This document shows, in pieces, positions 1 to 64,000 of a stretch of 64,000 bases of DNA. This stretch comes from Halobacteriovoraceae bacterium. GTDB lineage: Bacteria > Bdellovibrionota > Bacteriovoracia > Bacteriovoracales > Bacteriovoracaceae. The stretch covers positions 480,001-544,000 of the forward strand of contig CAVRCF010000001.1 in NCBI GenBank assembly GCA_963719505.1, read 5' to 3'. Position numbers and translations under genes: made by a program. Numbering within the stretch: the first letter of the stretch is position 1; every line of letters begins with the position of its first letter. The notes below the pieces were generated by a model. The model searched no databases. It was not told where the DNA came from and saw only the letters and a list, made by a program, of their open reading frames with translations.

Positions 1-1
1 G

Positions 2-703
2 CATCAAGTTTATGCCCCTGGAGATGATGTTCGTTTTATTGATTGGAAACTGTCAGCGAAGTCTGACAACACTTTTGTAAAAACCTTTGAAGAAGAAAGA
101 AATGTAGAGATTATTGTCGCAATAGACCTAGCGTCGAACATGTTAACTGGCTACAAAGGTATTTCAAAATTACAGTCAGCAATTGAAATTGCTTGTCTTC
201 TCTTTCTTCTCGCCGAACAAAGTAAAGATAAGGTAAAGATTATTATACTTTTAGATAAAGCCATCATTCTACCTGCACAGTCTGGCCATAAAGGAATAGC
301 CCTTTTTGTGTCAACGTTAGAGAAACACAATATTCTTTTAGGAAATGGAAAAGTTAACTTTCGCAATCAATTCGAAAATTTGATGACAGAAACAAAGAAG
401 CTTGGTCTTTTGAAATCTTTTGTTGCGAAAGGAAAGGAAGTGGTATTTCTTTCGGATTTTTCTGAAATAGATCAGATGGATGTTCTGAATAAACTAATCT
501 ATAGAAAAAATATGCACTGCTTTAAAGTTGTTTCGCCTCTTGATGAGGTCGAAAGACAACCTTTTTCAATATTTACATCAATAAAGGGGAAGAAAAAATT
601 GATTAGCCCCAGTATGAGACACAACGAACAGTTACATGGTCGATGGAAGAAAATAAATGTCGCTAGTAGATATCTGGAGGACTTCGTAAAAGAAATGTTA
701 TGA
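2..703 (+). CDS. DUF58 family protein (MoxR/VWA-associated), 5' end outside window
   Basis: Frame open from nt 2 reads HQVYAPGDDVRFIDWKLSAK...VKTFEEERNVE (DUF58 YxPGDDxRxIDW motif). It is in frame with ORF 140..703, which carries a FLSDF motif. Lies upstream of bat genes. Confidence 0.9.
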   Translation, partial: HQVYAPGDDVRFIDWKLSAKSDNTFVKTFEEERNVEIIVAIDLASNMLTGYKGISKLQSAIEIACLLFLLAEQSKDKVKIIILLDKAIILPAQSGHKGIALFVSTLEKHNILLGNGKVNFRNQFENLMTETKKLGLLKSFVAKGKEVVFLSDFSEIDQMDVLNKLIYRKNMHCFKVVSPLDEVERQPFSIFTSIKGKKKLISPSMRHNEQLHGRWKKINVASRYLEDFVKEML

Positions 704-1452
704 AAAATCTTAGTCTATTCATATTCCTTATTTACTCATATTCCTTTGCAGCTCAGGTAGAGCTTTTATCGTTAGATGCTGAAAAGAAATCGACAGGTGA
801 TATCGTCACCTTCAAGGTTGAAGGTGAGCTTAGCTATGAAGAACTAAAAAGCTACCAAAATAAACGAGTTGGAGACATCTTGTATATACTAGAAGTTAAC
901 ACAGAAGGTGCGGGTTTATTTATAAGAGGTATTTTGGCTGAACCAAAAAAGAAACCAGCAACTATCCCTCAAGAGATTGTTAAGCCGCCTGAGATGAAAG
1001 ATACCTTTTTGATTAAGAATCTAAACTATGAACCTTCTCAAACAGAGAAATTGAAAGACTTTATTGTTTATCAAGGACCAAAAGTCGAACTCAGTGAAGA
1101 AAGTAAAAAGGCATTGAAAATTATTTTCGCTTTTTTAGCATTGGTCATTATTTCTTTTGTCTCCAAAAAAATTCTTTATATTCGTAGAGAAAAAAAGAAA
1201 GAGCGACAAAGAATCGATGAACTAGAAGAGAAGATCAGAGGACTTGGAAATAAAAATGAGTTCGAGAAATTCTATCAAGATAGAAAACTGATTGCAAAAG
1301 ATATAAAATTTGAAGCTTCAAAGCTTCTGGCATTTGAGAAGGAATTAAACTTAATTCAATATAAACCTTTGTGGACTGCTGAAGAGTTAGAAACTATAAG
1401 AAAAGCATATAAGAAACTTTTGGATAGTATGGAGCGTAATAATGGAGTTTAA
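700..1452 (+). CDS. Bat-operon membrane protein (signal peptide, one TM segment, coiled C-terminus)
   Basis: N-terminal signal peptide and central TM (IIFAFLALVIISFV). Overlaps both neighbours; position between DUF58 and batA. Confidence 0.7.
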   Translation: MKNLSLFIFLIYSYSFAAQVELLSLDAEKKSTGDIVTFKVEGELSYEELKSYQNKRVGDILYILEVNTEGAGLFIRGILAEPKKKPATIPQEIVKPPEMKDTFLIKNLNYEPSQTEKLKDFIVYQGPKVELSEESKKALKIIFAFLALVIISFVSKKILYIRREKKKERQRIDELEEKIRGLGNKNEFEKFYQDRKLIAKDIKFEASKLLAFEKELNLIQYKPLWTAEELETIRKAYKKLLDSMERNNGV

Positions 1453-2413
1453 TTCATTTTATCCAGCTATTTTAGGTCTTTTCGTTACAGTTGCTTGGTC
1501 TCTTGAGTACTGGAAAGCTTTTCAAAAAGCTGAACTGAGTATGCCGATAAAATATATTAAAAAGACGGCAAATACGATGAGAACCCTGTCTTACATCATG
1601 GGACTTATGGGACTCCTTTTAATAACTTTTGCAATGACGGGACCAAGAAAACCTTTAAAGTTTTCACCAAATAATATAGAGGTTAATGACATTTATGTTG
1701 TGGTTGATGTCTCGCGCTCAATGTTGGCTGAGGATCTACAGCCAAACCGTCTCGAAGTCGCGAAGGAAAAACTACGAGACTTTGCTAAGCTTCGACCTAC
1801 AGATCGAATTGGCATTATTATTTTTTCGGAAAAAGTCTTTACTCTTTTGCCATTGACGACTGATCCAGGACTAGTCGATCAAGTATTAGCAGATATAAAA
1901 GTGGGTTTTCTAGGCAGTGGTACCAATATTGGTGATGCACTAGCTCTTGCTGTTGGTAGAGGACAGGCCAGTAAAACAAAAAATAAGGTTGTGGTTCTTT
2001 TAACAGACGGAGTAAATAACGTTGGGAACATGACACCAATAAAGGCTGCTAAGTTAGCGGCTGAATTTAATATAAAGGTTTATACTATCGGTCTAGGTTC
2101 AAATCGAGACGCAAAGTTACCGGTAGGTAATGGACTTTTTGGAACTCAGTATCAAAATATTCCAGGTGGCTCTATTGACTTAGGAACTCTTCAGGAAATA
2201 TCTAAAATTACCAATGGCAAAAGCTATATGGCAAACAGCGAAGACTCTTTAAAAGAGATATTAAGTGATATTCAAAAACTAGAAAAAACTAAAATAGAAA
2301 CTCAAGGGCAAGTTGTTTATGACGAGTTATTCTTTCCTTATCTCCTTTGGGGAATATTTCTATTTTTGGCTTGTGAATTGTCGAGAAAATTTTTGACCAA
2401 GGAGATTGTATGA
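1442..2413 (+). CDS. batA: BatA-like VWA domain protein
   Basis: MIDAS motif DVSRSM, PNRLEVAK, DRIGIIIF, GTNIGDAL, LTDGVNN; N- and C-terminal TM segments. Confidence 0.9.
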   Translation: MEFNSFYPAILGLFVTVAWSLEYWKAFQKAELSMPIKYIKKTANTMRTLSYIMGLMGLLLITFAMTGPRKPLKFSPNNIEVNDIYVVVDVSRSMLAEDLQPNRLEVAKEKLRDFAKLRPTDRIGIIIFSEKVFTLLPLTTDPGLVDQVLADIKVGFLGSGTNIGDALALAVGRGQASKTKNKVVVLLTDGVNNVGNMTPIKAAKLAAEFNIKVYTIGLGSNRDAKLPVGNGLFGTQYQNIPGGSIDLGTLQEISKITNGKSYMANSEDSLKEILSDIQKLEKTKIETQGQVVYDELFFPYLLWGIFLFLACELSRKFLTKEIV

Positions 2414-4200
2414 ATTTTATTTATTCGAACTATCTCTTTGTCGCGATTATAATATCAGTATTATTATCATTGATTATTCTAAAGCAAGAAAAAACATTTT
2501 TTAAATGGGTGGAAGATCACTGGTTTTACAAACGATCAAGATCTTCCGTTTTATCAAGTCTGTTTTTTATTGTCGGTTTTCTTCTTCTAACAATAGCCCT
2601 TTTAGATCTTCGCGGACCTGAGAAAAATATTCAAGGAAAAATTAGCGATCAAAAAACGATTTTATTGATTGATAGCTCAGCTAGTATGCTTGCAGAGGAT
2701 GTAAGGCCTAACCGTTTTAGAAAAGCGGTGCTATTGGCCAAACACTTTATTAAAAAAGCTGTTGGACAGCAACTCTCTATTGTCGTTTTTTCCGATACAG
2801 CTAAGCAGATAATGCCATTCACAAATGACATAGATCTATTAGAAGCACGACTGGGGGCTTTGGAAGACATGAAGCTTAATCGCGGTGGGACTTCATTAAC
2901 CTTTGCGATTAAAGAATCTATCCAATTTTTTCAAAATAATTCAAAAGAGGTTTCAGGCAATATTCTTATTTTTACCGATGCAGAGGAGACAGACGGCGGC
3001 ATAGATACAGAAATACCCGACTCAATTACGGTAGGGATTGTTGGAGTGGGAACTGCTAAAGGTGCAACAATCCCAATGCGAACGGAAAAAGGTGTTTTTG
3101 TTGGGAATAAGAAATTTGGAGGAGAGGCTGTTATCACGAAACTAGATGAGGAGTTTATTAAAGGACTTGGATCTAAGATAAAAGACTTTAGATATTGGAT
3201 AGCAACTTCTTATAGCCTTCCAACTGAAGAGATTATGTCATTTTTCACTAAATTACATCGGCTTAAACAGTCAAAGAACAACTTTAGAATAAGACCTGTG
3301 CTAACAAACTATTTACTTGTACCAGCAATGCTTTTTCTTCTGATAAGCATCTTACTGAAGATGAAAAAATCTTTTATTCTACCGCTGCTGCTTTTTTCTC
3401 TAATATCTTTTCGAACTCATTCGCAGGAGAAAGAAGAAGCTCCAAAAGAGAAAAGTGAAACGATTAAAGAATTGGAAAAAAGATTTACCGAAGGTCGAAT
3501 TACTAATGAAGAAAAAAGAGCTTTAGCAAGTAGGCTGCTACAAGAGGGCTTTGTCCAAGAGGCAAATGCGCTTTATCAGGAAATTACGCCCAAAAAAATA
3601 AGTGATAGCAACTTGATTGATAATTTTAATAAGGGCGCTGCTGAGTTCAAGTCAAAAGATATTAAAGGTGGGTTTAATACTTATAAACGTCTTCATGACT
3701 ACCTCGAGGAGAATGATCCAGACTCTGAACTCCTTCCAACAATAAAAAAGAATATGATTAAAGCTCTCGAACAAATGGCCCAGAGTGAGTCTAAAAAAAA
3801 TGACGAGAAAAAAGAGAGTGAAGACGACAAAAATGAGAGTGAGGATCAAAAAGATCAGGGCGATCAAGGTCAGGGAAAGAAGGAAGACGACAAGGGTGGC
3901 AAGGGAAAAGACAAAAAGAATAAAGATGATAAGTCTGAAAATAAAAATGATGAAGAGGGTAACGAAAAAGATAAAAATAAAAAGGATGGAGATCAAAATA
4001 AAGATCCCAAAAAGAAGTCAGAGCAAGAACAAAAAGATAAAAAGAAGGGAAAGCCTAGCGATGGAGATGGGAAGAATTCTGATAAAAAGAAAATTCCGGC
4101 CATCCTTAAACAGCTAATGTCTGATGACAATCAATTGCAAAAAAAGTTGATTGATACTGGAACAACAAAAAGAAAACCAAGAGAAGAAAAGGACTGGTAA
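2410..4200 (+). CDS. batB: BatB-like VWA protein fused to a BatC-like TPR/charged tail
   Basis: DSSASMLAEDVRPNRF, FTDAEE, VITKLDE; followed by a TM, a helical region, a K/D/E low-complexity stretch and a terminal EKDW typical of BatC. Confidence 0.8.
   Translation: MNFIYSNYLFVAIIISVLLSLIILKQEKTFFKWVEDHWFYKRSRSSVLSSLFFIVGFLLLTIALLDLRGPEKNIQGKISDQKTILLIDSSASMLAEDVRPNRFRKAVLLAKHFIKKAVGQQLSIVVFSDTAKQIMPFTNDIDLLEARLGALEDMKLNRGGTSLTFAIKESIQFFQNNSKEVSGNILIFTDAEETDGGIDTEIPDSITVGIVGVGTAKGATIPMRTEKGVFVGNKKFGGEAVITKLDEEFIKGLGSKIKDFRYWIATSYSLPTEEIMSFFTKLHRLKQSKNNFRIRPVLTNYLLVPAMLFLLISILLKMKKSFILPLLLFSLISFRTHSQEKEEAPKEKSETIKELEKRFTEGRITNEEKRALASRLLQEGFVQEANALYQEITPKKISDSNLIDNFNKGAAEFKSKDIKGGFNTYKRLHDYLEENDPDSELLPTIKKNMIKALEQMAQSESKKNDEKKESEDDKNESEDQKDQGDQGQGKKEDDKGGKGKDKKNKDDKSENKNDEEGNEKDKNKKDGDQNKDPKKKSEQEQKDKKKGKPSDGDGKNSDKKKIPAILKQLMSDDNQLQKKLIDTGTTKRKPREEKDW
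3781..4092 (+). repeat. Low-complexity purine-rich tract encoding a K/D/E/Q linker
   Basis: QSESKKNDEKKESEDDKNESEDQKDQGDQGQGKKEDDKGGKGKDKK..., seen directly in the translation. Confidence 0.8.
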
Positions 4201-5831
4201 TGACAAAGATGATGATACTCTTTCTCCTACTGATAAATATAGCTGCTGCAAATGAAGTTGAGATTACCACAACACCTTCTGAGCCTGTTTTGGGTGAAAG
4301 TTTTAATGTTACTTTCAAAGTTCTTACTGAAGAGGGAACTGACCCTGTTATTAGGTTCGACCCATCTGGGGTTGAGGTGCTTGGTCGTGAAGAAACAGGG
4401 ATCTCAACAAAGACGACCTACATGAATGGAAAGCTTACAGTCGAGAGAAGTATTACTATAGTCTATGAAATGGTTGCACAGAAAGCCGGAAGCGTATATT
4501 TGAGAAATATTAATGTTGATCTCAATGGTAAAAATATAAAACATAATACCGTCAGAATACGGGTACTTTCCAGAGCAAGAAAAGCGAAAGATATTATGGC
4601 TTTGGCAATAGTTGATAAAGAGGAAGCTTTTGTTGGTGAGTCGATTTTAGTTCGGTACTACCTATATTACAAGCCTCAAGTCTCAACGACAGATGTTAAA
4701 AAATTTCCTAAACTCGATAAATTTCTAAAGCGGTTTCACCAAGAAAAAACTAGGCCTGAGAGGGTAAGCTTTAATGGAGATATCTATACTAGAAGTATAA
4801 TTTATACTGCTCAGCTTTATGCTGAAAAGCCTGGTAAGTATAAAATTGATCCAATTTCTTTAGGAGTAAATTATTTACGTGGAAGAAGTGGTGGCTTTGG
4901 TGGCTTTGGGTTTAGGCAATCAGCACGGAAAACCGTGACAAGTGATGTTGTTGAAATCAATGTAAAAGAACTTCCCTCTGAAAATATTCCACCAAGTTTT
5001 ACTGGGCTGGTTGGAAAGCACGACTTCACCCTAACACTGAATAAAAATAAGTTTCTCGTCAACGAGCCTATTGAAATGAAGTTTACTGTAAGTGGACCTG
5101 GGGCACTGGAGCTCTATCAGTCACCTAAAATTCTCAATAGTGATAAACTTGAAGAGTTTGATGCAAGTAACGAGTTTCAGATCAATCCAAATTTTGATGC
5201 AACGAAAGTCTTCAATATAACCTATTTAGGTCGTGATCAATTCTCTAAAGAAGCTTCAACGATAGCCTTTAGTTATTTTGATCCTGAGGCGTTGAAGTAT
5301 GAAACGGTGAATCTCTCACTTGGCTCTATTCAGGTTTCCGGAACACAGGCCAGAAGAAGGACAAATATCAACCCTGAGGTAGACTCAGAAGTTCCAAGAG
5401 TCGTTGTGCCAAGAGAAGAAAGTGCTGACCTATCTCCCCTCTATAACCTGAAAAATACATATGTTTATAACAAACTTTATATAAATATTGGTTTAGGTAT
5501 TATCTTACTTATTTTTCTCGTATTAAAGCTCTTAAAGTATATTGAAAAATTCAGACTCAGAGACATAGACCTTTTGACACTTATTAAAAAGGAAGGTTTA
5601 ACCTATGGAAGGCTTCACAACCTTCTTCGTGAGTTGGGTGATGGAGAAACAATGAAAGAGATGGTAAACAGCTCTAGCCTCTCCAAGGGGACAAAAAAAC
5701 ACCTTTTGGCCCTTGTGGAAAAATGTGAAAAAATGTACCAAGGCAATAAAGATATTTCTAAAATTAAAATTAAAAAATCGGCGATTGATGAAATACATAA
5801 AGCCCTTAACCAACAAAATGCAACTCAGTAG
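4200..5831 (+). CDS. batD: BatD family protein
   Basis: Signal peptide, Ig-like repeats, FTGLVG and FSYFDP motifs, C-terminal TM; follows batA/batB. Confidence 0.85.
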   Translation: MTKMMILFLLLINIAAANEVEITTTPSEPVLGESFNVTFKVLTEEGTDPVIRFDPSGVEVLGREETGISTKTTYMNGKLTVERSITIVYEMVAQKAGSVYLRNINVDLNGKNIKHNTVRIRVLSRARKAKDIMALAIVDKEEAFVGESILVRYYLYYKPQVSTTDVKKFPKLDKFLKRFHQEKTRPERVSFNGDIYTRSIIYTAQLYAEKPGKYKIDPISLGVNYLRGRSGGFGGFGFRQSARKTVTSDVVEINVKELPSENIPPSFTGLVGKHDFTLTLNKNKFLVNEPIEMKFTVSGPGALELYQSPKILNSDKLEEFDASNEFQINPNFDATKVFNITYLGRDQFSKEASTIAFSYFDPEALKYETVNLSLGSIQVSGTQARRRTNINPEVDSEVPRVVVPREESADLSPLYNLKNTYVYNKLYINIGLGIILLIFLVLKLLKYIEKFRLRDIDLLTLIKKEGLTYGRLHNLLRELGDGETMKEMVNSSSLSKGTKKHLLALVEKCEKMYQGNKDISKIKIKKSAIDEIHKALNQQNATQ

Positions 5832-7407
5832 CACTACCTTAGAAGAGGTTCAAAGCTCTTCCATAGGCATTACAATAGGCAGTTTTGATGGTGTTCACAA
5901 AGGCCATCAACATGTACTCTCAGACTTTGTTGAAAAATGCCACAAAAGAGGTATTCGACCAGTTGTTATCTCTTTTTCACCCCACCCTCTGATCGTTATA
6001 AGGAATATTGAAAATTTCCTAATCGATTCATCCCATAAAAAGCGACAGTATTTGAAAGAAAAATTTAATATAGACTTGGTCGAGGTAGAGTTTAATCAAA
6101 ATATAAGAGAAATGTCTGGTGAAATATTTTTTAGCGAACTATCGAAACAACTTAAAAAAATCAAACTCTTTTATGCTGGACATGACTTTAGCTTAGGTAA
6201 GGGAAAGTGCTTTACAATCAAAGAGGCTAGGGAAAAGTTAAGCGCAATAGAAGTTGTTGAGGGAGAGGCATTCGAGCAGGAGAAATTTTCTTTCTCTTCT
6301 ACCTCAGTTAGGGATTGCCTAAAAAATGGTGAGATAGAAAAAGCAAACTTTATTCTTGGTCACCCTTTCAAACTGACGGCAACTGTGAAAAGTGGAAACA
6401 AAATAGGACGCACCATTGGTTTTCCCACTGCGAATCTTAGTTTTTGTGAAACACAAATCCTTCCACAAGATGGCGTTTACTTTGTCAAAGCAAGTCTTAA
6501 AGAGAAAAGCTATAGAGCAATAGTTAATATAGGCGTTCGGCCGACTGTGACAAAAGACAATATAAGAGTGGTGGAAGTAAATATTTTTGACTTTAATGAA
6601 GAGATATACGGTGAAGAATTAGATGTAGAGTTTTACAAAAAAATCAGAGATGAAAGAAAGTTCTCTTCAATTGATCAACTTCGAGCTCAAATTACAAAGG
6701 ATAAGCTGTACTGTGGGACCCTCTCTTTTTACGGACGCTTTGGGCTAATAGGAAAAAACATCTCGCATTCAAAGTCCTCAGAAGTTTATAAGAAGCTTAC
6801 TCATAACCACTATTTGGATTACCATCACTACGACTTGGAAGAGGAAGGCCAAATTGATATGAAATCATTTTTAAAGATGACACCTTTTATAAGTGTTACG
6901 AGTCCTTATAAAAAAGCCGTCTTTGAGAGGTGTGATAAGTTTGAAGGCGATGATACTTTGAAGGCAGTCAACTGTGTGAAGTTAGAAGATGATAAAGTAA
7001 TTGGAACTAACACTGACTTTTATGGAATCAAAGAATACCTCGAAGCTTTAAAGGCTGAAAGGTTTTCTCGTTTATATATACTAGGGTCTGGGGCGATGGC
7101 TGATATTATTGGTCTTGTACTTCGTGATAGAAATATAGCATTTGAAACTTTGAGTCGTAAAAATGGAAATATTGATACAGTTAATCTAATAAAAGACAAA
7201 AATACTTTGATTATAAATGCAACTGCTAGAAGCTACCAACCACCCTTCCCATTGAGCTGTAGCGGAACCTTCTGGGATCTCAACTACGACCAACCCTACG
7301 CTGAAGAAGCATTAAAGAGCAAAACACTTAAGTATATTGATGGTCACGATCTCTTGATGAGACAGGCAAAATATGCTCTAAGCTTCTGGAATCTCAAAAC
7401 CCCGTAA
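5818..7407 (+). CDS. ribF: Fusion of bifunctional FAD synthetase/riboflavin kinase (RibF) and an AroE-like shikimate dehydrogenase
   Basis: RibF motifs GSFDGVHKGHQ, SSTSVR, GRTIGFPTANL, NIGVRPTV, IRDERKF. These are followed in frame by AroE motifs GLIGKNISHSKS, VTSPYK, AVN, NTDFYG, LGSGAMA, INAT, DLNY, DGHDLLMRQA. Start placed at ATG 5818, overlapping the batD end. Confidence 0.85.
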   Translation: MQLSSTTLEEVQSSSIGITIGSFDGVHKGHQHVLSDFVEKCHKRGIRPVVISFSPHPLIVIRNIENFLIDSSHKKRQYLKEKFNIDLVEVEFNQNIREMSGEIFFSELSKQLKKIKLFYAGHDFSLGKGKCFTIKEAREKLSAIEVVEGEAFEQEKFSFSSTSVRDCLKNGEIEKANFILGHPFKLTATVKSGNKIGRTIGFPTANLSFCETQILPQDGVYFVKASLKEKSYRAIVNIGVRPTVTKDNIRVVEVNIFDFNEEIYGEELDVEFYKKIRDERKFSSIDQLRAQITKDKLYCGTLSFYGRFGLIGKNISHSKSSEVYKKLTHNHYLDYHHYDLEEEGQIDMKSFLKMTPFISVTSPYKKAVFERCDKFEGDDTLKAVNCVKLEDDKVIGTNTDFYGIKEYLEALKAERFSRLYILGSGAMADIIGLVLRDRNIAFETLSRKNGNIDTVNLIKDKNTLIINATARSYQPPFPLSCSGTFWDLNYDQPYAEEALKSKTLKYIDGHDLLMRQAKYALSFWNLKTP

Positions 7408-7431
7408 AATATAAATATGTAATTCCGATAA
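7405..7431 (+). promoter_or_regulatory. Putative sigma28 (FliA) promoter for pilBTC
   Basis: TAAAATAT-N11-TCCGATAA versus consensus TAAAGTTT-N11-GCCGATAA; 20 nt upstream of the pilB ATG, with a GGAG RBS. Confidence 0.6.
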
Positions 7432-7451
7432 GTTATTAAACTGGAGTATAT

Positions 7452-9122
7452 ATGATCCGCAAGGAGTTCATTGAAGTCGTAACAAATACGGGGATGGCCA
7501 CCCTTAAGGAGTTGCGTCGTCTTACATTAAATAAGGATCAAGACAAAGTCACTGAGTTTGAACTCTTAGAGATTCCACACTTTGATGAAAATAAATTTGC
7601 AAAAGTTATTTCTGAAAAATTTGGCCTAACTTTTATTGACCTTAAAAATGCAAAAGTTTCTAAAGATACAATTAAGGTTCTAAAGAAAAGAATCGTCCTA
7701 AAATATAGAGCTATTCCGATACAAATTACAGCAACAAAAGCCACTATCGCAACTTTTGACCCGACAGTCATCAATACGAAGCAAGCTTTGGGTCAAGAAC
7801 TAAAAAAACCTGTAGAGTTCATTCTTACTAATATTAGTTCATGGAAAAAATTATTTGAGTCAGTTGAAGATTCAGTAGAAGACTTAATTGGAAGTGTCGT
7901 TGAAATAAATGCGCACACCGATAATGATGTCGAGATTAAGGCTGAAGATATTGGCCAGGACGTCGTTACTTTTTGTAATAAAATTTTAGCCGAAGCTTTT
8001 GTCAAAAAGGTTTCCGATATCCATGTTGAGCCTTATGAAAAGACATTTAGAATAAGATTTCGTCTTGATGGTACACTTGTGACAGTGGCTAACCCGCCAA
8101 AATCGATGATGCCAGCAGTTGTTTCGAGATTAAAGATTTTAGCTTCACTGGATATTTCAGAGAAACGAAAACCCCAAGATGGGCGGATTAAGCTTCAGAT
8201 AGGGGGACAGCCTATCGACTATAGGGTCTCTTCTCTACCGACTCTCTTTGGGGAAAAGGTCGTTCTGCGTTTACTTGACCAATCAAACCTTCAACTTGAT
8301 ATGACAAAACTTGGCTTTGAGCCAAAGCAAATTGAAATTTTTCAAAAAGGTATTCATAGTCCTTACGGAATGGTTCTCGTTACAGGTCCAACTGGTTCAG
8401 GAAAGACAACAACACTTTATTCAGCATTAGCTGAACTCAATGTCGAAGGAACTAATATTTCTACGGCAGAGGATCCCTGTGAGTTTAACCTTGAAGGAAT
8501 AAATCAAGTTAACGTAAAAAAAGAAGTCGGCCTAACATTTGCGTCTGCTTTAAAATCTTTTTTAAGACAAGATCCTGACATTATCATGGTTGGAGAGATT
8601 AGAGACTTTGAAGTTGGTGAGATTGCAGTTGAAGCTGCACTGACTGGGCATATGGTTTTATCTACGCTTCATACAAATGATGCCGCCTCTACTGTTACAA
8701 GATTACTGAATATGGGAATCGAACCCTTCTTGGTGGTCGCAGCTCTTAACTGTGTTGTCGCTCAGAGGCTTTTAAGAAAAATATGCACAAGTTGTAGAGA
8801 GGCCGTTCCAACAACTAAAGAGCGTCTCGTTCAATGTGGTTTCGCTCCATCTTCGGCAGAAAAAATTAAAGTTTATAGAGGAAAAGGGTGCGATATTTGC
8901 TCTGGAACTGGATATAAGGGACGAGTGGCAATCTATGAAGTTATGCCTGCTTCTCCTCGAATTAAAGATTTGATTTTAAAACATCCATCTTCTGATGAAT
9001 TAAAAGCACAAGCAATAAAAGATGGAATGAAAACATTGAGAATGACTGCACTTACAAAAGTAGCGCAAGGACTAACGACAATTGAAGAAGCTTTATCAAA
9101 TTCAGCTTCTGATAATTTATAA
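7452..9122 (+). CDS. pilB: Type IV pilus assembly ATPase PilB
   Basis: SDIHVEP, Walker A GPTGSGKTT, LRQDPDIIMVGEIRD, TGHMVLSTLHTN, two CxxC zinc motifs. Confidence 0.95.
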   Translation: MIRKEFIEVVTNTGMATLKELRRLTLNKDQDKVTEFELLEIPHFDENKFAKVISEKFGLTFIDLKNAKVSKDTIKVLKKRIVLKYRAIPIQITATKATIATFDPTVINTKQALGQELKKPVEFILTNISSWKKLFESVEDSVEDLIGSVVEINAHTDNDVEIKAEDIGQDVVTFCNKILAEAFVKKVSDIHVEPYEKTFRIRFRLDGTLVTVANPPKSMMPAVVSRLKILASLDISEKRKPQDGRIKLQIGGQPIDYRVSSLPTLFGEKVVLRLLDQSNLQLDMTKLGFEPKQIEIFQKGIHSPYGMVLVTGPTGSGKTTTLYSALAELNVEGTNISTAEDPCEFNLEGINQVNVKKEVGLTFASALKSFLRQDPDIIMVGEIRDFEVGEIAVEAALTGHMVLSTLHTNDAASTVTRLLNMGIEPFLVVAALNCVVAQRLLRKICTSCREAVPTTKERLVQCGFAPSSAEKIKVYRGKGCDICSGTGYKGRVAIYEVMPASPRIKDLILKHPSSDELKAQAIKDGMKTLRMTALTKVAQGLTTIEEALSNSASDNL

Positions 9123-9133
9123 AAGGAACTTTT

Positions 9134-10249
9134 ATGTCTCAGGAAAGTACAAAAACTAGTATTGGTGGAGCCGGTGTTGGGAATTTACAGATTCAACAAC
9201 TCTTTAAGGTTATGGTCGATCAAGGTGCATCGGATTTACATATCTCAGTAGGGAGTGCCCCAGGGATGAGAATTTCTGGGGAAGTGATAAGAGTAAAAGT
9301 TGGGGCTTGTACAGCGGACGATACAAAAAGACTTGTTTATCAAATTTTAACTGAGGCTCAAAGATCTGAGTTAGAAAAAAACCTCGAACTCGATTTCTCT
9401 TTTGGAGTTAAGGGCCTTGCTCGTTTTAGAGCGAACTGCTTTTACTCAAAGGGTGCAGTCGCAGCCGTCTTCAGACAAATTCCAAGTCAAGTCCCAGATT
9501 TTGATTCCCTGGGCTTACCCCATGTTTTACTTGAAATGACTGATGTTTCTAACGGTTTGATGCTTGTTACAGGTCCTACGGGGTCTGGTAAATCTACAAC
9601 TCTTGCTTCAATTATTGATAGGTTAAACTCTACTGAAAATGGGCATATTATTACACTTGAAGATCCAGTCGAATTTGTTCATCAGCATAAAAACTGTCTG
9701 GTTAACCAAAGAGAAATTGGAGTGGATACTTTGACTTTCGCTAATGGAATTAGATCATTACTAAGACAGGATCCAGATATCGTTCTCGTTGGAGAGCTTC
9801 GAGACCTTCAAACTATTGAAGCATCTCTAGAGATCGCAGAAACTGGTCACTTAGTCTTTGGTACGCTTCATACGAACTCAACAATTCAGACAATTTCAAG
9901 AATTATTAACGTTTTTCCGGCAGATCAACAGGATCAAATTAGAACTTTACTCTCGTTTGTTCTACAAGGTGTTGTCGCTCAACAGCTTCTTCCTAAAAAA
10001 GGGGGAGGTCGGGTCCTTGCGATGGAGATTTTGCGCCTTACTCCGGCAATAAAAAACTTAATTCGTGAAGACAAGCTTCACCAGGTGTATTCGCAGATGC
10101 AGATTAACCAAGAAGTGACGAAAATGGTTACCATGAATCAAAGTATTAAAAAATCACTAGATGCTGGTATAATAGATGCTGAAACAGCTATGTCTTATTC
10201 AAATAACCCAGAAGAAATGGCTAAAATGATAGGAATGGAGAAAAAATAA
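9134..10249 (+). CDS. pilT: Type IV pilus retraction ATPase PilT
   Basis: ASDLH, GPTGSGKSTT, LRQDPD, AETGHLVFGTLHT, and AIKNLIRE (the AIRNLIRE motif). Confidence 0.95.
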   Translation: MSQESTKTSIGGAGVGNLQIQQLFKVMVDQGASDLHISVGSAPGMRISGEVIRVKVGACTADDTKRLVYQILTEAQRSELEKNLELDFSFGVKGLARFRANCFYSKGAVAAVFRQIPSQVPDFDSLGLPHVLLEMTDVSNGLMLVTGPTGSGKSTTLASIIDRLNSTENGHIITLEDPVEFVHQHKNCLVNQREIGVDTLTFANGIRSLLRQDPDIVLVGELRDLQTIEASLEIAETGHLVFGTLHTNSTIQTISRIINVFPADQQDQIRTLLSFVLQGVVAQQLLPKKGGGRVLAMEILRLTPAIKNLIREDKLHQVYSQMQINQEVTKMVTMNQSIKKSLDAGIIDAETAMSYSNNPEEMAKMIGMEKK

Positions 10250-10252
10250 TAA

Positions 10253-11476
10253 ATGTCTGTAGGTAAGTACAAGTATATTGGCGTAAGTGCAGATGGTCGA
10301 AAAGTCGAAGGCGAAATTGACGCTAAAGATGAAAGGCACGCAAAACGTCTTTTAAGGCGTCAAGGAATTCGTGCGCGAAAGATGACTGCGCCAAGTCCAT
10401 TAGATATCGATCTTGGTGTCTGGATGGTAGAGAAGGGTTTTGTTAAACCTTTTGGAAAAGATGAGCTAAACAGATTTACAAGACAGTTATCAATTCTAAT
10501 CAATGCCGGTGTTCCTATTATGGAGTGCCTGGATATTCTTTCAAAACAAGAAAAAAACGTCTCATTAAAGATGGCCATTAAAAGTATTATGGAGGACGTC
10601 TCCAGTGGTAAATCCCTTTTTGAGGGGATGGTTAAGCAAAATGGATTTGATAAACTCTACTGTTCTTTAGTGAAAGCTGGTGAGGCAGCGGGTATTTTGG
10701 ATACAATTCTTGTGAAGCTGTCCGAGTTTATGGATAAACAAGAGAAAATGAAAAAACAGATTAAAAGTGCGATGACTTATCCAACAATTGTTCTCGTTGT
10801 GGGAATCGCAGTAACTTATGGTTTGATGGTTTTTGTTGTTCCCCAGTTTGTGGGAATGCTAAACGAGTCGGGTCAGGAAATTCCTGCTGTCACTCAATTT
10901 GTCATCAATGTTTCTGATTTCTTTCAAGAGTATACAATGATTATGATTCCTTCAGCCTTTGTCGCTTTAATGCTTTTTAAGAATTTTATTAAGACAAAAG
11001 ATGGAAAGATTGCTTGGGATAGAACAACAATGAAAGCTCCTGTTTTTGGAGATATTGTTATTAAGGGAAATCTTTCAAGTTTTACTAGAACACTGGCCAC
11101 GATGTTGTCAGCTGGTGTGGCGTTGATTGAAGCCTTAGAGATTTGTATTGAAACAATTGATAATACTCAAATAGCTAAAGATTTAAAGCAAGTTCGAGAT
11201 GCCGTTGTAAAAGGTAAATCAATAACTGAGCCGCTGGGAAGAATTAAGTATTTTCCCCCGCTGGTCAATCAGATGGTAAAGGTTGGGGAATCAACCGGGA
11301 ACCTCGATACAATGCTTGTTAAAGTTGCAGATGTTTTTGAAGAAGAAACGGAAGAGTCGATAAAAACAATGACTTCACTGATAGAGCCTGCAATTCTTAT
11401 AGGCCTTGGTGGACTAATTGGTACCGTTTTAATTGCCATGTATCTACCGATCTTTATGTCAGCAGGTGGGGCTTAA
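10253..11476 (+). CDS. pilC: Type IV pilus platform protein PilC (GspF family)
   Basis: FTRQLSILINAGVP, AGEAAGILD, SAMTYP, VGESTGNLD, AMYLPIF. Confidence 0.95.
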   Translation: MSVGKYKYIGVSADGRKVEGEIDAKDERHAKRLLRRQGIRARKMTAPSPLDIDLGVWMVEKGFVKPFGKDELNRFTRQLSILINAGVPIMECLDILSKQEKNVSLKMAIKSIMEDVSSGKSLFEGMVKQNGFDKLYCSLVKAGEAAGILDTILVKLSEFMDKQEKMKKQIKSAMTYPTIVLVVGIAVTYGLMVFVVPQFVGMLNESGQEIPAVTQFVINVSDFFQEYTMIMIPSAFVALMLFKNFIKTKDGKIAWDRTTMKAPVFGDIVIKGNLSSFTRTLATMLSAGVALIEALEICIETIDNTQIAKDLKQVRDAVVKGKSITEPLGRIKYFPPLVNQMVKVGESTGNLDTMLVKVADVFEEETEESIKTMTSLIEPAILIGLGGLIGTVLIAMYLPIFMSAGGA

Positions 11477-11488
11477 AAGGAAAAAATT

Positions 11489-11827
11489 GTGAAAAGAGGT
11501 AAACTGTCTCGAGCAGAACAAACTCGAGAAGTAAGAAGAATTTTAAGTAAACACGATGTTGACCTCGGTGAGCTTCAAGTTTCTTGTTCGGGAACAAGAA
11601 TAACCTTGCAGGGAACGCTTCTAAAAAGAAGTGGTGATAATTTTAACTTTGAAGTTTTAAACACACTACTTGGAGAGCTTCAAAGAGTCGGCATGGTTTC
11701 CTCAGAGCTGACAAACTGGGATCTCAATAGTGGTGTTAGAAAACTGGAAAAGAACAAGGTTTCCTCTGGCTCAAATTCTAGCTCCCAAGGGTTAGAAATA
11801 GAAGATGAAGACCTATCATACGAATAA
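11489..11827 (+). CDS. Hypothetical small protein, possibly BON-like fold
   Basis: GTG start preceded by AAGGA; helix followed by LQVSCSGTRITLQG; acidic tail. Confidence 0.55.
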   Translation: MKRGKLSRAEQTREVRRILSKHDVDLGELQVSCSGTRITLQGTLLKRSGDNFNFEVLNTLLGELQRVGMVSSELTNWDLNSGVRKLEKNKVSSGSNSSSQGLEIEDEDLSYE

Positions 11828-11926
11828 GACATAAATAATTGGCAGTTATGGGGAAAACTATTCCTACTGTAAGATATCGAAATATATATATATCCTTAAT
11901 AAGTTCCTGATATTATTTAGTTAGGC

Positions 11927-11954
11927 TAAAGTATTTAAGATTTTGGGGCGATAA
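11927..11954 (+). promoter_or_regulatory. Putative sigma28 promoter for pilA
   Basis: TAAAGTAT-N12-GGCGATAA, about 107 nt upstream of the pilA ATG. Confidence 0.5.
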
Positions 11955-12061
11955 GTAGCATTATGCATTAAAATAAGATTTGTAGTGGCTTCTTCTTAAC
12001 AGTCTCTACAATTTAACCTTAAAACTTTCTAAACTCTTAACGTTTAAAAAGGGAGATCAAA

Positions 12062-12664
12062 ATGAAAAAATTTATCAACAAAATGAAACAACAAGACGGA
12101 TTTACTCTCGTTGAACTTATGATCGTTGTTGCGATCATCGGCGTCCTTTCTGCAGTTGCAGTACCAAACTTTCAAAAGTACCAAGCAAAAGCAAAAACCT
12201 CTGAAGCGAAAGTTCAGTTGGCTGCGGCTTATACCGCGGAGCAGGCATTTTATGGAGACTTCGGTATTTATGCTACTTGTCTGAACTATATGGGTTACAA
12301 CCCAGCTGATGAGGTGAATTCAAGATATTACGCTGTTGGATTTAACGTTGTTAATGCCATTAACGATGTTGCACACTCAAGTGCAGTGAACTCTGGTATG
12401 AGTACTACTATATGTGCTGATGATTTAGCTGCGGCAAATGGAACTACATTCTTTGCTGCTGGTAAAACTATTGGTGGTACCGCGGCTCTAACCGATGTAC
12501 TCGCAGCTGACTCATCTATTGGATCACAGGCAGATGACGCAAACATGTTGTTCACAATCGGTGCAAATGGTATTATTTCGTCTAAAGCAGTAACTGCAGC
12601 GACTTCTTCAAGATGGACAATGACTCAAGACAAAGTTATGACGAACGTATCAGTTGGATACTAA
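12062..12664 (+). CDS. pilA: Type IVa major pilin PilA
   Basis: Class III signal ...[28 protein letters not shown], then KAKTSEAK as in deltaproteobacterial-type pilins. Strong GGGAG RBS and its own terminator. Confidence 0.93.
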
Positions 12665-12693
12665 AAAAACTAAATTAAAAAAGTTAAATGGAG

Positions 12694-12719
12694 GGGCACT
12701 AATTAGTGCCCTTTTTTTT
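12694..12719 (+). terminator. Rho-independent terminator after pilA
   Basis: GGGCACT-AATT-AGTGCCC hairpin followed by T8; overlaps the stop codon of the convergent gene. Confidence 0.85.
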
Positions 12720-13514
12720 ATTAATATTTAAATTGTATTTATGGAAGGGCTTTGGAGCGAAAAACTCGCCATTCCTTTCTAAATACTTTTGACCGTAATA
12801 ATCCACTCTGTTGCAGTTTTCTTTTCGTTCGCTATTTAAACATTTTAGGTCAAGTTCGGCTTTAATAGCGTAAAGGTCTTTATCGAATTTTTCAATCACT
12901 TGAGGCACTGTCGCTGATTCCCTCATCTCCATAACGACTTCATAAACTTGAGACAAGGAGGCACCATTGGAATAAGAAAGTTTTGCTAATAGAGAATCTA
13001 TATATGTTGGTGACTTTGGACTCTGAGAAACGATTTTATATCTTGGGATAGCTTTGTCGTACTCCCCAGTTTCAAAGGCATATAGAAAGCCTGCATTTAA
13101 ATTCAAATTATAATCTAGAGGATAGTGGACAAGACCCTTTTCAAAAATTTTAGCTGCACCAACTAAATCGTCTTTTACAATAGAAAGGTATTGTCCTCCA
13201 AATTGATAATTTTTTAAAAATAAAGGATCAATTTCTGAAATTGTATTAAACCTTAGGAACATCCAAGAATTATCATTTTTTTCCTTTACGTGATTGATAT
13301 CAGACTCTAATAACGTTGATATCCACAAGGTTGAAGATATAAGTCTTCTTTGTCCGGTTGAGAAAACCAAAAGAAATTGATTGTTAAAGTTCAAAGCAGT
13401 CTGCTGTTTATTAAGTTGGAGTTGAGGTTTGGCTGTCGAGAGCTTGAGTTGCCATCCTATTGCAAGAAGTAAAATTCCAAAAATTAAAGTTATGTATGTT
13501 CTAATAATTTTCAT
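12699..13514 (-). CDS. TPR-like pilin accessory protein (Myxococcus PilG/Geobacter Xap-like)
   Basis: N-terminal TM; pattern IDPLF..NYQFGG..LS...IFEKGL..YP....AGFLY...YDKA; located between pilA and the ABC pair. Confidence 0.65.
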   Translation of the reverse strand: MKIIRTYITLIFGILLLAIGWQLKLSTAKPQLQLNKQQTALNFNNQFLLVFSTGQRRLISSTLWISTLLESDINHVKEKNDNSWMFLRFNTISEIDPLFLKNYQFGGQYLSIVKDDLVGAAKIFEKGLVHYPLDYNLNLNAGFLYAFETGEYDKAIPRYKIVSQSPKSPTYIDSLLAKLSYSNGASLSQVYEVVMEMRESATVPQVIEKFDKDLYAIKAELDLKCLNSERKENCNRVDYYGQKYLERNGEFFAPKPFHKYNLNINKKKGTN

Positions 13515-13556
13515 TAATAATTGCCAAAGTCTAAATTGCTGAACAGAATAGACTAT

Positions 13557-14414
13557 ATGCTAGAACTACACGGTATTACAAAAACTTTTAATTCTGACCT
13601 TTTTCGTAAGGAATTCGTTGCAGTTAATAACCTCTCTTTCAAAATAGAAGAGGGGAAAATTACGGGTTTTTTAGGTGCTAACGGTGCTGGGAAAACTACA
13701 ACCATGAAGATGATGATGGATTTCATCCGTCCAACAAAGGGGGAGATCTCCTTTAAAAACTCATTGGGTACCAAAAAAATAGATATTCTCAAAAATATAG
13801 GCTTTCTTCCGGAGAGACCATATTTTTATCCAAACTTATCTGGGCGAGAATTTTGTCATTATATGGGGCAACTATCTGGACTTTCAATTAATGAAACTAA
13901 AAAGCAAATTGATTACTGGGCTCCAGTTTTTAAGATTGAATTCGCTCTAGATAGAGTGATTCGAAATTACTCCAAAGGCATGTTACAGCGAGTAGGGTTT
14001 CTTGTGACTTTGCTTCACGATCCTAAGTTAATTATTTTAGATGAACCTTTGTCGGGCTTGGATCCGATTGGGCGAAAAGAGTTAAAAGACGTAATTCTCA
14101 GTATTAACAAGCTGGGAAAAACAGTCTTCTTTAGTAGTCACATAATTTCCGATGTTGAAGAGGTTTGCCACGATGTGACTTTCATAAAGGAGGGATCTCT
14201 TTTTTATCAAGGCTCTGTTGAAAAAATAGTAAATGAGCATTCTAAAGGTGAAAGTTTAATTACGTACACGGTGGCTGACTCTTTCGAGACATTAAAAGTA
14301 AAAGATGAAGATAAGAATAGCTCACTAAAGAAGCTCATTGAAGACGGACATAAAATAATAAAAGTAGAAAATGGAAAAATAACCCTCGAAGAGATCATAT
14401 ACAATGTTAAGTAA
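13557..14414 (+). CDS. ABC transporter ATP-binding protein (Myxococcus PilH-like)
   Basis: GANGAGKTT, YSKGMLQR signature, LDEPLSGLDP, SSH. Start placed at ATG 13557. Confidence 0.9.
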   Translation: MLELHGITKTFNSDLFRKEFVAVNNLSFKIEEGKITGFLGANGAGKTTTMKMMMDFIRPTKGEISFKNSLGTKKIDILKNIGFLPERPYFYPNLSGREFCHYMGQLSGLSINETKKQIDYWAPVFKIEFALDRVIRNYSKGMLQRVGFLVTLLHDPKLIILDEPLSGLDPIGRKELKDVILSINKLGKTVFFSSHIISDVEEVCHDVTFIKEGSLFYQGSVEKIVNEHSKGESLITYTVADSFETLKVKDEDKNSSLKKLIEDGHKIIKVENGKITLEEIIYNVK

Positions 14415-15174
14415 AGTTTTAATCATTTCTAAATATACGACCAAAGAAATTATAAAGAGTAGGATACTTCTCAATACTCTTTTTATAGGCGTTGGCTTAT
14501 TTATTGTGACCTTTGTCGCCTATAGTTTCTCTTACGGAGATCCTACTAAAATTGCATTGGACTTTGGTGCGGGGACACTTTCAATTTCATCGGTTGCGAT
14601 TGCTATTTTTATGGGGGTTTCACTTTTTTACGATGAAATTGAGAATCGTACAATATATCAAATTATTTCTAGACCTGTTACTAGATCTACATTTTTGTTG
14701 GGAAAGACTATGGGCTTGGGAGTCGTACTCATTCTTAATGTATTAATTTTGAGTGTAATATCTCAGAGCCTTTATTTCTTTTTGGGTGGTGAGTTTGACT
14801 CGTTAATAATTTGGAATATTTTGTTTACGATTATTGAGGCACTATTGGTATTGTCCGTTGTTACACTGTTCTCTTTGCTTACAAGTAAAGTTCTATCGGT
14901 TATCTTAACAATCTGTATTTATATAGCAGGGCATGCCATTAGCGGTGTTAAACTTTTGAGTTTTGTAAAGGAAAGGCCTTACTTGCAGGATATAATAGAT
15001 GTTTACCAATTCATCCTTCCTGGCTTTTATAAATTAAACATAAAAGACTTTCTTATTTATAATAATAACTTGAGCTACGAATACCTTTTAACGACAGCAG
15101 CCTATGGATTTATTTATACGGCAGCTCTCATTTCATTTTCAATATTCATCTTTAACAAAAAAGATTTAAATTGA
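14404..15174 (+). CDS. ABC-2 type permease (Myxococcus PilI-like)
   Basis: Six hydrophobic segments, [24 protein letters not shown] loop, terminal FNKKDLN. Confidence 0.88.
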
Positions 15175-15954
15175 TGATCTCAGCAGTAGCTTTTATCATT
15201 TTTATTTTTGGAACCTTAATTGGAAGTTTCTTAAATGTTGTAATTTACCGCTTACCTCTTGGGAAGAGTGTAGTTTCACCGAGGTCTTCTTGCCCTAAGT
15301 GTGGTCACATGATTAAGTGGTACGAGAACTTGCCTGATTTTGAGTTACCTCTTTATTCTTAGAGGAAAGTGTTCAAACTGTAGTGCTAAAGTATCAATAA
15401 GATACCCTGCTATTGAACTCATTGTTGGTTTAATCGCACTAGCTCTTTTTCCTTTTGATCAACTTGACAATAATTCTTTATTTGTCTTCATTTTTTACTT
15501 CTCAGTTGCCTGTATTCTTCTTGCTCACTTTATTATAGATATTGAGCACAAGCTTTTACCTGATAAGATAAATATCTATTTTTTACTTATTACACTACCT
15601 TTTGTTTTTTTCACTAAACCGCTAAATTTTTGGCTAATTGGTGGATCTATTGGCTTTTTCTTACCTTTAATTGTAACATGGGGATTTTATAAATTGAGGG
15701 GAAAAATTGGTCTTGGTGGTGGTGATATAAAGCTTTTTGGAATTTTAGGTCTTCTTCTGGGCCTGTCGGAATCCTTCAGAATATTTTTATGAGTTGCTTT
15801 CTAGGCTCTATTGTAGGGCTAGTGACTTATTTTTAGCGGAAAGGTAAATAAGAATACTGCTTTGGCCTTTGGCCCTTATATAATTGTCGTTGCTGTGGTT
15901 CAGATATTTTATCCTACAATATTTGACCAAATCAATCTTTTTTCATTTCGATAA
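15174..15954 (+). pseudogene. pilD: Prepilin peptidase PilD, interrupted by three single-base indels (probable assembly errors)
   Basis: [16 protein letters not shown]...CSNC, IDIEHKLLPD, GGGDIKL, AFGPY. The frame is restored by removing one base at ~15336, adding one at ~15761 and removing one at ~15824. Span is 781 nt (260 codons + 1). Confidence 0.9.
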
Positions 15955-15971
15955 CATTTTGCACTAAAACC

Positions 15972-16001
15972 TTGATATTACGAAAATCTTACTTGTATAA
16001 T
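15972..16001 (+). promoter_or_regulatory. Putative sigma70 promoter for pilMNOPQ
   Basis: TTGATA-N18-TATAAT, upstream of a GAAGGA RBS and the TTG start. Confidence 0.6.
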
Positions 16002-16032
16002 AAACTAATTATAACTAATTGAAGGAATACTT

Positions 16033-17124
16033 TTGTCAAGCATAGTTCAACAATACAAAGATTTAATGGCGCAGTTCGAAAAGGGACAGCTCGTTGGTAT
16101 TGATATCGGATTAAATGCGGTTAAAGTTGCTTTATTATCTAAGACTAAAAAAGGCTTTATTTTAGAAAAGTATGGTGCCGTTGCGCTTTCTGAGGCTGCA
16201 ATTATTGAAGACGAAGTACAAAAACCAGAAGAAATAACTGATGCCATATTAGAGGCTCTGAAAATTGCTAAAATTGACAAACGAATAGTCAACATCGGAA
16301 TGGATGGCCCAAATACAATGACAAAGAGGCTTCAGGTTCCAGATGGAACAAAAGAAGAAGTCGAAGACAATGTTCTTTGGGAATCTGAACAATACATACC
16401 TTTTGGAGCCGATGACTCGGAGGTTGATTACTTTGTGCTGGGAGATATTCCTGAGGACGATGTAAAAGACGTTATCGTTGCAGCGATCAGAATTGATATT
16501 GCTGAAAAGTATATAGAATATGTAAAAAGTGTAGGCTTAATACCCAAGGTGGTTGATGTAAATGTTTTTGCAATAAACAATGTTTTTGAGACCGTTTATG
16601 CCAAAGACTTAGATATCTATTCTGATGAGGGAGTTATAATTGTCGACTTTGGTGCACAATCAACAACTGTAATCGTGTATAAAAATGGTGGTCCGGTACT
16701 AACTAAGGAGGTTAGTGTGGGTGGCGTCTTAATTACAGAGGAAATTCAAAGAATAATGGGTGTTAGCTATGAAGAAGCCGAGGATCTAAAAACCTTTGGT
16801 GATGAAAATGGCAATCTTCCAGAAGAAATCGTTGCCGTTATCAATAATCAAATCGAGACCCAACTTTTAGAAATAAAAAAGGTTTTAAACTTTTATATTG
16901 CTCAAGGCTCGAGCGAGCAAATTACAAGTTGTCTTTTAACGGGCGGTGGAGCTAAGCTTCCTGGCCTCGTCGACGCAATGGGTGAGATGATTGGTGGAGA
17001 TGTCGATATACTCAACCCCTTTAAAGTAATTGAATACAACAAGAAAAATATAACTGAAGCTCAAATCGAGCAAATAGCGACAACTGGAGTGGTCGCTATT
17101 GGTTTAGGGATGAGGTCAGTTTAA
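16033..17124 (+). CDS. pilM: Type IV pilus assembly protein PilM
   Basis: Actin-like fold motifs VGIDIG, ESEQYIPF, VDFGA, LTGGGAKLPGL, AIGLGMR. Confidence 0.93.
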   Translation: MSSIVQQYKDLMAQFEKGQLVGIDIGLNAVKVALLSKTKKGFILEKYGAVALSEAAIIEDEVQKPEEITDAILEALKIAKIDKRIVNIGMDGPNTMTKRLQVPDGTKEEVEDNVLWESEQYIPFGADDSEVDYFVLGDIPEDDVKDVIVAAIRIDIAEKYIEYVKSVGLIPKVVDVNVFAINNVFETVYAKDLDIYSDEGVIIVDFGAQSTTVIVYKNGGPVLTKEVSVGGVLITEEIQRIMGVSYEEAEDLKTFGDENGNLPEEIVAVINNQIETQLLEIKKVLNFYIAQGSSEQITSCLLTGGGAKLPGLVDAMGEMIGGDVDILNPFKVIEYNKKNITEAQIEQIATTGVVAIGLGMRSV

Positions 17125-17718
17125 TGATTGAAATCAACCTCTCCCCAAGTAAGAAAGCTGGATCCATTGCCAATGTCGCGGGGATAGACCTAAGTTTAAT
17201 AAATGTAAAAATGATGTTTATTGCATTGTTGATTCTGGTTTGTACCTGAAGGGTTCTTAGTTGATTTTTATGATTCACAAATACAAGAAAACAACACTAC
17301 GGTTCAAGGGCTCAATAAGGAATTGAGGTCGGTGAGTAGCAAAGTTAGAGGAATGGCTAATATTCAAAAGCAAGTTGATGCTTTGAATGAACAAGAACAG
17401 AAATTAGCTCAAAAGCTCAATGCTGTGAAAAACATCATCAATAAGAGATCCAATCCTTTTGATCTTTTGAGGTACGTCACCCAAAATATTCCTGAAGATG
17501 TTTGGGTTACATTTGTTTCTATTAAGGACAATAACCTTCTCATTAAAGGTCACTCCAAAAACTGGAAGAGTATTGGAGCCTTTTTAGAGAATCTAAAAAA
17601 TTCGATTTTCTTTTCAAAGCAAATTTCATACTCAAGACCTGAAAATGGTGCCAATGAATATCGTGGTCAAAGGGTAGAGGTCTTTGAGATAAATGCGACT
17701 ATACTGAGGTTCAAATAA
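17124..17718 (+). pseudogene. pilN: PilN, split by one extra base at ~17238 (probable assembly error)
   Basis: ATG 17124 gives MIEINL (the PilM-binding INL motif) and a TM. Removing one G joins it to ILFVPEGFL... and ORF 17323..17718 (IPEDVWVT). Span is 595 nt (198 codons + 1). Confidence 0.88.
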
Positions 17719-18329
17719 TGAAAGAAAGTTTAGTTAAAAATCTCCATTGGTTTATCATTCTTTATGCTTGTTGGGGACTGTTCGTTATTTATGAAGAAAA
17801 AGAAGCTCAGTTAGAGACGTCTGCTGTGTCCATACCTGTCATAACAGCAAAAATTACGAGATCAAAAGCCAAACTACGGCAAATAGAAACTTTTAAAAAG
17901 AACTTAAGCCAGTCAAAAGAGAGAGTACAAGAAGTTGTTAAACAAATCGAAAAGGTTCAAAAGCAACTTCCATCGGATGTTAACGACACTGAAGTCGAGT
18001 CCCTCATTGGAGATATTGCAAACAACTTGAAGATTAAGGAGCCTCAACCGTCTCCTGATAAAGAGACGAATAACGGCTTTTATTTTGCTAAGGACTATCG
18101 TTTAACTGGTTACGGTACATTTATTCAGTTTTTAATCTTTTTTGAAAACCTAGAAAAAACTGAAAGAATATTAAATGTAAAGTCGTTGGAGTTGGTTTAC
18201 GACGAATCTAAAACTCGCGGAAGGTTCCCAATTGTGAACTTAACTGCCATAATTGAATCTTATCGCTACAATACAGAATATACAGAGAGAAGCGGAGTAG
18301 AAGAAATTGAGAAAAAATTTGGTAATTAA
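17718..18329 (+). CDS. pilO: Type IV pilus assembly protein PilO
   Basis: TM, coiled coil, QLPSD, GTFIQFLIFFENLEKTERILNV; position in cluster. Confidence 0.85.
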   Translation: MKESLVKNLHWFIILYACWGLFVIYEEKEAQLETSAVSIPVITAKITRSKAKLRQIETFKKNLSQSKERVQEVVKQIEKVQKQLPSDVNDTEVESLIGDIANNLKIKEPQPSPDKETNNGFYFAKDYRLTGYGTFIQFLIFFENLEKTERILNVKSLELVYDESKTRGRFPIVNLTAIIESYRYNTEYTERSGVEEIEKKFGN

Positions 18330-18771
18330 ATTTATATTCCTAGTGATTCTCACTTTTGCTGTCCAAGCTGCACCTGAGAATATTTTTGAAGGATATACCT
18401 CGATTGAGGAACCATTTGAATTAAGGGATCCCTTCAAAGCTCCTGACTTAAGAGTTGAAAAAGAATCTAACGTTGTCGGAAAAGTCTCAAGTGGGGTTTA
18501 CTCAAATATTCCAATTTTAGGTGATGCCCCTATAGAGGCAATCCAAGTGGTTGGTGTTATTATAGGTAAAGAGAGAAGGGCTTTCATTAGGTTGAAGCAG
18601 GGCGAGAATGCTGGTGCTACAACTTATACAGTAAAAGAAGGACAGCTTATGGGTGAGAATGATGCAGAATTAAAAGCAATTTTACCTGGTGGATTAATTT
18701 TAGTTGAGAAAACTACTAATATTTATGGTCAGGAAGAATATTTGGAAACAGTTATTCCTATATCAAAATAA
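18307..18771 (+). CDS. pilP: Type IV pilus assembly protein PilP
   Basis: RDPF motif, VVGVI...RAFI, YTVKEGQLMG; lies between pilO and pilQ. Confidence 0.8.
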   Translation: MRKNLVIKFIFLVILTFAVQAAPENIFEGYTSIEEPFELRDPFKAPDLRVEKESNVVGKVSSGVYSNIPILGDAPIEAIQVVGVIIGKERRAFIRLKQGENAGATTYTVKEGQLMGENDAELKAILPGGLILVEKTTNIYGQEEYLETVIPISK

Positions 18772-18818
18772 TATTGATACGATGTATAAAATAACTATAA
18801 CTTTAAGGAAGAGGTTAT

Positions 18819-20693
18819 ATGAATAAAATGATTTTTGCTCTATTCGCTTGTCTTGTTTTGTCGTCTGTGTTTGCCGCGGATGATCCTTCAAATGTGAAAT
18901 TTGTCAATTTTATCCAAGATGGTGATGTCTCGAAACTTATCATTGAGTTTGATAAACCAACCTTTGGTGAAAGAACCCACATAAAAGATGATAAACAAAT
19001 AATACTAGATATTAAAAATGCCACGGCTGGTAAAAAGTTTCTTCGAGGAATGGATACGTCTGAATTCTCAGGGAGTGCTGTTTTCGTTTCACCTTATAAA
19101 AAACCTGGAAGTAAAAATGATTTAAGATTTGCTATTCAGCTTAGAGATAATGTCAGGTCTTTTATTGAGAATAAAAGAAATAGAATTGTTCTTCATATTG
19201 AAAATCGATTTGGTGTTTTCTCCAAAAGAAAACTTGAAAAGTCTGATGTTCAGGTAACTGGCGCTCTTAGTGAAGAGGACAAAAAGTTAAATATTCCAAA
19301 ATCTGGAACTGTTCAAGATATTTTAGAGAATCTAACTCTTTCGGGTGTTAAAAAGTATGTTGGTAAAAAGATATCAATAAATGTTATTAGTGTAAGCTAT
19401 CCAGAGGTGCTTCGTATGATTGCCGATACCTCCGGCTTCAATATCATCATTGACGATGAAATAAATGCTCTTCCACCACTTACTTTAAGTCTTACAAATA
19501 TTCCATGGGATGAAGCTTTAGATACTATTATGAGTTTAGGGAAGCTTGTTGCGAAAAAGCACTCAAATATTCTAACTGTTCAGACAGAAACCAAAGCCCG
19601 ACAAGAGAAACAACTTGAGATTGAAAGAAAAAACCTAAATAAGATTCAAGAGCCAATGGTGACGAAAATTTTCCCAATAAGTTTCGCTAAGCCCGAGGAC
19701 ATTGTTACAATTATATCTGACTACCTAACTGGTGGATCTCAACAACCTGGAGTCGGTGGCGTTACTGGTGGAATCAGTGGTGAACAGCAGGGGCGAGCAA
19801 AGGTTGATAAGAGAACAAGTAATATTATTGTTAGAGATACAGTTGAAGTTATTGAGAGAATTAAAAAAATAGTTGAAGTTCTTGATACTGAGACACCTCA
19901 GATTCTTATCGAATCGAAGATTGTTGAAGTTTCAGACGAATACGAACTACGAGCTGGTTTAGGTGGAGCATCAGGACTAACTGCTAGTTATAATCCAATC
20001 GCCGATTTAGGGAATCTTGGAGAGGAGACGGGAGTATTCTCATTCAGTTCTGCTCCAACAGCAGGCTCTCCAACGGTTTTATCTGGTGCGATACAGGTTT
20101 ATAAAAGACTTACGGGGCTCAATTTTGCGTTAGACCTTATGGAGTCTGAGACAAAGGGTAGGATCGTATCGAGTCCGAAAATTATTACTCAAAATAACGA
20201 AGCTGCAACGATTACTTCAGATCAGGTCATAAGTGTTTTGACACAGCAGCAACCTGTCCAGGGTGGAGCCGTTGGTGGTATTCAGCCGCTTACGACACTG
20301 GAGACTTTGACAGCATCACTAAGCCTCGCAGTTACACCTCGTGTGACCAACGATGGCTCTATTAATATGAAAGTTGATATTACAAAGGGGTCTTTCGGAA
20401 ACCAGCCTGATCCTAGGCAGCCACCACCACAGACGAATAACTCTATGACTACAAATGTGTTGGTTGATAATGGATCAACAATTGTCGTTGGTGGAATACA
20501 TACAACAACTGAGAGAGAAGTTGAAAACGGAATCCCATTCTTGAAGGATCTCCCGTTAATCGGGTGGCTTTTTAGAAATGCGTACAATCCAACTTCAAAC
20601 AAGGCTGAGCTTGTTGTCTTTATTACTCCGAGGATTATTAACCAAGAAGAAGCCGGCCTTGTAAATCGAGATATGGAAGGATTGGGAATTTAG
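18819..20693 (+). CDS. pilQ: Type IV pilus secretin PilQ
   Basis: Signal peptide, AMIN-like N-terminus, IPWDEALD, PQILIESKIVE, GIPFLKDLPLIGWLF, ELVVFITPRII. Confidence 0.93.
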   Translation: MNKMIFALFACLVLSSVFAADDPSNVKFVNFIQDGDVSKLIIEFDKPTFGERTHIKDDKQIILDIKNATAGKKFLRGMDTSEFSGSAVFVSPYKKPGSKNDLRFAIQLRDNVRSFIENKRNRIVLHIENRFGVFSKRKLEKSDVQVTGALSEEDKKLNIPKSGTVQDILENLTLSGVKKYVGKKISINVISVSYPEVLRMIADTSGFNIIIDDEINALPPLTLSLTNIPWDEALDTIMSLGKLVAKKHSNILTVQTETKARQEKQLEIERKNLNKIQEPMVTKIFPISFAKPEDIVTIISDYLTGGSQQPGVGGVTGGISGEQQGRAKVDKRTSNIIVRDTVEVIERIKKIVEVLDTETPQILIESKIVEVSDEYELRAGLGGASGLTASYNPIADLGNLGEETGVFSFSSAPTAGSPTVLSGAIQVYKRLTGLNFALDLMESETKGRIVSSPKIITQNNEAATITSDQVISVLTQQQPVQGGAVGGIQPLTTLETLTASLSLAVTPRVTNDGSINMKVDITKGSFGNQPDPRQPPPQTNNSMTTNVLVDNGSTIVVGGIHTTTEREVENGIPFLKDLPLIGWLFRNAYNPTSNKAELVVFITPRIINQEEAGLVNRDMEGLGI

Positions 20694-20698
20694 GTTCG

Positions 20699-21745
20699 AT
20701 GAAAAAGCCTTCTCAAAAAAAGTCATCTTTACTTGCGAAGTACTCTCTTCAATACGAAAAGAAGCCGCGTTCACGAGTTTTTGCTCCTCTTGCTGAAACC
20801 TATAGAAAGCTTGGGATGCATGATGAGGCATTAAAGGTTTTGAGAGATGGTATCAAGTATCATCCTGACTATACTCTGGGCTATATTGTTTTGTCACATG
20901 TCTACTATGACAAAGAAAACTATGAAATTGCATATTCAACTTTAAGACCTTTTATATCTAAAAACTTAGAAAATATTACTCTTCAAAAACTTTTTGCCGA
21001 AGTTTGTATGAAGCTGGACTACCTTGAAGAGGCTTTAAATACTTATAAAAATCTTCTTTTAATAAATCCTCGAGATGAAGAAGTTGCCTTCCAAGTTAAG
21101 CTGATTGAAGATGACCTGCTTGTTGCTCAAGAAAAAAATATTCCAGAGGGCTATGTAGAAAAAAGGCTGGAAACATTTGATGACGACGAAGACGATTGGG
21201 TTCAAGTTGATTTTAATCAGGTTGATAGAAGAAAAGAGAGCTTTGATGACTGGAACGTAGAATCGATTCCATCAAATCCTTTGGAGAGTTTTAAGTCTCA
21301 AATAGAAAAAGGTAATTTTGAAATAAAAGAAGCTGATCTCAATGATGAGTATTACTTTGACGATCACGATATTGACTCAGATGATGTTATCGAGAATGAG
21401 GATGACAATGATTCTCACGGTGACAATAGTGAGCCTATAATAACCCACACACTAGTTGACCTTTACTGCAAGCAGGGTTACTTCGACAAGGCCATAGAGC
21501 TTTTAGATAATATACTAGAGCTTCATCCCGAGGATAAAGCAAGTATTCTTAAGAGAGAAGAAATTCAGGAAATCTCAAACTTTGGAAAAAATGATGTCGA
21601 AAGTCATGGCCATGAAAAGTTGCTTGACCTGGTCGACGATCAAAGAGCTAGACTAGAAGAGAAAAAGAAAAAAATCGAGACAAAACTAGATATGTTTGTT
21701 ACTGCACTAAGAGAAAAATCTACAAGTATACAAGCAAAACTATGA
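20699..21745 (+). CDS. Tetratricopeptide repeat protein with acidic linker
   Basis: N-terminal TPRs (FAPLAETYRKLG), a D/E-rich middle, and a C-terminal TPR (THTLVDLYCKQG). Confidence 0.8.
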   Translation: MKKPSQKKSSLLAKYSLQYEKKPRSRVFAPLAETYRKLGMHDEALKVLRDGIKYHPDYTLGYIVLSHVYYDKENYEIAYSTLRPFISKNLENITLQKLFAEVCMKLDYLEEALNTYKNLLLINPRDEEVAFQVKLIEDDLLVAQEKNIPEGYVEKRLETFDDDEDDWVQVDFNQVDRRKESFDDWNVESIPSNPLESFKSQIEKGNFEIKEADLNDEYYFDDHDIDSDDVIENEDDNDSHGDNSEPIITHTLVDLYCKQGYFDKAIELLDNILELHPEDKASILKREEIQEISNFGKNDVESHGHEKLLDLVDDQRARLEEKKKKIETKLDMFVTALREKSTSIQAKL

Positions 21746-22176
21746 AAAAAACTCTCATTATAAATGGTCCTAATCTTAACCTTCTGGGAAAGCGCGAAAC
21801 TAAAATATATGGCGCCTTAACACTGTCTGAAATCCAAGAACATACAGAACAAAAATTAAAAGATCAAAGTGTCCAGTTAGAATGGTTTCAAAGCAATCTT
21901 GAAGGGGAAATTGTTGAAAAAATTCATTCTTTTCTTTCGTCAGATTTCGACTTTCTAGTTATTAACCCAGCGGGCTATTCTCATACTAGTGTTGCTATAT
22001 ATGATGCATTGCTCATGGTTAAAAAGCCTATTGTTGAGGTCCACTTATCAAATGTTTATTCCAGAGAAGAGTTTAGACAAACAATGTTGACTGCTAGAGC
22101 CGCTTCAAAGATAATGTCAGGGCTCGGAAAAGATGCTTACTACTTCGCAATATTAAGTGAATTAAATAAAGGATAA
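21742..22176 (+). CDS. aroQ: Type II 3-dehydroquinate dehydratase
   Basis: NGPNLNLLGKRE..IYG, FQSNLEG, NPAGYSHTS, EVHLSNVYSREEFR. Confidence 0.95.
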   Translation: MKKTLIINGPNLNLLGKRETKIYGALTLSEIQEHTEQKLKDQSVQLEWFQSNLEGEIVEKIHSFLSSDFDFLVINPAGYSHTSVAIYDALLMVKKPIVEVHLSNVYSREEFRQTMLTARAASKIMSGLGKDAYYFAILSELNKG

Positions 22177-22181
22177 ATATC

Positions 22182-22754
22182 GTGAAATATCAAACTACAG
22201 ACTTTAGAAACGGATTGAAAATATCCATCGAGGGAAAACCTTATATCGTTGTAACCTTTCAACATACGAATCCAGGAAAGGGCTCAGCTTTTGTCAAAGC
22301 AAGATTAAAAAATTTAGAGACAGGACAAGTGCTGGAAAGAACTTTTAAGTCAGGCGTGGATACTGTTGATAAACCAGACATGGAAGAACGTGAGATGGAG
22401 TACACTTACGGGGATATGGATGGTTATAACTTTATGGACACTACTACTTTTGAGTCCGTTCACTTAAACCATGACAACGTTGGTGATGCTAAAAACTTTC
22501 TTCAAGAAGGGATCACAGTAACGATTTTATATTTTAATGAGAGACCGATATCTATCGACCTGCCAAACTTTGTAAATTTAAAAGTTGCAGAGACAGACCC
22601 AGGCTTAAAAGGCGATACTGCTGGCGGAAGCGGCGGGAAGAAAGCAATAATGGAAACCGGACTTCAGGTAAGTGTGCCGCTTTTTATCAATGAGGGAGAG
22701 ATTCTCAAAATTGATACTAGAACTGGTGAGTACAACGAAAGAGCTAAAAGCTAA
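22182..22754 (+). CDS. efp: Elongation factor P
   Basis: PGKG loop, PGLKGDT, ETGLQVSVPLFI, DTRTGEY. Confidence 0.97.
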   Translation: MKYQTTDFRNGLKISIEGKPYIVVTFQHTNPGKGSAFVKARLKNLETGQVLERTFKSGVDTVDKPDMEEREMEYTYGDMDGYNFMDTTTFESVHLNHDNVGDAKNFLQEGITVTILYFNERPISIDLPNFVNLKVAETDPGLKGDTAGGSGGKKAIMETGLQVSVPLFINEGEILKIDTRTGEYNERAKS

Positions 22755-22764
22755 GAGACAAATT

Positions 22765-23199
22765 ATGGATATTAAAAAAATTAAAGAATTTATTGAACTT
22801 GCAAAATCTGAAGGGGTAAGTGAGCTCAAATACGAAGAAAAAGAACTAAAAATTGGTGTGAGTTTTCAAACAACAAGCTATTCAGCCCCTCAACTAGTGA
22901 GTAGCATTTCAACCTCTGCTGGTTCCGTAACGGCTGCAGTTGCTGCAGAAAACGATCCGAATCTTAAGACTGTGACATCACCTTTTGTGGGAACATTTTA
23001 TGCTTCTTCATCTCCTGAGAATGATGCTTATGTCTCTTTAGGGGCACATGTTAAAAAAGGCTTTACTCTTTGCATCCTTGAAGCGATGAAAATTATGAAT
23101 GAGATTGAGTCCGATGTGACTGGAGAGGTTGTAGAAATTTGTGTTGAAAATGAAAGCCTTGTTGAATTCGGTCAGCCGCTATTTAAAATAAGAGTGTAA
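22765..23199 (+). CDS. accB: Acetyl-CoA carboxylase biotin carboxyl carrier protein
   Basis: SPFVGTFY, EAMKIMNEI biotinylation site, VEFGQPLF. Start placed at ATG 22765. Confidence 0.95.
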   Translation: MDIKKIKEFIELAKSEGVSELKYEEKELKIGVSFQTTSYSAPQLVSSISTSAGSVTAAVAAENDPNLKTVTSPFVGTFYASSSPENDAYVSLGAHVKKGFTLCILEAMKIMNEIESDVTGEVVEICVENESLVEFGQPLFKIRV

Positions 23200-24546
23200 A
23201 TGAAAAAATTTCAAAAAATCTTAATCGCAAATCGTGGAGAAATCGCTGTACGAATTTTAAGATCCTGCAGAGAGCTTGGAATAGATACTGTGAGTATACA
23301 CTCAACTGCCGATGAGGATTCTATTCACGTTAAGCTTGCCGATGAATCAGTTTGTGTTGGTCCTGCAAAGTCTACTTTGAGTTACCTAAGCCTTCCTCAA
23401 ATATTGTCAGCTGCTGAAATTACAGACGCTGATGCTATTCACCCAGGGTATGGATTCCTTTCTGAAAATAAAGATTTTGCAAAAATGTGCGAGGAATGGA
23501 ACATAGAGTTTATTGGCCCAAATATAGAGTGCTTAACCTCTATGGGGGATAAAATTGAGTCGAAAAAAATCGCTAAAAAAGCAAAAGTACCGACTTTAGA
23601 TCCCATTCATGTAAGCGATATGGATGATGAAGAAATATTAAAAACTGTTAAAGAAATGGGATATCCAGTATTGATTAAAGCTTCAGCCGGAGGTGGCGGA
23701 AGAGGTATGAAGAGGATTGATGAAGAAGCTAAGCTTCTGGATACAATCGAAGTTCTGAAGACAGAGTCAAAAAATGCTTTTGGTGACGACACTCTTTTTA
23801 TTGAGAAATATATTGTAAATCCCAGACATATTGAAGTTCAAATCCTTGCTGACAAACATGGAAATGTTATTCACTTAGGGGAAAGAGACTGCACAATCCA
23901 AAGACGTTTTCAAAAAGTTATTGAAGAATCACCCTCTCCAGTCATAACGGAAAAAATTAGAAATGAAATCTGTGAATCAGCTGTAAGACTGTCAAAGTTT
24001 GTCAATTATGACTCAGCAGGAACTGTTGAATTTTTATATGATCTTGATTCACAAAAATTCTATTTTATGGAAATGAATACTAGAATTCAGGTCGAGCATC
24101 CAGTAACTGAGCAAAGGTGCGGTGTAGACCTAATAGCTGAGCAAATTCGTATAGCTCAAGGAGAAAAACTTCGCTACAAGCAAGAAGATATAAAATTCTC
24201 CGGTCATGTAATGGAATTTAGAATAAATGCAGAAAATCCTGATACTTGCATGCCTTCTCCTGGGTTAATTACTCATTATCATAGGCCAGGAGGAATAGGC
24301 ATTAGGGTGGATGATTATATCTATACGGGTTACAGAGTCCCTCCGCACTATGATTCAATGATCTCAAAAATTATTGTCAAAGCAGACACAAGAGATGAGT
24401 GCATTAGTCGGTCTTTAAGGGCGCTAGGCGAGACAGTTGTCGGTGGAATTTCAACAAATATAGAGCTTCACAAGCGTGTCCTAAAGCATCAAGATTTTAA
24501 GGAAAATACGTACAATACCAATTTTCTTTCTGAAAAAGTGCTATAA
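23200..24546 (+). CDS. accC: Biotin carboxylase
   Basis: ILIANRGEIA, HPGYGFLSEN, GGGGRGM, EMNTRIQVEHPVTE, YDSMISK. Confidence 0.97.
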   Translation: MKKFQKILIANRGEIAVRILRSCRELGIDTVSIHSTADEDSIHVKLADESVCVGPAKSTLSYLSLPQILSAAEITDADAIHPGYGFLSENKDFAKMCEEWNIEFIGPNIECLTSMGDKIESKKIAKKAKVPTLDPIHVSDMDDEEILKTVKEMGYPVLIKASAGGGGRGMKRIDEEAKLLDTIEVLKTESKNAFGDDTLFIEKYIVNPRHIEVQILADKHGNVIHLGERDCTIQRRFQKVIEESPSPVITEKIRNEICESAVRLSKFVNYDSAGTVEFLYDLDSQKFYFMEMNTRIQVEHPVTEQRCGVDLIAEQIRIAQGEKLRYKQEDIKFSGHVMEFRINAENPDTCMPSPGLITHYHRPGGIGIRVDDYIYTGYRVPPHYDSMISKIIVKADTRDECISRSLRALGETVVGGISTNIELHKRVLKHQDFKENTYNTNFLSEKVL

Positions 24547-24576
24547 TTATCAATAGTTATAGTCTAGGAAGGATTA

Positions 24577-25920
24577 TTGTTGAAAGAGGCAATTGCTTGC
24601 TTTAATGCAAAAAAATATTCAGAATCTAAAAGGTTATTTGAAAACTATTTAGAACAAGAAATCAGCTCCATTGAAAAGGTTGATGCTCTTACCTATTTGC
24701 AAGAAATCTATAAACTACTCCACCAAGAATTTCCAAGAAAATTTGTCCTTTCATTGATTTTAGAACTTGATACCTCGGAATCAGAAAAAATTATGACGCT
24801 TTTTGAAAACTCTGAAGTTTCCAAAAATATATCAGCAAAACAAAAATACTTTGAAGCGACATACAAATTAGGGATGATTGAAAAATCATTGAGTATTTCA
24901 AAGGAAATATGTTTTGATCTTGTTGAGCAAAAAGCATATTCAATCGCCTTAGGTATCTTCGATAATATAGAGAACAAATTTAAAGGTCGTCTTTACTATG
25001 AGTTCGGAAGATTAATTGTCAATCTAGAGATGGCAGACTTCAAAACCTCTTTAGTCGTCGTAGATAAATTGATGGATAAGATTCTTAATCGGTGGCCATC
25101 CATTGCTGGAAAGCGAAAAACGCAAGTAGAGTATGCCCAGCATATTTTTAGTATTGTTGAAAATTTCTCTGTTGATGAACTTACTTTTAGAAAAAGCTTT
25201 CTACTTTGGAAGATGAAGTTTTCAAACCAATTTAATGAATACAAATTAACGAATAAAGAAAAAATGGAAGCAGTCGTTATCTTCTTTGATGCCCCTGAGC
25301 ACTACTACCTTCTGATCAATATTCTCACCGATGAGTTTATTGGTTATGAACTCTTAGATTATCTGAAAAAAAATGAAATAAAAGATACTCATAATTATAA
25401 AAAAAGAAGCTTCCTCAGAGCTGAAAATAAAAACATCCAACCCCAGTCAAAAACGAATGAAATAGATCTTGAAGTAAAAGGAATGATTCACAATGTAAAA
25501 AACTCTGAGATTCAAGCCATCTACAAAAAATATCAGTTAGATGCTGACAAGACATACGAGATTGATAAACGAGATTTTAAAATGGCAGATTTAAAAGAAT
25601 CTATTGTCGCTTTAGTCTTTATTGAGGACTTTAAAAATGCCAAAAATCTTCTTCGTCATTTAGATAATGGTTTAGAAAAAAATAGCTTAGAGATTGAGAT
25701 CTTAAGGAAGAGCAAAGATTATTTAGGTCTTTGTGCTTTTTGCACTGAACTTTTTCAATCCGGTTCCGGAGAAGATGATCTGTGGCTAATAGAAAATATT
25801 ATATGGGGCTTTGAGCAAAATGGAAATCTTGTACAAGCAGAGAACTTCCGCTCACTTCTAATGGGCTATAGCTTAACACCAAGTGAAATAGAAAGGGCAC
25901 TTCATAATGAAGAGTCTTAA
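24577..25920 (+). CDS. Hypothetical helical (TPR-like) protein
   Basis: 447-aa ORF with RBS, overlapping the tamB start; no recognisable catalytic motif. Confidence 0.6.
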   Translation: MLKEAIACFNAKKYSESKRLFENYLEQEISSIEKVDALTYLQEIYKLLHQEFPRKFVLSLILELDTSESEKIMTLFENSEVSKNISAKQKYFEATYKLGMIEKSLSISKEICFDLVEQKAYSIALGIFDNIENKFKGRLYYEFGRLIVNLEMADFKTSLVVVDKLMDKILNRWPSIAGKRKTQVEYAQHIFSIVENFSVDELTFRKSFLLWKMKFSNQFNEYKLTNKEKMEAVVIFFDAPEHYYLLINILTDEFIGYELLDYLKKNEIKDTHNYKKRSFLRAENKNIQPQSKTNEIDLEVKGMIHNVKNSEIQAIYKKYQLDADKTYEIDKRDFKMADLKESIVALVFIEDFKNAKNLLRHLDNGLEKNSLEIEILRKSKDYLGLCAFCTELFQSGSGEDDLWLIENIIWGFEQNGNLVQAENFRSLLMGYSLTPSEIERALHNEES

Positions 25921-28900
25921 CAAAGTTCTAATCATATTCTTTGCAGTTATTGGCATCACATTTTATGTTGCATGGGAAATTATTCAGTCCGAGTATGTTG
26001 CAGGCATTTTGACGAAAACAATTACGAGAGTTACCGAGCAAAAGCTTGGTGCCAAATTAAAGTTTGAAAGAATACAGTTCGACCTATTTCCACCTGGAGT
26101 CTATATCGAAAATGTAGAATTCAATAGCATAACAGAAGATTATGTCTATAGCTCTTATCTGGGGAGTGTTGGAATATCCTTTGATCTATTAGATGTTTTC
26201 AAAACAAAATTTACTTTAAGTGATATCTACTTAAACGATGGTCGTCTCAATATAAAAAAAATTAGCACGAGTAAAGAAACTGAAAATAACAAACCGCCCA
26301 AGGTCAGTGAGATCCTTGATACTATCAATAAAAAAATACCCGTAAGACTTAACAGAGTCACTCTTAATCAAATACATTTAGACGTGGTTGGTTTTAAGGT
26401 TACGACCGAAAATGCTGTCGCCATCATTTCTAAAGATAAGCTCGGAGTTAATCTAAGGCTACAATCTTTTGATCTTGAAAAGCTTGGGCTATATTCCGAG
26501 GTCGTTGATAACTTGGAAATTTATTCTGTTATTGATGATGAAAAAATAAAAATTTATGAGATGAATATTGATAAAGGACTAAACTCAATTGTTCTAGAAG
26601 GGGAAATTAAGGATTATCAAAGTGTGGAAACAGCGAAGGCTGATTTACAAGGTAAGCTTAAGTTTTATCTAGATGACCTGCATAAATACCTGGCATTTAG
26701 AGACATTGGATCTATTGAACAAGGGTTTGCTAGCGTTGACTTTGGGTTGAATGGGACTTGGAGTAAATTTGAATCAACGGTAAAGGTTGATGTGCAAGAT
26801 CTCCTCTCTGATTTTGTTAAGGGAGAGTCCGTCAATATGGCTTTGAGTGTAAATCAAGATAGAATACGGATCTCTGATTTTAGTTTAAGTGATGGAAAAG
26901 GGAGCATAAAACTTCTTAAAAGCTTCGAGCTGTTCAATATAAAAAGTAAAAAATTTGTCGAGGAAAAAATCTCTGTTACAGCTGAGAAAATGCCACTGAC
27001 AAATGCTTTAAGGTTCTTCAGATCTACCCTATCACCAATTAAAGGCTTACTAAGTGCAAACGTAGATTTTACACTCAATGAGAACGACTATCACTTTGAT
27101 ATTAAAGATTCAGCTAAAATAGAAAGCCTGCAAGTTGATATTAATAAGGAAAAACTTCTCGGTGCAAATAATATCACTCTAGGGAGCTCTGGAGTTCATG
27201 TCGACAGAAGTAAGGTCGACATGGAGTTTAACCTAAAAGGAAATAAGGTTTCTGGGAAAATTGTTGGGCAGATAAAAGATTCCATTACCACTTTTGTGAG
27301 CTCAGACCTCAGTGTTGACCTGAATTATTTAGGGCCATTTTCAGGCTTTAAAATAGCTGGGCAAACAGATGCTAAGATAGATGTCTTGCTAAGCGATTCA
27401 ATATCCCAATTGAAAATAAGCCCTAGTGTTCAAGACTTCGACTTTGAAGGTTACAGGCTTGATAGGTTAAAAGGAGCAATACTTTTTGATTTTAATAAAA
27501 GCTCTATCGCCTTTTCAGAGATTAAGGGAAGAATGGGGGACTCAGAAATCGGTGCTAACGGAGAGATCTCTCTAGATTCACTTGAGTTAAATGCAAAAAT
27601 AAATCACGACACTCTCTACTGGAAAGACCTTGTCAAAATATATGCACCTCTTTTGGGGACACTCGACTTTATGCCACCATCAACTTTTGGTAATTGGAAA
27701 ACGAACTACAATATTTCAGGGAAAGCCACTTTAGATGATCTTAAACTTAATGGAAGTTTTTCCGGAACTAATAATATTCTCTTTAATGAAGGATTTGATC
27801 AAATTGGATTTAGCTATTACTTAGAGGAACAAAAGTTAAAGTTTTTGAATGTTAAAGCCATAAAGTCCACGGGAAATATTTTTGGTGGATATACTTTTGA
27901 TTTAAAAACCCAAGAACAGTACTTTTGGGGAAATATTGTGAAAGTACCATTGAAAGAACTCAACCATTTAAAAAAACTGCCTTTGAATGTGGAGGGACTT
28001 ATTAATGGGGTTCTCAAGGGTACAATTAATAATGATGGCAAAAATGGTAAAATGGAGATGACCATTGACAATACAATAGTTCAAAATGAACCTGTTGAAG
28101 ACTCCTACCTTCTTGTAACGCTCGAGAAGGATAAAGTTGATATTAATATGACACTTTTTGGAAAGCAGATTGAAAATTATTCAAGTATTAGCCTCGAGAA
28201 AGATGGAAGAAGTTCGATCACGACTAAGGTCGATATTCCTTCAATGGAAAAGCTATTAAACGCTTTCTCATTTGTAGAGGGTCGGAATAAATTTCAAGGA
28301 CAGCTTGAAGCGGAGTCTCTTATTACCTTTCAAAATGGACAGTTTAATAAAGCCGATATGAGTGTTAATTTAAAAAAACTTCTTCTGGATAGGGAGAAAG
28401 TGCGCTTGTCTTACTCAAACGCTGATGAAGAGATAACTGTAAGAGATGGCTTAGTCAAAAAGTGGGACCTGAGTGCGATTGGTAGTAATATTTATATTGT
28501 AAGTCGGGGAAGTGGGACTTTTTATGAAAGTCTCGACATTAACACCAAAGTTAGTACAAGCGCTGAGGTTTTTGAAGTCTTTAATGGCTTTACATCAAAT
28601 GCGAATGGGACTGTTATTGGCTCAGTCAAAAATAGTGTTACCAATGGAGAGCATCAATACAAAGCGAAAATAGTCTCTAGTGACCTAAGTGTTTCATCAT
28701 CACTATTGCCCCTTACTTTTTCTAGGGGAGATATACTTATTAACTTCACCGACAACAATCTACAGTTCAAAAGATTTAAGGCTGATATAAATTCAGGTAA
28801 GCTCGATATTGGCGGTAATATTAATCTGTCGAAGGTGATTCCTGATGTTGATCTCAATTATTCTTTTCGAAGTGCAGGTATTACAATCTTAAAAAAGTCT

Positions 28901-29908
28901 GAGCTTGTCTTTTCGGGTGAGGGACTCTTGAGAGGAAAAACATTTCCATATTCATTATCTGGGGACATTGAGATTGAGAATCTTTTAATCTCAAACGAGA
29001 TCACTGACTTTGGTGGAGGCAGCCAAATTGTAGAAAAGGATATAGACTACCTTCCCAAAAATATTAAGAAATCGCAAAATCAACTTTTAAACTTTGACGT
29101 AGATATTACAACAACCGAACCAATAAAAGTCGTTAACTCCATGGCCAATTTGGGATTTATTGGTGCCGTAAGGCTTTCTGGAGGAGAAAAAGATCCCAAA
29201 CTAAGTGGGAAATTTGAATTAGCCCCTCAAAAAAATCAACTCTTTTTTAAAAATAATATCTTCAACTTAACAAAAGGAAATATCTTTTTCTACAGACAAA
29301 ACGAAATTTCAAATCCAGAGTTAGATTTTGAAGCGACAAGCACTATAAATGATTATGCAATAAATATAAGAGTCTTTGATTTTGTTAATAACTTTAAGCT
29401 TGATATGACGTCTGACCCATCCCTTGTTAAAAGTGATATTCTCTCTCTAATAGCTTTCGGCTACACAGAAGATATCTCCTCTAACCTTTCAGATGAGGAA
29501 AGAGAAAGCATGACACGAGCAGGTGTTGGTTCGATTATTTTCGATCGCTTTAAAATAAATGAAACATTGAAGAATGAATTTGGCTTAGAGGTTAACCTTG
29601 GAACCGAAATAACGGAAGCCGAACAAAGTTATCTCACCTTTAGAGAGGGAAGAAATAGTGTCGGACGAGTACGCTCGGCAACGAAACTCGAGATAAAAAA
29701 GCAGATGACTGACCAGGTAGATCTTTCTGTCTCTAGCACGGTGGGAAATAGTACAGGGCAAAAACAAACAATGAATCTCAATTATAATATAAACAAAGGA
29801 GTCTCGCTCGAGGGTGTTTACGAAAACAGAACTGACCCTGAAGTAGATGGTAATATAGATGATACATCTATTGGAGCCGATGTGAGACTGAAGTGGTCTT
29901 TTAAATGA
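25907..29908 (+). CDS. tamB: TamB/AsmA-like protein (DUF490 C-terminus)
   Basis: N-terminal anchor, long beta-rich body, NPELDF, TSDPSL...DILSLIAFG; adjacent to an Omp85 gene. Confidence 0.8.
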   Translation: MKSLNKVLIIFFAVIGITFYVAWEIIQSEYVAGILTKTITRVTEQKLGAKLKFERIQFDLFPPGVYIENVEFNSITEDYVYSSYLGSVGISFDLLDVFKTKFTLSDIYLNDGRLNIKKISTSKETENNKPPKVSEILDTINKKIPVRLNRVTLNQIHLDVVGFKVTTENAVAIISKDKLGVNLRLQSFDLEKLGLYSEVVDNLEIYSVIDDEKIKIYEMNIDKGLNSIVLEGEIKDYQSVETAKADLQGKLKFYLDDLHKYLAFRDIGSIEQGFASVDFGLNGTWSKFESTVKVDVQDLLSDFVKGESVNMALSVNQDRIRISDFSLSDGKGSIKLLKSFELFNIKSKKFVEEKISVTAEKMPLTNALRFFRSTLSPIKGLLSANVDFTLNENDYHFDIKDSAKIESLQVDINKEKLLGANNITLGSSGVHVDRSKVDMEFNLKGNKVSGKIVGQIKDSITTFVSSDLSVDLNYLGPFSGFKIAGQTDAKIDVLLSDSISQLKISPSVQDFDFEGYRLDRLKGAILFDFNKSSIAFSEIKGRMGDSEIGANGEISLDSLELNAKINHDTLYWKDLVKIYAPLLGTLDFMPPSTFGNWKTNYNISGKATLDDLKLNGSFSGTNNILFNEGFDQIGFSYYLEEQKLKFLNVKAIKSTGNIFGGYTFDLKTQEQYFWGNIVKVPLKELNHLKKLPLNVEGLINGVLKGTINNDGKNGKMEMTIDNTIVQNEPVEDSYLLVTLEKDKVDINMTLFGKQIENYSSISLEKDGRSSITTKVDIPSMEKLLNAFSFVEGRNKFQGQLEAESLITFQNGQFNKADMSVNLKKLLLDREKVRLSYSNADEEITVRDGLVKKWDLSAIGSNIYIVSRGSGTFYESLDINTKVSTSAEVFEVFNGFTSNANGTVIGSVKNSVTNGEHQYKAKIVSSDLSVSSSLLPLTFSRGDILINFTDNNLQFKRFKADINSGKLDIGGNINLSKVIPDVDLNYSFRSAGITILKKSELVFSGEGLLRGKTFPYSLSGDIEIENLLISNEITDFGGGSQIVEKDIDYLPKNIKKSQNQLLNFDVDITTTEPIKVVNSMANLGFIGAVRLSGGEKDPKLSGKFELAPQKNQLFFKNNIFNLTKGNIFFYRQNEISNPELDFEATSTINDYAINIRVFDFVNNFKLDMTSDPSLVKSDILSLIAFGYTEDISSNLSDEERESMTRAGVGSIIFDRFKINETLKNEFGLEVNLGTEITEAEQSYLTFREGRNSVGRVRSATKLEIKKQMTDQVDLSVSSTVGNSTGQKQTMNLNYNINKGVSLEGVYENRTDPEVDGNIDDTSIGADVRLKWSFK

Positions 29909-32718
29909 AGTATATCCTTATATTGTGTATATTTTCATTTGCAGCTTTGGCAAACTTTACTATCAGTGAAGTGAAAATTAGTTGTCCGAAGAAGAAACTG
30001 TGTCGTGATGCAAATGAGATCTTCTATACACTAAAAAGAGATTATGTTGATGAAGACCATTTTGAAAGACTAATAAAGGTCTATTCACTCACCAGCGGTG
30101 TAAAGAAATTTAGATATCAGGTTAACCAAGATAAGATAAACACTTTGATTATTAATTGGGAACCAAAACAAACTATCGATTCAATTGAGTACAAATTTGC
30201 TAAAGGCTATCTTACTATCCCAACGGTGCTGCCTTTGTCCGAAGGAGACTACTTTGATCTTAGCAAGGTTTCAAAGGTCAAAAAAACGCTCATTGAAATT
30301 TTTAAGTCAGAGGGATACCCAGATGCAAATGTTGAATACGAGTTTGGTACGAATAAAGATAAATCTATTAAGTTAACTTATAATATCACCCTTGGTGATC
30401 CTCTTCTGGTAAAAGTCGTGAGGGTTTCAGCCCGGCTAGACTTTGTAGCAAAAGCGGCTAGGCAGAAGTTTTCTACAATAAAGGGAAAGCCCTACGATGC
30501 TCAATTACTAAGAAAAGAGGTTGAATCATTTAAAGAGACTCTGATCGACTATGGAATGTATGGGGCAAAGATTCAATTTAAAACTGAAGTTGGGAAAGAG
30601 GGAGCCGACCTTTTTTTTACGATCACCGATACAAAAAGAATGGCTTTCTCTGTAGAGTTTAAAAATAGAGAGGACCAGTATGCACTCGATTTAAAAACAA
30701 AGTTGAAAGATGCCGCAATCGGTGCAAAGAAATCTTTATCAAAGGTTGCGATACTAGATCTCGTGGCAAAGGAATTGTCTGACAGGGGGCACTTAAACTC
30801 TGTTGTTCTTGTGGATCAATTCATTTCAGTTTTGCCTGATGGGGGAGAGCTTATTAGCTCTAGAATAACTATCACTCAAGGGCCAAAGGCTAGGCTAAAC
30901 AAGGTTCTTTTCAAGGGAAATGGAGTGATTTCTTCAAAAAAGCTTAAAAGAGCCTTTTACTCCAATGCAACATCACAGGTTTCCGATGGTGTCTTTGATG
31001 AAAATTACTACAGAAACTTTCTAACGGTTATTAAGGAACTTTATATTCAAAAAGGTTTTGTTAACGTGTTGTTGGAAACGCCCGAAATTATCTTTGATAA
31101 AAAGAGTAATCGAGTAGATCTTGTTTATCGGATAAGGGAGGGGGTTAGGGCCAGAGTTTCTGACATTAAAATTATCGGATTAAATGATGAATTAAAAGCT
31201 GATGTAAGAGATCTTCTAAAAATAAAAACTGGAGATGCTTTTGACCCAATTTCTCTAAAAGCAAAAGTTACTGCTATTAAAGGCTATCTTTACGAGCGAG
31301 GATATTTTTACTTTGAGTTTTATTCAGACAAAAGAAATACCTTGGTTAGCTACAACGAAGACAATACAAAAGTTAAACTAATGTTTAAGTTCTTTCAGGG
31401 TAAGAAATACTCTGTTGGAGATATTTTTATTTCTGGGAATTTTAAGACACGTTCTAAAGTCATTAAAAGAGAAATGAATCTTAAGACTGGAGAGCTTTTA
31501 AGGGCTTCAGATATTGCTAAAAGTCAGACTAATATTTTGTCGACTGGTTTATTTTCATCCGTTGTTATCACTCCAATAAAAAATTCTTCTGAAAATGCGG
31601 ATATCTTAGTCTCTGTTAAAGAAAAGGATTATGGTCTTGTTGAGTTTGCCCCTGGGGTAAGGACTGATCTAGGCCCTAAGGTCTCTGCAAAAGTAACCTA
31701 TTCAAATATAGATGGCTTGCATAAGCAAATTACAGTAAAAGCCCAGGTAAACCAGCGCTTCAATTTGAATAGTCTTGATGAGACAAGAAGAAAGGAGGAG
31801 GGGAACCTGGTTGAATATCTTACCGCCGTGAATTATCAAGAAAATTACTTTTTTGATTTACCTCTTAACTTCGACACCTCAATTTCTTCGTCAAGACAGA
31901 GGTTCTTCTCTTTTGATGCTGATATTCAAAAAGTTAGCTACACCTTCTCCTCGGATGTAACAAATTGGCTAAACTTGTCCCTGACTCAGGAACTAGAGGT
32001 GATAAGTCAGTACAATGCGACAGTAGAAAGAGAATCAGGAAAATTTCAAATTGGATCCTTAACACCTGCTTTTACGCTTGATTTTAGAAATAACCGCATC
32101 AATCCAACAAGTGGGGCTTTCTTCGCATTATCAACAGAGTTTGCGAACCCAACTTTCTTTTCTCAAGAAAATGATGAAATTGTTATCGATTATTATAAAG
32201 TGTTAGCGAGAAATAGATTTTACCTTCCCTATCCTAATGGAACATTGGCTCTGTCTTTAGCGACTGGAGTTCAGAAAAACTTAGCTACTGATAAAAAAAT
32301 AGAAAGTGACGGGAGTGTTGTTACTGAAGGTTATATCCCGAATATTAAAGTGTTTAGACTTGCTGGTATGGATAACGTCAGAGGATACGAGGACAATGAA
32401 ATTAATACTCTTGTTACCGGTGAAGATATAAGTGAGGCCAGGGTCGATGATAAAGCCTACATGATAAATCTTAAAGTAGAGCCTCGCTTTTTCCTCAGTG
32501 ACTCATCAATGATTGGATTTTTTTATGATGCGGGGCGCATTTTCGTGGATGAATACGACCTCTCTAGACTGCGATCGTCAGTGGGAATCTCCTTTAAATA
32601 TCTAACTCCAGTTGGAAGTTTGGACTTCGATTACGGTATAAAACTCTTGAGAAAGAAAGATTCTGATGGTAGATTAGAGAGCCCTGGTAGGCTACATGTG
32701 TCAATTGGCTTCTTTTAA
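29905..32718 (+). CDS. Omp85 family outer-membrane protein (BamA/TamA-like)
   Basis: POTRA repeats (GNFKTRSKVIKRE, TGLFSSV), VRGY loop-6 motif, YLTPVGSLDFDYG, C-terminal Phe. Confidence 0.88.
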   Translation: MKYILILCIFSFAALANFTISEVKISCPKKKLCRDANEIFYTLKRDYVDEDHFERLIKVYSLTSGVKKFRYQVNQDKINTLIINWEPKQTIDSIEYKFAKGYLTIPTVLPLSEGDYFDLSKVSKVKKTLIEIFKSEGYPDANVEYEFGTNKDKSIKLTYNITLGDPLLVKVVRVSARLDFVAKAARQKFSTIKGKPYDAQLLRKEVESFKETLIDYGMYGAKIQFKTEVGKEGADLFFTITDTKRMAFSVEFKNREDQYALDLKTKLKDAAIGAKKSLSKVAILDLVAKELSDRGHLNSVVLVDQFISVLPDGGELISSRITITQGPKARLNKVLFKGNGVISSKKLKRAFYSNATSQVSDGVFDENYYRNFLTVIKELYIQKGFVNVLLETPEIIFDKKSNRVDLVYRIREGVRARVSDIKIIGLNDELKADVRDLLKIKTGDAFDPISLKAKVTAIKGYLYERGYFYFEFYSDKRNTLVSYNEDNTKVKLMFKFFQGKKYSVGDIFISGNFKTRSKVIKREMNLKTGELLRASDIAKSQTNILSTGLFSSVVITPIKNSSENADILVSVKEKDYGLVEFAPGVRTDLGPKVSAKVTYSNIDGLHKQITVKAQVNQRFNLNSLDETRRKEEGNLVEYLTAVNYQENYFFDLPLNFDTSISSSRQRFFSFDADIQKVSYTFSSDVTNWLNLSLTQELEVISQYNATVERESGKFQIGSLTPAFTLDFRNNRINPTSGAFFALSTEFANPTFFSQENDEIVIDYYKVLARNRFYLPYPNGTLALSLATGVQKNLATDKKIESDGSVVTEGYIPNIKVFRLAGMDNVRGYEDNEINTLVTGEDISEARVDDKAYMINLKVEPRFFLSDSSMIGFFYDAGRIFVDEYDLSRLRSSVGISFKYLTPVGSLDFDYGIKLLRKKDSDGRLESPGRLHVSIGFF

Positions 32719-32786
32719 ACCCGTTAGAAGAAACCGGCTGGTCTTGATTATTTTGGAGTGGTGTCCAAATAGAGAGTTAGTTTGTG

Positions 32787-32818
32787 TTGACATCTTGTAA
32801 CGCTGGGCCGTATATAAT
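32787..32818 (+). promoter_or_regulatory. Possible sigma70 promoter for rplM-rpsI
   Basis: Perfect TTGACA and TATAAT hexamers, but the 20-nt spacer is longer than canonical. Confidence 0.45.
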
Positions 32819-32857
32819 GCGGAAATTTTATTTACTAATTATTTATAAGGATTACTT

Positions 32858-33301
32858 ATGTATACGCAAAAGTCATTTTCTCTGAAAGCAGGGGATATCG
32901 ATAAAAAGTGGTGGATAATTGATGCTCAAGATGTAGTTGTAGGGCGTTTAGCGTCTGAAGTTGCACACCTTTTAAGAGGAAAGCACAAGCCAACATTTAC
33001 ACCAAACCAAGAATGTGGTGACTTCGTTGTTATCACAAACTGTGAAAAAGTTAAGTTCACAGGAAACAAATGGGCCGCTAAAGAATATCATTGGCATACA
33101 GGTCATATTGGTGGATTAAAAACTAGAACGGCAAAAGTTCAGTTAGAAAAACATCCAGAGTTAATTATAATGGAAGCTGTTAAGGGTATGTTACCTAAAA
33201 CAAGTCTTGGTCGTAAGCAACTAACAAAACTAAAAGTATTTGTTGGTGATGCTCATAACCACGATGCACAGAAACCAGTTGAATTTAAGATTAAGGGATA
33301 G
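32858..33301 (+). CDS. rplM: 50S ribosomal protein L13
   Basis: GRLASEVAHLLRGKHKPTFTP, GDFVVI, VKGMLPK. Confidence 0.98.
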   Translation: MYTQKSFSLKAGDIDKKWWIIDAQDVVVGRLASEVAHLLRGKHKPTFTPNQECGDFVVITNCEKVKFTGNKWAAKEYHWHTGHIGGLKTRTAKVQLEKHPELIIMEAVKGMLPKTSLGRKQLTKLKVFVGDAHNHDAQKPVEFKIKG

Positions 33302-33304
33302 ATC

Positions 33305-33706
33305 ATGGCAAAGGGTAAAGCTTACGAAACACAAACGGTTGGTAGAAGAAAATCTTCGATCGCAAGAGTATACGTTGCAAAAGGTACTGGTAAAATCACA
33401 ATCAATAAAAGAGATTTTATGGAGTATTTTCCAATTGCAACAACAAGATATATTGTTGAGCAACCATTTAAACTTTTAGAAAATGGTGACAAGTTCGACC
33501 TAAACATCAATGTAAAAGGTGGTGGGGTTACTGGTCAAGCAGGTGCAATAAGATTAGGAATTGCAAGAGCAATGATAGCGCTTAATCCTTCGGATAGAGC
33601 TGCTTTAAAAGCTGCTGGGTTCTTAACTAGAGATGCAAGAAAAGTGGAAAGAAAGAAACCAGGTTTAGCTGGTGCAAGAAAATCATTCCAGTTCTCAAAA
33701 CGTTAA
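33305..33706 (+). CDS. rpsI: 30S ribosomal protein S9
   Basis: [41 protein letters not shown]. Confidence 0.98.
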
Positions 33707-33737
33707 TATCACAGACAATGTCTATTATATTTTCAAG

Positions 33738-33765
33738 GGCCTGCACTATGCAGGCCTTTTTTTTT
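33738..33765 (+). terminator. Rho-independent terminator after rpsI
   Basis: GGCCTGCA-CTA-TGCAGGCC hairpin followed by T9. Confidence 0.9.
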
Positions 33766-33792
33766 GCCATAAGATGAGTTTAGAAGGTGTAA

Positions 33793-36378
33793 ATGGAAGT
33801 TATAAAGATTACTGGTGCGCGAGTTAATAATCTCAAAAATATTGATATCGAGATTCCATTAAATAAAATTGTAAGTATCTCTGGACCCAGCGGATCTGGA
33901 AAAACTTCTTTGGCTTTTCACACTCTTTTCACTGAATCTAAAAGAAGATTCCTCAACTCTTTTCCGACTTATCTAAAATTTTTTAGCGATAGACCAGCTC
34001 CCGTTGATGTGGACAGAATTGAGCCTGTTCTTCCAGTGTTTGGCCTACCGCAAATAAATCCAATCGTCGGAGCCAGAAGTGTCGTCTCTGACTTGATGAA
34101 CCTAACCGAACAACTACAAAACCTTTATGGAAACTATTCTATAGAAAAATGTCCTACTCACTTTGTCCCTCTTGAAAAGTACACGGTCGAAAAATTTATC
34201 AATGATAATTTTAGCTTTAGTGATAAATCAACCTTCTATTTATTTACCGATAAAGATAGCTTTATTACCTACTTACAGGATTCACCATTTCCAACTCGTA
34301 CGATGAAAAGTGAAGAAGAAAAAGAAATTGTAGATTTTGATAAGCATCATGAGTTCTGGGAGCTATTAAGACTGAAAGGAAAAAATGTATCCCAAGTAGA
34401 TGAAAAACTTAAGGAATATAAAAACAGCAGTATTCCAGTTTGGGTCTTTTTAAAAGATGATGAAAGTTTCAGACCGGTAGACTTAGATAAAAATAGTATT
34501 TGTCCAGAATGCGATTATGAGGGTGTAGGAAGTCATAATGTTACCCATTTTTCACCTTATAATGCACTGGGCGCGTGCTCGCAGTGCAATGGGTTCGGTG
34601 CAACTCTTGAGTATGATGAAGATAAAGTTTTAAATAAAGAGCTTTCAGTCAATGAGGGTGGGGTAAAACTTTTAACTTACAAAAGGTTTGGCTCGATAAT
34701 TCAAGATTTCAAAAAAGAGCTTAAAAGAGAAAAAATTCCCCTTGATAAACCTATAAAGGAACTCCCTGCAAAATTTAAAACCATGGCATTTGAAGGTGTT
34801 GGCCAATACTGTGGATTTAACGAGCTCTTTGCCTATTTGGAGACAAAAAAATATAAACCAAATGTACGAATTTTTATACGAGGAATTCAGGAAGAAATTG
34901 AATGCCCAAGTTGCCATGGATCAAGAGTTAATAGTGTTTCACACAATATGTATTTATTTGAAAATTCTAAACTAGCTTATATCGATATCTGGAAGGAGAA
35001 TGTTGAGAATCTGTTAAGTTACTTTTTAGAAAATAAAGAGAACCTTATTATTGAAAATAAGTCATCCGAAAAACTGGTAGCTAAAATAGTAAAAATTTTA
35101 GAGGTTGCTGAGGGTATTGGTCTTGGACACTTAGCCCTAACAAGAAAAGTAAAAACAGTTTCAGCTGGAGAATATCAAAGACTTCTTCTTTTAAAGTATC
35201 TCTCTTACGAGGGAACTGGAGCGATGTTCATCTTTGACGAGCCAAGCTTGGGCTTAGGTTTAGAGGAAAGTATGGTTCTTTTGTCGAGCTTTCAAAATCT
35301 TGTCGATCAAGGCAACTCCGTTTTAATCGTCGAGCACTCTGAGTTCTTTCATAAGTCTTCTGACTATCATATCGAAATGGGTCCGGGCTCAGGTAAGAAC
35401 GGTGGAGAGGTTCTCTATGCTGGAGTCTATAAAGAAAAAAAACACGACCCAATATCACTTAAGCCTTTAAAAGTGGTTGAAGAGAATAGAGTGTTCATAG
35501 AGGTTGAAAAACCTTTTATTCATAATATTGAGTTTCAAGATATTAAAATTCCACTTAATGAGGTCTCGCTTGTAAAGGGACGCTCGGGATCGGGAAAAAC
35601 AGCTGTTCTCGTTAATGTCTTGGCACAAGGTCTTTTAAAGCGTTGGGATCAATCAACCTTAAACACTTCAACTGGAACATACTCCAAATTAAATTTTCCA
35701 AAGTCTCTTCAAGATGTTTTGGTCGTAGACGCAAATATTAATAGATACTCTAGCCGATCAACAGTCGGGAGTATGACAGGCTTATTTGCAATCGTTAGGA
35801 AACACTTTCTAAAGACACCTTATGCAAAATCAATGGGACTAAAGGATGGTCACTTATCTTCAAATTCAGAGCTTGGACGTTGTCCAAACTGTGAGGGAAA
35901 GGGCGTAACAATTGTTGAAATGCAGTTTTTAGAGGATATTGTTTTAGAGTGTGAAGACTGTAAAGGACAGAAAATTAAACCTCTGTTTGCCGAGCTTAGT
36001 GATGGAAAAATGACTGTTGCAGAATCCTATAATCTCCCCATTGGTGAGGTTTTAAAATCCGTGGAACTCACTCCTAAATATAGAAGAATCTTAGAGTATA
36101 TGAGGATTCTAAAAATCGATTATTTGTCATTAGATAGACCAGTAAAATCATTATCTGGTGGTGAAAAACAGCGACTATATCTTTTATCAAAACTTCAAAC
36201 AAAGATAGAAAATACACTTATCATTATTGAAAATGTCTCCTTTGGACTTTCGAGAATAGAGCTTGTGGCAATGTGTGAATTTCTTCAAGGTTTAGTTGGA
36301 TCAAAAAACACAGTCGTTATCATTGATAAAAATGAAATTTTTGAAACAATCTCCTCTAATAAAATTTTATTTAGCTGA
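33793..36378 (+). CDS. Divergent UvrA-like ABC ATPase (UvrA paralogue)
   Basis: GARVNNLKNID, GPSGSGKTSLAF, several CxxC zinc fingers, FDEPSLGL, second Walker A GRSGSGKT, LSGGEKQR; the second Walker B and H-loop are degenerate. Confidence 0.85.
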   Translation: MEVIKITGARVNNLKNIDIEIPLNKIVSISGPSGSGKTSLAFHTLFTESKRRFLNSFPTYLKFFSDRPAPVDVDRIEPVLPVFGLPQINPIVGARSVVSDLMNLTEQLQNLYGNYSIEKCPTHFVPLEKYTVEKFINDNFSFSDKSTFYLFTDKDSFITYLQDSPFPTRTMKSEEEKEIVDFDKHHEFWELLRLKGKNVSQVDEKLKEYKNSSIPVWVFLKDDESFRPVDLDKNSICPECDYEGVGSHNVTHFSPYNALGACSQCNGFGATLEYDEDKVLNKELSVNEGGVKLLTYKRFGSIIQDFKKELKREKIPLDKPIKELPAKFKTMAFEGVGQYCGFNELFAYLETKKYKPNVRIFIRGIQEEIECPSCHGSRVNSVSHNMYLFENSKLAYIDIWKENVENLLSYFLENKENLIIENKSSEKLVAKIVKILEVAEGIGLGHLALTRKVKTVSAGEYQRLLLLKYLSYEGTGAMFIFDEPSLGLGLEESMVLLSSFQNLVDQGNSVLIVEHSEFFHKSSDYHIEMGPGSGKNGGEVLYAGVYKEKKHDPISLKPLKVVEENRVFIEVEKPFIHNIEFQDIKIPLNEVSLVKGRSGSGKTAVLVNVLAQGLLKRWDQSTLNTSTGTYSKLNFPKSLQDVLVVDANINRYSSRSTVGSMTGLFAIVRKHFLKTPYAKSMGLKDGHLSSNSELGRCPNCEGKGVTIVEMQFLEDIVLECEDCKGQKIKPLFAELSDGKMTVAESYNLPIGEVLKSVELTPKYRRILEYMRILKIDYLSLDRPVKSLSGGEKQRLYLLSKLQTKIENTLIIIENVSFGLSRIELVAMCEFLQGLVGSKNTVVIIDKNEIFETISSNKILFS

Positions 36379-36387
36379 TTTTTAGAC

Positions 36388-36415
36388 TCAAGTAATAGCT
36401 TGCTTAAGCCGATAA
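36388..36415 (+). promoter_or_regulatory. Putative sigma28 promoter
   Basis: TCAAGTAA-N12-GCCGATAA (perfect -10), 30 nt upstream of ATG 36446. Confidence 0.65.
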
Positions 36416-36445
36416 ATAACTGAATAGTTATGGTTTGGAGCTTTT

Positions 36446-37144
36446 ATGTCTAGGTATTTGATTTTATTGGTTTTATTGGCGTCTCAGGTAGATGCAACAA
36501 CCTTTGTTCCCCTCTCAATTAAAAAGCAAATTTCTGATTCTTCAGGTGTTTTGGAGGCAGAGGTTATAAATTCAGAGGCAGTTGAGCTAGAAGATGGTCA
36601 GATTTTTACAAAAGTATTTTTAAAAGCGAATAAATGGATTGGTGTCTCTCCCGATCATTATCATATTGATGTGTACCTACCCGGTGGAACAGTTGGTGAC
36701 AAATCGCTAAGAGTAGATGGTACACCAAAATTTACTATGGGTGAGCAAGTTGTTTTGATGATAAAGACTCACGAGGGGAAAAACTATTTGATGAACTTGG
36801 GGCTTGGAAAGTTTTCCATAAAGAAATTTGGAAACACTAGAATTCTTGTGAACTCTATTTTTCCTAAAGCGCCTAAGGTTGGTCAGATGCCTTTAGAGAC
36901 ATTCTACAAACTTGCTAAAAGAATTAAGGGACAAAGATTTCAAAACCGCTTTAAAGACAAGTACGAACTTCATGTTGAAAAAGAATCGAGAAAAGTTAAA
37001 ATTGCAAAGACTGGTCGCTCTATTGCGTCTGTTGAGTCAAAAATAACTCAAGAGGACTCTAAAGTTTCGACGATCTGGATTCTTCTTCTCTTTGGATTTT
37101 TCGGTGCGGTGTTTACGGTCATGAAGATGCAAAATAAAGAATGA
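36446..37144 (+). CDS. Exported protein, possible TIMP-like/OB-fold domain, with C-terminal TM anchor
   Basis: Signal peptide ending VDA|TTF; motif LPGGTVG...VDGTPKF..GEQVVLMI; C-terminal TM. Confidence 0.65.
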   Translation: MSRYLILLVLLASQVDATTFVPLSIKKQISDSSGVLEAEVINSEAVELEDGQIFTKVFLKANKWIGVSPDHYHIDVYLPGGTVGDKSLRVDGTPKFTMGEQVVLMIKTHEGKNYLMNLGLGKFSIKKFGNTRILVNSIFPKAPKVGQMPLETFYKLAKRIKGQRFQNRFKDKYELHVEKESRKVKIAKTGRSIASVESKITQEDSKVSTIWILLLFGFFGAVFTVMKMQNKE

Positions 37145-38862
37145 AACCGTGTATAATGCTTTCCATTTTAATCGCTCTAAGTGCCCATTCATTTGTGCCT
37201 TCAAAAACGATATATGACAGAGAGCTTAAGTGGACCAGTGACAATATCATTGTCGGATTCCTTCCAAATGCAGTGAACCAAAACTCATCAGATCTTCCAA
37301 TGGGAGAGGTTAAACAAATTTTAGCAAACACTTTTAATGATTGGTCTGCAAAAGCTAATAAAAGTGTCTTTGTAGCCCAGGTGGCATCGCCTTCTCAATT
37401 TTCATCGTCTAACACTGTTAAATTTTCAAATAATCCAATTTACTTTAGTGCTGGAGTTCTAGCGGTGACGAGTGTCAGTCATTCAGCAGCAAGTGGAGAA
37501 ATATTAAGTGCTGACATCATGATTAATGACACTCTTGCAAACAGTAATAGATTTTCTACAAATGCGAGCTCTAGCAGTAAAGTATTTATCGGAGATATTA
37601 TCTCACATGAAATAGGGCACTTTTTTGGTTTAGGGCACTCCGACGTTACAGGTTCTACGATGATGTTTAGCGTTTTTAAGGAACAAGCGTCTCTTCATCC
37701 CGAAGATGAAAGTGGTGTGAGAAGTCTATATAATAATGTTTCTGAAAATGGTGAAATCAGTGGTCGAATTGTTGGGGGAAATCACGTTCCTGTTTTTGGT
37801 GCACATGTGGAAGCCATTTCATTGTCTCAAGGAGACGTGCATTCAGCAGTCTTAGCCGCAGAGGACGGATCGTTTAAATTAAGAAACCTAAATGATAGTG
37901 ACAGTTATATTATACAGGTGAGTCCTCCTAAAGATGTTTCAAACTATCCAGACTATTACCAATCTATTCAGAAAAACTTTTGTAATGGCAGCTCTTATGT
38001 TTCAAGCCTTTTTACTAAATGTGGTGGAAGAAATAAAGGACGCCCTCAAGCGATTAATTTAAACAGGCAATCAGTTGTTGATGTGGGAGATATTACTATC
38101 CGTTGTACTGACTCTCTAGATACAGACTATCTCTATACAAAGTTATTAAATCCAAGAACGAACTATCTATTGGCAGAAGAGCCAGAAACTTTTGTTGGAT
38201 ATTTTTCCCGAGAAGAAATAGAAAATTTCACACAAAATAAAAGCGACTCTTTCGAAATTGATCTCTCTCATTTAAGTCCAAATGGACAGAGTGTTGAGAT
38301 TAGGATCTTATTAAATGAGACCTCTTCAAACTTTTCGGCGATTGCAAAACTCACAAATTCGACTTCTACTGATACGACTTTCCCAAGCTACACAGCCTCG
38401 GGAAAGCTTGATAATAAACTCCATTTCATCAAAGCACTTTCTTCAAATACTTTTGAAAATAAATTTACTCTCGATATAAATCCTTTTGAGACAAACTCTT
38501 TGGATGCAAAAGGTATTTTTGGAAATTCAAGTGTCATGTCTAAAGAAACTTCAACTTACATTGTAACCGTGAGCCTTGTTGGATCAAATGGGTCGGGTAC
38601 TAAAGTCTTAAAGGACTCCTATCCATACAGCGATAATTCTAGCTGCTTAGAGTCAAATATTCAAAAATCAACTCGTGCAAATACTCCTTTTGAAGTTGCA
38701 ACAAGCGAAAGAGATGAACAGGCCCAGCCAATGACTTGCGGGACTATTGATATTGACAAAAATGGTGGCTCTGGTGGTGGAATGTTAAGTTTTGCTCTTG
38801 GTCTCCTGATGTCTTTTGGACTAGTTGCGCTACAAAGAAAAAAAACAGAAATTTTTGTCTAA
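37141..38862 (+). CDS. Matrixin/metzincin zinc metalloprotease with C-terminal membrane anchor
   Basis: HEIGHFFGLGHS zinc motif, STMM Met-turn, GVLAVT strand, carboxypeptidase-regulatory-like domain (ISGRIV..FGAHV), C-terminal Cys/Gly-TM-RKK tail. Confidence 0.88.
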   Translation: MKPCIMLSILIALSAHSFVPSKTIYDRELKWTSDNIIVGFLPNAVNQNSSDLPMGEVKQILANTFNDWSAKANKSVFVAQVASPSQFSSSNTVKFSNNPIYFSAGVLAVTSVSHSAASGEILSADIMINDTLANSNRFSTNASSSSKVFIGDIISHEIGHFFGLGHSDVTGSTMMFSVFKEQASLHPEDESGVRSLYNNVSENGEISGRIVGGNHVPVFGAHVEAISLSQGDVHSAVLAAEDGSFKLRNLNDSDSYIIQVSPPKDVSNYPDYYQSIQKNFCNGSSYVSSLFTKCGGRNKGRPQAINLNRQSVVDVGDITIRCTDSLDTDYLYTKLLNPRTNYLLAEEPETFVGYFSREEIENFTQNKSDSFEIDLSHLSPNGQSVEIRILLNETSSNFSAIAKLTNSTSTDTTFPSYTASGKLDNKLHFIKALSSNTFENKFTLDINPFETNSLDAKGIFGNSSVMSKETSTYIVTVSLVGSNGSGTKVLKDSYPYSDNSSCLESNIQKSTRANTPFEVATSERDEQAQPMTCGTIDIDKNGGSGGGMLSFALGLLMSFGLVALQRKKTEIFV

Positions 38863-38912
38863 GTCCTTATTTTTCTATAAAATTATCAAGTAAATTGAAA
38901 TCAGGGACAGAT

Positions 38913-39383
38913 ATGAAATCATTACTTTTTATTGCTATGTTTGCCTTTTCTATTAATTCATTTGGGCAAAACTTAAACGCACAAAGAATTTGGAAAATCT
39001 CTTCTAAAAAAAGATCAATCTTTTTAGATAAAGGCGTTTTTCATATCGATGATATGAAAGGACAGAACGAACTTGTTGGTCTCAGAAACTCTTATGTTAA
39101 ATCTAGAGGCTATGAAAGATTGGTTTTCGACTTCAAAGGAAATACGCCACCAAGAGTTTATGGTCACTTATCTAAAGAGAAAAATAAGGTGTACATCGAC
39201 TTTTTTAACACGACCTTAAAAAGTTCTATTCCCGCCATATCACAAGTAAAGTTTGTAAAAAGCGTAGATTTTTTTACGATAGACAAAAATAATTTAAGTG
39301 TTGAATTAAACCTATCAAACAATGTAAGTTACGATATTTTTTATCTTACAAACCCAGGGCGCCTGGTAATCGATATTCAATAA
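38913..39383 (+). CDS. Secreted AMIN-like domain protein
   Basis: Signal peptide, YERLVFDF, terminal FYLTNPGRLVIDI (AMIN-type strand). Confidence 0.65.
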   Translation: MKSLLFIAMFAFSINSFGQNLNAQRIWKISSKKRSIFLDKGVFHIDDMKGQNELVGLRNSYVKSRGYERLVFDFKGNTPPRVYGHLSKEKNKVYIDFFNTTLKSSIPAISQVKFVKSVDFFTIDKNNLSVELNLSNNVSYDIFYLTNPGRLVIDIQ

Positions 39384-39394
39384 TAAGGAATACA

Positions 39395-41956
39395 ATGGCT
39401 AAGAAGAAAAGTGAAAATAAAAAAATTGGCGATGAGATTGTCGTTCCGGCTCGGCTTCCTGATCAAGTTGTCGTTATACCAATAGTGAACAGTCCTATCT
39501 TTCCTGGAATGATCGCTCCAATTATTCTGAGTCAGGAAAAGTTTACTCCAGAGTTAGATGAACAGGTTGGAAAAGTTGGTTACGTCGCTCTAAACCTCGT
39601 GAAGTTTAAAGAAGCTTCTAAATATGAAAGCTCAGATGATGATGAAGATGAAGATGATGATTTGGGTGAGTATGAGATGGAGGCTTACGACGAGGATATA
39701 AATGATCTGACAAGTAAGGATATTTACCGTGTAGGTGTCTTATGTAAAGTCGTTAAAAAATTAAAGCTGCCTGATGGCTCTGTTAATCTTCTCGTTCACG
39801 GACTAAAGAGATTTAGAATTTCAAAATTCATCGAAGAGTCTCCACTCCTTGTCGTTAAGACGGATGTTTTTGAAGATGTACATGAAGCTGATGAAGAGCT
39901 AGATGCCTATACGAGATCAGTCATTAATCAAGTTAAAAAACTCAGTGAGATTAATCCCTACTTTAATGAAGAAATGAAGCTTGCAATGCTAAACTCACCT
40001 TCTCCAGGATCTCTTGCTGACTTGGTGGCTTTTGCTCTCTCTCTAGACGTTCCAGAGGCGCAAGATTTTCTGGAAACTTTAGTCGTTAAAAAAAGATTTG
40101 CAAAACTTCTTGTTTACTTAAAAAGAGAAAAAGATGTTGCTGATATTCAAAAGAAAATTACGGATGAAGTTAACGATAAAGTTAATAAGTACCAAAGAGA
40201 GTATTTTTTAAGAGAGCAGCTTAAAGTCATTCGTTCAGAGCTTGGGATGGAAGAGGACGAAAAAACTAAAGATATAAAAAGATTTAAAGAATTAATTGCT
40301 GAAAAAAATATGCCCGAGGAAGCTGAAAAGGCTGCACTGGAAGAGCTTGAACGATTAGACTCTATTGCTGACTCTTCACCTGAGTATAATATCACAAGGA
40401 CTTACTTAACTTGGATGACAAGTCTTCCCTGGAATGAAGAGAGTAAAGAGAGTTCGAATATTGCAAAAGCAAAAAAGATGCTCGAAAAAGACCACTACGG
40501 TTTAGAAAAAGCTAAAGAAAGAATCTTAGAATTTTTAGCTGTAAGACAACTAAAGCCTGAGTACGATGGAACAATCCTTTGTCTCGCTGGTCCTCCTGGA
40601 GTTGGTAAAACAAGTCTTGGTAGTAGTATAGCAGAAGCTCTTGGAAGAAAATTTTATCGCTTTAGCCTCGGTGGTATGAGAGATGAAGCTGAAATAAAAG
40701 GTCATAGAAGAACATACGTTGGTGCGATGCCTGGTAAACTTCTTCAAGCCATGAAAAGAGTTGAAGTAAACAACCCAGTCATCATGTTAGATGAAATAGA
40801 TAAGCTTGGTCGTTCATACCAGGGAGATCCATCTAGTGCACTTTTAGAAGTGCTAGATCCAGAACAAAATCGTACATTTATCGATAACTATTTAGATGTG
40901 CCTTTTGATCTTTCAAAAGTTCTTTTTATCGCTACAGCAAACTATGTTGGGGAAATTCCAGAAGCACTTCTTGATAGAATGGAGTTGATCGAAGTAAGTG
41001 GATATACACTTGAAGAAAAAGTAAATATTGCAACTAAGTGGGTTATTCCGAAACAATTAAAAAAGCATGGCTTAACGTCAAAAGATTTTGCCTTAACAGT
41101 GACAACTCTTAAAGCCCTTATCCAGGACTACTCAAGGGAGCCTGGTGTGAGAAGAATGGAGCAATTCGTAGCGAAGCTGTGTCGACATGCGGCTTTAATA
41201 AAAGTGAGCTCTAAGAAAACGAAAAAGTTCTCCCCAGCACCAAAAGATCTCGAGAAGATATTGGGACCAAAAAGATTTTCAAGCGATATCGCTCAAAAAC
41301 CATTAAGCCCAGGTGTCGTTACAGGGCTTGCTTGGACGGCCTTTGGTGGAGACATTCTATTTATAGAAACGCTTCCATTAAAAGGGAAGGGACTAAAGCT
41401 TACCGGACAAATGGGTGATGTTATGAACGAATCAGCTAATATCGCCTACAGTTATGCTAAAAAAATGCTCGAAGATGAGCTTGAGGCTGAGAAGAAATTA
41501 GACAAGCTCAATAGTGGTAAGGTTAAGCGAAAAGCTGTCAAGAAAGCTGTGAAGAGAGTTGAAGGAAAAAATTCACCAAATGAAAATGATGCTGAAGATT
41601 CACTCGACTATCTTGATAGCCGATGTATTCATCTTCACCTTCCAGCTGGAGCGACACCAAAAGACGGACCAAGCGCAGGGATCACAATGGCCTTGGCCAT
41701 TTACTCGCTTGCAAAAAATAAAAAGGTAAGAGGACAGGTTGCAATGACAGGAGAGTTAAGTCTTACTGGAAAAGTTCTTCCTGTTGGCGGAATAAAAGAA
41801 AAAGTTCTCGCAGCTAAAAGAGCGGGGATAAAAGAAATTATTCTTCCTTTTGAAAATGAAAAAGATTTAATGGAAGTTCCTGATAGACATAGAAAGGGAA
41901 TGAAGTTTTATCCTGTAAAACATTTTGATGAAGTCTTAAAAATAGCACTTAAGTAA
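39395..41956 (+). CDS. lon: ATP-dependent Lon protease
   Basis: GPPGVGKTSL, EIKGHRRTYVGAMPG, LDEIDK, PKDGPSAG (catalytic Ser), VGGIKEK (catalytic Lys). Confidence 0.97.
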   Translation: MAKKKSENKKIGDEIVVPARLPDQVVVIPIVNSPIFPGMIAPIILSQEKFTPELDEQVGKVGYVALNLVKFKEASKYESSDDDEDEDDDLGEYEMEAYDEDINDLTSKDIYRVGVLCKVVKKLKLPDGSVNLLVHGLKRFRISKFIEESPLLVVKTDVFEDVHEADEELDAYTRSVINQVKKLSEINPYFNEEMKLAMLNSPSPGSLADLVAFALSLDVPEAQDFLETLVVKKRFAKLLVYLKREKDVADIQKKITDEVNDKVNKYQREYFLREQLKVIRSELGMEEDEKTKDIKRFKELIAEKNMPEEAEKAALEELERLDSIADSSPEYNITRTYLTWMTSLPWNEESKESSNIAKAKKMLEKDHYGLEKAKERILEFLAVRQLKPEYDGTILCLAGPPGVGKTSLGSSIAEALGRKFYRFSLGGMRDEAEIKGHRRTYVGAMPGKLLQAMKRVEVNNPVIMLDEIDKLGRSYQGDPSSALLEVLDPEQNRTFIDNYLDVPFDLSKVLFIATANYVGEIPEALLDRMELIEVSGYTLEEKVNIATKWVIPKQLKKHGLTSKDFALTVTTLKALIQDYSREPGVRRMEQFVAKLCRHAALIKVSSKKTKKFSPAPKDLEKILGPKRFSSDIAQKPLSPGVVTGLAWTAFGGDILFIETLPLKGKGLKLTGQMGDVMNESANIAYSYAKKMLEDELEAEKKLDKLNSGKVKRKAVKKAVKRVEGKNSPNENDAEDSLDYLDSRCIHLHLPAGATPKDGPSAGITMALAIYSLAKNKKVRGQVAMTGELSLTGKVLPVGGIKEKVLAAKRAGIKEIILPFENEKDLMEVPDRHRKGMKFYPVKHFDEVLKIALK

Positions 41957-41984
41957 AAAAAGCCTCCCTTGTGGAGGCTTTTTT
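41955..41984. terminator. Bidirectional terminator between lon and the GNAT gene
   Basis: A-tract-GCCTCC-CTTGT-GGAGGC-T6, between convergent genes. Confidence 0.9.
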
Positions 41985-42002
41985 ATAGTCTCAAGATGTG
42001 GT

Positions 42003-42485
42003 CTATAAAATTTTTTGCATGATAAGCACATCTACATATCGATCAAATTTAAACCCAACCTCATTCATGACACCAACCTCGGTAAATCCAAATTTTTTAT
42101 GAAGGTGAATACTCGAGGCAGACTCTGTTGTGATTCTTGAAAGAATACTGTGCAGCCCAAGTGCTTTTGCTCTTTTGATTAAATCTTCCATCAATTCCGT
42201 GGCGATTCCTCTGCCGTGAAAGGCCGGGTCCACATAGACAGATATTTCAACTGTAGTATCGTAAGCCGATCTATCTGAGTACTTTTTTAGGCAAGCCCAA
42301 CCCGTTACAACACTCTCTTGCAGAGAAACAACAAGGGGAAGTTCGTCAAATGAGCTAAGAAAGTCTGTGTAATTTTCGAGAGTTTTTGTTTCTTGATCTA
42401 GAGTTGCGGTTGTGTTTGTGACGGCCCAATTATAGATTGAGATAATGGATTCAAAGTGTTTTTCTGAAGCATTAGTAAGGGTCAT
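42003..42485 (-). CDS. GNAT N-acetyltransferase (YncA/phosphinothricin acetyltransferase-like)
   Basis: IYNWAV..TTAT, TVEISVYV, HGRGIA, SIHLHKKFGF, EVGFKFDRYVD. Start probably ATG 42485. Confidence 0.9.
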   Translation of the reverse strand: MTLTNASEKHFESIISIYNWAVTNTTATLDQETKTLENYTDFLSSFDELPLVVSLQESVVTGWACLKKYSDRSAYDTTVEISVYVDPAFHGRGIATELMEDLIKRAKALGLHSILSRITTESASSIHLHKKFGFTEVGVMNEVGFKFDRYVDVLIMQKIL

Positions 42486-42509
42486 AAAAAAAGCCCTCAT
42501 AAGAGGGCC
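42486..42509 (-). terminator. Rho-independent terminator after rpoZ
   Basis: Minus strand reads GCCCTC-TTAT-GAGGGC followed by a T-tract. Confidence 0.75.
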
Positions 42510-42523
42510 TAGATATCTTTATT

Positions 42524-42736
42524 TTAAAATTCGTCTGAATCGTATTCTTCAACAGGTGCATGAGATACTTTACCAGCTGCAATCTCTCTTAAAGCTGTAA
42601 CAATATCTTTGTTTTTACTTTTAACAAGACGCTCATCACCTTCTCTTAATTGCTTAACTCTTTTTACAGTTAAGTGAACTAATTCGTATCTATTTTCAAC
42701 ATTTTCTAAACAGTCTTCGATTGTTACACGAGCCAT
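42524..42736 (-). CDS. rpoZ: RNA polymerase omega subunit
   Basis: MARVTIEDCLENVENRYELV...ALREIAAG. Confidence 0.96.
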   Translation of the reverse strand: MARVTIEDCLENVENRYELVHLTVKRVKQLREGDERLVKSKNKDIVTALREIAAGKVSHAPVEEYDSDEF

Positions 42737-42802
42737 TGGTTACCCCATTTTTAAATTACTTGAACATAACTTTATAGATATAATCTATTTAATTGTCAAA
42801 GG

Positions 42803-44602
42803 TTAATCCTGATACAGCGAGTTAATATCATCGGCATAATCTTTAATAAGAAGCTTCTTTTTCACTTTGAGAGAGGGAGTGAGGTAGTTATCTGTGGATA
42901 AATCCATCTTTATAAGTTTGAATTTTTTAATCGTTTCAAAAGAGGCGAGATCAGAATTCACTTTATCGATCTCCTTTTGAATAAAATCAACTACTTCTTG
43001 CTCTTTTTCTATTGTTACTTCATCCCATTTTTCAATATCAAAGGAAGCTTTATCGACAGTAATCAGTGCACTTAGAAACTTCTGTCTATCTCCAACCACT
43101 ACAACTTGGTCAATTGAAGGCGAAAGTTTCAAGATGTTTTCAATTTTTTGAGGTGCGACATTTTTTCCAGCACTTGTGACGATAATATCTTTTTTGCGGC
43201 CAGTAATTTGGAGGTAACCATTTTCATCAAATGATCCAAGGTCTCCGGTTTTAAACCAACCTTCAGAATCTAGTGCAGCATCAGTCTCTTTTTGGTTCTG
43301 ATAGTACTCTTTAAAAAGAGCTTTAGACCGAATGAGAATTTCACCGTCCTCTAAGAATTTAACTTCAACGTCACCTACGGGCTTTCCTACAGTTCCACCT
43401 CTTTGTTTCTCAAAAGGGTTAAGGACACATGGAGCGATCGTCTCAGTTAGGCCATAGCCTTCTATAAGCGTTAATCCTGAGTTTCTTAGAAAAAAGATAA
43501 TCTCTTTAGAGATGGGAGCGCCACCAGAGATGAAATACCTTATTCTCCCACCAAATTTTTGATAGATTTTATCTGTGACTAGTTTTTTCGCCAAATTGAA
43601 TTGAAGTATTTCAAGAGTATCTGGAGTCTTATCTTTCTCGATTTTGTTGTAATAGTTATTAGTGCAGTCCATTGCCCAATTAAAGAGTGATTTTTTCACA
43701 ATACCAGAACTCTCTAGGTCCAATTGAACTTTTTCAAAGATCTTTTCAAAAATTCTTGGAACCGCAATCATAAAGGTTGGTCTTACCAGTGAAATATTGG
43801 AGAAGAGTTTATCTATAGACTCGGCATACACAGTAAGACATCCAAAGTTTAAATTGAGGAGGGAATCGCACCTTCCTAAAACATGGGATAAGGGTAAAAA
43901 AACAAGACTGATATCATTTTTTGTTAATGATGTTTTTGCAAAAGACTTAATATTGAACAACATTGCGATGAGAGCACCGTGAGTAATAACGGCACCTTTT
44001 GGCTCACCTGTTGTTCCTGAAGTGTAGACAATTGTTGCAATATTTTGTTCATGTGTCTGGGCAACTTTAGCTTCAAATACATCTGGATTTGCATTTAGCT
44101 CTTGAACACCGAGCTCCGTCAAACTTTTATAGTCGACAAGATGAACAAGATCGCTAACCTTGGAACTCAGTTCACTACTGACTTTGTCCAAAGTTATTAT
44201 CATTTTGATTTCTTTAAGATCGCCTAAGACCTCACTCACTTTTTGAAGTTGCTTCTCATCTTCGACAATCACTATTTTTGTTTGAGTTTGGTTGAGAATA
44301 AATTTAATTTCTTCTGGTTTGTAGGTGTGGTAGACAGGTACTGTAATAGCGCCAGATGACATTATCGCAAGGTCAAGGACATTCCATTCCATTCTGGTAT
44401 CTGATAAGATCCCAACTTTGTCTTGGGCCACTAACCCGTTCTTAGCAAGGGCAAGACTTATACCCTCAATCATTTTTCTGTACTGCTCAAAGCTTGTCTT
44501 TTGAACGAGTCCATCTTGAATTGATCCAATGGCAAAGTCAGATGGGTTCTTCTTCACTCTATCTAAAAGTAAATGTCCTATGGTATTTTTGATAAGTTTC
44601 AA
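42803..44602 (-). CDS. fadD: Long-chain fatty acid-CoA ligase
   Basis: YTSGTTGEPKG, FLPLSH, EGYGLTET, GWFKTGDLG, ITGRKKDII, LTPSLKVK. Confidence 0.92.
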   Translation of the reverse strand: MKLIKNTIGHLLLDRVKKNPSDFAIGSIQDGLVQKTSFEQYRKMIEGISLALAKNGLVAQDKVGILSDTRMEWNVLDLAIMSSGAITVPVYHTYKPEEIKFILNQTQTKIVIVEDEKQLQKVSEVLGDLKEIKMIITLDKVSSELSSKVSDLVHLVDYKSLTELGVQELNANPDVFEAKVAQTHEQNIATIVYTSGTTGEPKGAVITHGALIAMLFNIKSFAKTSLTKNDISLVFLPLSHVLGRCDSLLNLNFGCLTVYAESIDKLFSNISLVRPTFMIAVPRIFEKIFEKVQLDLESSGIVKKSLFNWAMDCTNNYYNKIEKDKTPDTLEILQFNLAKKLVTDKIYQKFGGRIRYFISGGAPISKEIIFFLRNSGLTLIEGYGLTETIAPCVLNPFEKQRGGTVGKPVGDVEVKFLEDGEILIRSKALFKEYYQNQKETDAALDSEGWFKTGDLGSFDENGYLQITGRKKDIIVTSAGKNVAPQKIENILKLSPSIDQVVVVGDRQKFLSALITVDKASFDIEKWDEVTIEKEQEVVDFIQKEIDKVNSDLASFETIKKFKLIKMDLSTDNYLTPSLKVKKKLLIKDYADDINSLYQD

Positions 44603-44686
44603 CTTCGCATCCTCAGTAAATCAACGTCTTAAAGCCTACATGGTCAAATTATTATTTGCAAGATGAGGGCCCTAGGGGACTGTTTT

Positions 44687-44902
44687 ATGAAATTATATCT
44701 AATATCAACCTGTATTAAAATAAATAAACGCTATTCAATCTTTCACTTTAAAGGTTATTACATGGGGGAGAGAATAAATGAGGTCTTTGTGGATAGTAAA
44801 GAGTTTACTGTTGGCGGTGAGTACTTGGTAAAGCTAAAAGCCAAGCAAGTTTTAAGCTCTAGTCTCTATGGAGAAGTCTTAAAGTTCAAAAAGCTTAACT
44901 AG
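44687..44902 (+). CDS. Small hypothetical protein (71 aa)
   Basis: AGGGG RBS before ATG 44687; fills the gap between flanking genes; beta-rich sequence. Confidence 0.45.
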   Translation: MKLYLISTCIKINKRYSIFHFKGYYMGERINEVFVDSKEFTVGGEYLVKLKAKQVLSSSLYGEVLKFKKLN

Positions 44903-45291
44903 CTATTAGTATTAACGGAGACGTGGTCACCTATCATAAAACCTTTCAGGTGGATAAGAGGAGTCTCTTGTTCGTCTTTGAGCTCTGTCATAATTCCAAT
45001 AGCAGCTTCATCATCTGAGTGTAGAACTTTGATTTCGCCAATTTTTACTTTGTAGTTTACTCTTTTGAGGTTTTCATATGGATTGGACCTTGAAATAACT
45101 CTGAACACGTCTAATACCGTACCTTCACTAACACCTTGATTGGTACCTATATTGAGGTAGAAATTCTTTTTGGTCACTTCGTTCTCATAGCCCATTGGAA
45201 TTTCTTCAGCGACACTATAGATCAGATGATCTCTAGCGAAAGCGCTAAGTGATAATAAGAATAGAAAAATCGTAATGCAGGTTGTTTTCAT
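44899..45291 (-). CDS. Secreted protein with FlgT C-terminal-like beta domain
   Basis: Signal peptide (SAFA), FYLNIGTNQGVSEGTVLDVFR...IGEIKV pattern. Start at ATG 45291 after AAGGA. Confidence 0.6.
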   Translation of the reverse strand: MKTTCITIFLFLLSLSAFARDHLIYSVAEEIPMGYENEVTKKNFYLNIGTNQGVSEGTVLDVFRVISRSNPYENLKRVNYKVKIGEIKVLHSDDEAAIGIMTELKDEQETPLIHLKGFMIGDHVSVNTNS

Positions 45292-45330
45292 GTCTCTCTT
45301 TCCTTGAGCCAATAAGTTGTTCACACTTAC

Positions 45331-45357
45331 TTATCGACCATTGTGGAAAAAGATTAA
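45331..45357 (-). promoter_or_regulatory. Putative sigma28 promoter
   Basis: Minus strand TTAATCTT-N11-GTCGATAA, about 40 nt upstream of ATG 45291. Confidence 0.5.
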
Positions 45358-45403
45358 GTTTATAGGAAAAATATTCTCTATATCAAACTAAAACACTCGG
45401 TCA

Positions 45404-47116
45404 TTATTCAACTTTTAAATATTTATAATTGTTGTAGATCAAATCTGACTGTCTAAAATTTTTGATAGTGTCGTGAGACAAGATATAGTTCCTAGAATAA
45501 TACTGCATAATCCAAGGAAGCTTCTTGTGGACGATATCCTCAATTTCTTTAAGTATTTGATTTTTTTCTAATTCAGAGCTGGCTTCATTATACTTGAGGA
45601 AAAGGGCATCGACTTTCTTACTTGAAAAATAAGTAGAATTTGGACCAGGAGAATGGTTTTTAGTCAGGAGTAGTTGAAGTGTATTTTCAGCATCTGGATA
45701 GTCCATTGCCCAACCACCTTGCCAAAACTGCAATTGACCAGTTCTAGCTTTGGTTAAGAATCCAGGAAAGCTATTAACATTAATTTTAACTTTTATATCA
45801 ACTTTCTCTAGCTCAATCTTTATAAACTCTGCCATCTGTTTTGAAACCAATGAATTTCCCCTTACATCATACTGAAGTTCAGGAAGACCTCGACCTTTGG
45901 GATATCCAGCTTCAGCTAAAAGTTTTTTGGCCTTTGATGGATTGTAGGAATAGGGAGTTTTTCTCGAAGGATCGTATCCTGGAACTCCCGGAGGATAAAT
46001 TGAATTTGCTTTAAGTGAAATATTATTTGAAAAAACTTTTATATATTTTTCGATATCGACGGCATGGGCAATTGCAGAACGAAGTTTGTAGTTTTTACCA
46101 ACGACTTTATCCTTCATATTGAAGGCCAGCCACCAGTAAGTGAGAGTTGGCTCCACTTGCAGGTTTATACCCTTCTCTTTAAATTCTTTTTTTAAGCTAC
46201 CTTCTTGATTCAAAACAATAGGGAAGTGATCTTTAGTGAGAACAATAAAATCTAATTTTCCTGATAAGAAGTTTAGCCATCTGGTTTGAGCTTCTTTAAT
46301 AATATTAAATTTTACTCCTTGAATAAAAGGAATACTTTTTCCCTTGTCAGCTAAAAGATTATTCTCATAAGAGGTTCTATCCCCTTTGTTGGGATAGGTA
46401 CTTGGGTGATAATCTGTAAAACGAGTAAGAGTAATATTTAAATTCTTGTTCCATTCTTTTAAATAAAAGGGACCTGTACCAATTGAGCCTTGAGTAAGAT
46501 CATTTTTGGTGGCCCTAATAACTTCTTCTGTGACTGGAGTTGTAAACGACATTGCTAGAGCAAAAAGTATTTGGGGATAAGGTTTTATCAACTTTATGAC
46601 AAGAGTGTGGTCATTTAAAGCTTTTAGCCCTTCAATATCAAGGGAAAAGAATTTGGACATATCATTTCCAGCCTTAGCTCGAAACTCATTTAGGCCTACA
46701 ATCTTCTCATCAAATAGCCACCATCCGTTACTTTTAGTCGGTTTGAAAGCAAGCCTTTTAATTTGGTTTATAAAGTCTTGAGCTTTGAGGGTTCTGTCTT
46801 TTTTTAAGTGTGGAGAGTCATGAAACTTAATATTTTTTTTAATTTTTATCGTATACTTCAGTCCCTCGTTTTCAATCATAGGCATTTCTTGCGCCAATAA
46901 GGGTTTAAGGTGATAAGGTCTAATCAGATAATCGTATTCAAAAAGAGTCTCATGGATTTGATAGATCACTTCAGCCGAGACGGTGTCATATGACATTGCG
47001 GGGTCTAAAGTAGGAACGTTGGTTGAGAGTGCGACGTTGATATATTTTTTCTTTGTCGATTCTATTTCTTCGCATGAAGCAAAGACAATAGTGAGGAGGA
47101 GAAATACTATTTTCAT
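45404..47116 (-). CDS. ABC transporter substrate-binding lipoprotein, family 5 (OppA/DppA-like)
   Basis: Lipobox FASC, TLDPA, GTGPF, LRSAIAHAVD, AKKLLAEAGYP, GWAMDYPD. Confidence 0.9.
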   Translation of the reverse strand: MKIVFLLLTIVFASCEEIESTKKKYINVALSTNVPTLDPAMSYDTVSAEVIYQIHETLFEYDYLIRPYHLKPLLAQEMPMIENEGLKYTIKIKKNIKFHDSPHLKKDRTLKAQDFINQIKRLAFKPTKSNGWWLFDEKIVGLNEFRAKAGNDMSKFFSLDIEGLKALNDHTLVIKLIKPYPQILFALAMSFTTPVTEEVIRATKNDLTQGSIGTGPFYLKEWNKNLNITLTRFTDYHPSTYPNKGDRTSYENNLLADKGKSIPFIQGVKFNIIKEAQTRWLNFLSGKLDFIVLTKDHFPIVLNQEGSLKKEFKEKGINLQVEPTLTYWWLAFNMKDKVVGKNYKLRSAIAHAVDIEKYIKVFSNNISLKANSIYPPGVPGYDPSRKTPYSYNPSKAKKLLAEAGYPKGRGLPELQYDVRGNSLVSKQMAEFIKIELEKVDIKVKINVNSFPGFLTKARTGQLQFWQGGWAMDYPDAENTLQLLLTKNHSPGPNSTYFSSKKVDALFLKYNEASSELEKNQILKEIEDIVHKKLPWIMQYYSRNYILSHDTIKNFRQSDLIYNNYKYLKVE

Positions 47117-49713
47117 TATAAAGCCTTGAGTTGTTCTTCTACTTTAAGAAGAAATTGTTCAGTTTTTCCAATAGAGCCAGATCCCTGTGCCATATCTGGG
47201 CGACCGCCACCACGTCCATCAACAATAGCTTGAGCATTCTTTATGACCGCTGAACAATTAATCGACTTGTTAGACTTGTGAGTTCTTAAAATATAGGAGA
47301 GCTTCTCGCTGTCTTCTGTGTAAATGAGTAAAACATCTTTTTCATTTTGATCTACAAATTTATCAGAAAGGTTTCGAAACTCCTTAGGGTCTCCATCTTT
47401 TAGATGGACACTTACGAGTCCAAAATCTTTTCCTATATCTTTTGTATTATTGAAAAGACTTTTTCCTTGGGCTGATTGAATTTTATCTTTTAGTCCCTTA
47501 ATTCTTTTGCTTTTAGCTTTGAGGTCACTTTGAAGTGCCTCAATCTTTTTGAGAACCTCGTCACCTTTGACGGAAAAATCGAGTTCTATTTGCGATAAAA
47601 TCTTTGATCTTTTATTGAGATAATTAAAAGCGGAAGAGCTTACGAAAGCCTCAATTCTTCTTACTCCACTTGAAAGTGAGGTCTCAAAATTAATGACAAA
47701 CTGACCAATTTCTTTTGTCGATGAAACGTGTGTTCCTCCACACAACTCAATAGAGAAGTCTCCCATTTCTAAAACTCTAACTTCATCACCATACTTTTCA
47801 CCAAAAAGTGCCATGGCTCCTTTTTGGTTAGCTTCATCTTTGGTCATTACTGATGCTGTAACATCTAAGTCTTCTTGAATCTTTAAATTAACAAGCTTTT
47901 CAATAGATGTAATTTGTTTCTTTGTTAGTGCTTCGGGGTGTGTAAAATCAAAACGTAAACGATCAAATGAAACACTTGAACCAGCCTGTTTTACGTGATC
48001 TCCAAGAACATTAATAAGAGCAGCTTGAAGAAGGTGAGTTGCTGAGTGATGATAAGTCGTTTGCTGTCTTGTGCCTTTGGACACGACAAGATCTGCAGTC
48101 TCACCGACTTTTAGTGTCGAACAGTCTTGTGTTGTGATATGTGCGAATAAGCCTTCTACAGGCTTAATTGTATCAACGATGTCAATCGAACCATTGATGC
48201 TTCCTTTGTCACCAGCTTGTCCACCACCCTCACCATAAAAAGGTGTCTTGTCGAAAAATAGATAAGTCGTATCTTCAACAATTTCTTTGTGAAGTAATTT
48301 AGATTTCGCATTCAATTCTTTGTAACCAGTAAAGACGGTTTCACCAATAGATTCTTTAATCTTATAGAAAACTTCAATATTCGAATCGTCAGCGGCAAAC
48401 TTATTTGTTTTTCTTGAACTTTTTCTTTGTTCTTCCATTGATTCTTCAAAACCAGAAGTGTCTATTTCTATCTTTCTTTCCTTTAAAATGACCTCTGTTA
48501 GATCAAAAGGGAAGCCGTAAGTGTCGTATAGTTTGAAGGCTATCTCTCCAGGAAATACATTGTTTTTGATATTGGGAATTTCCTTTTTTATAAGATCCAA
48601 CCCTGTCTTAAGCGTTTGTCTAAACTTGTCTTCTTCAATCTTTAATAATTTTTCTGCTAAAGAGGCGTTGGCCTGGTTTTGTGGATATTCATTTGCAAGA
48701 GATTCAAAAACTGATGGAACAAGTTGATAAAACTTAGAGTCACTCACCCCAAGCTCTTCCATATTTCTGATGGCTCTTCTAATAATCCTTCTGAGAACAT
48801 AGCCTCTGCCATCACTTGCTGGCATAACTCCATCAGTGATAAGCATTGTGGCTGACCTTATATGATCGGCGATGACTCGCATGCTTGAAGTGTATTTTGT
48901 GTCGCTATACTTTTTGCCAGATAGTTTTTCAATGGCGTTTATAATAGGGGTGAATGCATCAGAATCGTAGTTCCAGTATACATTTTGCATAACAGCTGCA
49001 ATTCTTTCAAGGCCGGCTCCCGTATCGACCGAAGGTTTTGGAAGACTTCTTCTTTTTATGTCAGAGCCCTCTTTGTACTTTTCATATTGCATGAAAACGA
49101 GATTCCAGATTTCTACGTACCGTCCCTCATCGTTTAAAAGGCACTCGCTAGTGTCAGCTCCATCAGAATATGCTTCTCCGTGATCATAAAAAATTTCACT
49201 ACAAGGACCACAAGGACCTGTGTCACCCATCTCCCAGAAGTTATCCTTGTCTCCGAGAAAGAAAATTTTCTCTTTAGGGACACCCTCTTGTTCCATCCAA
49301 ATATCAGCGGCTTCTTGATCAGTGGTATGCACAGTCACATATAACTTTTCCTCAGGTATTTTTAATTCCTTCGTTAGAAATTTCCATGCAAAGTGGATAG
49401 CTTCTTTTTTAAAGTAGTCGCCAAAGGAGAAGTTTCCACACATTTCAAAAAAAGTATGGTGCCTGGCCGTGAATCCAACGTTTTCAAGGTCATTGTGCTT
49501 ACCTCCGGCCCTAACACATTTTTGAATGGTTGTGGCTCTTGGATTGCTGGCTTGGGCTTTGCCGGTAAAATAGTCCTTAAACTGATTCATTCCAGCATTT
49601 GCAAAAAGAAGAGTTGGGTCGTTTTGGGGAACTAGTGAAGAAGACTCCAGTTTGTCATGTCCATTATCGGTAAAAAATTTTGTAAATCGATCTCTAATTT
49701 CTTGAGCTTTCAT
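47116..49713 (-). CDS. alaS: Alanyl-tRNA synthetase
   Basis: DPTLLFANAGMNQFK, RHHTFFEM, DTGAGLER, HSATHLL, ELCGGTH, GRGGGRPDMAQG. Confidence 0.98.
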   Translation of the reverse strand: MKAQEIRDRFTKFFTDNGHDKLESSSLVPQNDPTLLFANAGMNQFKDYFTGKAQASNPRATTIQKCVRAGGKHNDLENVGFTARHHTFFEMCGNFSFGDYFKKEAIHFAWKFLTKELKIPEEKLYVTVHTTDQEAADIWMEQEGVPKEKIFFLGDKDNFWEMGDTGPCGPCSEIFYDHGEAYSDGADTSECLLNDEGRYVEIWNLVFMQYEKYKEGSDIKRRSLPKPSVDTGAGLERIAAVMQNVYWNYDSDAFTPIINAIEKLSGKKYSDTKYTSSMRVIADHIRSATMLITDGVMPASDGRGYVLRRIIRRAIRNMEELGVSDSKFYQLVPSVFESLANEYPQNQANASLAEKLLKIEEDKFRQTLKTGLDLIKKEIPNIKNNVFPGEIAFKLYDTYGFPFDLTEVILKERKIEIDTSGFEESMEEQRKSSRKTNKFAADDSNIEVFYKIKESIGETVFTGYKELNAKSKLLHKEIVEDTTYLFFDKTPFYGEGGGQAGDKGSINGSIDIVDTIKPVEGLFAHITTQDCSTLKVGETADLVVSKGTRQQTTYHHSATHLLQAALINVLGDHVKQAGSSVSFDRLRFDFTHPEALTKKQITSIEKLVNLKIQEDLDVTASVMTKDEANQKGAMALFGEKYGDEVRVLEMGDFSIELCGGTHVSSTKEIGQFVINFETSLSSGVRRIEAFVSSSAFNYLNKRSKILSQIELDFSVKGDEVLKKIEALQSDLKAKSKRIKGLKDKIQSAQGKSLFNNTKDIGKDFGLVSVHLKDGDPKEFRNLSDKFVDQNEKDVLLIYTEDSEKLSYILRTHKSNKSINCSAVIKNAQAIVDGRGGGRPDMAQGSGSIGKTEQFLLKVEEQLKAL

Positions 49714-49819
49714 GCCTCTCCTACTAAAAAATAACTACATTATTTTTAACACATTTCGCTTCTTAATGAAATTTTGAAATTTAGGCTTTTACGCGATTCT
49801 ATGGCAAAATAGTTCTACT

Positions 49820-50812
49820 ATGAAAATTACAGTGATCATATTAACCCATCATCGTCTGGAGCTCGTCAGGGCTTGCTTAAAAAGTATCGAAGAGCAACAC
49901 TTTGTGCCTTATGAATTAGAAATTGTTGCACTGCTTAACGGCCAAGATCAGGAAACATTCGATTATTTGCAGAACTATCAAAATCTAAATGAAAGCTTTA
50001 AATTCAGTGCCTTAGATCAATCCGTTCCCGTCGGTGAAGCGAGGAATATCCTCATTGAGCATTCCACAGGAGAATATATTTGCTTTATTGATGACGACGT
50101 AGAACTCCCACCAAACTATTTTAAGCTGGCCAGTCAGATCATTGAAAACGACAGTCAAATCGATGTTTTTGGTGGCCCCGACCAGATGAAAGATTCTAGC
50201 TCAGTCTTTCAAGAGGTTCTCTCAAGTGTCATGGAAAGCTTTTTTGCTATGGGCCCGACTGCGAAAAGGCATAGCAAAAAATTTCAAGTCCAAAAGGGTT
50301 CAGAAATAAATCTTATTTTGTGTAATCTTTGGATGAAAAAAGAAATTTTCTCACAAGGATACAAATTTCCCAGTGGCTTTCGAAGAAATGAAGAAAATAT
50401 TTTAATTGCCCATCTACAAAGAGACGGTAAGAAACTTATTTATAACCCTGAACTCTTTGTTTACCATGAAAGAAAGAGTTCAATTAAGAAACTAATAAAA
50501 GTGACCTATTTGTCTGGTCAATTTAGAACTTATGGCTTTTTTAAAGAGCCGGCGACATTTAACTTCGTTTTTATGATTCCACAAATCTTTCTTTCACTTT
50601 TTATAATTTTTAGGTTCATGGGTCCTGCGTTTATTAAAGTCTACTGCCTCGCATACCTCCTTACTATCTGTTTAATAGCAATTTTTCTTGTAAGAAGAAA
50701 GTTTTCAATACCCAAGGCTATATCAGCTATGCTTATACTTATGAGCTATCATTTTTCATATTCGATTGGACAGTTTAGTGGTTATGTAAAAAAGTTAAGA
50801 GAGGTTTTATGA
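49820..50812 (+). CDS. GT2 family glycosyltransferase with C-terminal TM helices
   Basis: ITVIILTH, GEARN, YICFIDDD (DxD), RRNEE, VYHER; hydrophobic C-terminus. Confidence 0.9.
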   Translation: MKITVIILTHHRLELVRACLKSIEEQHFVPYELEIVALLNGQDQETFDYLQNYQNLNESFKFSALDQSVPVGEARNILIEHSTGEYICFIDDDVELPPNYFKLASQIIENDSQIDVFGGPDQMKDSSSVFQEVLSSVMESFFAMGPTAKRHSKKFQVQKGSEINLILCNLWMKKEIFSQGYKFPSGFRRNEENILIAHLQRDGKKLIYNPELFVYHERKSSIKKLIKVTYLSGQFRTYGFFKEPATFNFVFMIPQIFLSLFIIFRFMGPAFIKVYCLAYLLTICLIAIFLVRRKFSIPKAISAMLILMSYHFSYSIGQFSGYVKKLREVL

Positions 50813-51819
50813 AAACAAGTTATACCTTTTTTGGATTTAAAGTCCTGGTTAGATCAGAAGAAGAAGAATTGATAAAAGTTATCGACCAAAATTTTTCTCT
50901 TTTTAAGAATAATGACAACAGTTCTGCAGATCTTATTATTGATGCGTCCTTGGACGTAAGCCTCGAAGGTAAAATTCCAAATGATCTCGTTTCAATAAAA
51001 CAGTCTATCAACTCTGTTAGTTACCAAGAAAATAGTGTGAGATACAATGACTACTATGGGAAAGCTATAACTAAGATTGATTACGCCGAAAATAAAGCTG
51101 AGATTTGGGCAAGTGATTTAAACAGCCTCCACGAACTAACTTACCTTTTAATAATGTCAAGACAGGGGAAGTGGTGTGACAAAAAAGGAATTCATAAAAT
51201 CCATGCCATGGGAATAAAAGGGGAAAATAAGAATCTTTTACTCATGCTTCCTATGAAAGGTGGAAAGTCTACAATGTTTGCAAGATTTTTGAGCGAGACA
51301 GAATTCAGTCTTATATCTGATGATTCTCCTGTTATTAATCATGATGGCAGTGTCTCGAATTTCAATATTAGATTTGGTTTAGAAAACAAACCCATGTATG
51401 AACCTTTATTAAGCAAGATTGATAAGCAATACGTTTTTTCCCTCTTTAGAGAGCAATATGGAGAAAAAACTTTAATTGATTTTAAGGCGTTTGAAAGTAG
51501 GATTGAAGAGCCTCACCTTGAGTCAATACTGATACAAGGTGTACGGGTTAATAATGATAAAATAGAAATAAAAAAAATAAATAAGATAAGAATGTTTAAT
51601 TATGTTTTTATCAATATGACTATTGGTGTTGGACTTCCAATGATCATTGAATACTTTATTGAGAATAGCCTTCGGGATCACGCTGGCAATATCCTAATTT
51701 TTTTAAAAAGGCTCAAAGCAAGTCTTATGTTGATCGCTCGTTCAGATTGTTACTTTGCCCTAATGGGAAAAGACATACAGAAGAATTTTAAAGCATTAGA
51801 GGCTTTAGCGAGGAAGTGA
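50809..51819 (+). CDS. HPr-kinase-related P-loop kinase
   Basis: IHAMGI, LLLMLPMKGGKST (variant Walker A) and LISDD occur in the HPrK order; overlaps the GT2 stop codon. Confidence 0.7.
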   Translation: MKTSYTFFGFKVLVRSEEEELIKVIDQNFSLFKNNDNSSADLIIDASLDVSLEGKIPNDLVSIKQSINSVSYQENSVRYNDYYGKAITKIDYAENKAEIWASDLNSLHELTYLLIMSRQGKWCDKKGIHKIHAMGIKGENKNLLLMLPMKGGKSTMFARFLSETEFSLISDDSPVINHDGSVSNFNIRFGLENKPMYEPLLSKIDKQYVFSLFREQYGEKTLIDFKAFESRIEEPHLESILIQGVRVNNDKIEIKKINKIRMFNYVFINMTIGVGLPMIIEYFIENSLRDHAGNILIFLKRLKASLMLIARSDCYFALMGKDIQKNFKALEALARK

Positions 51820-53355
51820 ATATAGTTTCATCTCGTTCATTTTGAATCCTTGTAGCCCAAGAGAATCTAAATAGGAAAAATACCTCTTTTTTGTTGTGTT
51901 AAACCCTTCCAGATCTTTTAACTCGTAGTGAAGGAACAAAAGAGTTTTAAAGATTGGAACCTTATTGTGAGCTTCTGCTAAGAGTTTGAAACTTAATATT
52001 TCTGCAGATCTATAATTTCTTTTTTCAATTTCAATCTGGATGAGGTACTCGAGAAGGATTTTCGATTTAGGAGTCTCTGACAAATTTTCAAAGAAGTAGT
52101 CACGAGTTTTGTTAAGTCTGATATTATTTGAGAGAGTTTGACCTACGAGCAGTATTAAAAGAAGTGAGCAAATTGAAAGAAATATTTTTTGTTTCTTCAT
52201 GTCAAATGTTGAAAGCGCTAATAGAAAAAATGCAAGTGATGTATAAAACCAGTGGTCAGCCACTGACGAGTGCTCCATGTAGGTAACATAAAAGAGTCCA
52301 CTTGTTGGAATGAAAAATAGCATTGAGGCGAGTAAATACTTTCTTGTTGGTTTAAAGAGTATAAAAACAGTCAAGAAACCAAAGCAAAAGATAATATTGA
52401 TAAAATGACTTAACTTACTAAATGGAGGATAGACGAGCCAGTTTTTAGTAAGACCAAGGGAAGACTTTACGTAAAAGCCAAGGTGGCTAAAAAAGTTGAG
52501 AGATTTCATCCCTATGACCTCTAAGCTCATCTGGTTTGGTAAAAATGAGACAAAGTAATCGATATATCTTGATGACAAACTTAACTGATCTCTCTTTGAC
52601 TGTAACTCAGAGGTCGTCTTCATTTTTTTCTCATCTGCTCTGTAGTCTGGTGCCTCAGAATAGAACTCACGAACGTTTAATGTATTTGAGCCTGATGCTG
52701 TTACTCCTTTGATGTTCTGAATACCAACGTAAATTGATAGTGAAATGAAGGGAATAAGAATAAGAATATTATGTTTTATTGATCTATTTTTTGTCGGAAT
52801 GAGAACAGGAAAGAGAATTCCTATCGATTTCGTAAAGAGAGACACAGCAAATAGCCAGAAACTTTTATGAACCGAAGTGTTGATATAACGAAAAGCTAGA
52901 ATAATAAATGTAGTGGCTAAAAGTGTTTTTAGTTGAAAAATCCAAAAAATATTTTCAACAGCTAATGGATGAAATAAAAAAAGTAAGAAAATGAACTTCG
53001 AGTTAAAATGACCACTCCTGTCACAGAGATTTTTTAATAAATAGGCATTTAGAAGGTGAATACTTGCGTTTACTAGGCGATAAAGTAAAAACTTTGTCCC
53101 AAAAACCTTAAAGAGAAGCCAAAATACACTATAGGTTAGAGGCCACGCCTTGTAAGAGTCTGACGTAAGATCCCAAAAAACGAAAGGATGATTCGTACTG
53201 GTAACGTGACTATTCTTAAAGATATAGACGTAATCATCCCCAAATGGAGTCGATCCAGCTGAAATTAAGTAAATTAGGTAAAACACAGAGATGACGACAG
53301 GGAAAAATATCTTGTTCTCAGTTACTTTTATCGCCAAATTGTTATAAAATTCCAT
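51805..53355 (-). CDS. TMTC-like (GT-C fold) integral membrane glycosyltransferase
   Basis: GDDYVYI (DD motif), WPLTY, NASIHLLN, FLFHPLAVENIFWI, LFTK, VADHWFY; many TM segments and a TPR-like tail. Confidence 0.75.
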   Translation of the reverse strand: MEFYNNLAIKVTENKIFFPVVISVFYLIYLISAGSTPFGDDYVYIFKNSHVTSTNHPFVFWDLTSDSYKAWPLTYSVFWLLFKVFGTKFLLYRLVNASIHLLNAYLLKNLCDRSGHFNSKFIFLLFLFHPLAVENIFWIFQLKTLLATTFIILAFRYINTSVHKSFWLFAVSLFTKSIGILFPVLIPTKNRSIKHNILILIPFISLSIYVGIQNIKGVTASGSNTLNVREFYSEAPDYRADEKKMKTTSELQSKRDQLSLSSRYIDYFVSFLPNQMSLEVIGMKSLNFFSHLGFYVKSSLGLTKNWLVYPPFSKLSHFINIIFCFGFLTVFILFKPTRKYLLASMLFFIPTSGLFYVTYMEHSSVADHWFYTSLAFFLLALSTFDMKKQKIFLSICSLLLILLVGQTLSNNIRLNKTRDYFFENLSETPKSKILLEYLIQIEIEKRNYRSAEILSFKLLAEAHNKVPIFKTLLFLHYELKDLEGFNTTKKRYFSYLDSLGLQGFKMNEMKLYSLPR

Positions 53356-53423
53356 ATATAATAAAATATATTAATCTCTAACTAATTGAAAGTTAAATAT
53401 AATAGGTTGCGTATAGGAGTTCG

Positions 53424-56120
53424 ATGGAGTCCTTAATTTCAGGTCTGCAGCATTTACGGAATATACCAGGTTTGAGAAAACTTATTCGCCTCTATTATAG
53501 AAAAGGCGAAGCTAAATTAATTAGTAAGCTGTCTTCAATAGAATCCATTGGTTCAATTTACCTGAAGTCCAATTTAAACTCAGCAAGCTTCGATTTCGGT
53601 TTAAGTGATCTAGACTTTGTTATCGTTGTAAAAAATAAAGAACAAGAAAAAGAAATTTCACATATTTTTTCTATCCTAAGCCGTCTCTATCCTTTTATTA
53701 AAGATTATGATTTGTTTACCCTTAATGAGTTAACTTTTTTGACTGAGTTTGGTACTACAAAGTTTTCTAATCATGATGAATGGAAGTTATGTTTTGGAGA
53801 GAAACTTGAGTTGCCCAACTATTATTATCACCCTTTTAAATTTTATTGTGATCAAATTGATGAACTCTATTTTCTCGTTCTTTGGTTATATGAAAACTTA
53901 AAGGTTAGAAAAAGCGGATATCGTAAGATTGCGATTATTCGAACTTTAAAGAAAATTTTCTCTGTCATAGAGTGGATAGAAAATCCAAAAAAGTTTTCTC
54001 GACCAATGAAACAGAAGTTCTCACAAGATGAGACCTTATTGCTTGAAAGTGTTTACAAATCTTCTTTCAAAGATAATTGGATTAATTATATTCAAGGTAT
54101 AAAATTCTTTGAAGAGTATAGTTCACTTATTCAAAGCTCTTTTATGGTTGGTGAAGACCTCTCCTTTCCCCGAGACTTCGAAAGATATTGTTTTTCTGAT
54201 CACATCTCTTCAAAAAAAGTTGTTCATATTAGCCAGGCTCTTTACGAGAATTTTTATCTGTGTGGATCAATCGACCCAAGTCTTTTAGAGCGGGTTTCAG
54301 ATAGGAACCCTTCTCATCCCTATGGTGCCCTTTTAGAACTTAGAGCACATGCACTTGCTATAAGTGGACTTCATTCAAGTTACAATTTTTCAAAAAGATC
54401 ATTGAAATTAGAGACCGTCGTCGCAGACGTTCACAAAATTAACTCCACTTTTAAGGAGCCAATAAAATTCCTTGGTTCTAGTAACTTAGTTTCTGTCCAT
54501 TGGGGTGAGTCAAAGCAAAGAGAGATTGCTGTTGCAGTGGCGAAGCATTTCCTCACAAAGCAAAAAGGGAACTTTAATCATATTCATGTGTCTTTGGGTG
54601 AGGACAAGCAATGCTTCTATGGAGTGGATGAAATCTGGATTGATTGTGATCCAGGGCAGGCATGGCATAAAGAAGCCTTATATAATTTTGCTTTCTATTT
54701 TTGCTTTGGAGCTAAAAAATATATCTTTTCTGATGCAGAGGTTTATTGTGAAAAGGAAACGTGGCTAGAATCAACATTTAACTCTCTTGATCATAAAGAC
54801 TTTGTTCACGGTTTTCGAAAAGTGGTCGACTCTGAAGATTCTACTTACAATGATTATTCATGGACCTATAAACAGACTAAACTTAGTGGTGGTAACTCAG
54901 CTCAGGGGCTTGTCTGGGGAGTCACGTCCAAGCTTCTTCAGAGAATTGGTGGTATTCCCGACTACTGTCCTGATGGGAGTAACGACTCCTTGTTTGTTGA
55001 GACAGTAACAGGAATTCCCATGGGCCTTTCGAGTAGTGCATCTTGGTACTACGGAGATTCCTTTTCAGTGGTAGAAGATGTCGAGTATGGATTTGCTGAT
55101 TTTGAAGTCATCCACGTCAATCATGGAAAACAGAGGCTTTACTCAAACAGAATGGAAGTTATGGGGATAGTTGGGAATTATCTTAGATCGTTATTTTCAA
55201 AAAACTCGATTGGTATATTTCAAAATGTTAATAAGACTAACAAGATTCCGCCCTTTGGTGATCTCTTTGAGTTATCTATAAATAAGACTTTGCCACTTCT
55301 CAATAACCTCAGAAAAGAAAATTTCATTAAAGACCCAGACCTACTTTTTTTGCGCTTTGGTGATGGATTGGAGTCAAATATTCGTTTCATTAACTGCCTT
55401 GGTGTTTGTGAACATTTAGACGGAGAAGATATTTTAAAAATAGGATCTTTCGTTAACGAAAAGAGTAAGATTGTTATTCACTATAAACTAAAAGATCTAA
55501 TTTTGACTGAACTTCGCGCTGTTCGTTTTATTTTTAACCCACTAGAGGAAAAAGAACAAAAGCTAACTGGCAAGGCTTTTATTGATTGGAAAGAAGAGCC
55601 ATTTTGTAACAACCTAGCACGAGTAAGTACTGAAGTACTCCCTTTCGAGTATTTAGTTCTTGGGCTTAAAGATATATCAGAGCTAAGCTTTGAATTTGAG
55701 TTAAACTACCTAAAACCAAATCAAGTCATTCATCTCCCACGTCCACAGGAGAGCTCTATTAGTATGGTTCACTCTTGGGATGAAGAAAGTGTAATGGATA
55801 ATATTATTCATAATTCAAAGGACGAATATATTGAAATGCCTGACTTTCTCGAGTCTGATCACTGGTATGCTTTAGAGATAGATTGCTCTAACGTCAAAGA
55901 CCAGTGCTACTCTGCAGGCTTTTATTTCGGAGCTGATCTAAAGTCAGTAACGCAACTTCGATACTTCTCAAATACAACTGATAAATATCAACGAATTCAA
56001 GTCTTACTGACAAAAGACTTAGGTCTTTTAAAGCTTGGTTTACACTTCGAAAAAGCTGGTGGCGGGGAATCCATTAGTATTAAGATTCTCAAAAGGTCTA
56101 ATTTAAGTTCCAGTCAATAG
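53424..56120 (+). CDS. Fusion of a Pol-beta-type nucleotidyltransferase-like domain and a GT-A-like glycosyltransferase domain
   Basis: N-terminal SIYLKS...GLSDLDFVIV; central WHKEALYN...YIFSDAEV...GLVWG...DGSND...IHVNHG; unassigned beta-rich C-terminus. Confidence 0.6.
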   Translation: MESLISGLQHLRNIPGLRKLIRLYYRKGEAKLISKLSSIESIGSIYLKSNLNSASFDFGLSDLDFVIVVKNKEQEKEISHIFSILSRLYPFIKDYDLFTLNELTFLTEFGTTKFSNHDEWKLCFGEKLELPNYYYHPFKFYCDQIDELYFLVLWLYENLKVRKSGYRKIAIIRTLKKIFSVIEWIENPKKFSRPMKQKFSQDETLLLESVYKSSFKDNWINYIQGIKFFEEYSSLIQSSFMVGEDLSFPRDFERYCFSDHISSKKVVHISQALYENFYLCGSIDPSLLERVSDRNPSHPYGALLELRAHALAISGLHSSYNFSKRSLKLETVVADVHKINSTFKEPIKFLGSSNLVSVHWGESKQREIAVAVAKHFLTKQKGNFNHIHVSLGEDKQCFYGVDEIWIDCDPGQAWHKEALYNFAFYFCFGAKKYIFSDAEVYCEKETWLESTFNSLDHKDFVHGFRKVVDSEDSTYNDYSWTYKQTKLSGGNSAQGLVWGVTSKLLQRIGGIPDYCPDGSNDSLFVETVTGIPMGLSSSASWYYGDSFSVVEDVEYGFADFEVIHVNHGKQRLYSNRMEVMGIVGNYLRSLFSKNSIGIFQNVNKTNKIPPFGDLFELSINKTLPLLNNLRKENFIKDPDLLFLRFGDGLESNIRFINCLGVCEHLDGEDILKIGSFVNEKSKIVIHYKLKDLILTELRAVRFIFNPLEEKEQKLTGKAFIDWKEEPFCNNLARVSTEVLPFEYLVLGLKDISELSFEFELNYLKPNQVIHLPRPQESSISMVHSWDEESVMDNIIHNSKDEYIEMPDFLESDHWYALEIDCSNVKDQCYSAGFYFGADLKSVTQLRYFSNTTDKYQRIQVLLTKDLGLLKLGLHFEKAGGGESISIKILKRSNLSSSQ

Positions 56121-56769
56121 GCTTTTTGTTTTGAGAAAGTAAGTACTCGTTAGTTAATGAAAAGTGTTTATTCCCTCTGAATTTTGTGACTGAGAATGGA
56201 GATGGATGTGCAGATTCTAAAACGAGGTGCCTGCTTCGATCTATATGTTCACCTTTCTTCTTTGCATCATTTCCCCATAAGATAAAAACTAACTTTGAAC
56301 CTTTTTCATTTAGATTTCTGATAATCTCGTCTGAGAATATTTCCCATCCCTTTTTTCTGTGAGAGCCAGGTGATGATTTCTCGACTGTAAAAACACTATT
56401 GAGTAAAAGGACACCTTGCTTGGCCCAGTAGGTAAGGTCTCCGTGATCTGGAGGAGATATTTCTAAGTCGGTTTCAATCTCTTTATAAATATTTTTTAAT
56501 GAAGGAGGAATCTTTTGATCTTCCTTAACAGAAAATGAGAGGCCATGTGCTTGACCTTGGCCATGATAAGGATCCTGTCCAATAATAATAACCTTAGTCT
56601 TTTCGAGATCGGCATATTTAAAAGCATTAAAAATATCATGCGCTGGTGGAAAAACTTCCTTTTTCTCATTTTTTTCTTTCTCTAAAAAGGCGAGAAGACT
56701 TTTGAAGTAATCCTTACAAACTTCTTTCTCTATAATTTTGAGCCAGTTCTTTTTAATCCCATGAAACAT
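56098..56769 (-). CDS. ung: Uracil-DNA glycosylase (family 1)
   Basis: GQDPYH, AHGLSFS, PPSLKNI, GVLLLN, HPSP. Start probably ATG 56769. Confidence 0.96.
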   Translation of the reverse strand: MFHGIKKNWLKIIEKEVCKDYFKSLLAFLEKEKNEKKEVFPPAHDIFNAFKYADLEKTKVIIIGQDPYHGQGQAHGLSFSVKEDQKIPPSLKNIYKEIETDLEISPPDHGDLTYWAKQGVLLLNSVFTVEKSSPGSHRKKGWEIFSDEIIRNLNEKGSKLVFILWGNDAKKKGEHIDRSRHLVLESAHPSPFSVTKFRGNKHFSLTNEYLLSQNKKPIDWNLN

Positions 56770-57202
56770 CGTCAACTCCAAGTTCCCTTGAAACAAGGTT
56801 TGGTTCAAATCCTCTTGCTATTAGATAGCGCAAGACTTTTAGCATGCTTTTGCTGTCGTTATCTTTGGATCTTTGTCTGATAGTCTGTTTTAACACATCC
56901 AACTCAAGTATCTGATATTCATCTCTCAATGCGTTGATTTCATCTTCACTAAGGATTAAGCTTTCAGTCTTGAGTTTTGCTAAAATATATCTATTTCCAT
57001 AGCCATTTTTGAGTAAGACGACAGCCCTATTTTCAGAATATCTTCGGTCATTAAGATAGTTTTTCTGTTTTAGTGCTGCAAGTGCATCATCAATTTCTGT
57101 TTTTGAAAATTCTTTCTTCTCTAGTGCAAGTCTAAGTTTACTAGATGAATAGTCTTTTTTTGAAAGTAGTTTTACTGATGTTTGTAAAGCGTTTGATTTC
57201 AT
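56753..57202 (-). CDS. recX: Regulatory protein RecX
   Basis: LLSKKDYS, YLNDRRY, YLIARGF; immediately downstream of recA. Confidence 0.88.
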   Translation of the reverse strand: MKSNALQTSVKLLSKKDYSSSKLRLALEKKEFSKTEIDDALAALKQKNYLNDRRYSENRAVVLLKNGYGNRYILAKLKTESLILSEDEINALRDEYQILELDVLKQTIRQRSKDNDSKSMLKVLRYLIARGFEPNLVSRELGVDDVSWD

Positions 57203-57219
57203 TATTGAGAAGGTGTTGG

Positions 57220-57247
57220 AAAAGCCTGAGCGTTAATGCCCAGGCTT
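57220..57247 (-). terminator. Hairpin/weak terminator between recA and recX
   Basis: Minus strand AAGCCTGGGC-loop-GCTCAGGCTT followed by only a short U-tract. Confidence 0.65.
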
Positions 57248-57260
57248 AAAAGTATTAAAC

Positions 57261-58376
57261 TTATTGTAATTTTTTAGACTTCTTTGTTTTTTTCGCTGGA
57301 GCTGCTTCTACTTCTGATTCCTCAGCAATTTCGCCTGTCTCCATATTTACTGCTGCTACTGCATCTGGGTCAGTGGCTAAACCATGCTTCGCTAAAACTT
57401 TGATTCTAATCTCTTCCATGACCTGTGGGTTATCCATCAAGAATTTTTTAGAATTTTCACGACCTTGTCCAATTTTCTCATTATTGTATGAGTACCAAGC
57501 ACCAGCTTTTTCAACAATGTTCTCTTTAACAGCAAGATCAAGAAGATCACCCTCTTTAGAGATACCAGTTCCGTACATAATATCGAATTCAATTTCTCTA
57601 AATGGAGGTGCAACTTTATTTTTAACAACTTTTATTCTTGTTCTGTTTCCAGTGACATCATCACCTTCTTTGATGGCACCAATTCTTCTAATATCCATTC
57701 TTACAGAAGAGTAGAATTTAAGGGCATTTCCACCAGTTGTAGTTTCAGGGTTACCAAACATAACACCAATCTTCATTCTTAGTTGGTTAATAAAGATAAC
57801 TGTACAGTTTGATCTTGAGATTGAACCTGTTAGTTTTCTAAGGGCTTGTGACATAAGTCTTGCTTGAAGTCCCATGTGTGAATCACCCATGTCTCCTTCA
57901 AGTTCAGCTCTTGGAGTAAGTGCAGCAACTGAGTCGACAATGAGAAGATTAACTGCGCCAGATCTTACTAACATATCTGTAATTTCTAGTGCTTGCTCAC
58001 CACTGTCTGGTTGAGAAATTAGAGTATTTGGAATATCTACTCCAAGATTCGAAGCATAAGTAGTATCAAGAGCGTGCTCAGCATCTACAAAAGCTACTGT
58101 ACCACCAGCTTTCTGACATTCAGCAGCGATATGAAGTGTAAGAGTTGTTTTACCAGAAGACTCAGGTCCGTAGATTTCAACAATTCTTCCTTGAGGAATT
58201 CCACCGATACCAAGAGCAAGATCTATTCCTAGTGATCCAGTAGAAATGGCTGGCATTTTTTCTTAGGGCTCCCATCAAGTTTCATGATTGCACCTTTACC
58301 AAATTGCTTTTCAATTCCTGATAGTGCAAGGTCTAAAGCTTTCTTTTTGTTGTCGTCTGAAGTTGTGTTGTGCCAT
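57261..58376 (-). CDS. recA: Recombinase RecA; 5' region carries two compensating single-base indels
   Basis: [41 protein letters not shown] 58376 follows AGGGAG. The N-terminal [27 protein letters not shown] lies in a shifted frame between ~58370 and the A-run at 58256-58261. Confidence 0.95.
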
Positions 58377-58487
58377 GATTTTTTCTCCCTCAATTTATAA
58401 TTGTGTGATTTAAAGTTATCACTGTTGTTAGTTAGCCAAGCAATTTACGGATAAAGTACGGATGAGGTAAATACCCGAATTATTTGA

Positions 58488-58985
58488 TCAATTAAATAAA
58501 GGTAAGTAAATTTTGATCAGTACTACTGCTATACCTGCATAAAGACCACTTATGACATCATCAATTATCGTCCCAGAACCATGAAGAATTTTTTTATCAA
58601 AGTAGCTGGCCGGCCATATTTTTATGATATCAAAGGCCCTAAAGACTAAGAATACAAGACTCAAATCGAGAATATTTACGCTCGGAAAGACAAAGCACCA
58701 AGTTATTAGCATGCCGATAACCTCGTCAATGACAATCCAACCAGGGTCATGGATGTGATATTTTTTTTGAATAAAATCTGCGACAAAACACGCAAGTATT
58801 GTGAGGACGGCAATAAGCGAAATTAGTACGGATAATCCGAACTCACAGAGGAAGAATAAGTAAATGAAAGGAATTGTTGCAAGGCTTCCAGCTGTACCTG
58901 GGGCTTTGGGAGCATATCCACTTCCAAAAAATGTTAAAAATAAAAGAGAAGCCTTCTCTTTAAAAGGTTTATTTTGTTTTTTCAT
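58488..58985 (-). CDS. pgpA: Phosphatidylglycerophosphatase A
   Basis: PKAPGTAGSL, HDPGWIVIDEVIG, FRAFDIIK, IDDVISG. Confidence 0.93.
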   Translation of the reverse strand: MKKQNKPFKEKASLLFLTFFGSGYAPKAPGTAGSLATIPFIYLFFLCEFGLSVLISLIAVLTILACFVADFIQKKYHIHDPGWIVIDEVIGMLITWCFVFPSVNILDLSLVFLVFRAFDIIKIWPASYFDKKILHGSGTIIDDVISGLYAGIAVVLIKIYLPLFN

Positions 58986-59040
58986 TAGAGATAGGATAAC
59001 TTTGGCACCCCTATATGAAAATATTTAATTTGGAAACTGA

Positions 59041-60279
59041 ATGGACTTGAGTCAACTAACAAAAGACTTTCATTTTAATTGGGAATCCTTCGACATCATA
59101 GTGGGAGGTAAATCCTCTATCGATGCACAACGCTACCTTTCTCATTTTGATGGGAAAAAGTCTGCTGACAAGTTTTTGGCGGGTTACGGTTTTAATATTA
59201 CAGACCCCATTCAAGCAGCTGAACTCTTTGGTAATTTTCAAGAAGCTATTCAATTTATAAAACGCTATTTTTTAAAAGACGGTAATGACGAAGGTTTGAA
59301 TGTAAAAATTCCAAATGTTTTTTACTCCATTACAGATGTTTCAAAGCTGCTGCTTATTGCGACTCAAAAAATATCAGGGGAGACTTCTAAAGAGGAAGCT
59401 ATTTGGGCAAGTGTTATTTTAAAAGTGATGCACACGATTTTACATACTGATAAGGATCTTCGTTATCGCTATTTTACAACGATACAAACTCAAATTTTCG
59501 ATAGATTTTATCGTTTTTTACAAAGAGATGAAAACAACAAACTTTTTCTTGAGTCGGAGGACGGTGAATTCAAAATTCCCATCGTTGAGTTTGAGACAAA
59601 GTCCAAAAAAACAAGAGAAAGTACTATTATTAAGCTTCTCCATAAAAAAGAAAATGTCGCAGAGGAGCTATTCGATAGAATTGGGATAAGAATTGTCGCA
59701 AAAAATAAAATTGATGTTTTAAGGGTTATTGATTTTCTTGTACAAAACTATTTGATAATAGCTAATAATATCAAGCCTAGTCGTTCACAAAACACTCTTT
59801 TTGATATGGTAAAGTTAGAACAAAACTATGACGAATTTGTCGAAAAAAGATTGTCTCAGATTGATGAGTCAATGGTTGCCGAAGAATTAGAAGTCATTGC
59901 AAAAAACTCCCTTTTTAAACCAATAAAATCTCAAAACAATGAGCACTCATCAATTGACTATAGAGCAATTCATTTTACGTGCAGACAGCTGATTAAATAC
60001 AAGAGTCCTTTTGTAAAATCATTCAGCGATATAAAAGACCTGGCCAAAAAAGAAGACTCGGAGCTTGCTAAAAAAATTCTTAGTTTAGACACAAGCTTTG
60101 TCTCTCAAGATGTTAGATTTTTTTATCCTTACGAAGTTCAGATAACAGACCTAGAAAGCCATCAAGAGAATACTGTGGGTGAGGCTTCGCATTTAGAGTA
60201 CAAAAAATCTCAACTTCAATCAGCAATGAAGAGACTTTTCAAACCTCTTATTGACTTGAAAAAATTGGATGTTGATTAG
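59041..60279 (+). CDS. TIGR04552-type protein with RelA/SpoT-like synthetase motifs
   Basis: KTRESTIIKLLHK, FDRIGIRIV, YRAIHFT, YEVQITD, GEASHLEYK; about 410 aa. Family name assigned from recalled motifs, not from a search. Confidence 0.8.
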   Translation: MDLSQLTKDFHFNWESFDIIVGGKSSIDAQRYLSHFDGKKSADKFLAGYGFNITDPIQAAELFGNFQEAIQFIKRYFLKDGNDEGLNVKIPNVFYSITDVSKLLLIATQKISGETSKEEAIWASVILKVMHTILHTDKDLRYRYFTTIQTQIFDRFYRFLQRDENNKLFLESEDGEFKIPIVEFETKSKKTRESTIIKLLHKKENVAEELFDRIGIRIVAKNKIDVLRVIDFLVQNYLIIANNIKPSRSQNTLFDMVKLEQNYDEFVEKRLSQIDESMVAEELEVIAKNSLFKPIKSQNNEHSSIDYRAIHFTCRQLIKYKSPFVKSFSDIKDLAKKEDSELAKKILSLDTSFVSQDVRFFYPYEVQITDLESHQENTVGEASHLEYKKSQLQSAMKRLFKPLIDLKKLDVD

Positions 60280-61157
60280 GATTCAATAAATTCTATCATT
60301 CTTTCGTTCACAAACTTGGGAAAATCAACTTGAGGAACATGACTCCCATTTTTAACAAGGTAGAGTTCAGCGTTCGGTAGTGAGTCAGCTAGAAGTCTTT
60401 GAAGGTAATTGGGAATGACCTTGTCTTTGTCGCCACCAATAACAAGTGTTTTCGTTTTAATAATTTCGACCTCACCTAATATTTGATGGATTTGCATCTG
60501 ATCGAGAAGTTGAAAAAAAAGCTCGGGTCCAAGTTGACCTAATTTATTAAGGTAGACCTCTATAAATTCACTGGGAACAGTTTTGATATTAAAACCCCCA
60601 GCGTGGATAAGCTTCTTAATGATAGGGTTCCAGCCACCAAACTTCCAAAAGGTTTTAAAAGCGGCGGGGTAGGCTTTTAAAAGTTTTTTTATATAGGGTT
60701 GGACTTGGTCTACAACATTACTGTCGAACATGATGTCGTAAACAGGTATTGTCGTTCCCGATATGAGAATCTGCTTTGACGCTACATCTGGAAAGCGTTT
60801 ATTAAACTCAAGACTAATATTTACTCCCATACTGTGCCCAATTAAAATAGGATTTTTTATCTTTAAATGGTTGATGAGTCCGTAAAGATCATTTGTCATG
60901 TTCTCAAAGGTAATCGAATCAAGATCCTCGATGCCACTTGACTGATAATGTCCCCGATAGTCATGAACTAAGATTCTGTAACCTTTTTCATCAAAGTAGT
61001 CTAGCTGATGAACCCAGTGGTGGTTGCTGCAGACAAGACCGTAATTGAAAATAAGAATTCCCTCGTTGGATTCATGTTCGAACGGATCGAAGTTTGTTTG
61101 AAAAAATATCTGTTGGTTATCAAGGGTTTTAAAATAGTTTGTATAGAGGTTATTCAT
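60276..61157 (-). CDS. Alpha/beta fold hydrolase
   Basis: DYRGHYQS, GHSMG nucleophile elbow, GDKDKV, GSH. Confidence 0.9.
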   Translation of the reverse strand: MNNLYTNYFKTLDNQQIFFQTNFDPFEHESNEGILIFNYGLVCSNHHWVHQLDYFDEKGYRILVHDYRGHYQSSGIEDLDSITFENMTNDLYGLINHLKIKNPILIGHSMGVNISLEFNKRFPDVASKQILISGTTIPVYDIMFDSNVVDQVQPYIKKLLKAYPAAFKTFWKFGGWNPIIKKLIHAGGFNIKTVPSEFIEVYLNKLGQLGPELFFQLLDQMQIHQILGEVEIIKTKTLVIGGDKDKVIPNYLQRLLADSLPNAELYLVKNGSHVPQVDFPKFVNERMIEFIES

Positions 61158-61564
61158 TCTTTACTCTTTTGAATGTCCTTTAGGACACCGACTAGTTCTG
61201 GGGCTTCTTTTAAAATCTTCTCTGTTGCTGTGTTGAGCTTTTCTCTGTAAGACTCGCTAATAGTCTGTACTGCACTTGTGACAGAAAGACTGCAGCTGCC
61301 AACACTTATTTTATCTCCAATTTTTATCTCTTTAAAACCTGTTGTTCTTTTACCGTTAATAAGAATGAATTTTGTCTTTTTACTTAAGTGGCATAAAATT
61401 TTAGACTCAACAATTTCAATGAAGAAATGATTTAAATTGAGAAGTGGGTCATCGAGATAGAGGTCCGAGCCAGTATCCCTACCAAAGTAAATAAGATTTT
61501 TGTTAAAGGTGTATATACCCTTTTTATCTAGTTCTTCTGATTGTTCTACGTTGATGCTTATCAT
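61154..61564 (-). CDS. FHA-like domain protein
   Basis: IYFGR...DLYLDD...H...ILING...IGDKISVG pattern. Confidence 0.7.
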   Translation of the reverse strand: MISINVEQSEELDKKGIYTFNKNLIYFGRDTGSDLYLDDPLLNLNHFFIEIVESKILCHLSKKTKFILINGKRTTGFKEIKIGDKISVGSCSLSVTSAVQTISESYREKLNTATEKILKEAPELVGVLKDIQKSKE

Positions 61565-61592
61565 AAGCTTATTCTAGCTTGAAAGATCAACT

Positions 61593-63686
61593 TTAAACAG
61601 TGGTTGAAATCTTTTTATCTTGTGAGAGCTTATTTAATAATGGAATAAAAAGCTCTGGTTTTTTGTTTTTAACCTTGTCGACGTCTCGTTGAACTTTCTC
61701 GAAAATAGAGAAATGCTCAAAAATATTTGCAACCTTGTGAGATGAAACATTGCCGGATTGGGAGGAGCCAAAAAGATCTCCCTCTCCTCTGTTTTTTAAA
61801 TCTGCTTCGGCAATCTCGAAGCCATCATGACTTTTTTCAACAACTTTTAATCGTTTAATTCCATCTTGCGAAATATTGTTATCAGGGATTAAAAAACAAA
61901 AGCCAGCTTTCTGTCCTCTTCCAACACGGCCTCTTAACTGATGGAGGGAACTCAGTCCAAAGCGTTCAGGATTGTAAATTGCCATCACTGTTGCATTTAA
62001 GACATTAATTCCTACTTCAATAACTGAGGTGGAGACGAGAATTTGAATAAGGCCTTTATTGTAGTTTATGAGGACTTCATTTTTGTCTTCGGGCTTCATT
62101 TTCCCATGAAGAGCACGAACAGAAAACTGAGGGAAATACCTTTTATAGAGAGACTCTACTTTTTCTATATTTTTTAAATCATTTTCTTCGTTGTCCTCGA
62201 TAGCTGGGACAACAATGTATATCTGCTCTCCAAGCTCTACTCTCGTTTTCACAAAGGATAGATATTTTTCATAGGTCTGGGCATTTATAATTCTAGTCTG
62301 GGTGCCTTTTCTGTTTGAGGGAATAGTCTTGATGGTAGAAATATCAAGGTCTCCGTACTGGGCCAATTGCAAGGTTCTTGGAATTGGTGTCGCACTCATG
62401 AGGAGGCAGTGGGTTCCTTGTCCTTTAGAAACAAGTCTAAGACGTTGTTCTACGCCAAATTTGTGCTGTTCATCTATAATGGCAAGTTGCAAGTTTGAAA
62501 ATGAGACAGAGTCTTGAAAGAGTGAGTGCGTTCCTACCAGAACTTTCGTCTGAGTGCTGCTTAGTCTGTCTTGGATGAGTTTTCTTTGAGAATTCTTCGT
62601 ACTGCCAACGAGCAGGTCAATGGTAAACTTTGAACCAAGAAGATCAGTAAATGTTTTAAAGTGTTGCAGTGCTAAAGCCTCTGTCGGACACATGATTGCA
62701 ACCTGGCCTCCAGCTAAGGCGACTCCAAGAGCTGCAACTATTGCGACGGTTGTTTTTCCACACCCAACGTCTCCTTGAATTATCCTCATCATAGGATGAC
62801 CTAAAGAGAGATCCTTGAAAATTTCATGACACACTTTAGTTTGATCGGTTGTAAATTCATAAGGGAATGTTTTGATAAATTTATCTATGGAGTCTTCATC
62901 TATTTCTATTTTAGGTGCTTTGATGCTTTTTATAGACATTTTTCTAGCAACAACTTTAAGTTGATCTTTTAGGAACTCAAAATAAACCAATTCCTCTTGC
63001 GCTTTCTTAAAGAGCTCAGGGGCATATTCATCGGTTAAACCGTGAAGAGTCATAAAGGTTTGATTCAAAGAGGAAATTGAAAGCTCACTAGATAAATCTT
63101 TAGAAAAGAAGTCTAGAGGCGTGCTCCAAAGTGATGGTTGAATTTTTTGAATAAGTGACTTTAAATGGTTACCCGAGACGCCGCTGACAGTAGGGTACTC
63201 AATGAGAAGATCACTTTTATTCTCTGGAGGGTTGAGGCTTGGATTAACAACTTGAGCAATACCCTTGTAGTCAGAGACGATTCCTAAAAAAACAAACTCG
63301 TCTAGACTCTCTAGTTGATTTTTCAAGTTAGGATAGGAGTTAAACCATTTTAAGTTGAGAAAGGAGTTGCTTTTACTATCTTTTACAACTGCAGTTGCGT
63401 TGTAGAGTTGAACTTTGTTTTTGCCTTTTTTACCAAAAGCGGGAGAGATATCAACATTAATGATAGTAGCGGAACCTTTAAAATAATTGCCAACTTTCAT
63501 CTCTGAGAAAGGTTTGGTACTGGGGAGCTTTATAACTCGTAAAGGGAGAAGCCAAATGAGATCTTCTATAAGTTCTATACCAGATGCCTGAAGCTTCTGA
63601 ATCGTTTTTGTTGGCTTCTTTGGAGTTGAACAAAGAGCAGTAATACTGCTCTTCCAATTTATATTATTTGTACTCAACTTTTTCAA
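61593..63686 (-). CDS. recG: ATP-dependent DNA helicase RecG
   Basis: [62 protein letters not shown]. Confidence 0.95.
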
Positions 63687-63999
63687 TTTCGTATTCGATA
63701 TTACCTTTTGGGGCTCTTACTATAGCTTCGTCACCCTCTTCTTTTCCAATGAGAGCTTTTCCAAGGGGACTGCTAAATGAGATCTTATTCGGATCAGTCA
63801 TGGCTTCATCTTCGCCAACGATTTGAATCGTAGTCGTCTCGTCATTCTCGACATGAGTTATCGTTACAGTCGCACCGAAAACAATTTTCTCATTTGTCGA
63901 TTTTTTAGGGTCTATAACATTGGCCGTTGCGAGTTTTCCTTGGATCTCACCAATTCTTCCCTCAACATGTCCTTGTTGTTCTTTAGCTGCATGATATTC
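63664..63999 (-). CDS. greA: Transcription elongation factor GreA (3' part; start outside window)
   Basis: Minus-strand translation [16 protein letters not shown]...VFGATVT...IVGEDEA...[14 protein letters not shown]...APKG; stop at 63664. Not in the ORF track. Confidence 0.95.
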
Positions 64000-64000
64000 T

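What the first reader, a model, noticed from the sequence alone, without database searches (positions are those of the whole stretch)
49820..56120. Four-gene kinase + nucleotidyltransferase + three-glycosyltransferase block: candidate new protein phospho-glycosylation system
Seen: a GT2 overlapping an HPrK-like kinase gene, a TMTC-like GT-C enzyme, and an NTase/GT-A fusion are packed into 6.3 kb, overlapping each other and ung. The block sits between recA-recX-ung and alaS. Known: recA-recX-alaS is a common conserved gene order. GT-C enzymes transfer sugar from lipid-linked donors, which membrane GT2s often make. In paeninodin/pseudomycoidin-type lasso peptide clusters, HPrK-like kinases and nucleotidyltransferases add phosphate and sugars to Ser. 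Inference: with no lasso cyclase, precursor or Wzx/Wzy present, the block may modify surface proteins. The S/T-rich pilin and metzincin in this window are possible targets.
Basis: partly seen in the sequence, partly recalled or inferred. Interest (0 to 1): 0.8.

Follow-up and report, generated by a model that had tools for sequence, protein, structure and literature searches.

The report
Kinase and glycosyltransferase surface-modification gene block
Four tightly packed genes in a predatory-type bacterium encode a kinase, a nucleotidyltransferase and three sugar-transferring enzymes that probably decorate surface proteins such as pilus-like fibres, though the actual target has not been tested.

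Summary
Four intact ORFs fill 49820-56120 between alaS and ung. They encode a membrane GT2, a P-loop kinase of the PEPCK/HprK fold, a TMTC/TfpW-like GT-C with a TPR tail, and an 898-aa fusion of a Pol-beta nucleotidyltransferase, a GT-A domain and a beta-sandwich region. Three of the four have no Pfam or NCBIfam hit of their own; fold models and profile searches identified them.

Comparative genomics changes the picture. The conserved unit is the GT2-kinase pair, adjacent in 44 of 50 kinase loci across seven families of the phylum. The GT-C is in 22 of 50 loci and the NTase domain in 13 of 50. The full set at the recA/alaS site occurs in only four genera.

Loci with the GT-C often carry prepilin-type genes (10 of 22, against 2 of 28 without it). 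Six of these are fibres with an S74 chaperone end. ABC-2 or Wzx exporters also recur nearby.

Best reading (confidence about 0.4): an envelope glycosylation pathway that uses lipid-linked sugar and a TfpW-like transferase acting on pilin-like surface proteins, with kinase/NTase tailoring that may add phosphate-linked sugar. No lasso or RiPP genes are present here. A glycan or LPS acceptor is not excluded. This looks like a new variant of known kinds, of moderate interest.

The parts
49714..49819 (.). 106-nt intergenic region between divergent alaS and the GT2 gene; presumed promoter region of GT2-kinase
   Evidence: ORF coordinates and sequence. The promoter scan was not above chance, so the promoter is only inferred.
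49820..50812 (+). Membrane-anchored family-2 glycosyltransferase (330 aa) with a C-terminal hydrophobic region
   Evidence: PF00535 at 3.7e-17, 63.2 bits. D91-D92-D93 and 16 other columns are invariant in 22 orthologues. Hydrophobic segments lie at about 249-290. Nearest solved relatives by profile are TarS, chondroitin synthase, GalT1, PglI and RmlT.
50809..51819 (+). P-loop kinase of the PEPCK/HprK fold (336 aa), translationally coupled to the GT2
   Evidence: ATGA overlap with a ribosome-binding site. AF2 pLDDT 93.7. PEPCK Z 17.1 and HprK/P Z 10.3-10.7; Foldseek PEPCK E 5.5e-9. G151-G152-K153, H129, H132 and S170 are invariant and D172 nearly invariant in 42 sequences.
51805..53355 (-). GT-C-type membrane glycosyltransferase with a C-terminal TPR-like tail (516 aa), TMTC/TfpW-like
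   Evidence: Eight or more hydrophobic segments. D40-D41 are invariant after the first segment. PMT_2 hits in 4 of 18 homologues and TPR hits. Atlas neighbours are TMTC_DUF1736 and PMT-TPR clusters at 0.97.
53356..53423 (.). 68-nt divergent intergenic region between the GT-C gene and the 898-aa gene
   Evidence: AGGAG ribosome-binding site 5 nt before the ATG at 53424.
53424..54443 (+). N-terminal Pol-beta-type nucleotidyltransferase plus helical domain (aa 1-340) of the 898-aa protein
   Evidence: S61, D62, D64, D94 and D96 are invariant in 7 orthologues. The profile hits minimal NTase 1ylq at E 1.4e-4. PF01909 reaches its cut-off score in 5 of 16 N-terminal or full-length relatives scanned.
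54471..55262 (+). GT-A glycosyltransferase domain (aa 350-613) of the 898-aa protein
   Evidence: VIA: SpsA Z 15.0, rmsd 2.7, 186 aligned; TarP, TarS, RmlT and heparosan/chondroitin synthases at Z 13-14.6. Foldseek RmlT E 6.8e-7. D437 (D-A-E), H564 and H567 are invariant.
55341..56120 (+). C-terminal all-beta region (aa 640-898), probably two beta-sandwich, carbohydrate-binding-like domains
   Evidence: All-strand secondary structure at 640-891. Foldseek lists SGBP-B, CBM22 tandem and xylanase J chains. Aligned ranges are not printed, so assigning these hits to this part is inference.
56098..56808 (-). ung (flank; 23-nt convergent overlap with the 898-aa gene)
   Evidence: PF03167; coordinates.
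47116..49713 (-). alaS (flank)
   Evidence: PF01411 at 7.9e-194.

Best explanation
The block is a lineage-specific expansion of a phylum-wide two-gene module (membrane GT2 + PEPCK/HprK-fold kinase). It serves glycosylation of the cell envelope, most likely of periplasmic or surface proteins.

Proposed mechanism; only the enzyme identities are shown, every step is inferred:
1. At the cytoplasmic face, the GT2 puts a sugar on a lipid-linked (polyprenyl-phosphate) carrier or on a short lipid-linked glycan.
2. The coupled kinase phosphorylates that intermediate or its acceptor.
3. The nucleotidyltransferase-GT-A fusion elaborates the phosphate with further sugar. This follows the kinase-then-nucleotidyltransferase logic of pseudomycoidin tailoring. 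Its beta-sandwich tail would hold the glycan.
4. After export, the GT-C transfers the sugar(s) onto Ser/Thr of a protein acceptor. It resembles TfpW of Pseudomonas pilin glycosylation in having a DD motif in the first loop and a periplasmic TPR tail.

The best candidate acceptors are prepilin-type fibre proteins. In related genera these are encoded inside the block. In this genome they lie elsewhere (contig C5, 466178-469712).
For: Enzyme identities rest. Catalytic motifs are kept in all five domains.

Gene-pair conservation:
- GT2 lies within 300 nt of the kinase in 44 of 50 loci: 32 of 38 in the window's own family and 12 of 12 in six other families.
- The kinase occurs in 76 of 151 genomes of the family and 46 of 201 of the phylum.

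NTase link:
- An NTase-domain protein lies next to the kinase in the block-type loci.
- The same holds in 6 of 7 Gemmatimonadota loci.

Pilin link:
- GT-C and prepilin-type genes occur together in 10 of 22 loci, against 2 of 28 loci without GT-C.
- Six of these proteins combine a prepilin N-terminus with an S74 SDxxxK chaperone end.

Precedents:
- TfpW is a GT-C with a DDX motif and a periplasmic TPR domain, encoded next to pilA (passages of bioRxiv 10.1101/2020.04.19.049825).
- GT2 + GT-C operons act through a lipid-linked sugar (passages of PMC5836110).
- A kinase then a nucleotidyltransferase add phosphate and hexose to a Ser (passages of PMC8498205).

The kinase's sequence relatives are all peptide/protein-associated HprK-like families: HprK_rel_A/B and ScmC (PF27840).
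Against: - No substrate is shown.
- In this window the block has no pilin-like gene. The nearest prepilin-type gene (12062-12664) is 38 kb away.
- The GT2 profile finds TarS, PglI and chondroitin-synthase-type enzymes, and no GtrB/DPMS/ArnC-type lipid-phosphate sugar synthase at E<=0.01.
- No flippase gene lies in the block.
- The kinase's whole-length fold match is to PEP carboxykinase, a small-molecule enzyme.
- The G-S motif of the NTase is degenerate in this genus (K-S-N against the consensus K-G-S).
- Kinase homologues also sit beside Wzm/Wzt-type ABC-2 exporters (L010, L017, L043, L052, L058, L060) and, in Gemmatimonadota, beside Wzx-like flippases and GT4 enzymes. This fits a polysaccharide product as well.
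- Related genomes are not independent, so the locus counts overstate the statistical weight.
Confidence: 0.4

Rival explanations
1. The module builds or tailors a non-protein envelope glycan: an LPS/O-antigen-like, teichoic-acid-like or capsular polymer. The GT2 and GT-A domains add sugars to a lipid-linked polymer. The kinase adds a phosphate, as a decoration or a chain-end cap, and the NTase-GT-A extends it. The GT-C modifies the polymer or lipid A in the periplasm, as YfhO or ArnT do.
For: - ABC-2 (Wzm/Wzt-like) exporters lie directly beside the kinase in at least 6 of 50 loci.
- A Wzx-like Polysacc_synt protein and a GT4 lie beside the kinase in 3 of 3 Gemmatimonadota loci scanned, and a phosphodiester glycosidase (NAGPA) in one.
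- GT4 genes lie nearby in L019, L021, L056 and L064.
- Both GT-A-type domains are nearest to the wall-teichoic-acid glycosyltransferases TarS, TarP and RmlT.
- GT2 + GT-C pairs glycosylate lipoteichoic acid (PMC5836110).
Against: - The window block has no initiating phosphoglycosyltransferase, polymerase, flippase or exporter, and sits among housekeeping genes.
- The GT-C has a TPR tail and is adjacent to prepilin-type genes in 10 of 22 loci.
- Exporters and flippases are also needed to make lipid-linked donors for protein glycosylation, so their presence does not discriminate.
Confidence: 0.3
2. The kinase and the nucleotidyltransferase form a salvage and activation route for an unusual sugar or acid (X to X-phosphate to NDP-X). 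The fused GT-A domain and the GT2 then use NDP-X as donor. In this reading the kinase acts on a free small molecule, not on a protein or lipid-linked glycan.
For: - The kinase aligns over both of its domains with PEP carboxykinase, a small-molecule kinase-type enzyme (Z 17.1, 282 residues; Foldseek).
- NTase and GT-A are fused in one chain, which suits channelling an activated donor.
- Several conserved basic residues in the kinase, including invariant K220 and R301, could bind a phosphorylated small molecule.
Against: - Most kinase loci have the GT2 but no NTase domain (13 of 50 have it), so activation by this NTase cannot be the kinase's general role.
- From general knowledge, known sugar-1-phosphate nucleotidylyltransferases use a different fold. 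The NTase here is of the minimal Pol-beta type.
- The kinase's sequence relatives are HprK-like and ScmC-like proteins of peptide-modification cassettes.
Confidence: 0.15
3. The block is a RiPP-type peptide tailoring system related to the phosphorylated and glycosylated lasso peptides, acting on a small ribosomal peptide.
For: - There are weak HprK_rel_A/B and ScmC similarities.
- One of 50 loci (L020) places the GT2-kinase pair beside a LanB-like dehydratase, a radical SAM/SPASM enzyme and a 94-aa protein. I judged that protein PqqD-like by eye only.
Against: - No cyclase, protease, recognition element or precursor lies in or near the window block.
- The intergenic gaps are 106 and 68 nt, which leaves no room for a precursor gene.
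- 49 of 50 loci lack RiPP genes among the ORFs scanned.
Confidence: 0.05

Closest known systems
TfpW pilin glycosylation of Pseudomonas aeruginosa group IV strains
   Same: [quoted passage not shown] The window's GT-C has an invariant D40-D41 after the first membrane segment and a TPR-like tail. Its orthologues lie beside prepilin-type genes in 10 of 22 loci.
   Different: No sequence comparison with TfpW could be made, because no TfpW sequence was available from any tool. The window GT-C is shorter (516 against 646 aa). No pilin gene is adjacent in this genome. The partners here (HprK/PEPCK-fold kinase, GT2, NTase-GT-A) are not those of the D-arabinofuranose pathway.
Kinase plus nucleotidyltransferase tailoring of lasso peptides (paeninodin, pseudomycoidin)
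   Same: An HPr-kinase-like enzyme phosphorylates a Ser hydroxyl, and a nucleotidyltransferase then adds one or two hexoses to the phosphate (passages of PMC8498205). The window likewise pairs an HprK-fold kinase with a Pol-beta-type NTase domain.
   Different: No lasso cyclase, protease, precursor or transporter is present. The kinase fails the Hpr_kinase_C and HprK_rel models. Here the NTase is fused to a GT-A and beta-sandwich domains. The kinase's constant partner is a GT2, not the NTase.
Two- or three-component periplasmic glycosylation (GtrA/GtrB/GtrC; CsbB-YfhO; GtlA-GtlB)
   Same: A membrane-associated GT2 and a GT-C are encoded together. The GT-C would move sugar from a lipid carrier to an acceptor outside the cytoplasm (passages of PMC5836110).
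   Different: The GT2 profile did not retrieve GtrB-type enzymes. No GtrA-like flippase lies in the block. The GT-C is of the PMT_2/TPR kind, not YfhO. The kinase and the NTase-GT-A have no counterpart in these systems.
TMTC and PMT protein O-mannosyltransferases
   Same: Both are multi-pass GT-C enzymes with an acidic first-loop motif and TPR repeats. Atlas neighbours include TMTC_DUF1736 and PMT-TPR clusters, and PMT_2 hits occur in homologues.
   Different: The window protein itself reaches no Pfam threshold. Its TPR region is short. Donor and acceptor are unknown.
MAT (mosaic adhesive trimeric) fibres of Bdellovibrio bacteriovorus
   Same: The fibre genes beside the block in related genera end in an S74 chaperone/protease domain with the SDxxxK motif, as the S74 MAT fibres do (passages of PMC10769870).
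   Different: MAT fibres start with a signal peptide and a conserved beta-rich domain. The fibres here start with a prepilin-type cleavage/methylation motif. The words 'pilin' and 'glycosyl' do not occur in that paper's main text.

Membership tests
Glycosyltransferase family 2 (PF00535), first ORF | Match to the family model above its curated cut-off | tested here: met
   63.2 bits against a cut-off of 23.3
Glycosyltransferase family 2 (PF00535), first ORF | DxD metal/nucleotide-sugar motif | tested here: met
   D91-D92-D93 invariant in 22 orthologues
Polyprenyl-phosphate sugar synthases (GtrB/DPMS/ArnC type) | Closer sequence similarity to these enzymes than to other GT2s | tested here: inconclusive
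   The profile against PDB sequences at E<=0.01 listed 28 sequences (TarS, chondroitin synthase, GalT1, PglI, RmlT, TarP, SunS and others). None was of this type. No fold model of the GT2 was made.
HPr kinase/phosphorylase (PF07475, TIGR00679) | Match to the family model | tested here: not met
   The window protein has no hit even at E<=10 or E<=1. Distant homologues score about 15 bits against a cut-off of 33.3.
HPr kinase/phosphorylase (PF07475, TIGR00679) | Fold of the catalytic C-terminal P-loop domain | tested here: met
   1ko7, 3tqf, 1knx and 1jb1 at Z 10.3-10.7, 128-132 residues, rmsd 2.6-3.1
HPr kinase/phosphorylase (PF07475, TIGR00679) | Walker A loop with the upstream His and downstream acidic pair (motif layout recalled from the literature, not taken from a call) | tested here: met
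   H129, H132, G151-G152-K153 and S170 invariant, D172 nearly invariant. Equivalence to the HprK residues is inferred.
PEP carboxykinase-like superfamily | Two-domain fold (N-terminal domain plus P-loop domain) | tested here: met
   1ii2 at Z 17.1, 282 residues aligned over model residues 1-336. Foldseek E 5.5e-9, TM 0.60.
Lasso-peptide phospho(glyco)sylation cluster | Lasso cyclase, leader protease/RRE and precursor peptide gene in the cluster | tested here: not met
   None among 16 ORFs of 42.8-63.7 kb. The block's intergenic gaps are 106 and 68 nt.
GT-C glycosyltransferases (PMT_2/TMTC/TfpW kind) | 8-13 membrane helices with an acidic DDx/DxD motif in the first outer loop | tested here: met
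   Eight or more hydrophobic segments. D40-D41 invariant in 18 sequences. Feature definition taken from the passages.
GT-C glycosyltransferases (PMT_2/TMTC/TfpW kind) | Match to PMT_2 or a related model | tested here: inconclusive
   The window protein has none. 4 of 18 homologues match, best E 1.4e-7. Atlas feature score is 0.97 to TMTC/PMT clusters.
GT-C glycosyltransferases (PMT_2/TMTC/TfpW kind) | GT-C fold | not tested
GT-C glycosyltransferases (PMT_2/TMTC/TfpW kind) | C-terminal TPR domain | tested here: met
   The profile hits consensus TPR proteins at E 2.4e-6. TPR families are found in homologues.
Pol-beta-type nucleotidyltransferases (PF01909) | G-S motif, DxD pair and third acidic residue | tested here: inconclusive
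   S61, D62, D64, D94 and D96 are invariant. The G-S motif is K-S-N in the window protein against the consensus K-G-S. PF01909 is absent on the window protein and reaches its cut-off score in 5 of 16 relatives. 1ylq E 1.4e-4.
GT-A fold glycosyltransferase (middle domain of the 898-aa protein) | GT-A fold with a DxD-like motif and a C-terminal His | tested here: met
   SpsA Z 15.0. D437-A-E439, H564 and H567 conserved. PF00535 passes its cut-off within the matched region in 4 of 14 relatives.
TfpW-type pilin glycosylation locus | GT-C gene adjacent to a type IV pilin gene | tested here: not met
   In the window, the nearest prepilin-type gene is at 12062-12664. It is met in relatives: 10 of 22 loci with GT-C.

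The most novel reading that the evidence does not exclude
Across the phylum Bdellovibrionota, a PEPCK/HprK-fold kinase and a membrane GT2 form an obligate pair that makes a phosphate-bearing lipid-linked sugar. In several marine predatory genera this pair was joined with two further enzymes. One is a TfpW-like GT-C. The other is a nucleotidyltransferase-GT-A fusion that adds phosphodiester-linked sugar, the chemistry so far known only from the lasso peptide pseudomycoidin. Together they would phospho-glycosylate prepilin-type fibre adhesins with S74 chaperone ends. That would be a previously undescribed protein phospho-glycosylation pathway acting on likely prey-recognition fibres.
Probability: 0.15. 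Interest if true: 0.8.

Novelty: new variant of a known kind. Interest (0 to 1): 0.55.

Why it matters
- Three of the four proteins belong to families with no model match and no name beyond 'hypothetical' or 'putative nucleotidyltransferase' in the sources seen. Yet the kinase occurs in about half of the sampled genomes of its family and in seven families of the phylum.
- A nearly constant GT2-kinase pairing implies a step in envelope glycan chemistry that has not been described.
- If the acceptors are the prepilin-type S74 fibres, the system would link glycosylation to the fibre adhesins that predatory bacteria use on prey. S74 MAT fibres are shown to serve this role in Bdellovibrio (PMC10769870).
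- It would also extend the kinase-then-nucleotidyltransferase phospho-sugar chemistry of a lasso peptide to proteins or glycans.
- If the acceptor is a polysaccharide instead, it is an ordinary, though unannotated, surface-glycan tailoring module.

Tried and rejected
- Direct family scans gave nothing for three of the four proteins: Pfam at E<=10 and NCBIfam at E<=1.
- Sequence searches of the PDB gave nothing for the kinase, either as a single sequence or as a 42-sequence profile. They also gave nothing useful for the GT-C and 898-aa single sequences.
- The word-index homologue search found only 4 relatives of the 898-aa protein. The exhaustive profile search was needed and found 867 at E<=1e-3.
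- The promoter and terminator scan was not above shuffles: 24 against 21.0 +/- 4.6, and 4 against 4.1. No operon claim rests on it.
- GC content gives no clear sign of recent transfer: block 0.32-0.38, flanks 0.34-0.40.
- No canonical HPr kinase model match was found in the genome, which is 83.5% complete.
- The conserved ~140-aa membrane protein that accompanies the GT-C in 7 related loci has no homologue in this genome (E<=10).
- Earlier findings of the scan gave nothing by place or by sequence.
- Sequencing runs: none was listed, and no RNA holder was listed.
Each time the queue was full, so it never ran. Whether the pair binds is open.
- Literature: 'HprK-related kinase' returned 0 papers. 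The five-term search 'phosphoglycosylation, nucleotidyltransferase, kinase, serine, bacteria' returned one general review. No paper on this gene set was found by these searches. Supplements were not consulted.
- I rejected a lasso/RiPP reading for this locus because it has no cyclase, protease or precursor.
- I rejected the 'canonical HprK' label because the model is not matched and the N-terminal domain follows PEPCK instead.

Full report
WHAT IS THERE

The region 49820-56120 holds four ORFs with no room for others:
- 49820-50812(+), 330 aa
- 50809-51819(+), 336 aa
- 51805-53355(-), 516 aa
- 53424-56120(+), 898 aa

The left flank is alaS, 47116-49713(-). The right flank is ung, 56098-56808(-), followed by recX, recA and pgpA (Pfam). 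The first two genes are translationally coupled: ATGA, with an AGAGAGG ribosome-binding site. The kinase gene and the membrane-protein gene converge with a 15-nt overlap. The 898-aa gene and ung converge with a 23-nt overlap. The membrane-protein gene and the 898-aa gene diverge across 68 nt. The ORF lengths equal those of homologues elsewhere. This matters because the assembly carries at least one frameshift nearby, in recA.

IDENTITY OF THE FOUR PROTEINS

1. GT2. PF00535 scores 63.2 bits against a cut-off of 23.3. An invariant DDD and a set of family-specific invariant residues appear in 22 orthologues. A hydrophobic C-terminal region lies at about 249-290. By profile, the nearest solved relatives are TarS, chondroitin synthase, GalT1, PglI, RmlT, TarP and SunS. 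GtrB/DPMS/ArnC-type enzymes were not among the 28 sequences listed at E<=0.01. NCBIfam gives only far sub-threshold hits: HpsN in 19 of 22, EpsD in 18 of 22 and MftF in 13 of 22.

2. Kinase. It has no Pfam or NCBIfam hit and no PDB hit by sequence or profile.
- The 42-sequence alignment gave a confident model: pLDDT 93.7, pTM 0.90.
- Foldseek's first 50 rows are all PEP carboxykinases, best E 5.5e-9 and TM 0.60.
- The Foldseek-independent aligner gives PEPCK 1ii2 at Z 17.1 over 282 residues spanning both domains. Four HPr kinase/phosphorylases reach Z 10.3-10.7 over about 130 residues of the C-terminal domain. The next unrelated P-loop kinases reach Z 5.5.
- Distant homologues hit Hpr_kinase_C, HprK_rel_A/B and ScmC weakly (E 0.2 to 6e-5). 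Six of the 65 homologues carry PF27840, which the Atlas names ScmC.
- The Walker A loop (G151-G152-K153), H129, H132 and S170 are invariant and D172 is nearly invariant. I recall this layout as that of HprK/P; the correspondence is inferred.
- The protein is therefore a PEPCK/HprK-superfamily kinase but not a member of the HprK family proper.

3. Membrane protein. It has no direct hit.
- It has eight or more hydrophobic segments and an invariant D40-D41 after the first one.
- PMT_2 hits occur in 4 of 18 homologues, best E 1.4e-7. TPR families are found in homologues, and the profile hits consensus TPR proteins at 2.4e-6.
- Atlas neighbours at 0.97 include TMTC_DUF1736 and PMT-TPR clusters.
- I accept it as a GT-C with a TPR tail. 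Its fold was not modelled.

4. The 898-aa protein. It has no direct hit. An exhaustive profile search found 867 proteins at E<=1e-3 and showed a modular build.
- The N-terminal part (profile positions 2 to about 490) recurs in proteins of 742-1388 aa with other C-termini.
- The middle part (about 375-650) recurs widely on its own.
- Among relatives, PF01909 (nucleotidyltransferase) reaches its cut-off score in 5 of 16 N-terminal or full-length ones. PF00535 passes inside the matched region in 4 of 14 middle-domain ones.
- The 39-sequence profile hits the minimal nucleotidyltransferase 1ylq at E 1.4e-4.
- The model has pLDDT 88.9 and pTM 0.84. It shows a GT-A domain at 350-613: SpsA Z 15.0, TarP 14.5, TarS 13.7, RmlT 13.3 (Foldseek). 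It also shows an all-beta C-terminal region at 640-891. Carbohydrate-binding-module chains in the Foldseek list probably correspond to this region, but that assignment is inference because ranges are not printed.
- Catalytic residues are kept: D62, D64, D94 and D96 in the NTase; D437, H564 and H567 in the GT-A.
- The NTase G-S motif is degenerate in this genus.

COMPARATIVE GENOMICS

The single 898-aa protein was found in 5 of 41 related genomes. The same gene set lies between alaS and ung/recX in G002 (same genus) and in G013 (another genus).

Searches with profiles:
- The kinase is in 76 of 151 genomes of the family (30 of 69 genera).
- It is in 46 of 201 genomes of the phylum, in seven families.
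- The 898-aa profile is in 28 of 151 family genomes. It is full-length only in two genera. In two more it is an N-terminal-domain match directly beside the kinase.

I fetched 50 kinase loci (plus the window) and scored them with local HMMs built from my alignments.
- GT2 orthologue (E<1e-30) within 300 nt of the kinase: 44 of 50. This is 32 of 38 in the family and 12 of 12 in six other families, over a GC range of 0.37-0.62.
- L012 has a more divergent GT2 next door, and L017 has one at 1069 nt. L046, L047, L050 and L052 have none.
- GT-C in the locus: 22 of 50.
- NTase domain (E<1e-4): 13 of 50.
- The full set at the recA/alaS site appears in the window, L007, L008, L014 (no alaS or ung), L015, L025, L026 and L055, which represent four genera.

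On a kinase tree these block kinases fall in two well-supported groups, compatible with one origin. That single origin is weakly supported (73/18). The kinase of G001, from the window's own genus, sits in another clade and at another locus.

In G012 and G014, recA and alaS are about 600 nt apart. That is room for recX only, which I did not inspect. No block is present there. The block, with ung, is therefore an insertion into a conserved housekeeping string.

Elsewhere the GT2-kinase pair stands between dnaJ/Peripla_BP_6 and PNP_UDP_1/mreB genes. Pfam shows this for L009; gene sizes are similar in L011, L018, L022, L023, L024, L028, L040, L044, L045 and L048.

WHAT THE NEIGHBOURS SAY

Only selected neighbour ORFs were scanned: 80, 28, 29 and 58 proteins.

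(a) Prepilin-type genes.
- In L008, L014, L015, L025, L026 and L055, the GT-C is followed by two genes. The first is a ~140-aa membrane protein ending in K-C-[FY]-G-x-I. The second is a 472-639-aa protein with a prepilin cleavage/methylation motif at its N-terminus, a Ser/Thr/Gly/Asn-rich middle, an S74 chaperone domain with SDxxxK, and a coiled-coil end. Peptidase_S74 is shown by Pfam for 2 of 2 tested. The motifs are seen in all six.
- L013, L052, L056 and L066 have other prepilin-type genes near the GT-C. N_methyl or TIGR02532 hits support this.
- Count: 10 of 22 loci with GT-C, against 2 of 28 without. These come from at least seven genera and two families, but kin are not independent.
- In the window genome the block has neither gene. 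The small protein has no homologue in the genome. Two prepilin-type fibre paralogues (539 and 577 aa) lie on contig C5, with about the first 200 residues 33% identical to the L025 fibre and no S74 end. A PilA-like pilin is in the window at 12062-12664.

(b) Exporters.
- ABC-2 (Wzm/Wzt-like) pairs lie next to the kinase in L010, L017, L043, L052, L058 and L060. L046 has an ABC ATPase only.

(c) Gemmatimonadota.
- In 6 of 7 loci around kinase homologues, an NTase-domain homologue (478-533 aa) lies about 3-4 kb away. The seventh contig is cut short.
- In the 3 loci scanned, the kinase is followed by a Wzx-like Polysacc_synt protein and a GT4. One has a phosphodiester glycosidase (NAGPA) alongside.

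(d) One locus, L020, is RiPP-like. It has a LanB-like protein, a radical SAM/SPASM enzyme and a 94-aa protein that I judged PqqD-like by eye only.

INTERPRETATION

What is shown:
- Five catalytic domains with intact motifs.
- A very stable GT2-kinase pairing.
- Recurrent but not constant links to a TPR-bearing GT-C, to an NTase domain, to lipid-linked-glycan exporters and to prepilin-type proteins.

What is inferred is the flow of chemistry. The closest working models are these:
- TfpW is a GT-C with a DDX motif and a periplasmic TPR domain, encoded next to pilA. Its loss abolishes pilin glycosylation (passages).
- GT2 + GT-C operons act through a C55-P-sugar intermediate (passages).
- In pseudomycoidin tailoring, an HPr-kinase homologue phosphorylates a Ser and a nucleotidyltransferase adds hexose to that phosphate (passages).

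I therefore rank the readings as follows:
- Envelope protein glycosylation with a possible phosphate-linked sugar, prepilin-type fibres being the best candidate acceptors: 0.4.
- A non-protein glycan acceptor: 0.3.
- A small-molecule activation role for kinase + NTase: 0.15.
- A RiPP system: 0.05.
- The remainder is unassigned.

AGAINST MY READING
- No pilin-like gene lies in this block.
- The GT2 does not look like a GtrB-type enzyme by sequence.
- The kinase's best whole-length fold match is a small-molecule enzyme.
- The NTase G-S motif is degenerate here.
- Exporter and GT4 contexts fit polysaccharide synthesis.
- No expression or biochemical data exist.

All domain calls, the overlaps, the insertion between recA-recX-ung and alaS, and the absence of lasso and Wzx/Wzy genes are confirmed. 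The claim of a four-family system needs revising: it is a two-gene core with optional modules. The pilin target idea gains indirect support from relatives. The metzincin was not examined. Phospho-glycosylation remains a hypothesis.

NOVELTY AND INTEREST

The parts resemble known kinds (GT2/GT-C periplasmic glycosylation, TfpW, lasso kinase/NTase tailoring). The combination and the constant GT2-kinase pair were not found in print by my searches. The proteins carry no functional names in the sources seen. I rate it a new variant of a known kind, with interest 0.55.

Noticed in passing
L008:14027-15916, L014:1890-3341, L015:3011-4429, L025:15837-17381, L026:3538-4977, L055:14926-16845: These are fibre-like proteins of 472-639 aa. 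Each combines a prepilin-type cleavage/methylation N-terminus with a C-terminal S74 intramolecular chaperone (SDxxxK) and a coiled coil. The architecture differs from the Bdellovibrio MAT fibres, which start with a signal peptide and a beta-rich domain. The genes lie inside the glycosylation block of related genera.
   Followed up: partly
L007:11906-12274, L008:13461-13895, L014:3597-4019, L015:4628-5041, L025:15138-15581, L026:5114-5536, L055:14349-14795: A conserved protein of about 122-148 aa has one N-terminal membrane segment, two conserved Cys and a C-terminal K-C-[FY]-G-x-I motif. It always lies next to the GT-C gene. It has no homologue in the window's genome (E<=10), and its function is unknown.
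   Followed up: partly
window 57261-58400 (-): recA is frameshifted. Residues equivalent to 24-62 of the G002 RecA are encoded in another frame than the rest, with the switch at a lysine/A-rich run. The assembly has 5 contigs but only 83.5% marker completeness. This is therefore probably a homopolymer assembly error, and other ORFs of the genome may be affected.
   Followed up: partly
L020 (G095:C15) 4153-15773: Here the GT2-kinase pair sits in a RiPP-like cluster. The cluster has a DegT aminotransferase, a radical SAM/SPASM enzyme, a choline-kinase-like protein, a MobA-like NTP transferase, a 94-aa PqqD-like protein (judged by eye) and a LanB-like 851-aa protein.
   Followed up: partly
L033-L039 (Gemmatimonadota MAG contigs): A conserved cassette holds an HprK/ScmC-like kinase, a Wzx-like flippase, a long GT4 (631-678 aa in the three loci scanned) and a 478-533-aa NTase-domain protein. 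In L039 a phosphodiester glycosidase (NAGPA) lies next to it, which hints at phosphodiester-linked sugars.
   Followed up: partly
genome contig C5:466178-469712 (outside the window): Two tandem prepilin-type fibre paralogues (539 and 577 aa, no S74 end) are flanked by FHA-like genes. They are candidate acceptors of the block in this genome.
   Followed up: partly
L013 (G001, same genus as the window): Within the window's genus, one genome keeps the GT2-kinase pair at another locus and in another kinase clade. Two prepilin-type genes, a GT-C and a short 315-aa NTase-like gene lie nearby. This suggests that the module has been replaced or moved within the genus.
   Followed up: partly
window 59041-60279 (+) and 61154-61564 (-): A 412-aa protein has a weak RelA_SpoT domain hit (30.7 bits). 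A 136-aa FHA/YscD-like protein lies just beyond recA-pgpA. Neither was examined further.
   Followed up: no

Follow-up and report, generated by a model that had tools for sequence, protein, structure and literature searches.

A divergent single-copy family of RelA/SpoT-like synthetases in Bdellovibrionota with a retained catalytic core and a possible coupling to membrane lipids

Introduction

RelA/SpoT-like (RSH) enzymes are at the centre of bacterial stress signalling, and the known range of the fold has grown with every subfamily that was newly characterised ((p)ppApp makers, tRNA pyrophosphokinases, SAS-TPR proteins). In the small synthetase SaRelP, the adenine is sandwiched between R78 and R112; its residue numbers and roles (PMC5794853), and the roles given for Syn2 and the Mg2+ carboxylates (PMC5794853, PMC7983052), are the reference for the motifs discussed below.

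The TIGR04552/TIGR04562 family had been called a family without assigned function in a preliminary description of the locus, and no functional study of it was found in the literature. The Atkinson 2011 table lists Bdellovibrio with Rel alone, as does the available part of the Jimmy 2020 sequence file for both Bdellovibrio and Halobacteriovorax. The family is unnamed or unlisted in the compared parts of these two RSH surveys, and the complete RSH table of PMC7229694 could still list it under some name. Two genes are TIGR04552 by the annotation of the papers that report them (neither was aligned to the protein described here). According to the available part of a preprint, insertions in MXAN_4858 of M. 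xanthus, a gene close to the G1 gliding-gene cluster, led to a development fitness pattern like that of gliding-machinery mutants. In the available account of Bdellovibrio sp. NC01, DOE51_RS08710 carried a small frameshifting indel in one evolved population, among the high-frequency mutations; because the indel reached high frequency, this gene appears to have been dispensable under those conditions.

Results

Family assignment

The gene lies in a stretch of 64 kb that was analysed as a whole (the window; Table 1). The preliminary description had placed its product among the stand-alone RSH synthetases, and profile searches agree: the protein matched TIGR04562 with 409.7 bits (cut-off 140; aa 13-401 on profile positions 1-356 of 356) and TIGR04552, also end to end, with 392.4 bits (cut-off 125; aa 11-401 on positions 2-352 of 352). 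Pfam PF04607 (RelA_SpoT) passed marginally, at 30.7 versus 27 bits with aa 190-390 stretched on profile positions 4-111 of 113, and in the genome-wide six-frame scan it appeared as two pieces of 21.6 and 16.4 bits, both below the cut-off. Besides PF04607, no HD, TGS, ACT or other Pfam domain was found in the protein at E<=10; the long-RSH model TIGR00691 scored 26.1 bits (cut-off 499.2), and a Kyte-Doolittle scan of the protein showed no hydrophobic segment. A single-sequence search of PDB sequences returned a thermosome as its sole match (E 0.071), and a profile search was required. The same genome also encodes a canonical long Rel (HD_4 + RelA_SpoT + TGS + AH/RIS + ACT), with which the family profile aligned in hhalign only over Syn4-Syn5 (33 columns, probability 10.7%). 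The gene is a very divergent relative of the (p)ppGpp-making enzymes with a retained catalytic core.

Table 1. Features of the synthetase gene and its immediate neighbours (coordinates of the window)
Feature	Coordinates	Strand	Basis
pgpA (phosphatidylglycerophosphatase A), divergent, 55 bp upstream; context	58488..58985	-	Pfam PF04608, 128.2 bits
Complete ORF, ATG start, 412 aa, TIGR04562/TIGR04552-family RSH-like protein	59041..60279	+	ORF list, Pfam, NCBIfam
Family-specific N-terminal helical domain, aa 1-135	59041..59445	+	model, conservation
RSH synthetase-fold core, aa ~139-390	59455..60210	+	VIA-align, Foldseek
Syn1-like ATP-phosphate motif, K187..K190..S194..K198..H201-K202	59599..59646	+	aligned to BsRelP RVKSFESIVNKLMRK
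Syn2-like D212-x2-G215-x-R217, Mg2+ carboxylate and adenine-stacking Arg	59674..59691	+	roles from PMC5794853, PMC7983052
Family-specific insert 1, aa ~236-300, conserved N243, P246, R248, invariant N251	59746..59940	+	model, conservation
G-loop/Syn3-like N300..S303..Y307-R308..H311..T313..R315	59938..59985	+	column counts
Family-specific insert 2, aa ~322-356, two helices	60004..60108	+	model
Syn4-like P363-x-E365-x-Q367-x-T369-D370, second Mg2+ carboxylate	60127..60150	+	aligned to RelSeq PIEIQIRT
Syn5-like G380..H384..Y387-K388..Q391	60178..60213	+	aligned to RelSeq GVAAHWAYKK
Alpha/beta-hydrolase gene, convergent, 3' ends overlap 4 bp; context	60276..61157	-	neighbour annotation

Catalytic motifs and their conservation

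Conservation was scored on 89 diverse homologues that are 26-56% identical to the ORF protein. The five motifs reported earlier are all present at their places and in Syn1-5 order (Syn1, K190-x2-E193-S194-x-I196-x-K198; Syn2, D212-R-I-G215-I-R217-I; Syn3, Y307-R-A-I-H311; Syn5, G380-x-A-x-H384-x2-Y387-K388), including the reported EVQITD (E365-V-Q367-I-T-D370) in Syn4, where classical enzymes carry EIQIRT. The profile of the 89 homologues aligned Syn1, Syn2, Syn4 and Syn5 significantly to RelP/RelSeq, with Syn3 in a below-threshold stretch, and K190, K198, D212, G215, E365, Q367 and Y387 are invariant (89/89). The PF04607 pass, the profile alignment and the invariant residues together argue that the five motifs are not due to chance.

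Other columns vary to different degrees. S194 is kept in 84/89 and K187 in 84/89, with R in the remaining 5 (basic in 89/89), R217 in 83/89, H384 in 82/89 and K388 in 80/89 (plus R in 8). In the G-loop, N300 is found in 89/89, position 307 is aromatic or H (Y78, F7, W2, H2 of 89), and position 311 is Q in 70/89 and H in 10/89, the ORF protein being among the H carriers. The full E-x-Q-x-R-T of Syn4 is absent: position 369 is L, M, T or V, and D370 is kept in 85/89.

SaRelP equivalents were assigned by motif spacing on the PMC5794853 numbering, without superposition (K190=K80, S194=S84, K198=K88, D212=D107, R217=R112, Y307=Y151, E365=E174, H384=H190), and these eight positions are kept in 78-89 of the 89 homologues. 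The two Mg2+ carboxylates (SaRelP D107/E174; RelSeq D264/E323) are present in the alignment as D212 and E365, the ATP phosphate-binding K..S..K (SaRelP K80/S84/K88) as K190, S194 and K198, and the G-loop aromatic that stacks on the acceptor base (SaRelP Y151, RelSeq Y308) as Y307. The adenine sandwich of two arginines (SaRelP R78+R112) is incomplete: the R78 column (position 188) is variable (E20, P18, R12, H6 of 89) and holds S in the ORF protein. The spacing also puts H201 at the place of SaRelP R91. Because the first stacking Arg is lost, the R91 equivalent is H201 and RT is replaced, the binding of donor and acceptor may differ from that in classical RSH enzymes.

Fold and family-specific parts

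The AlphaFold model of the ORF protein (pLDDT 93.3, pTM 0.89) was compared with known structures. The top ten VIA-align entries were all RSH proteins (Z 10.1 to 6.5, 127-167 residues aligned, 6-20% identity), led by Rel, RelP, RelQ, SpoT and RelA with Z 8.3-10.1 (e.g., 6yxa Rel, Z 10.1; 6fgk RelP, Z 9.8; 5dec RelQ, Z 8.4), and the next entry was TdT at Z 6.1. With Foldseek, 7/7 matches at E<=0.001 were RelP chains. The model comparison shows the RSH fold, and the homologue columns show that the residues which bind the ATP phosphates and Mg2+ and stack on the acceptor base in RelP/RelSeq are conserved.

An N-terminal extension of ~180 aa had been described; the extension exists, but its length was overstated, as the alignments to RSH proteins begin at aa 125-139, leaving about 125-135 aa. 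Its conserved residues are S25, D28, Y49, G50, P91, W122, H131 and H135. Folded alone (pLDDT 77.9), this domain gave RbcX as best match (Z 7.1, within helical-bundle noise), and only Z 3.6 against the HD protein OxsA. With helical-bundle matches alone, no fold was assigned to it, and there was no evidence of a new fold. The insertions between motifs that had also been pointed out are real by residue spacing: D212 to Y307 spans 95 aa versus 44 in SaRelP (D107 to Y151), and Y307 to E365 spans 58 aa versus 23 (PMC5794853).

Distribution and inheritance

The gene was present in 173/201 sampled genomes of the phylum (150/166 of the high-quality ones) and in 0/14 control genomes, with almost always one match per phylum genome. 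A quick IQ-TREE gene tree required 18 label changes, the smallest number that 19 families allow (shuffled mean 32.5; 0/200 shuffles as low). The gene behaves like a vertically inherited, single-copy, core-like chromosomal gene, and the housekeeping-like character proposed in the preliminary description is consistent with its presence in 173 genomes and with a gene tree that tracks taxonomy. A tie to the predatory life cycle, proposed at the same time, is unsupported, as homologues also carry source labels beyond the phylum (Kiloniella laminariae, Armatimonadetes, Vulcanimicrobiota, Melainabacteria and Myxococcota). By title, the best 80 of at least 585 confirmed loci are mostly Bacteriovoracaceae or other Bdellovibrionota, a few being Proteobacteria, Flavobacteriaceae or just "bacterium".

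Gene neighbourhood

The divergent arrangement with pgpA recurs in 72/73 Bacteriovoracaceae loci with upstream sequence and in 7/19 sampled families of the phylum; the alpha/beta-hydrolase gene lies downstream on the opposite strand in 72/76 Bacteriovoracaceae loci with downstream sequence. In the 64-kb window pgpA is divergent from the gene and not co-transcribed with it, and the adjacency could be inherited synteny of a recA/pgpA/cinA region. Among 41 loci compared across families (f numbers), pgpA was within two genes in 11 (f1, f13, f14, f18, f20, f22, f28), a PlsC-type acyltransferase gene was directly downstream in 6/6 loci of f8/f25, and a gene for a PlsB-like GPAT was within two genes in 6/6 loci of f5/f19. 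A glycerophospholipid gene (pgpA, plsC-like or plsB-like) is thus found within two genes in 3/5 gene-tree clades, a different one in each; in each of the five genomes checked, pgpA occurs once and PF01553 genes number only 4-7. These neighbourhoods suggest that the output of the enzyme may be coupled to glycerophospholipid or membrane homeostasis.

The neighbourhood signal is uneven between families, with lipid, RNA-modification or oxidoreductase/Fe-S contexts. The f3 (3/3) and f10 (3/3) loci have pseudouridine synthase, tRNA U5-methyltransferase-like and MiaB/RimO-like genes as neighbours, with overlapping or abutting reading frames in f10, and such RNA-modification neighbours occur in only 2/5 clades. 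In eight loci of six families (f13, f14, f17, f18, f20, f28), an oxidoreductase-like gene lies downstream, with an Fe-S protein gene after it. Genes for fatty-acid oxidation are among the neighbours in separate clades. The operon partners of other families (a ~390-aa oxidoreductase-like protein, a ~650-aa Fe-S protein and a ~200-aa lipoprotein) were not found in the genome of the window with single-protein queries (genome 83.5% complete). A GYF_2 neighbour was considered as GltJ and rejected, since the GltJ model matched the GYF domain alone (19.8 and 36.1 bits versus a cut-off of 450).

No shared small partner gene was found across the 41 loci, the co-directional neighbours vary by clade (enzymes or a lipoprotein), and PADLOC gave no defence-library match. 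The neighbours in the window are divergent or convergent, in line with the earlier remark that no antitoxin-like neighbour is evident. On the basis of this gene orientation, the missing small partner and the PADLOC result, the gene is not a toxin, nor is it part of a toxin-antitoxin or defence module.

Discussion

Judged from residue conservation and the fold model, the ORF protein is likely to be an active pyrophosphokinase. It would be soluble and catalytically competent, would belong to a deeply divergent branch of RSH synthetases and would move the beta,gamma-pyrophosphate from ATP onto the 3'-OH of an acceptor of nucleotide type that stacks on Tyr307. The acceptor pocket is presumably rebuilt by the N-terminal helical domain, by the two inserts, which carry the invariant N251 and N300, and by the change of RT to [L/M/T]D, and the enzyme would work beside the canonical long Rel. 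Because the acceptor pocket appears rebuilt, the product may resemble (p)ppGpp/(p)ppApp or be of another kind, and for the same reason the nucleotide signalling role of the preliminary description is one that we infer; that the product is a purine-nucleotide alarmone seems a reasonable guess, though somewhat below an even chance. The output might be coupled to membrane-lipid homeostasis. A real functional link to phospholipid metabolism is a tentative proposal, to which we would give slightly less than even chances; in E. coli, phospholipid synthesis is under the control of ppGpp according to the available part of PMC7439487. For the explanation as a whole, i.e., an active, divergent RSH synthetase that is a single-copy core gene with a possible lipid coupling, we lean towards acceptance.

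Several other readings have to be weighed against this explanation. The protein might be a small alarmone synthetase of the ordinary kind, a redundant source of (p)ppGpp beside Rel, with the lipid neighbourhood being meaningless synteny, and it would then be no surprise that the catalytic residues and the aromatic that stacks on the acceptor are conserved, that the ORF protein has the classical Y-x3-H (H311), that its top structural matches are (p)ppGpp synthetases and that pgpA adjacency is limited to one large clade. We consider this unlikely, as position 311 is Q in most homologues (70/89) and RT has become [L/M/T]D, the G-loop lies between two conserved inserts with the invariant N251 and N300, and two other clades independently adjoin plsC-like and plsB-like genes. 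Loss of transfer activity, leaving a pseudoenzyme that serves as nucleotide-binding regulator or scaffold, would fit one lost adenine-stacking Arg, the replaced RT and the marginal similarity to active RSH enzymes; it is very improbable in view of D212, E365, Q367, K190 and K198, which are invariant in 89/89 homologues at 26-56% identity, as one would expect if the active site works.

The nature of the acceptor allows two further readings. A CapRel-like, tRNA-directed pyrophosphorylation would agree with the match to CapRel (7ztb, Z 6.6 over 167 residues, aa 25-390) and with the f3 and f10 loci among RNA-modification genes, where the f10 frames overlap or abut, but the classical synthetases outscore CapRel (Z 8.3-10.1), there is neither an antitoxin-like partner nor a PADLOC match, and RNA-modification neighbours are confined to 2/5 clades, which makes this reading improbable. 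About equally improbable is a role in metabolism, with an enzyme that adds pyrophosphate to, or otherwise modifies, a non-classical acceptor with a free ribose 3'-OH, e.g., CDP-diacylglycerol or dephospho-CoA. Such an enzyme would account for a rebuilt pocket beside a kept donor-phosphate and Mg2+ site, and for the three different glycerophospholipid genes and the fatty-acid oxidation genes that adjoin it in separate clades; however, the ORF protein has no membrane segment, and the retained aromatic stacking residue fits any base. To our knowledge, no RSH enzyme uses a nucleotide-linked lipid precursor or a cofactor as acceptor.

New here is the observation that in three gene-tree clades a glycerophospholipid gene lies no more than two genes away, and that this gene differs between the clades. 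Almost every sampled genome of one phylum has the family, which by source names is also present in several other phyla. Its catalytic residues are conserved as in a working enzyme, no functional study of it was found, and its recurrent, independent placement next to three different glycerophospholipid genes yields a concrete hypothesis. TIGR04552/TIGR04562 proteins might be RSH enzymes of a new functional class in Bdellovibrionota and Myxococcota, with a product other than (p)ppGpp that couples phospholipid synthesis or turnover to the state of the cell. Such a class is unlikely, but if true, the ATP-Mg2+ pyrophosphoryl-donor machinery would have been kept and the acceptor pocket rebuilt, giving a new signalling nucleotide or a pyrophosphorylated nucleotide of the lipid pathway (PgpA, PlsC-like, PlsB-like).

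Compared with known systems, RelP and RelQ of Firmicutes (6ewz, 6fgk, 5dec) have the same fold (Z 8.4-9.8, 151-164 residues aligned, 18-20% identity) and share the Mg2+ carboxylates, the phosphate-binding Lys and Ser, the second adenine-stacking Arg, the G-loop aromatic, the ribose-binding His and the stand-alone organisation without HD, TGS or ACT. In contrast to them, the ORF protein is about twice as large, has an extra N-terminal helical domain of ~130 aa and inserts of ~50 and ~35 aa round the G-loop, lacks the first stacking Arg and carries TD for RT. The synthetase domain of the long Rel/RelA/SpoT enzymes (6yxa, 8acu, 7qps, 5l3p, 1vj7) includes the best match overall (6yxa), and Syn4 and Syn5 align to RelSeq, whereas HD, TGS, AH/RIS and ACT domains were not detected in the ORF protein by Pfam. 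The toxSAS toxins (CapRel, FaRel2, PhRel, Tas1) share the RSH fold (7ztb, Z 6.6; 6ox6, Z 5.3) but differ in that the gene has neither a conserved bicistronic antitoxin partner nor a defence-library match and is inherited vertically in single copy. DsRel/SAS-TPR (Treponema denticola Tde-SAS), as presented in the available part of PMC10434055, is alike in being a two-domain SAS of ~410 aa from a long-uncharacterised subfamily that is also found in deltaproteobacteria; its SAS domain is N-terminal and its TPR domain C-terminal, whereas the ORF protein has the opposite order, with no TPR detected and the catalytic core at the C-terminal end.

Fold and family assignment

The RSH-like protein carries all five RSH-like motifs noted in the preliminary description, in the order given there. 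Its sole Pfam match is PF04607 (RelA_SpoT; 30.7 bits, cut-off 27); insertions in the protein spread this match across aa 190-390. As no other Pfam match was found at E<=10, the protein has no HD, TGS or ACT domain, in agreement with that description, and no TPR domain. Two NCBIfam models, which share the single name 'TIGR04552 family protein', matched the entire protein: TIGR04562 with 409.7 bits (cut-off 140) and TIGR04552 with 392.4 bits (cut-off 125). Both TIGR04552 and PF04607, the two models first proposed for comparison, thus scored above cut-off.

An AlphaFold2 model built from an alignment of 89 diverse homologues (26-56% identity to the query) reached a mean pLDDT of 93.3 and a pTM of 0.89. 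Foldseek returned seven PDB matches at E<=0.001, every one a RelP chain; next in rank came RelQ and RelSeq along with further Rel or SAS chains. The top ten entries of VIA-align, an independent all-against-all search of 48,161 chains, were all RSH (B. subtilis Rel 6yxa, the best, Z 10.1 over 132 residues at 19% identity; RelP 6fgk, Z 9.8, and 6ewz; RelQ 5dec, Z 8.4; CapRel 7ztb, Z 6.6; 8acu; SpoT 7qps; RelA 5l3p; 8vx3; 7qpr), and the first non-RSH entry was TdT (Z 6.1). The comparison with RelP and RelQ confirms the RSH fold. The superposition on RSH enzymes begins at aa 125-139, and therefore the family-specific N-terminal extension, put earlier at ~180 aa, is about 125-135 aa long. Folded alone, the N-terminal 142 residues (pLDDT 77.9) matched helical bundles only (RbcX, Z 7.1; an HD protein, Z 3.6); since these values lie inside the tool's noise range for helical proteins, no fold is given to this domain.

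Features of the window and of related loci, with conservation among the 89 aligned homologues (S. aureus RelP equivalents assigned from motif spacing, not superposition)
Feature	Position	Strand	Remarks
RSH-like ORF	59041-60279	+	ATG start, 412 aa
Syn1	K190-K198
Syn2	D212-I218
Syn3	Y307-H311
Syn4	E365-I368		followed by T369-D370
Syn5	G380-K388
RelP K80 equivalent	K190		89/89
RelP S84 equivalent	S194		84/89
RelP K88 equivalent	K198		89/89
RelP D107 equivalent	D212		89/89
RelP R112 equivalent	R217		83/89, and K in 4
RelP Y151 equivalent	Y307		Y78 F7 W2 H2 of 89
RelP E174 equivalent	E365		89/89
Gln of E-x-Q	Q367		89/89
RelP H190 equivalent	H384		82/89
Tyr of Syn5	Y387		89/89
898-aa ORF	53424-56120	+
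recA, main ORF	57261-58256		331 aa
recA, 5' end	58257-58400	-	split
Small FHA-domain protein	61154-61564	-	136 aa
Two-gene oxidoreductase-like/Fe-S module	L019:7175-10479; L020:2910-5988; L025:7231-10370; L029:2863-5993; L130; L131; L133; L135
~200-260-aa upstream protein	L016:7143-7802; L017:5283-5912; L024; L028; L122-L124; L127; L128

Active site

Searched against PDB sequences, a profile of the 89 homologues matched B. subtilis RelP over Syn1 and Syn2 (E 8.4e-5); with both RelSeq and M. tuberculosis Rel, the aligned motifs were Syn1-Syn2 and Syn4-Syn5. The alignment of Syn3 (eYrsiqft vs GYRSLHLI) lies solely in a below-threshold stretch. According to excerpts of the S. aureus RelP papers (PMC5794853, PMC7983052), adenine is stacked by R78 and R112, the phosphates are contacted by K80, K88 and R91 and the alpha-phosphate by S84, Mg2+ is held by D107 and E174, H190 binds the ribose, and Y151 of the G-loop, the acceptor-base-stacking loop around Syn3, stacks guanine. 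The column equivalent to R78 is variable (S188 here), with the adjoining K187 basic in 89/89 sequences, and at the R91 position stands H201 (64/89), with K202 next to it. We read the conservation tabulated above as strong purifying selection on the pyrophosphoryl-donor and Mg2+ machinery, such as a working enzyme would show.

The acceptor side appears, from the same alignment, to have been rebuilt. The His of Y-x3-H is Q in 70/89 members (H in the window protein), where classical enzymes have the RT of EIQIRT the family has L/M/T/V (369) and D (370; 85/89), and the G-loop lies between two inserts (aa ~236-300 and ~322-356) bearing invariant N251 and N300 together with conserved N243, P246, R248, S303, T313 and R315.

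Distribution and inheritance

A canonical long Rel (HD_4, RelA_SpoT, TGS, AH/RIS, ACT) is encoded as well in the window's genome, a 3.69-Mb assembly of 5 contigs with an estimated completeness of 83.5%. TIGR04552 matched 173 of the 201 sampled genomes of the phylum Bdellovibrionota (171 above cut-off), including 150 of the 166 high-quality ones, nearly always once per genome, and none of 14 control genomes. Families f2 (0/9), f6 (0/9), f15 (0/3), f4 (0/1) and f11 (0/1) gave no match in the genomes sampled, of which those listed are small (1.3-2.1 Mb). Database-wide, 1143 proteins were homologous at E<=1e-3 (90% clusters; 526 representatives at 50% identity). Close relatives bear names including Bacteriovoracaceae, Halobacteriovoraceae, Peredibacter and Bacteriovorax; source-labelled homologues also came from Myxococcota, Armatimonadetes, Vulcanimicrobiota, Melainabacteria and Kiloniella laminariae, and in one Atlas cluster the commonest phylum was Acidobacteriota.

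Placed in a quick maximum-likelihood tree, 41 sequences representing 19 taxonomic families fell into five well-supported clades; the tree required 18 family-label changes, the minimum possible (shuffled mean 32.5; 0/200 shuffles as low). Given this spread across the phylum and a tree matching taxonomy, the gene has the profile of an old, vertically inherited one and not of a mobile toxin; the housekeeping-like character first proposed for it is borne out.

Gene neighbourhood

In the window, pgpA is divergent, 55 bp from the RSH-like gene, with recX and ung farther upstream; a convergent alpha/beta hydrolase gene, the FHA gene, recG and greA lie downstream. Of the 73 Bacteriovoracaceae loci with upstream sequence, 72 have pgpA within 300 nt on the opposite strand; of the 76 with downstream sequence, 72 have the alpha/beta hydrolase, likewise on the opposite strand. 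The FHA protein lies between the hydrolase and recG, and a match at its position recurs in many of these loci. The 898-aa ORF matched nothing in Pfam, NCBIfam or PADLOC. Of 80 Bacteriovoracaceae loci, 8 have a homologue of it 8-9.4 kb upstream of the RSH-like gene; in many of the loci the sequence does not reach that far upstream. The window's recA is in three pieces, its N-terminus (MAQHN...) and one further segment being in frames other than that of the main ORF, while recA of the relative L031 reads through uninterrupted. The two frame shifts compensate each other and lie close to A-rich runs, which points to homopolymer assembly errors; these might in turn account for the completeness estimate.

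Across the phylum (41 loci including the window, 19 families, two genes on either side), the neighbourhood varies with the five clades. The clade of f1, f13, f14, f17, f18, f20, f22, f24, f26 and f28 has a divergent pgpA upstream of the RSH-like gene at 11 of the 41 loci (7 families). A ~390-430-aa protein without any family match, whose N-terminus looks to us Rossmann-like (GxGxxP), is often downstream (homologous in 8 loci of 6 families, where its gene comes directly after the RSH-like gene), followed there by a ~640-680-aa Fe-S protein (4Fe-4S and 2Fe-2S domains), the reading frames often overlapping; single-protein queries did not find this module in the window's genome (83.5% complete). 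A second clade unites f8/f25, with a co-directional PlsC-type acyltransferase gene directly downstream (6/6 loci; one of them, L123, also encodes an APP1-type phosphatidate phosphatase two genes upstream), and f12/f21/f27, with thiolase, FadB or 3-hydroxyacyl-CoA dehydrogenase genes at most two genes away (4/5). Directly upstream and co-directional in 9 of the 11 loci of this group (in f8, f12, f21 and f25) is the gene of a ~200-260-aa protein of a family without assignment, three members of which have what we read as a lipoprotein-type signal. In f5 and f19, a GYF_2-domain membrane protein and then a PlsB-like GPAT follow in 6/6 loci (L021, L035, L118-L121; five GPATs by Pfam, the sixth by a PF01553 match). 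The GYF_2 protein has one membrane segment, and its likeness to GltJ is limited to the GYF domain. The f3 and f10 homologues sit among pseudouridine synthase, tRNA U5-methyltransferase-like and MiaB/RimO-like genes (3/3 loci each). At the f10 loci (L023, L125, L126) the genes are closely packed on one strand, their frames overlapping or abutting, in the order RluB-like pseudouridine synthase, RSH-like gene, MiaB/RimO-like radical-SAM methylthiotransferase, DUF502 protein.

A glycerophospholipid gene thus lies at most two genes away in 3/5 clades, 23/41 loci and 11/19 families, a different gene in each clade. Five genomes checked held only 4-7 PF01553 genes and one pgpA each, so that a random gene would have such a neighbour in roughly 1% of cases, by our own estimate and not from a calculated control. 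Loci of kin are not independent, and the pgpA adjacency could be retained synteny; what makes the lipid signal worth testing, in our view, is that the gene became linked anew twice, independently, with plsC-like genes and with plsB-like genes.

Proposed activity

Most probably, Syn1, Syn2 and Syn4 would bind ATP-Mg2+, as the observed fold and residue conservation suggest, and an acceptor whose base stacks on Tyr307 would receive the beta,gamma-pyrophosphate at its 3'-OH. Our default proposal is a purine-nucleotide acceptor, which would yield a (p)ppGpp- or (p)ppApp-like signal, although the apparently rebuilt pocket leaves room for a different product. SpoT senses fatty-acid starvation through ACP. 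Control of phospholipid synthesis by ppGpp has a precedent in E. coli, according to excerpts of PMC7439487. A tRNA-directed activity is kept as a minority rival because of the RNA-modification genes around the f3 and f10 homologues. A toxSAS is unlikely, since the gene has no conserved partner across the 41 loci, no PADLOC match and a vertical inheritance; the earlier observation that no antitoxin-like neighbour is evident holds for these loci.

Comparison with known RSH proteins

The family is known as NCBIfam models; in the literature searched, the name TIGR04552 was found in two papers and TIGR04562 in none. Titles and abstract beginnings there gave nothing relevant on RSH work in Bdellovibrio. 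According to excerpts of an evolution study of Bdellovibrio sp. NC01, DOE51_RS08710 took a small indel in one population, and this change is listed with the mutations that rose to high frequency. In excerpts of a M. xanthus transposon-sequencing preprint, insertion mutants of MXAN_4858, a gene close to the G1 gliding-gene cluster, are reported to resemble gliding-machinery mutants during developmental aggregation. In their supplementary table, Atkinson et al. 2011 give B. bacteriovorus Rel only, and M. xanthus an unclassified 'SYNTH' beside Rel and pbcSpo; from accession order, our guess is that this entry is MXAN_4858. In the sequence file of Jimmy et al. 2020, Bdellovibrio and Halobacteriovorax have Rel only; other supplementary files of that study may list the family. 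DsRel (SAS-TPR), the characterised enzyme of T. denticola, has the opposite architecture, as excerpts describe it.

The preliminary reading, a stand-alone, very divergent RSH-type synthetase of a catalogued, uncharacterised family, was largely right; the present analysis adds the confirmed RSH fold, residue evidence for a live donor and an altered acceptor side, phylum-wide vertical inheritance and a recurrent association with glycerophospholipid genes. The protein is an overlooked variant and not categorically new.
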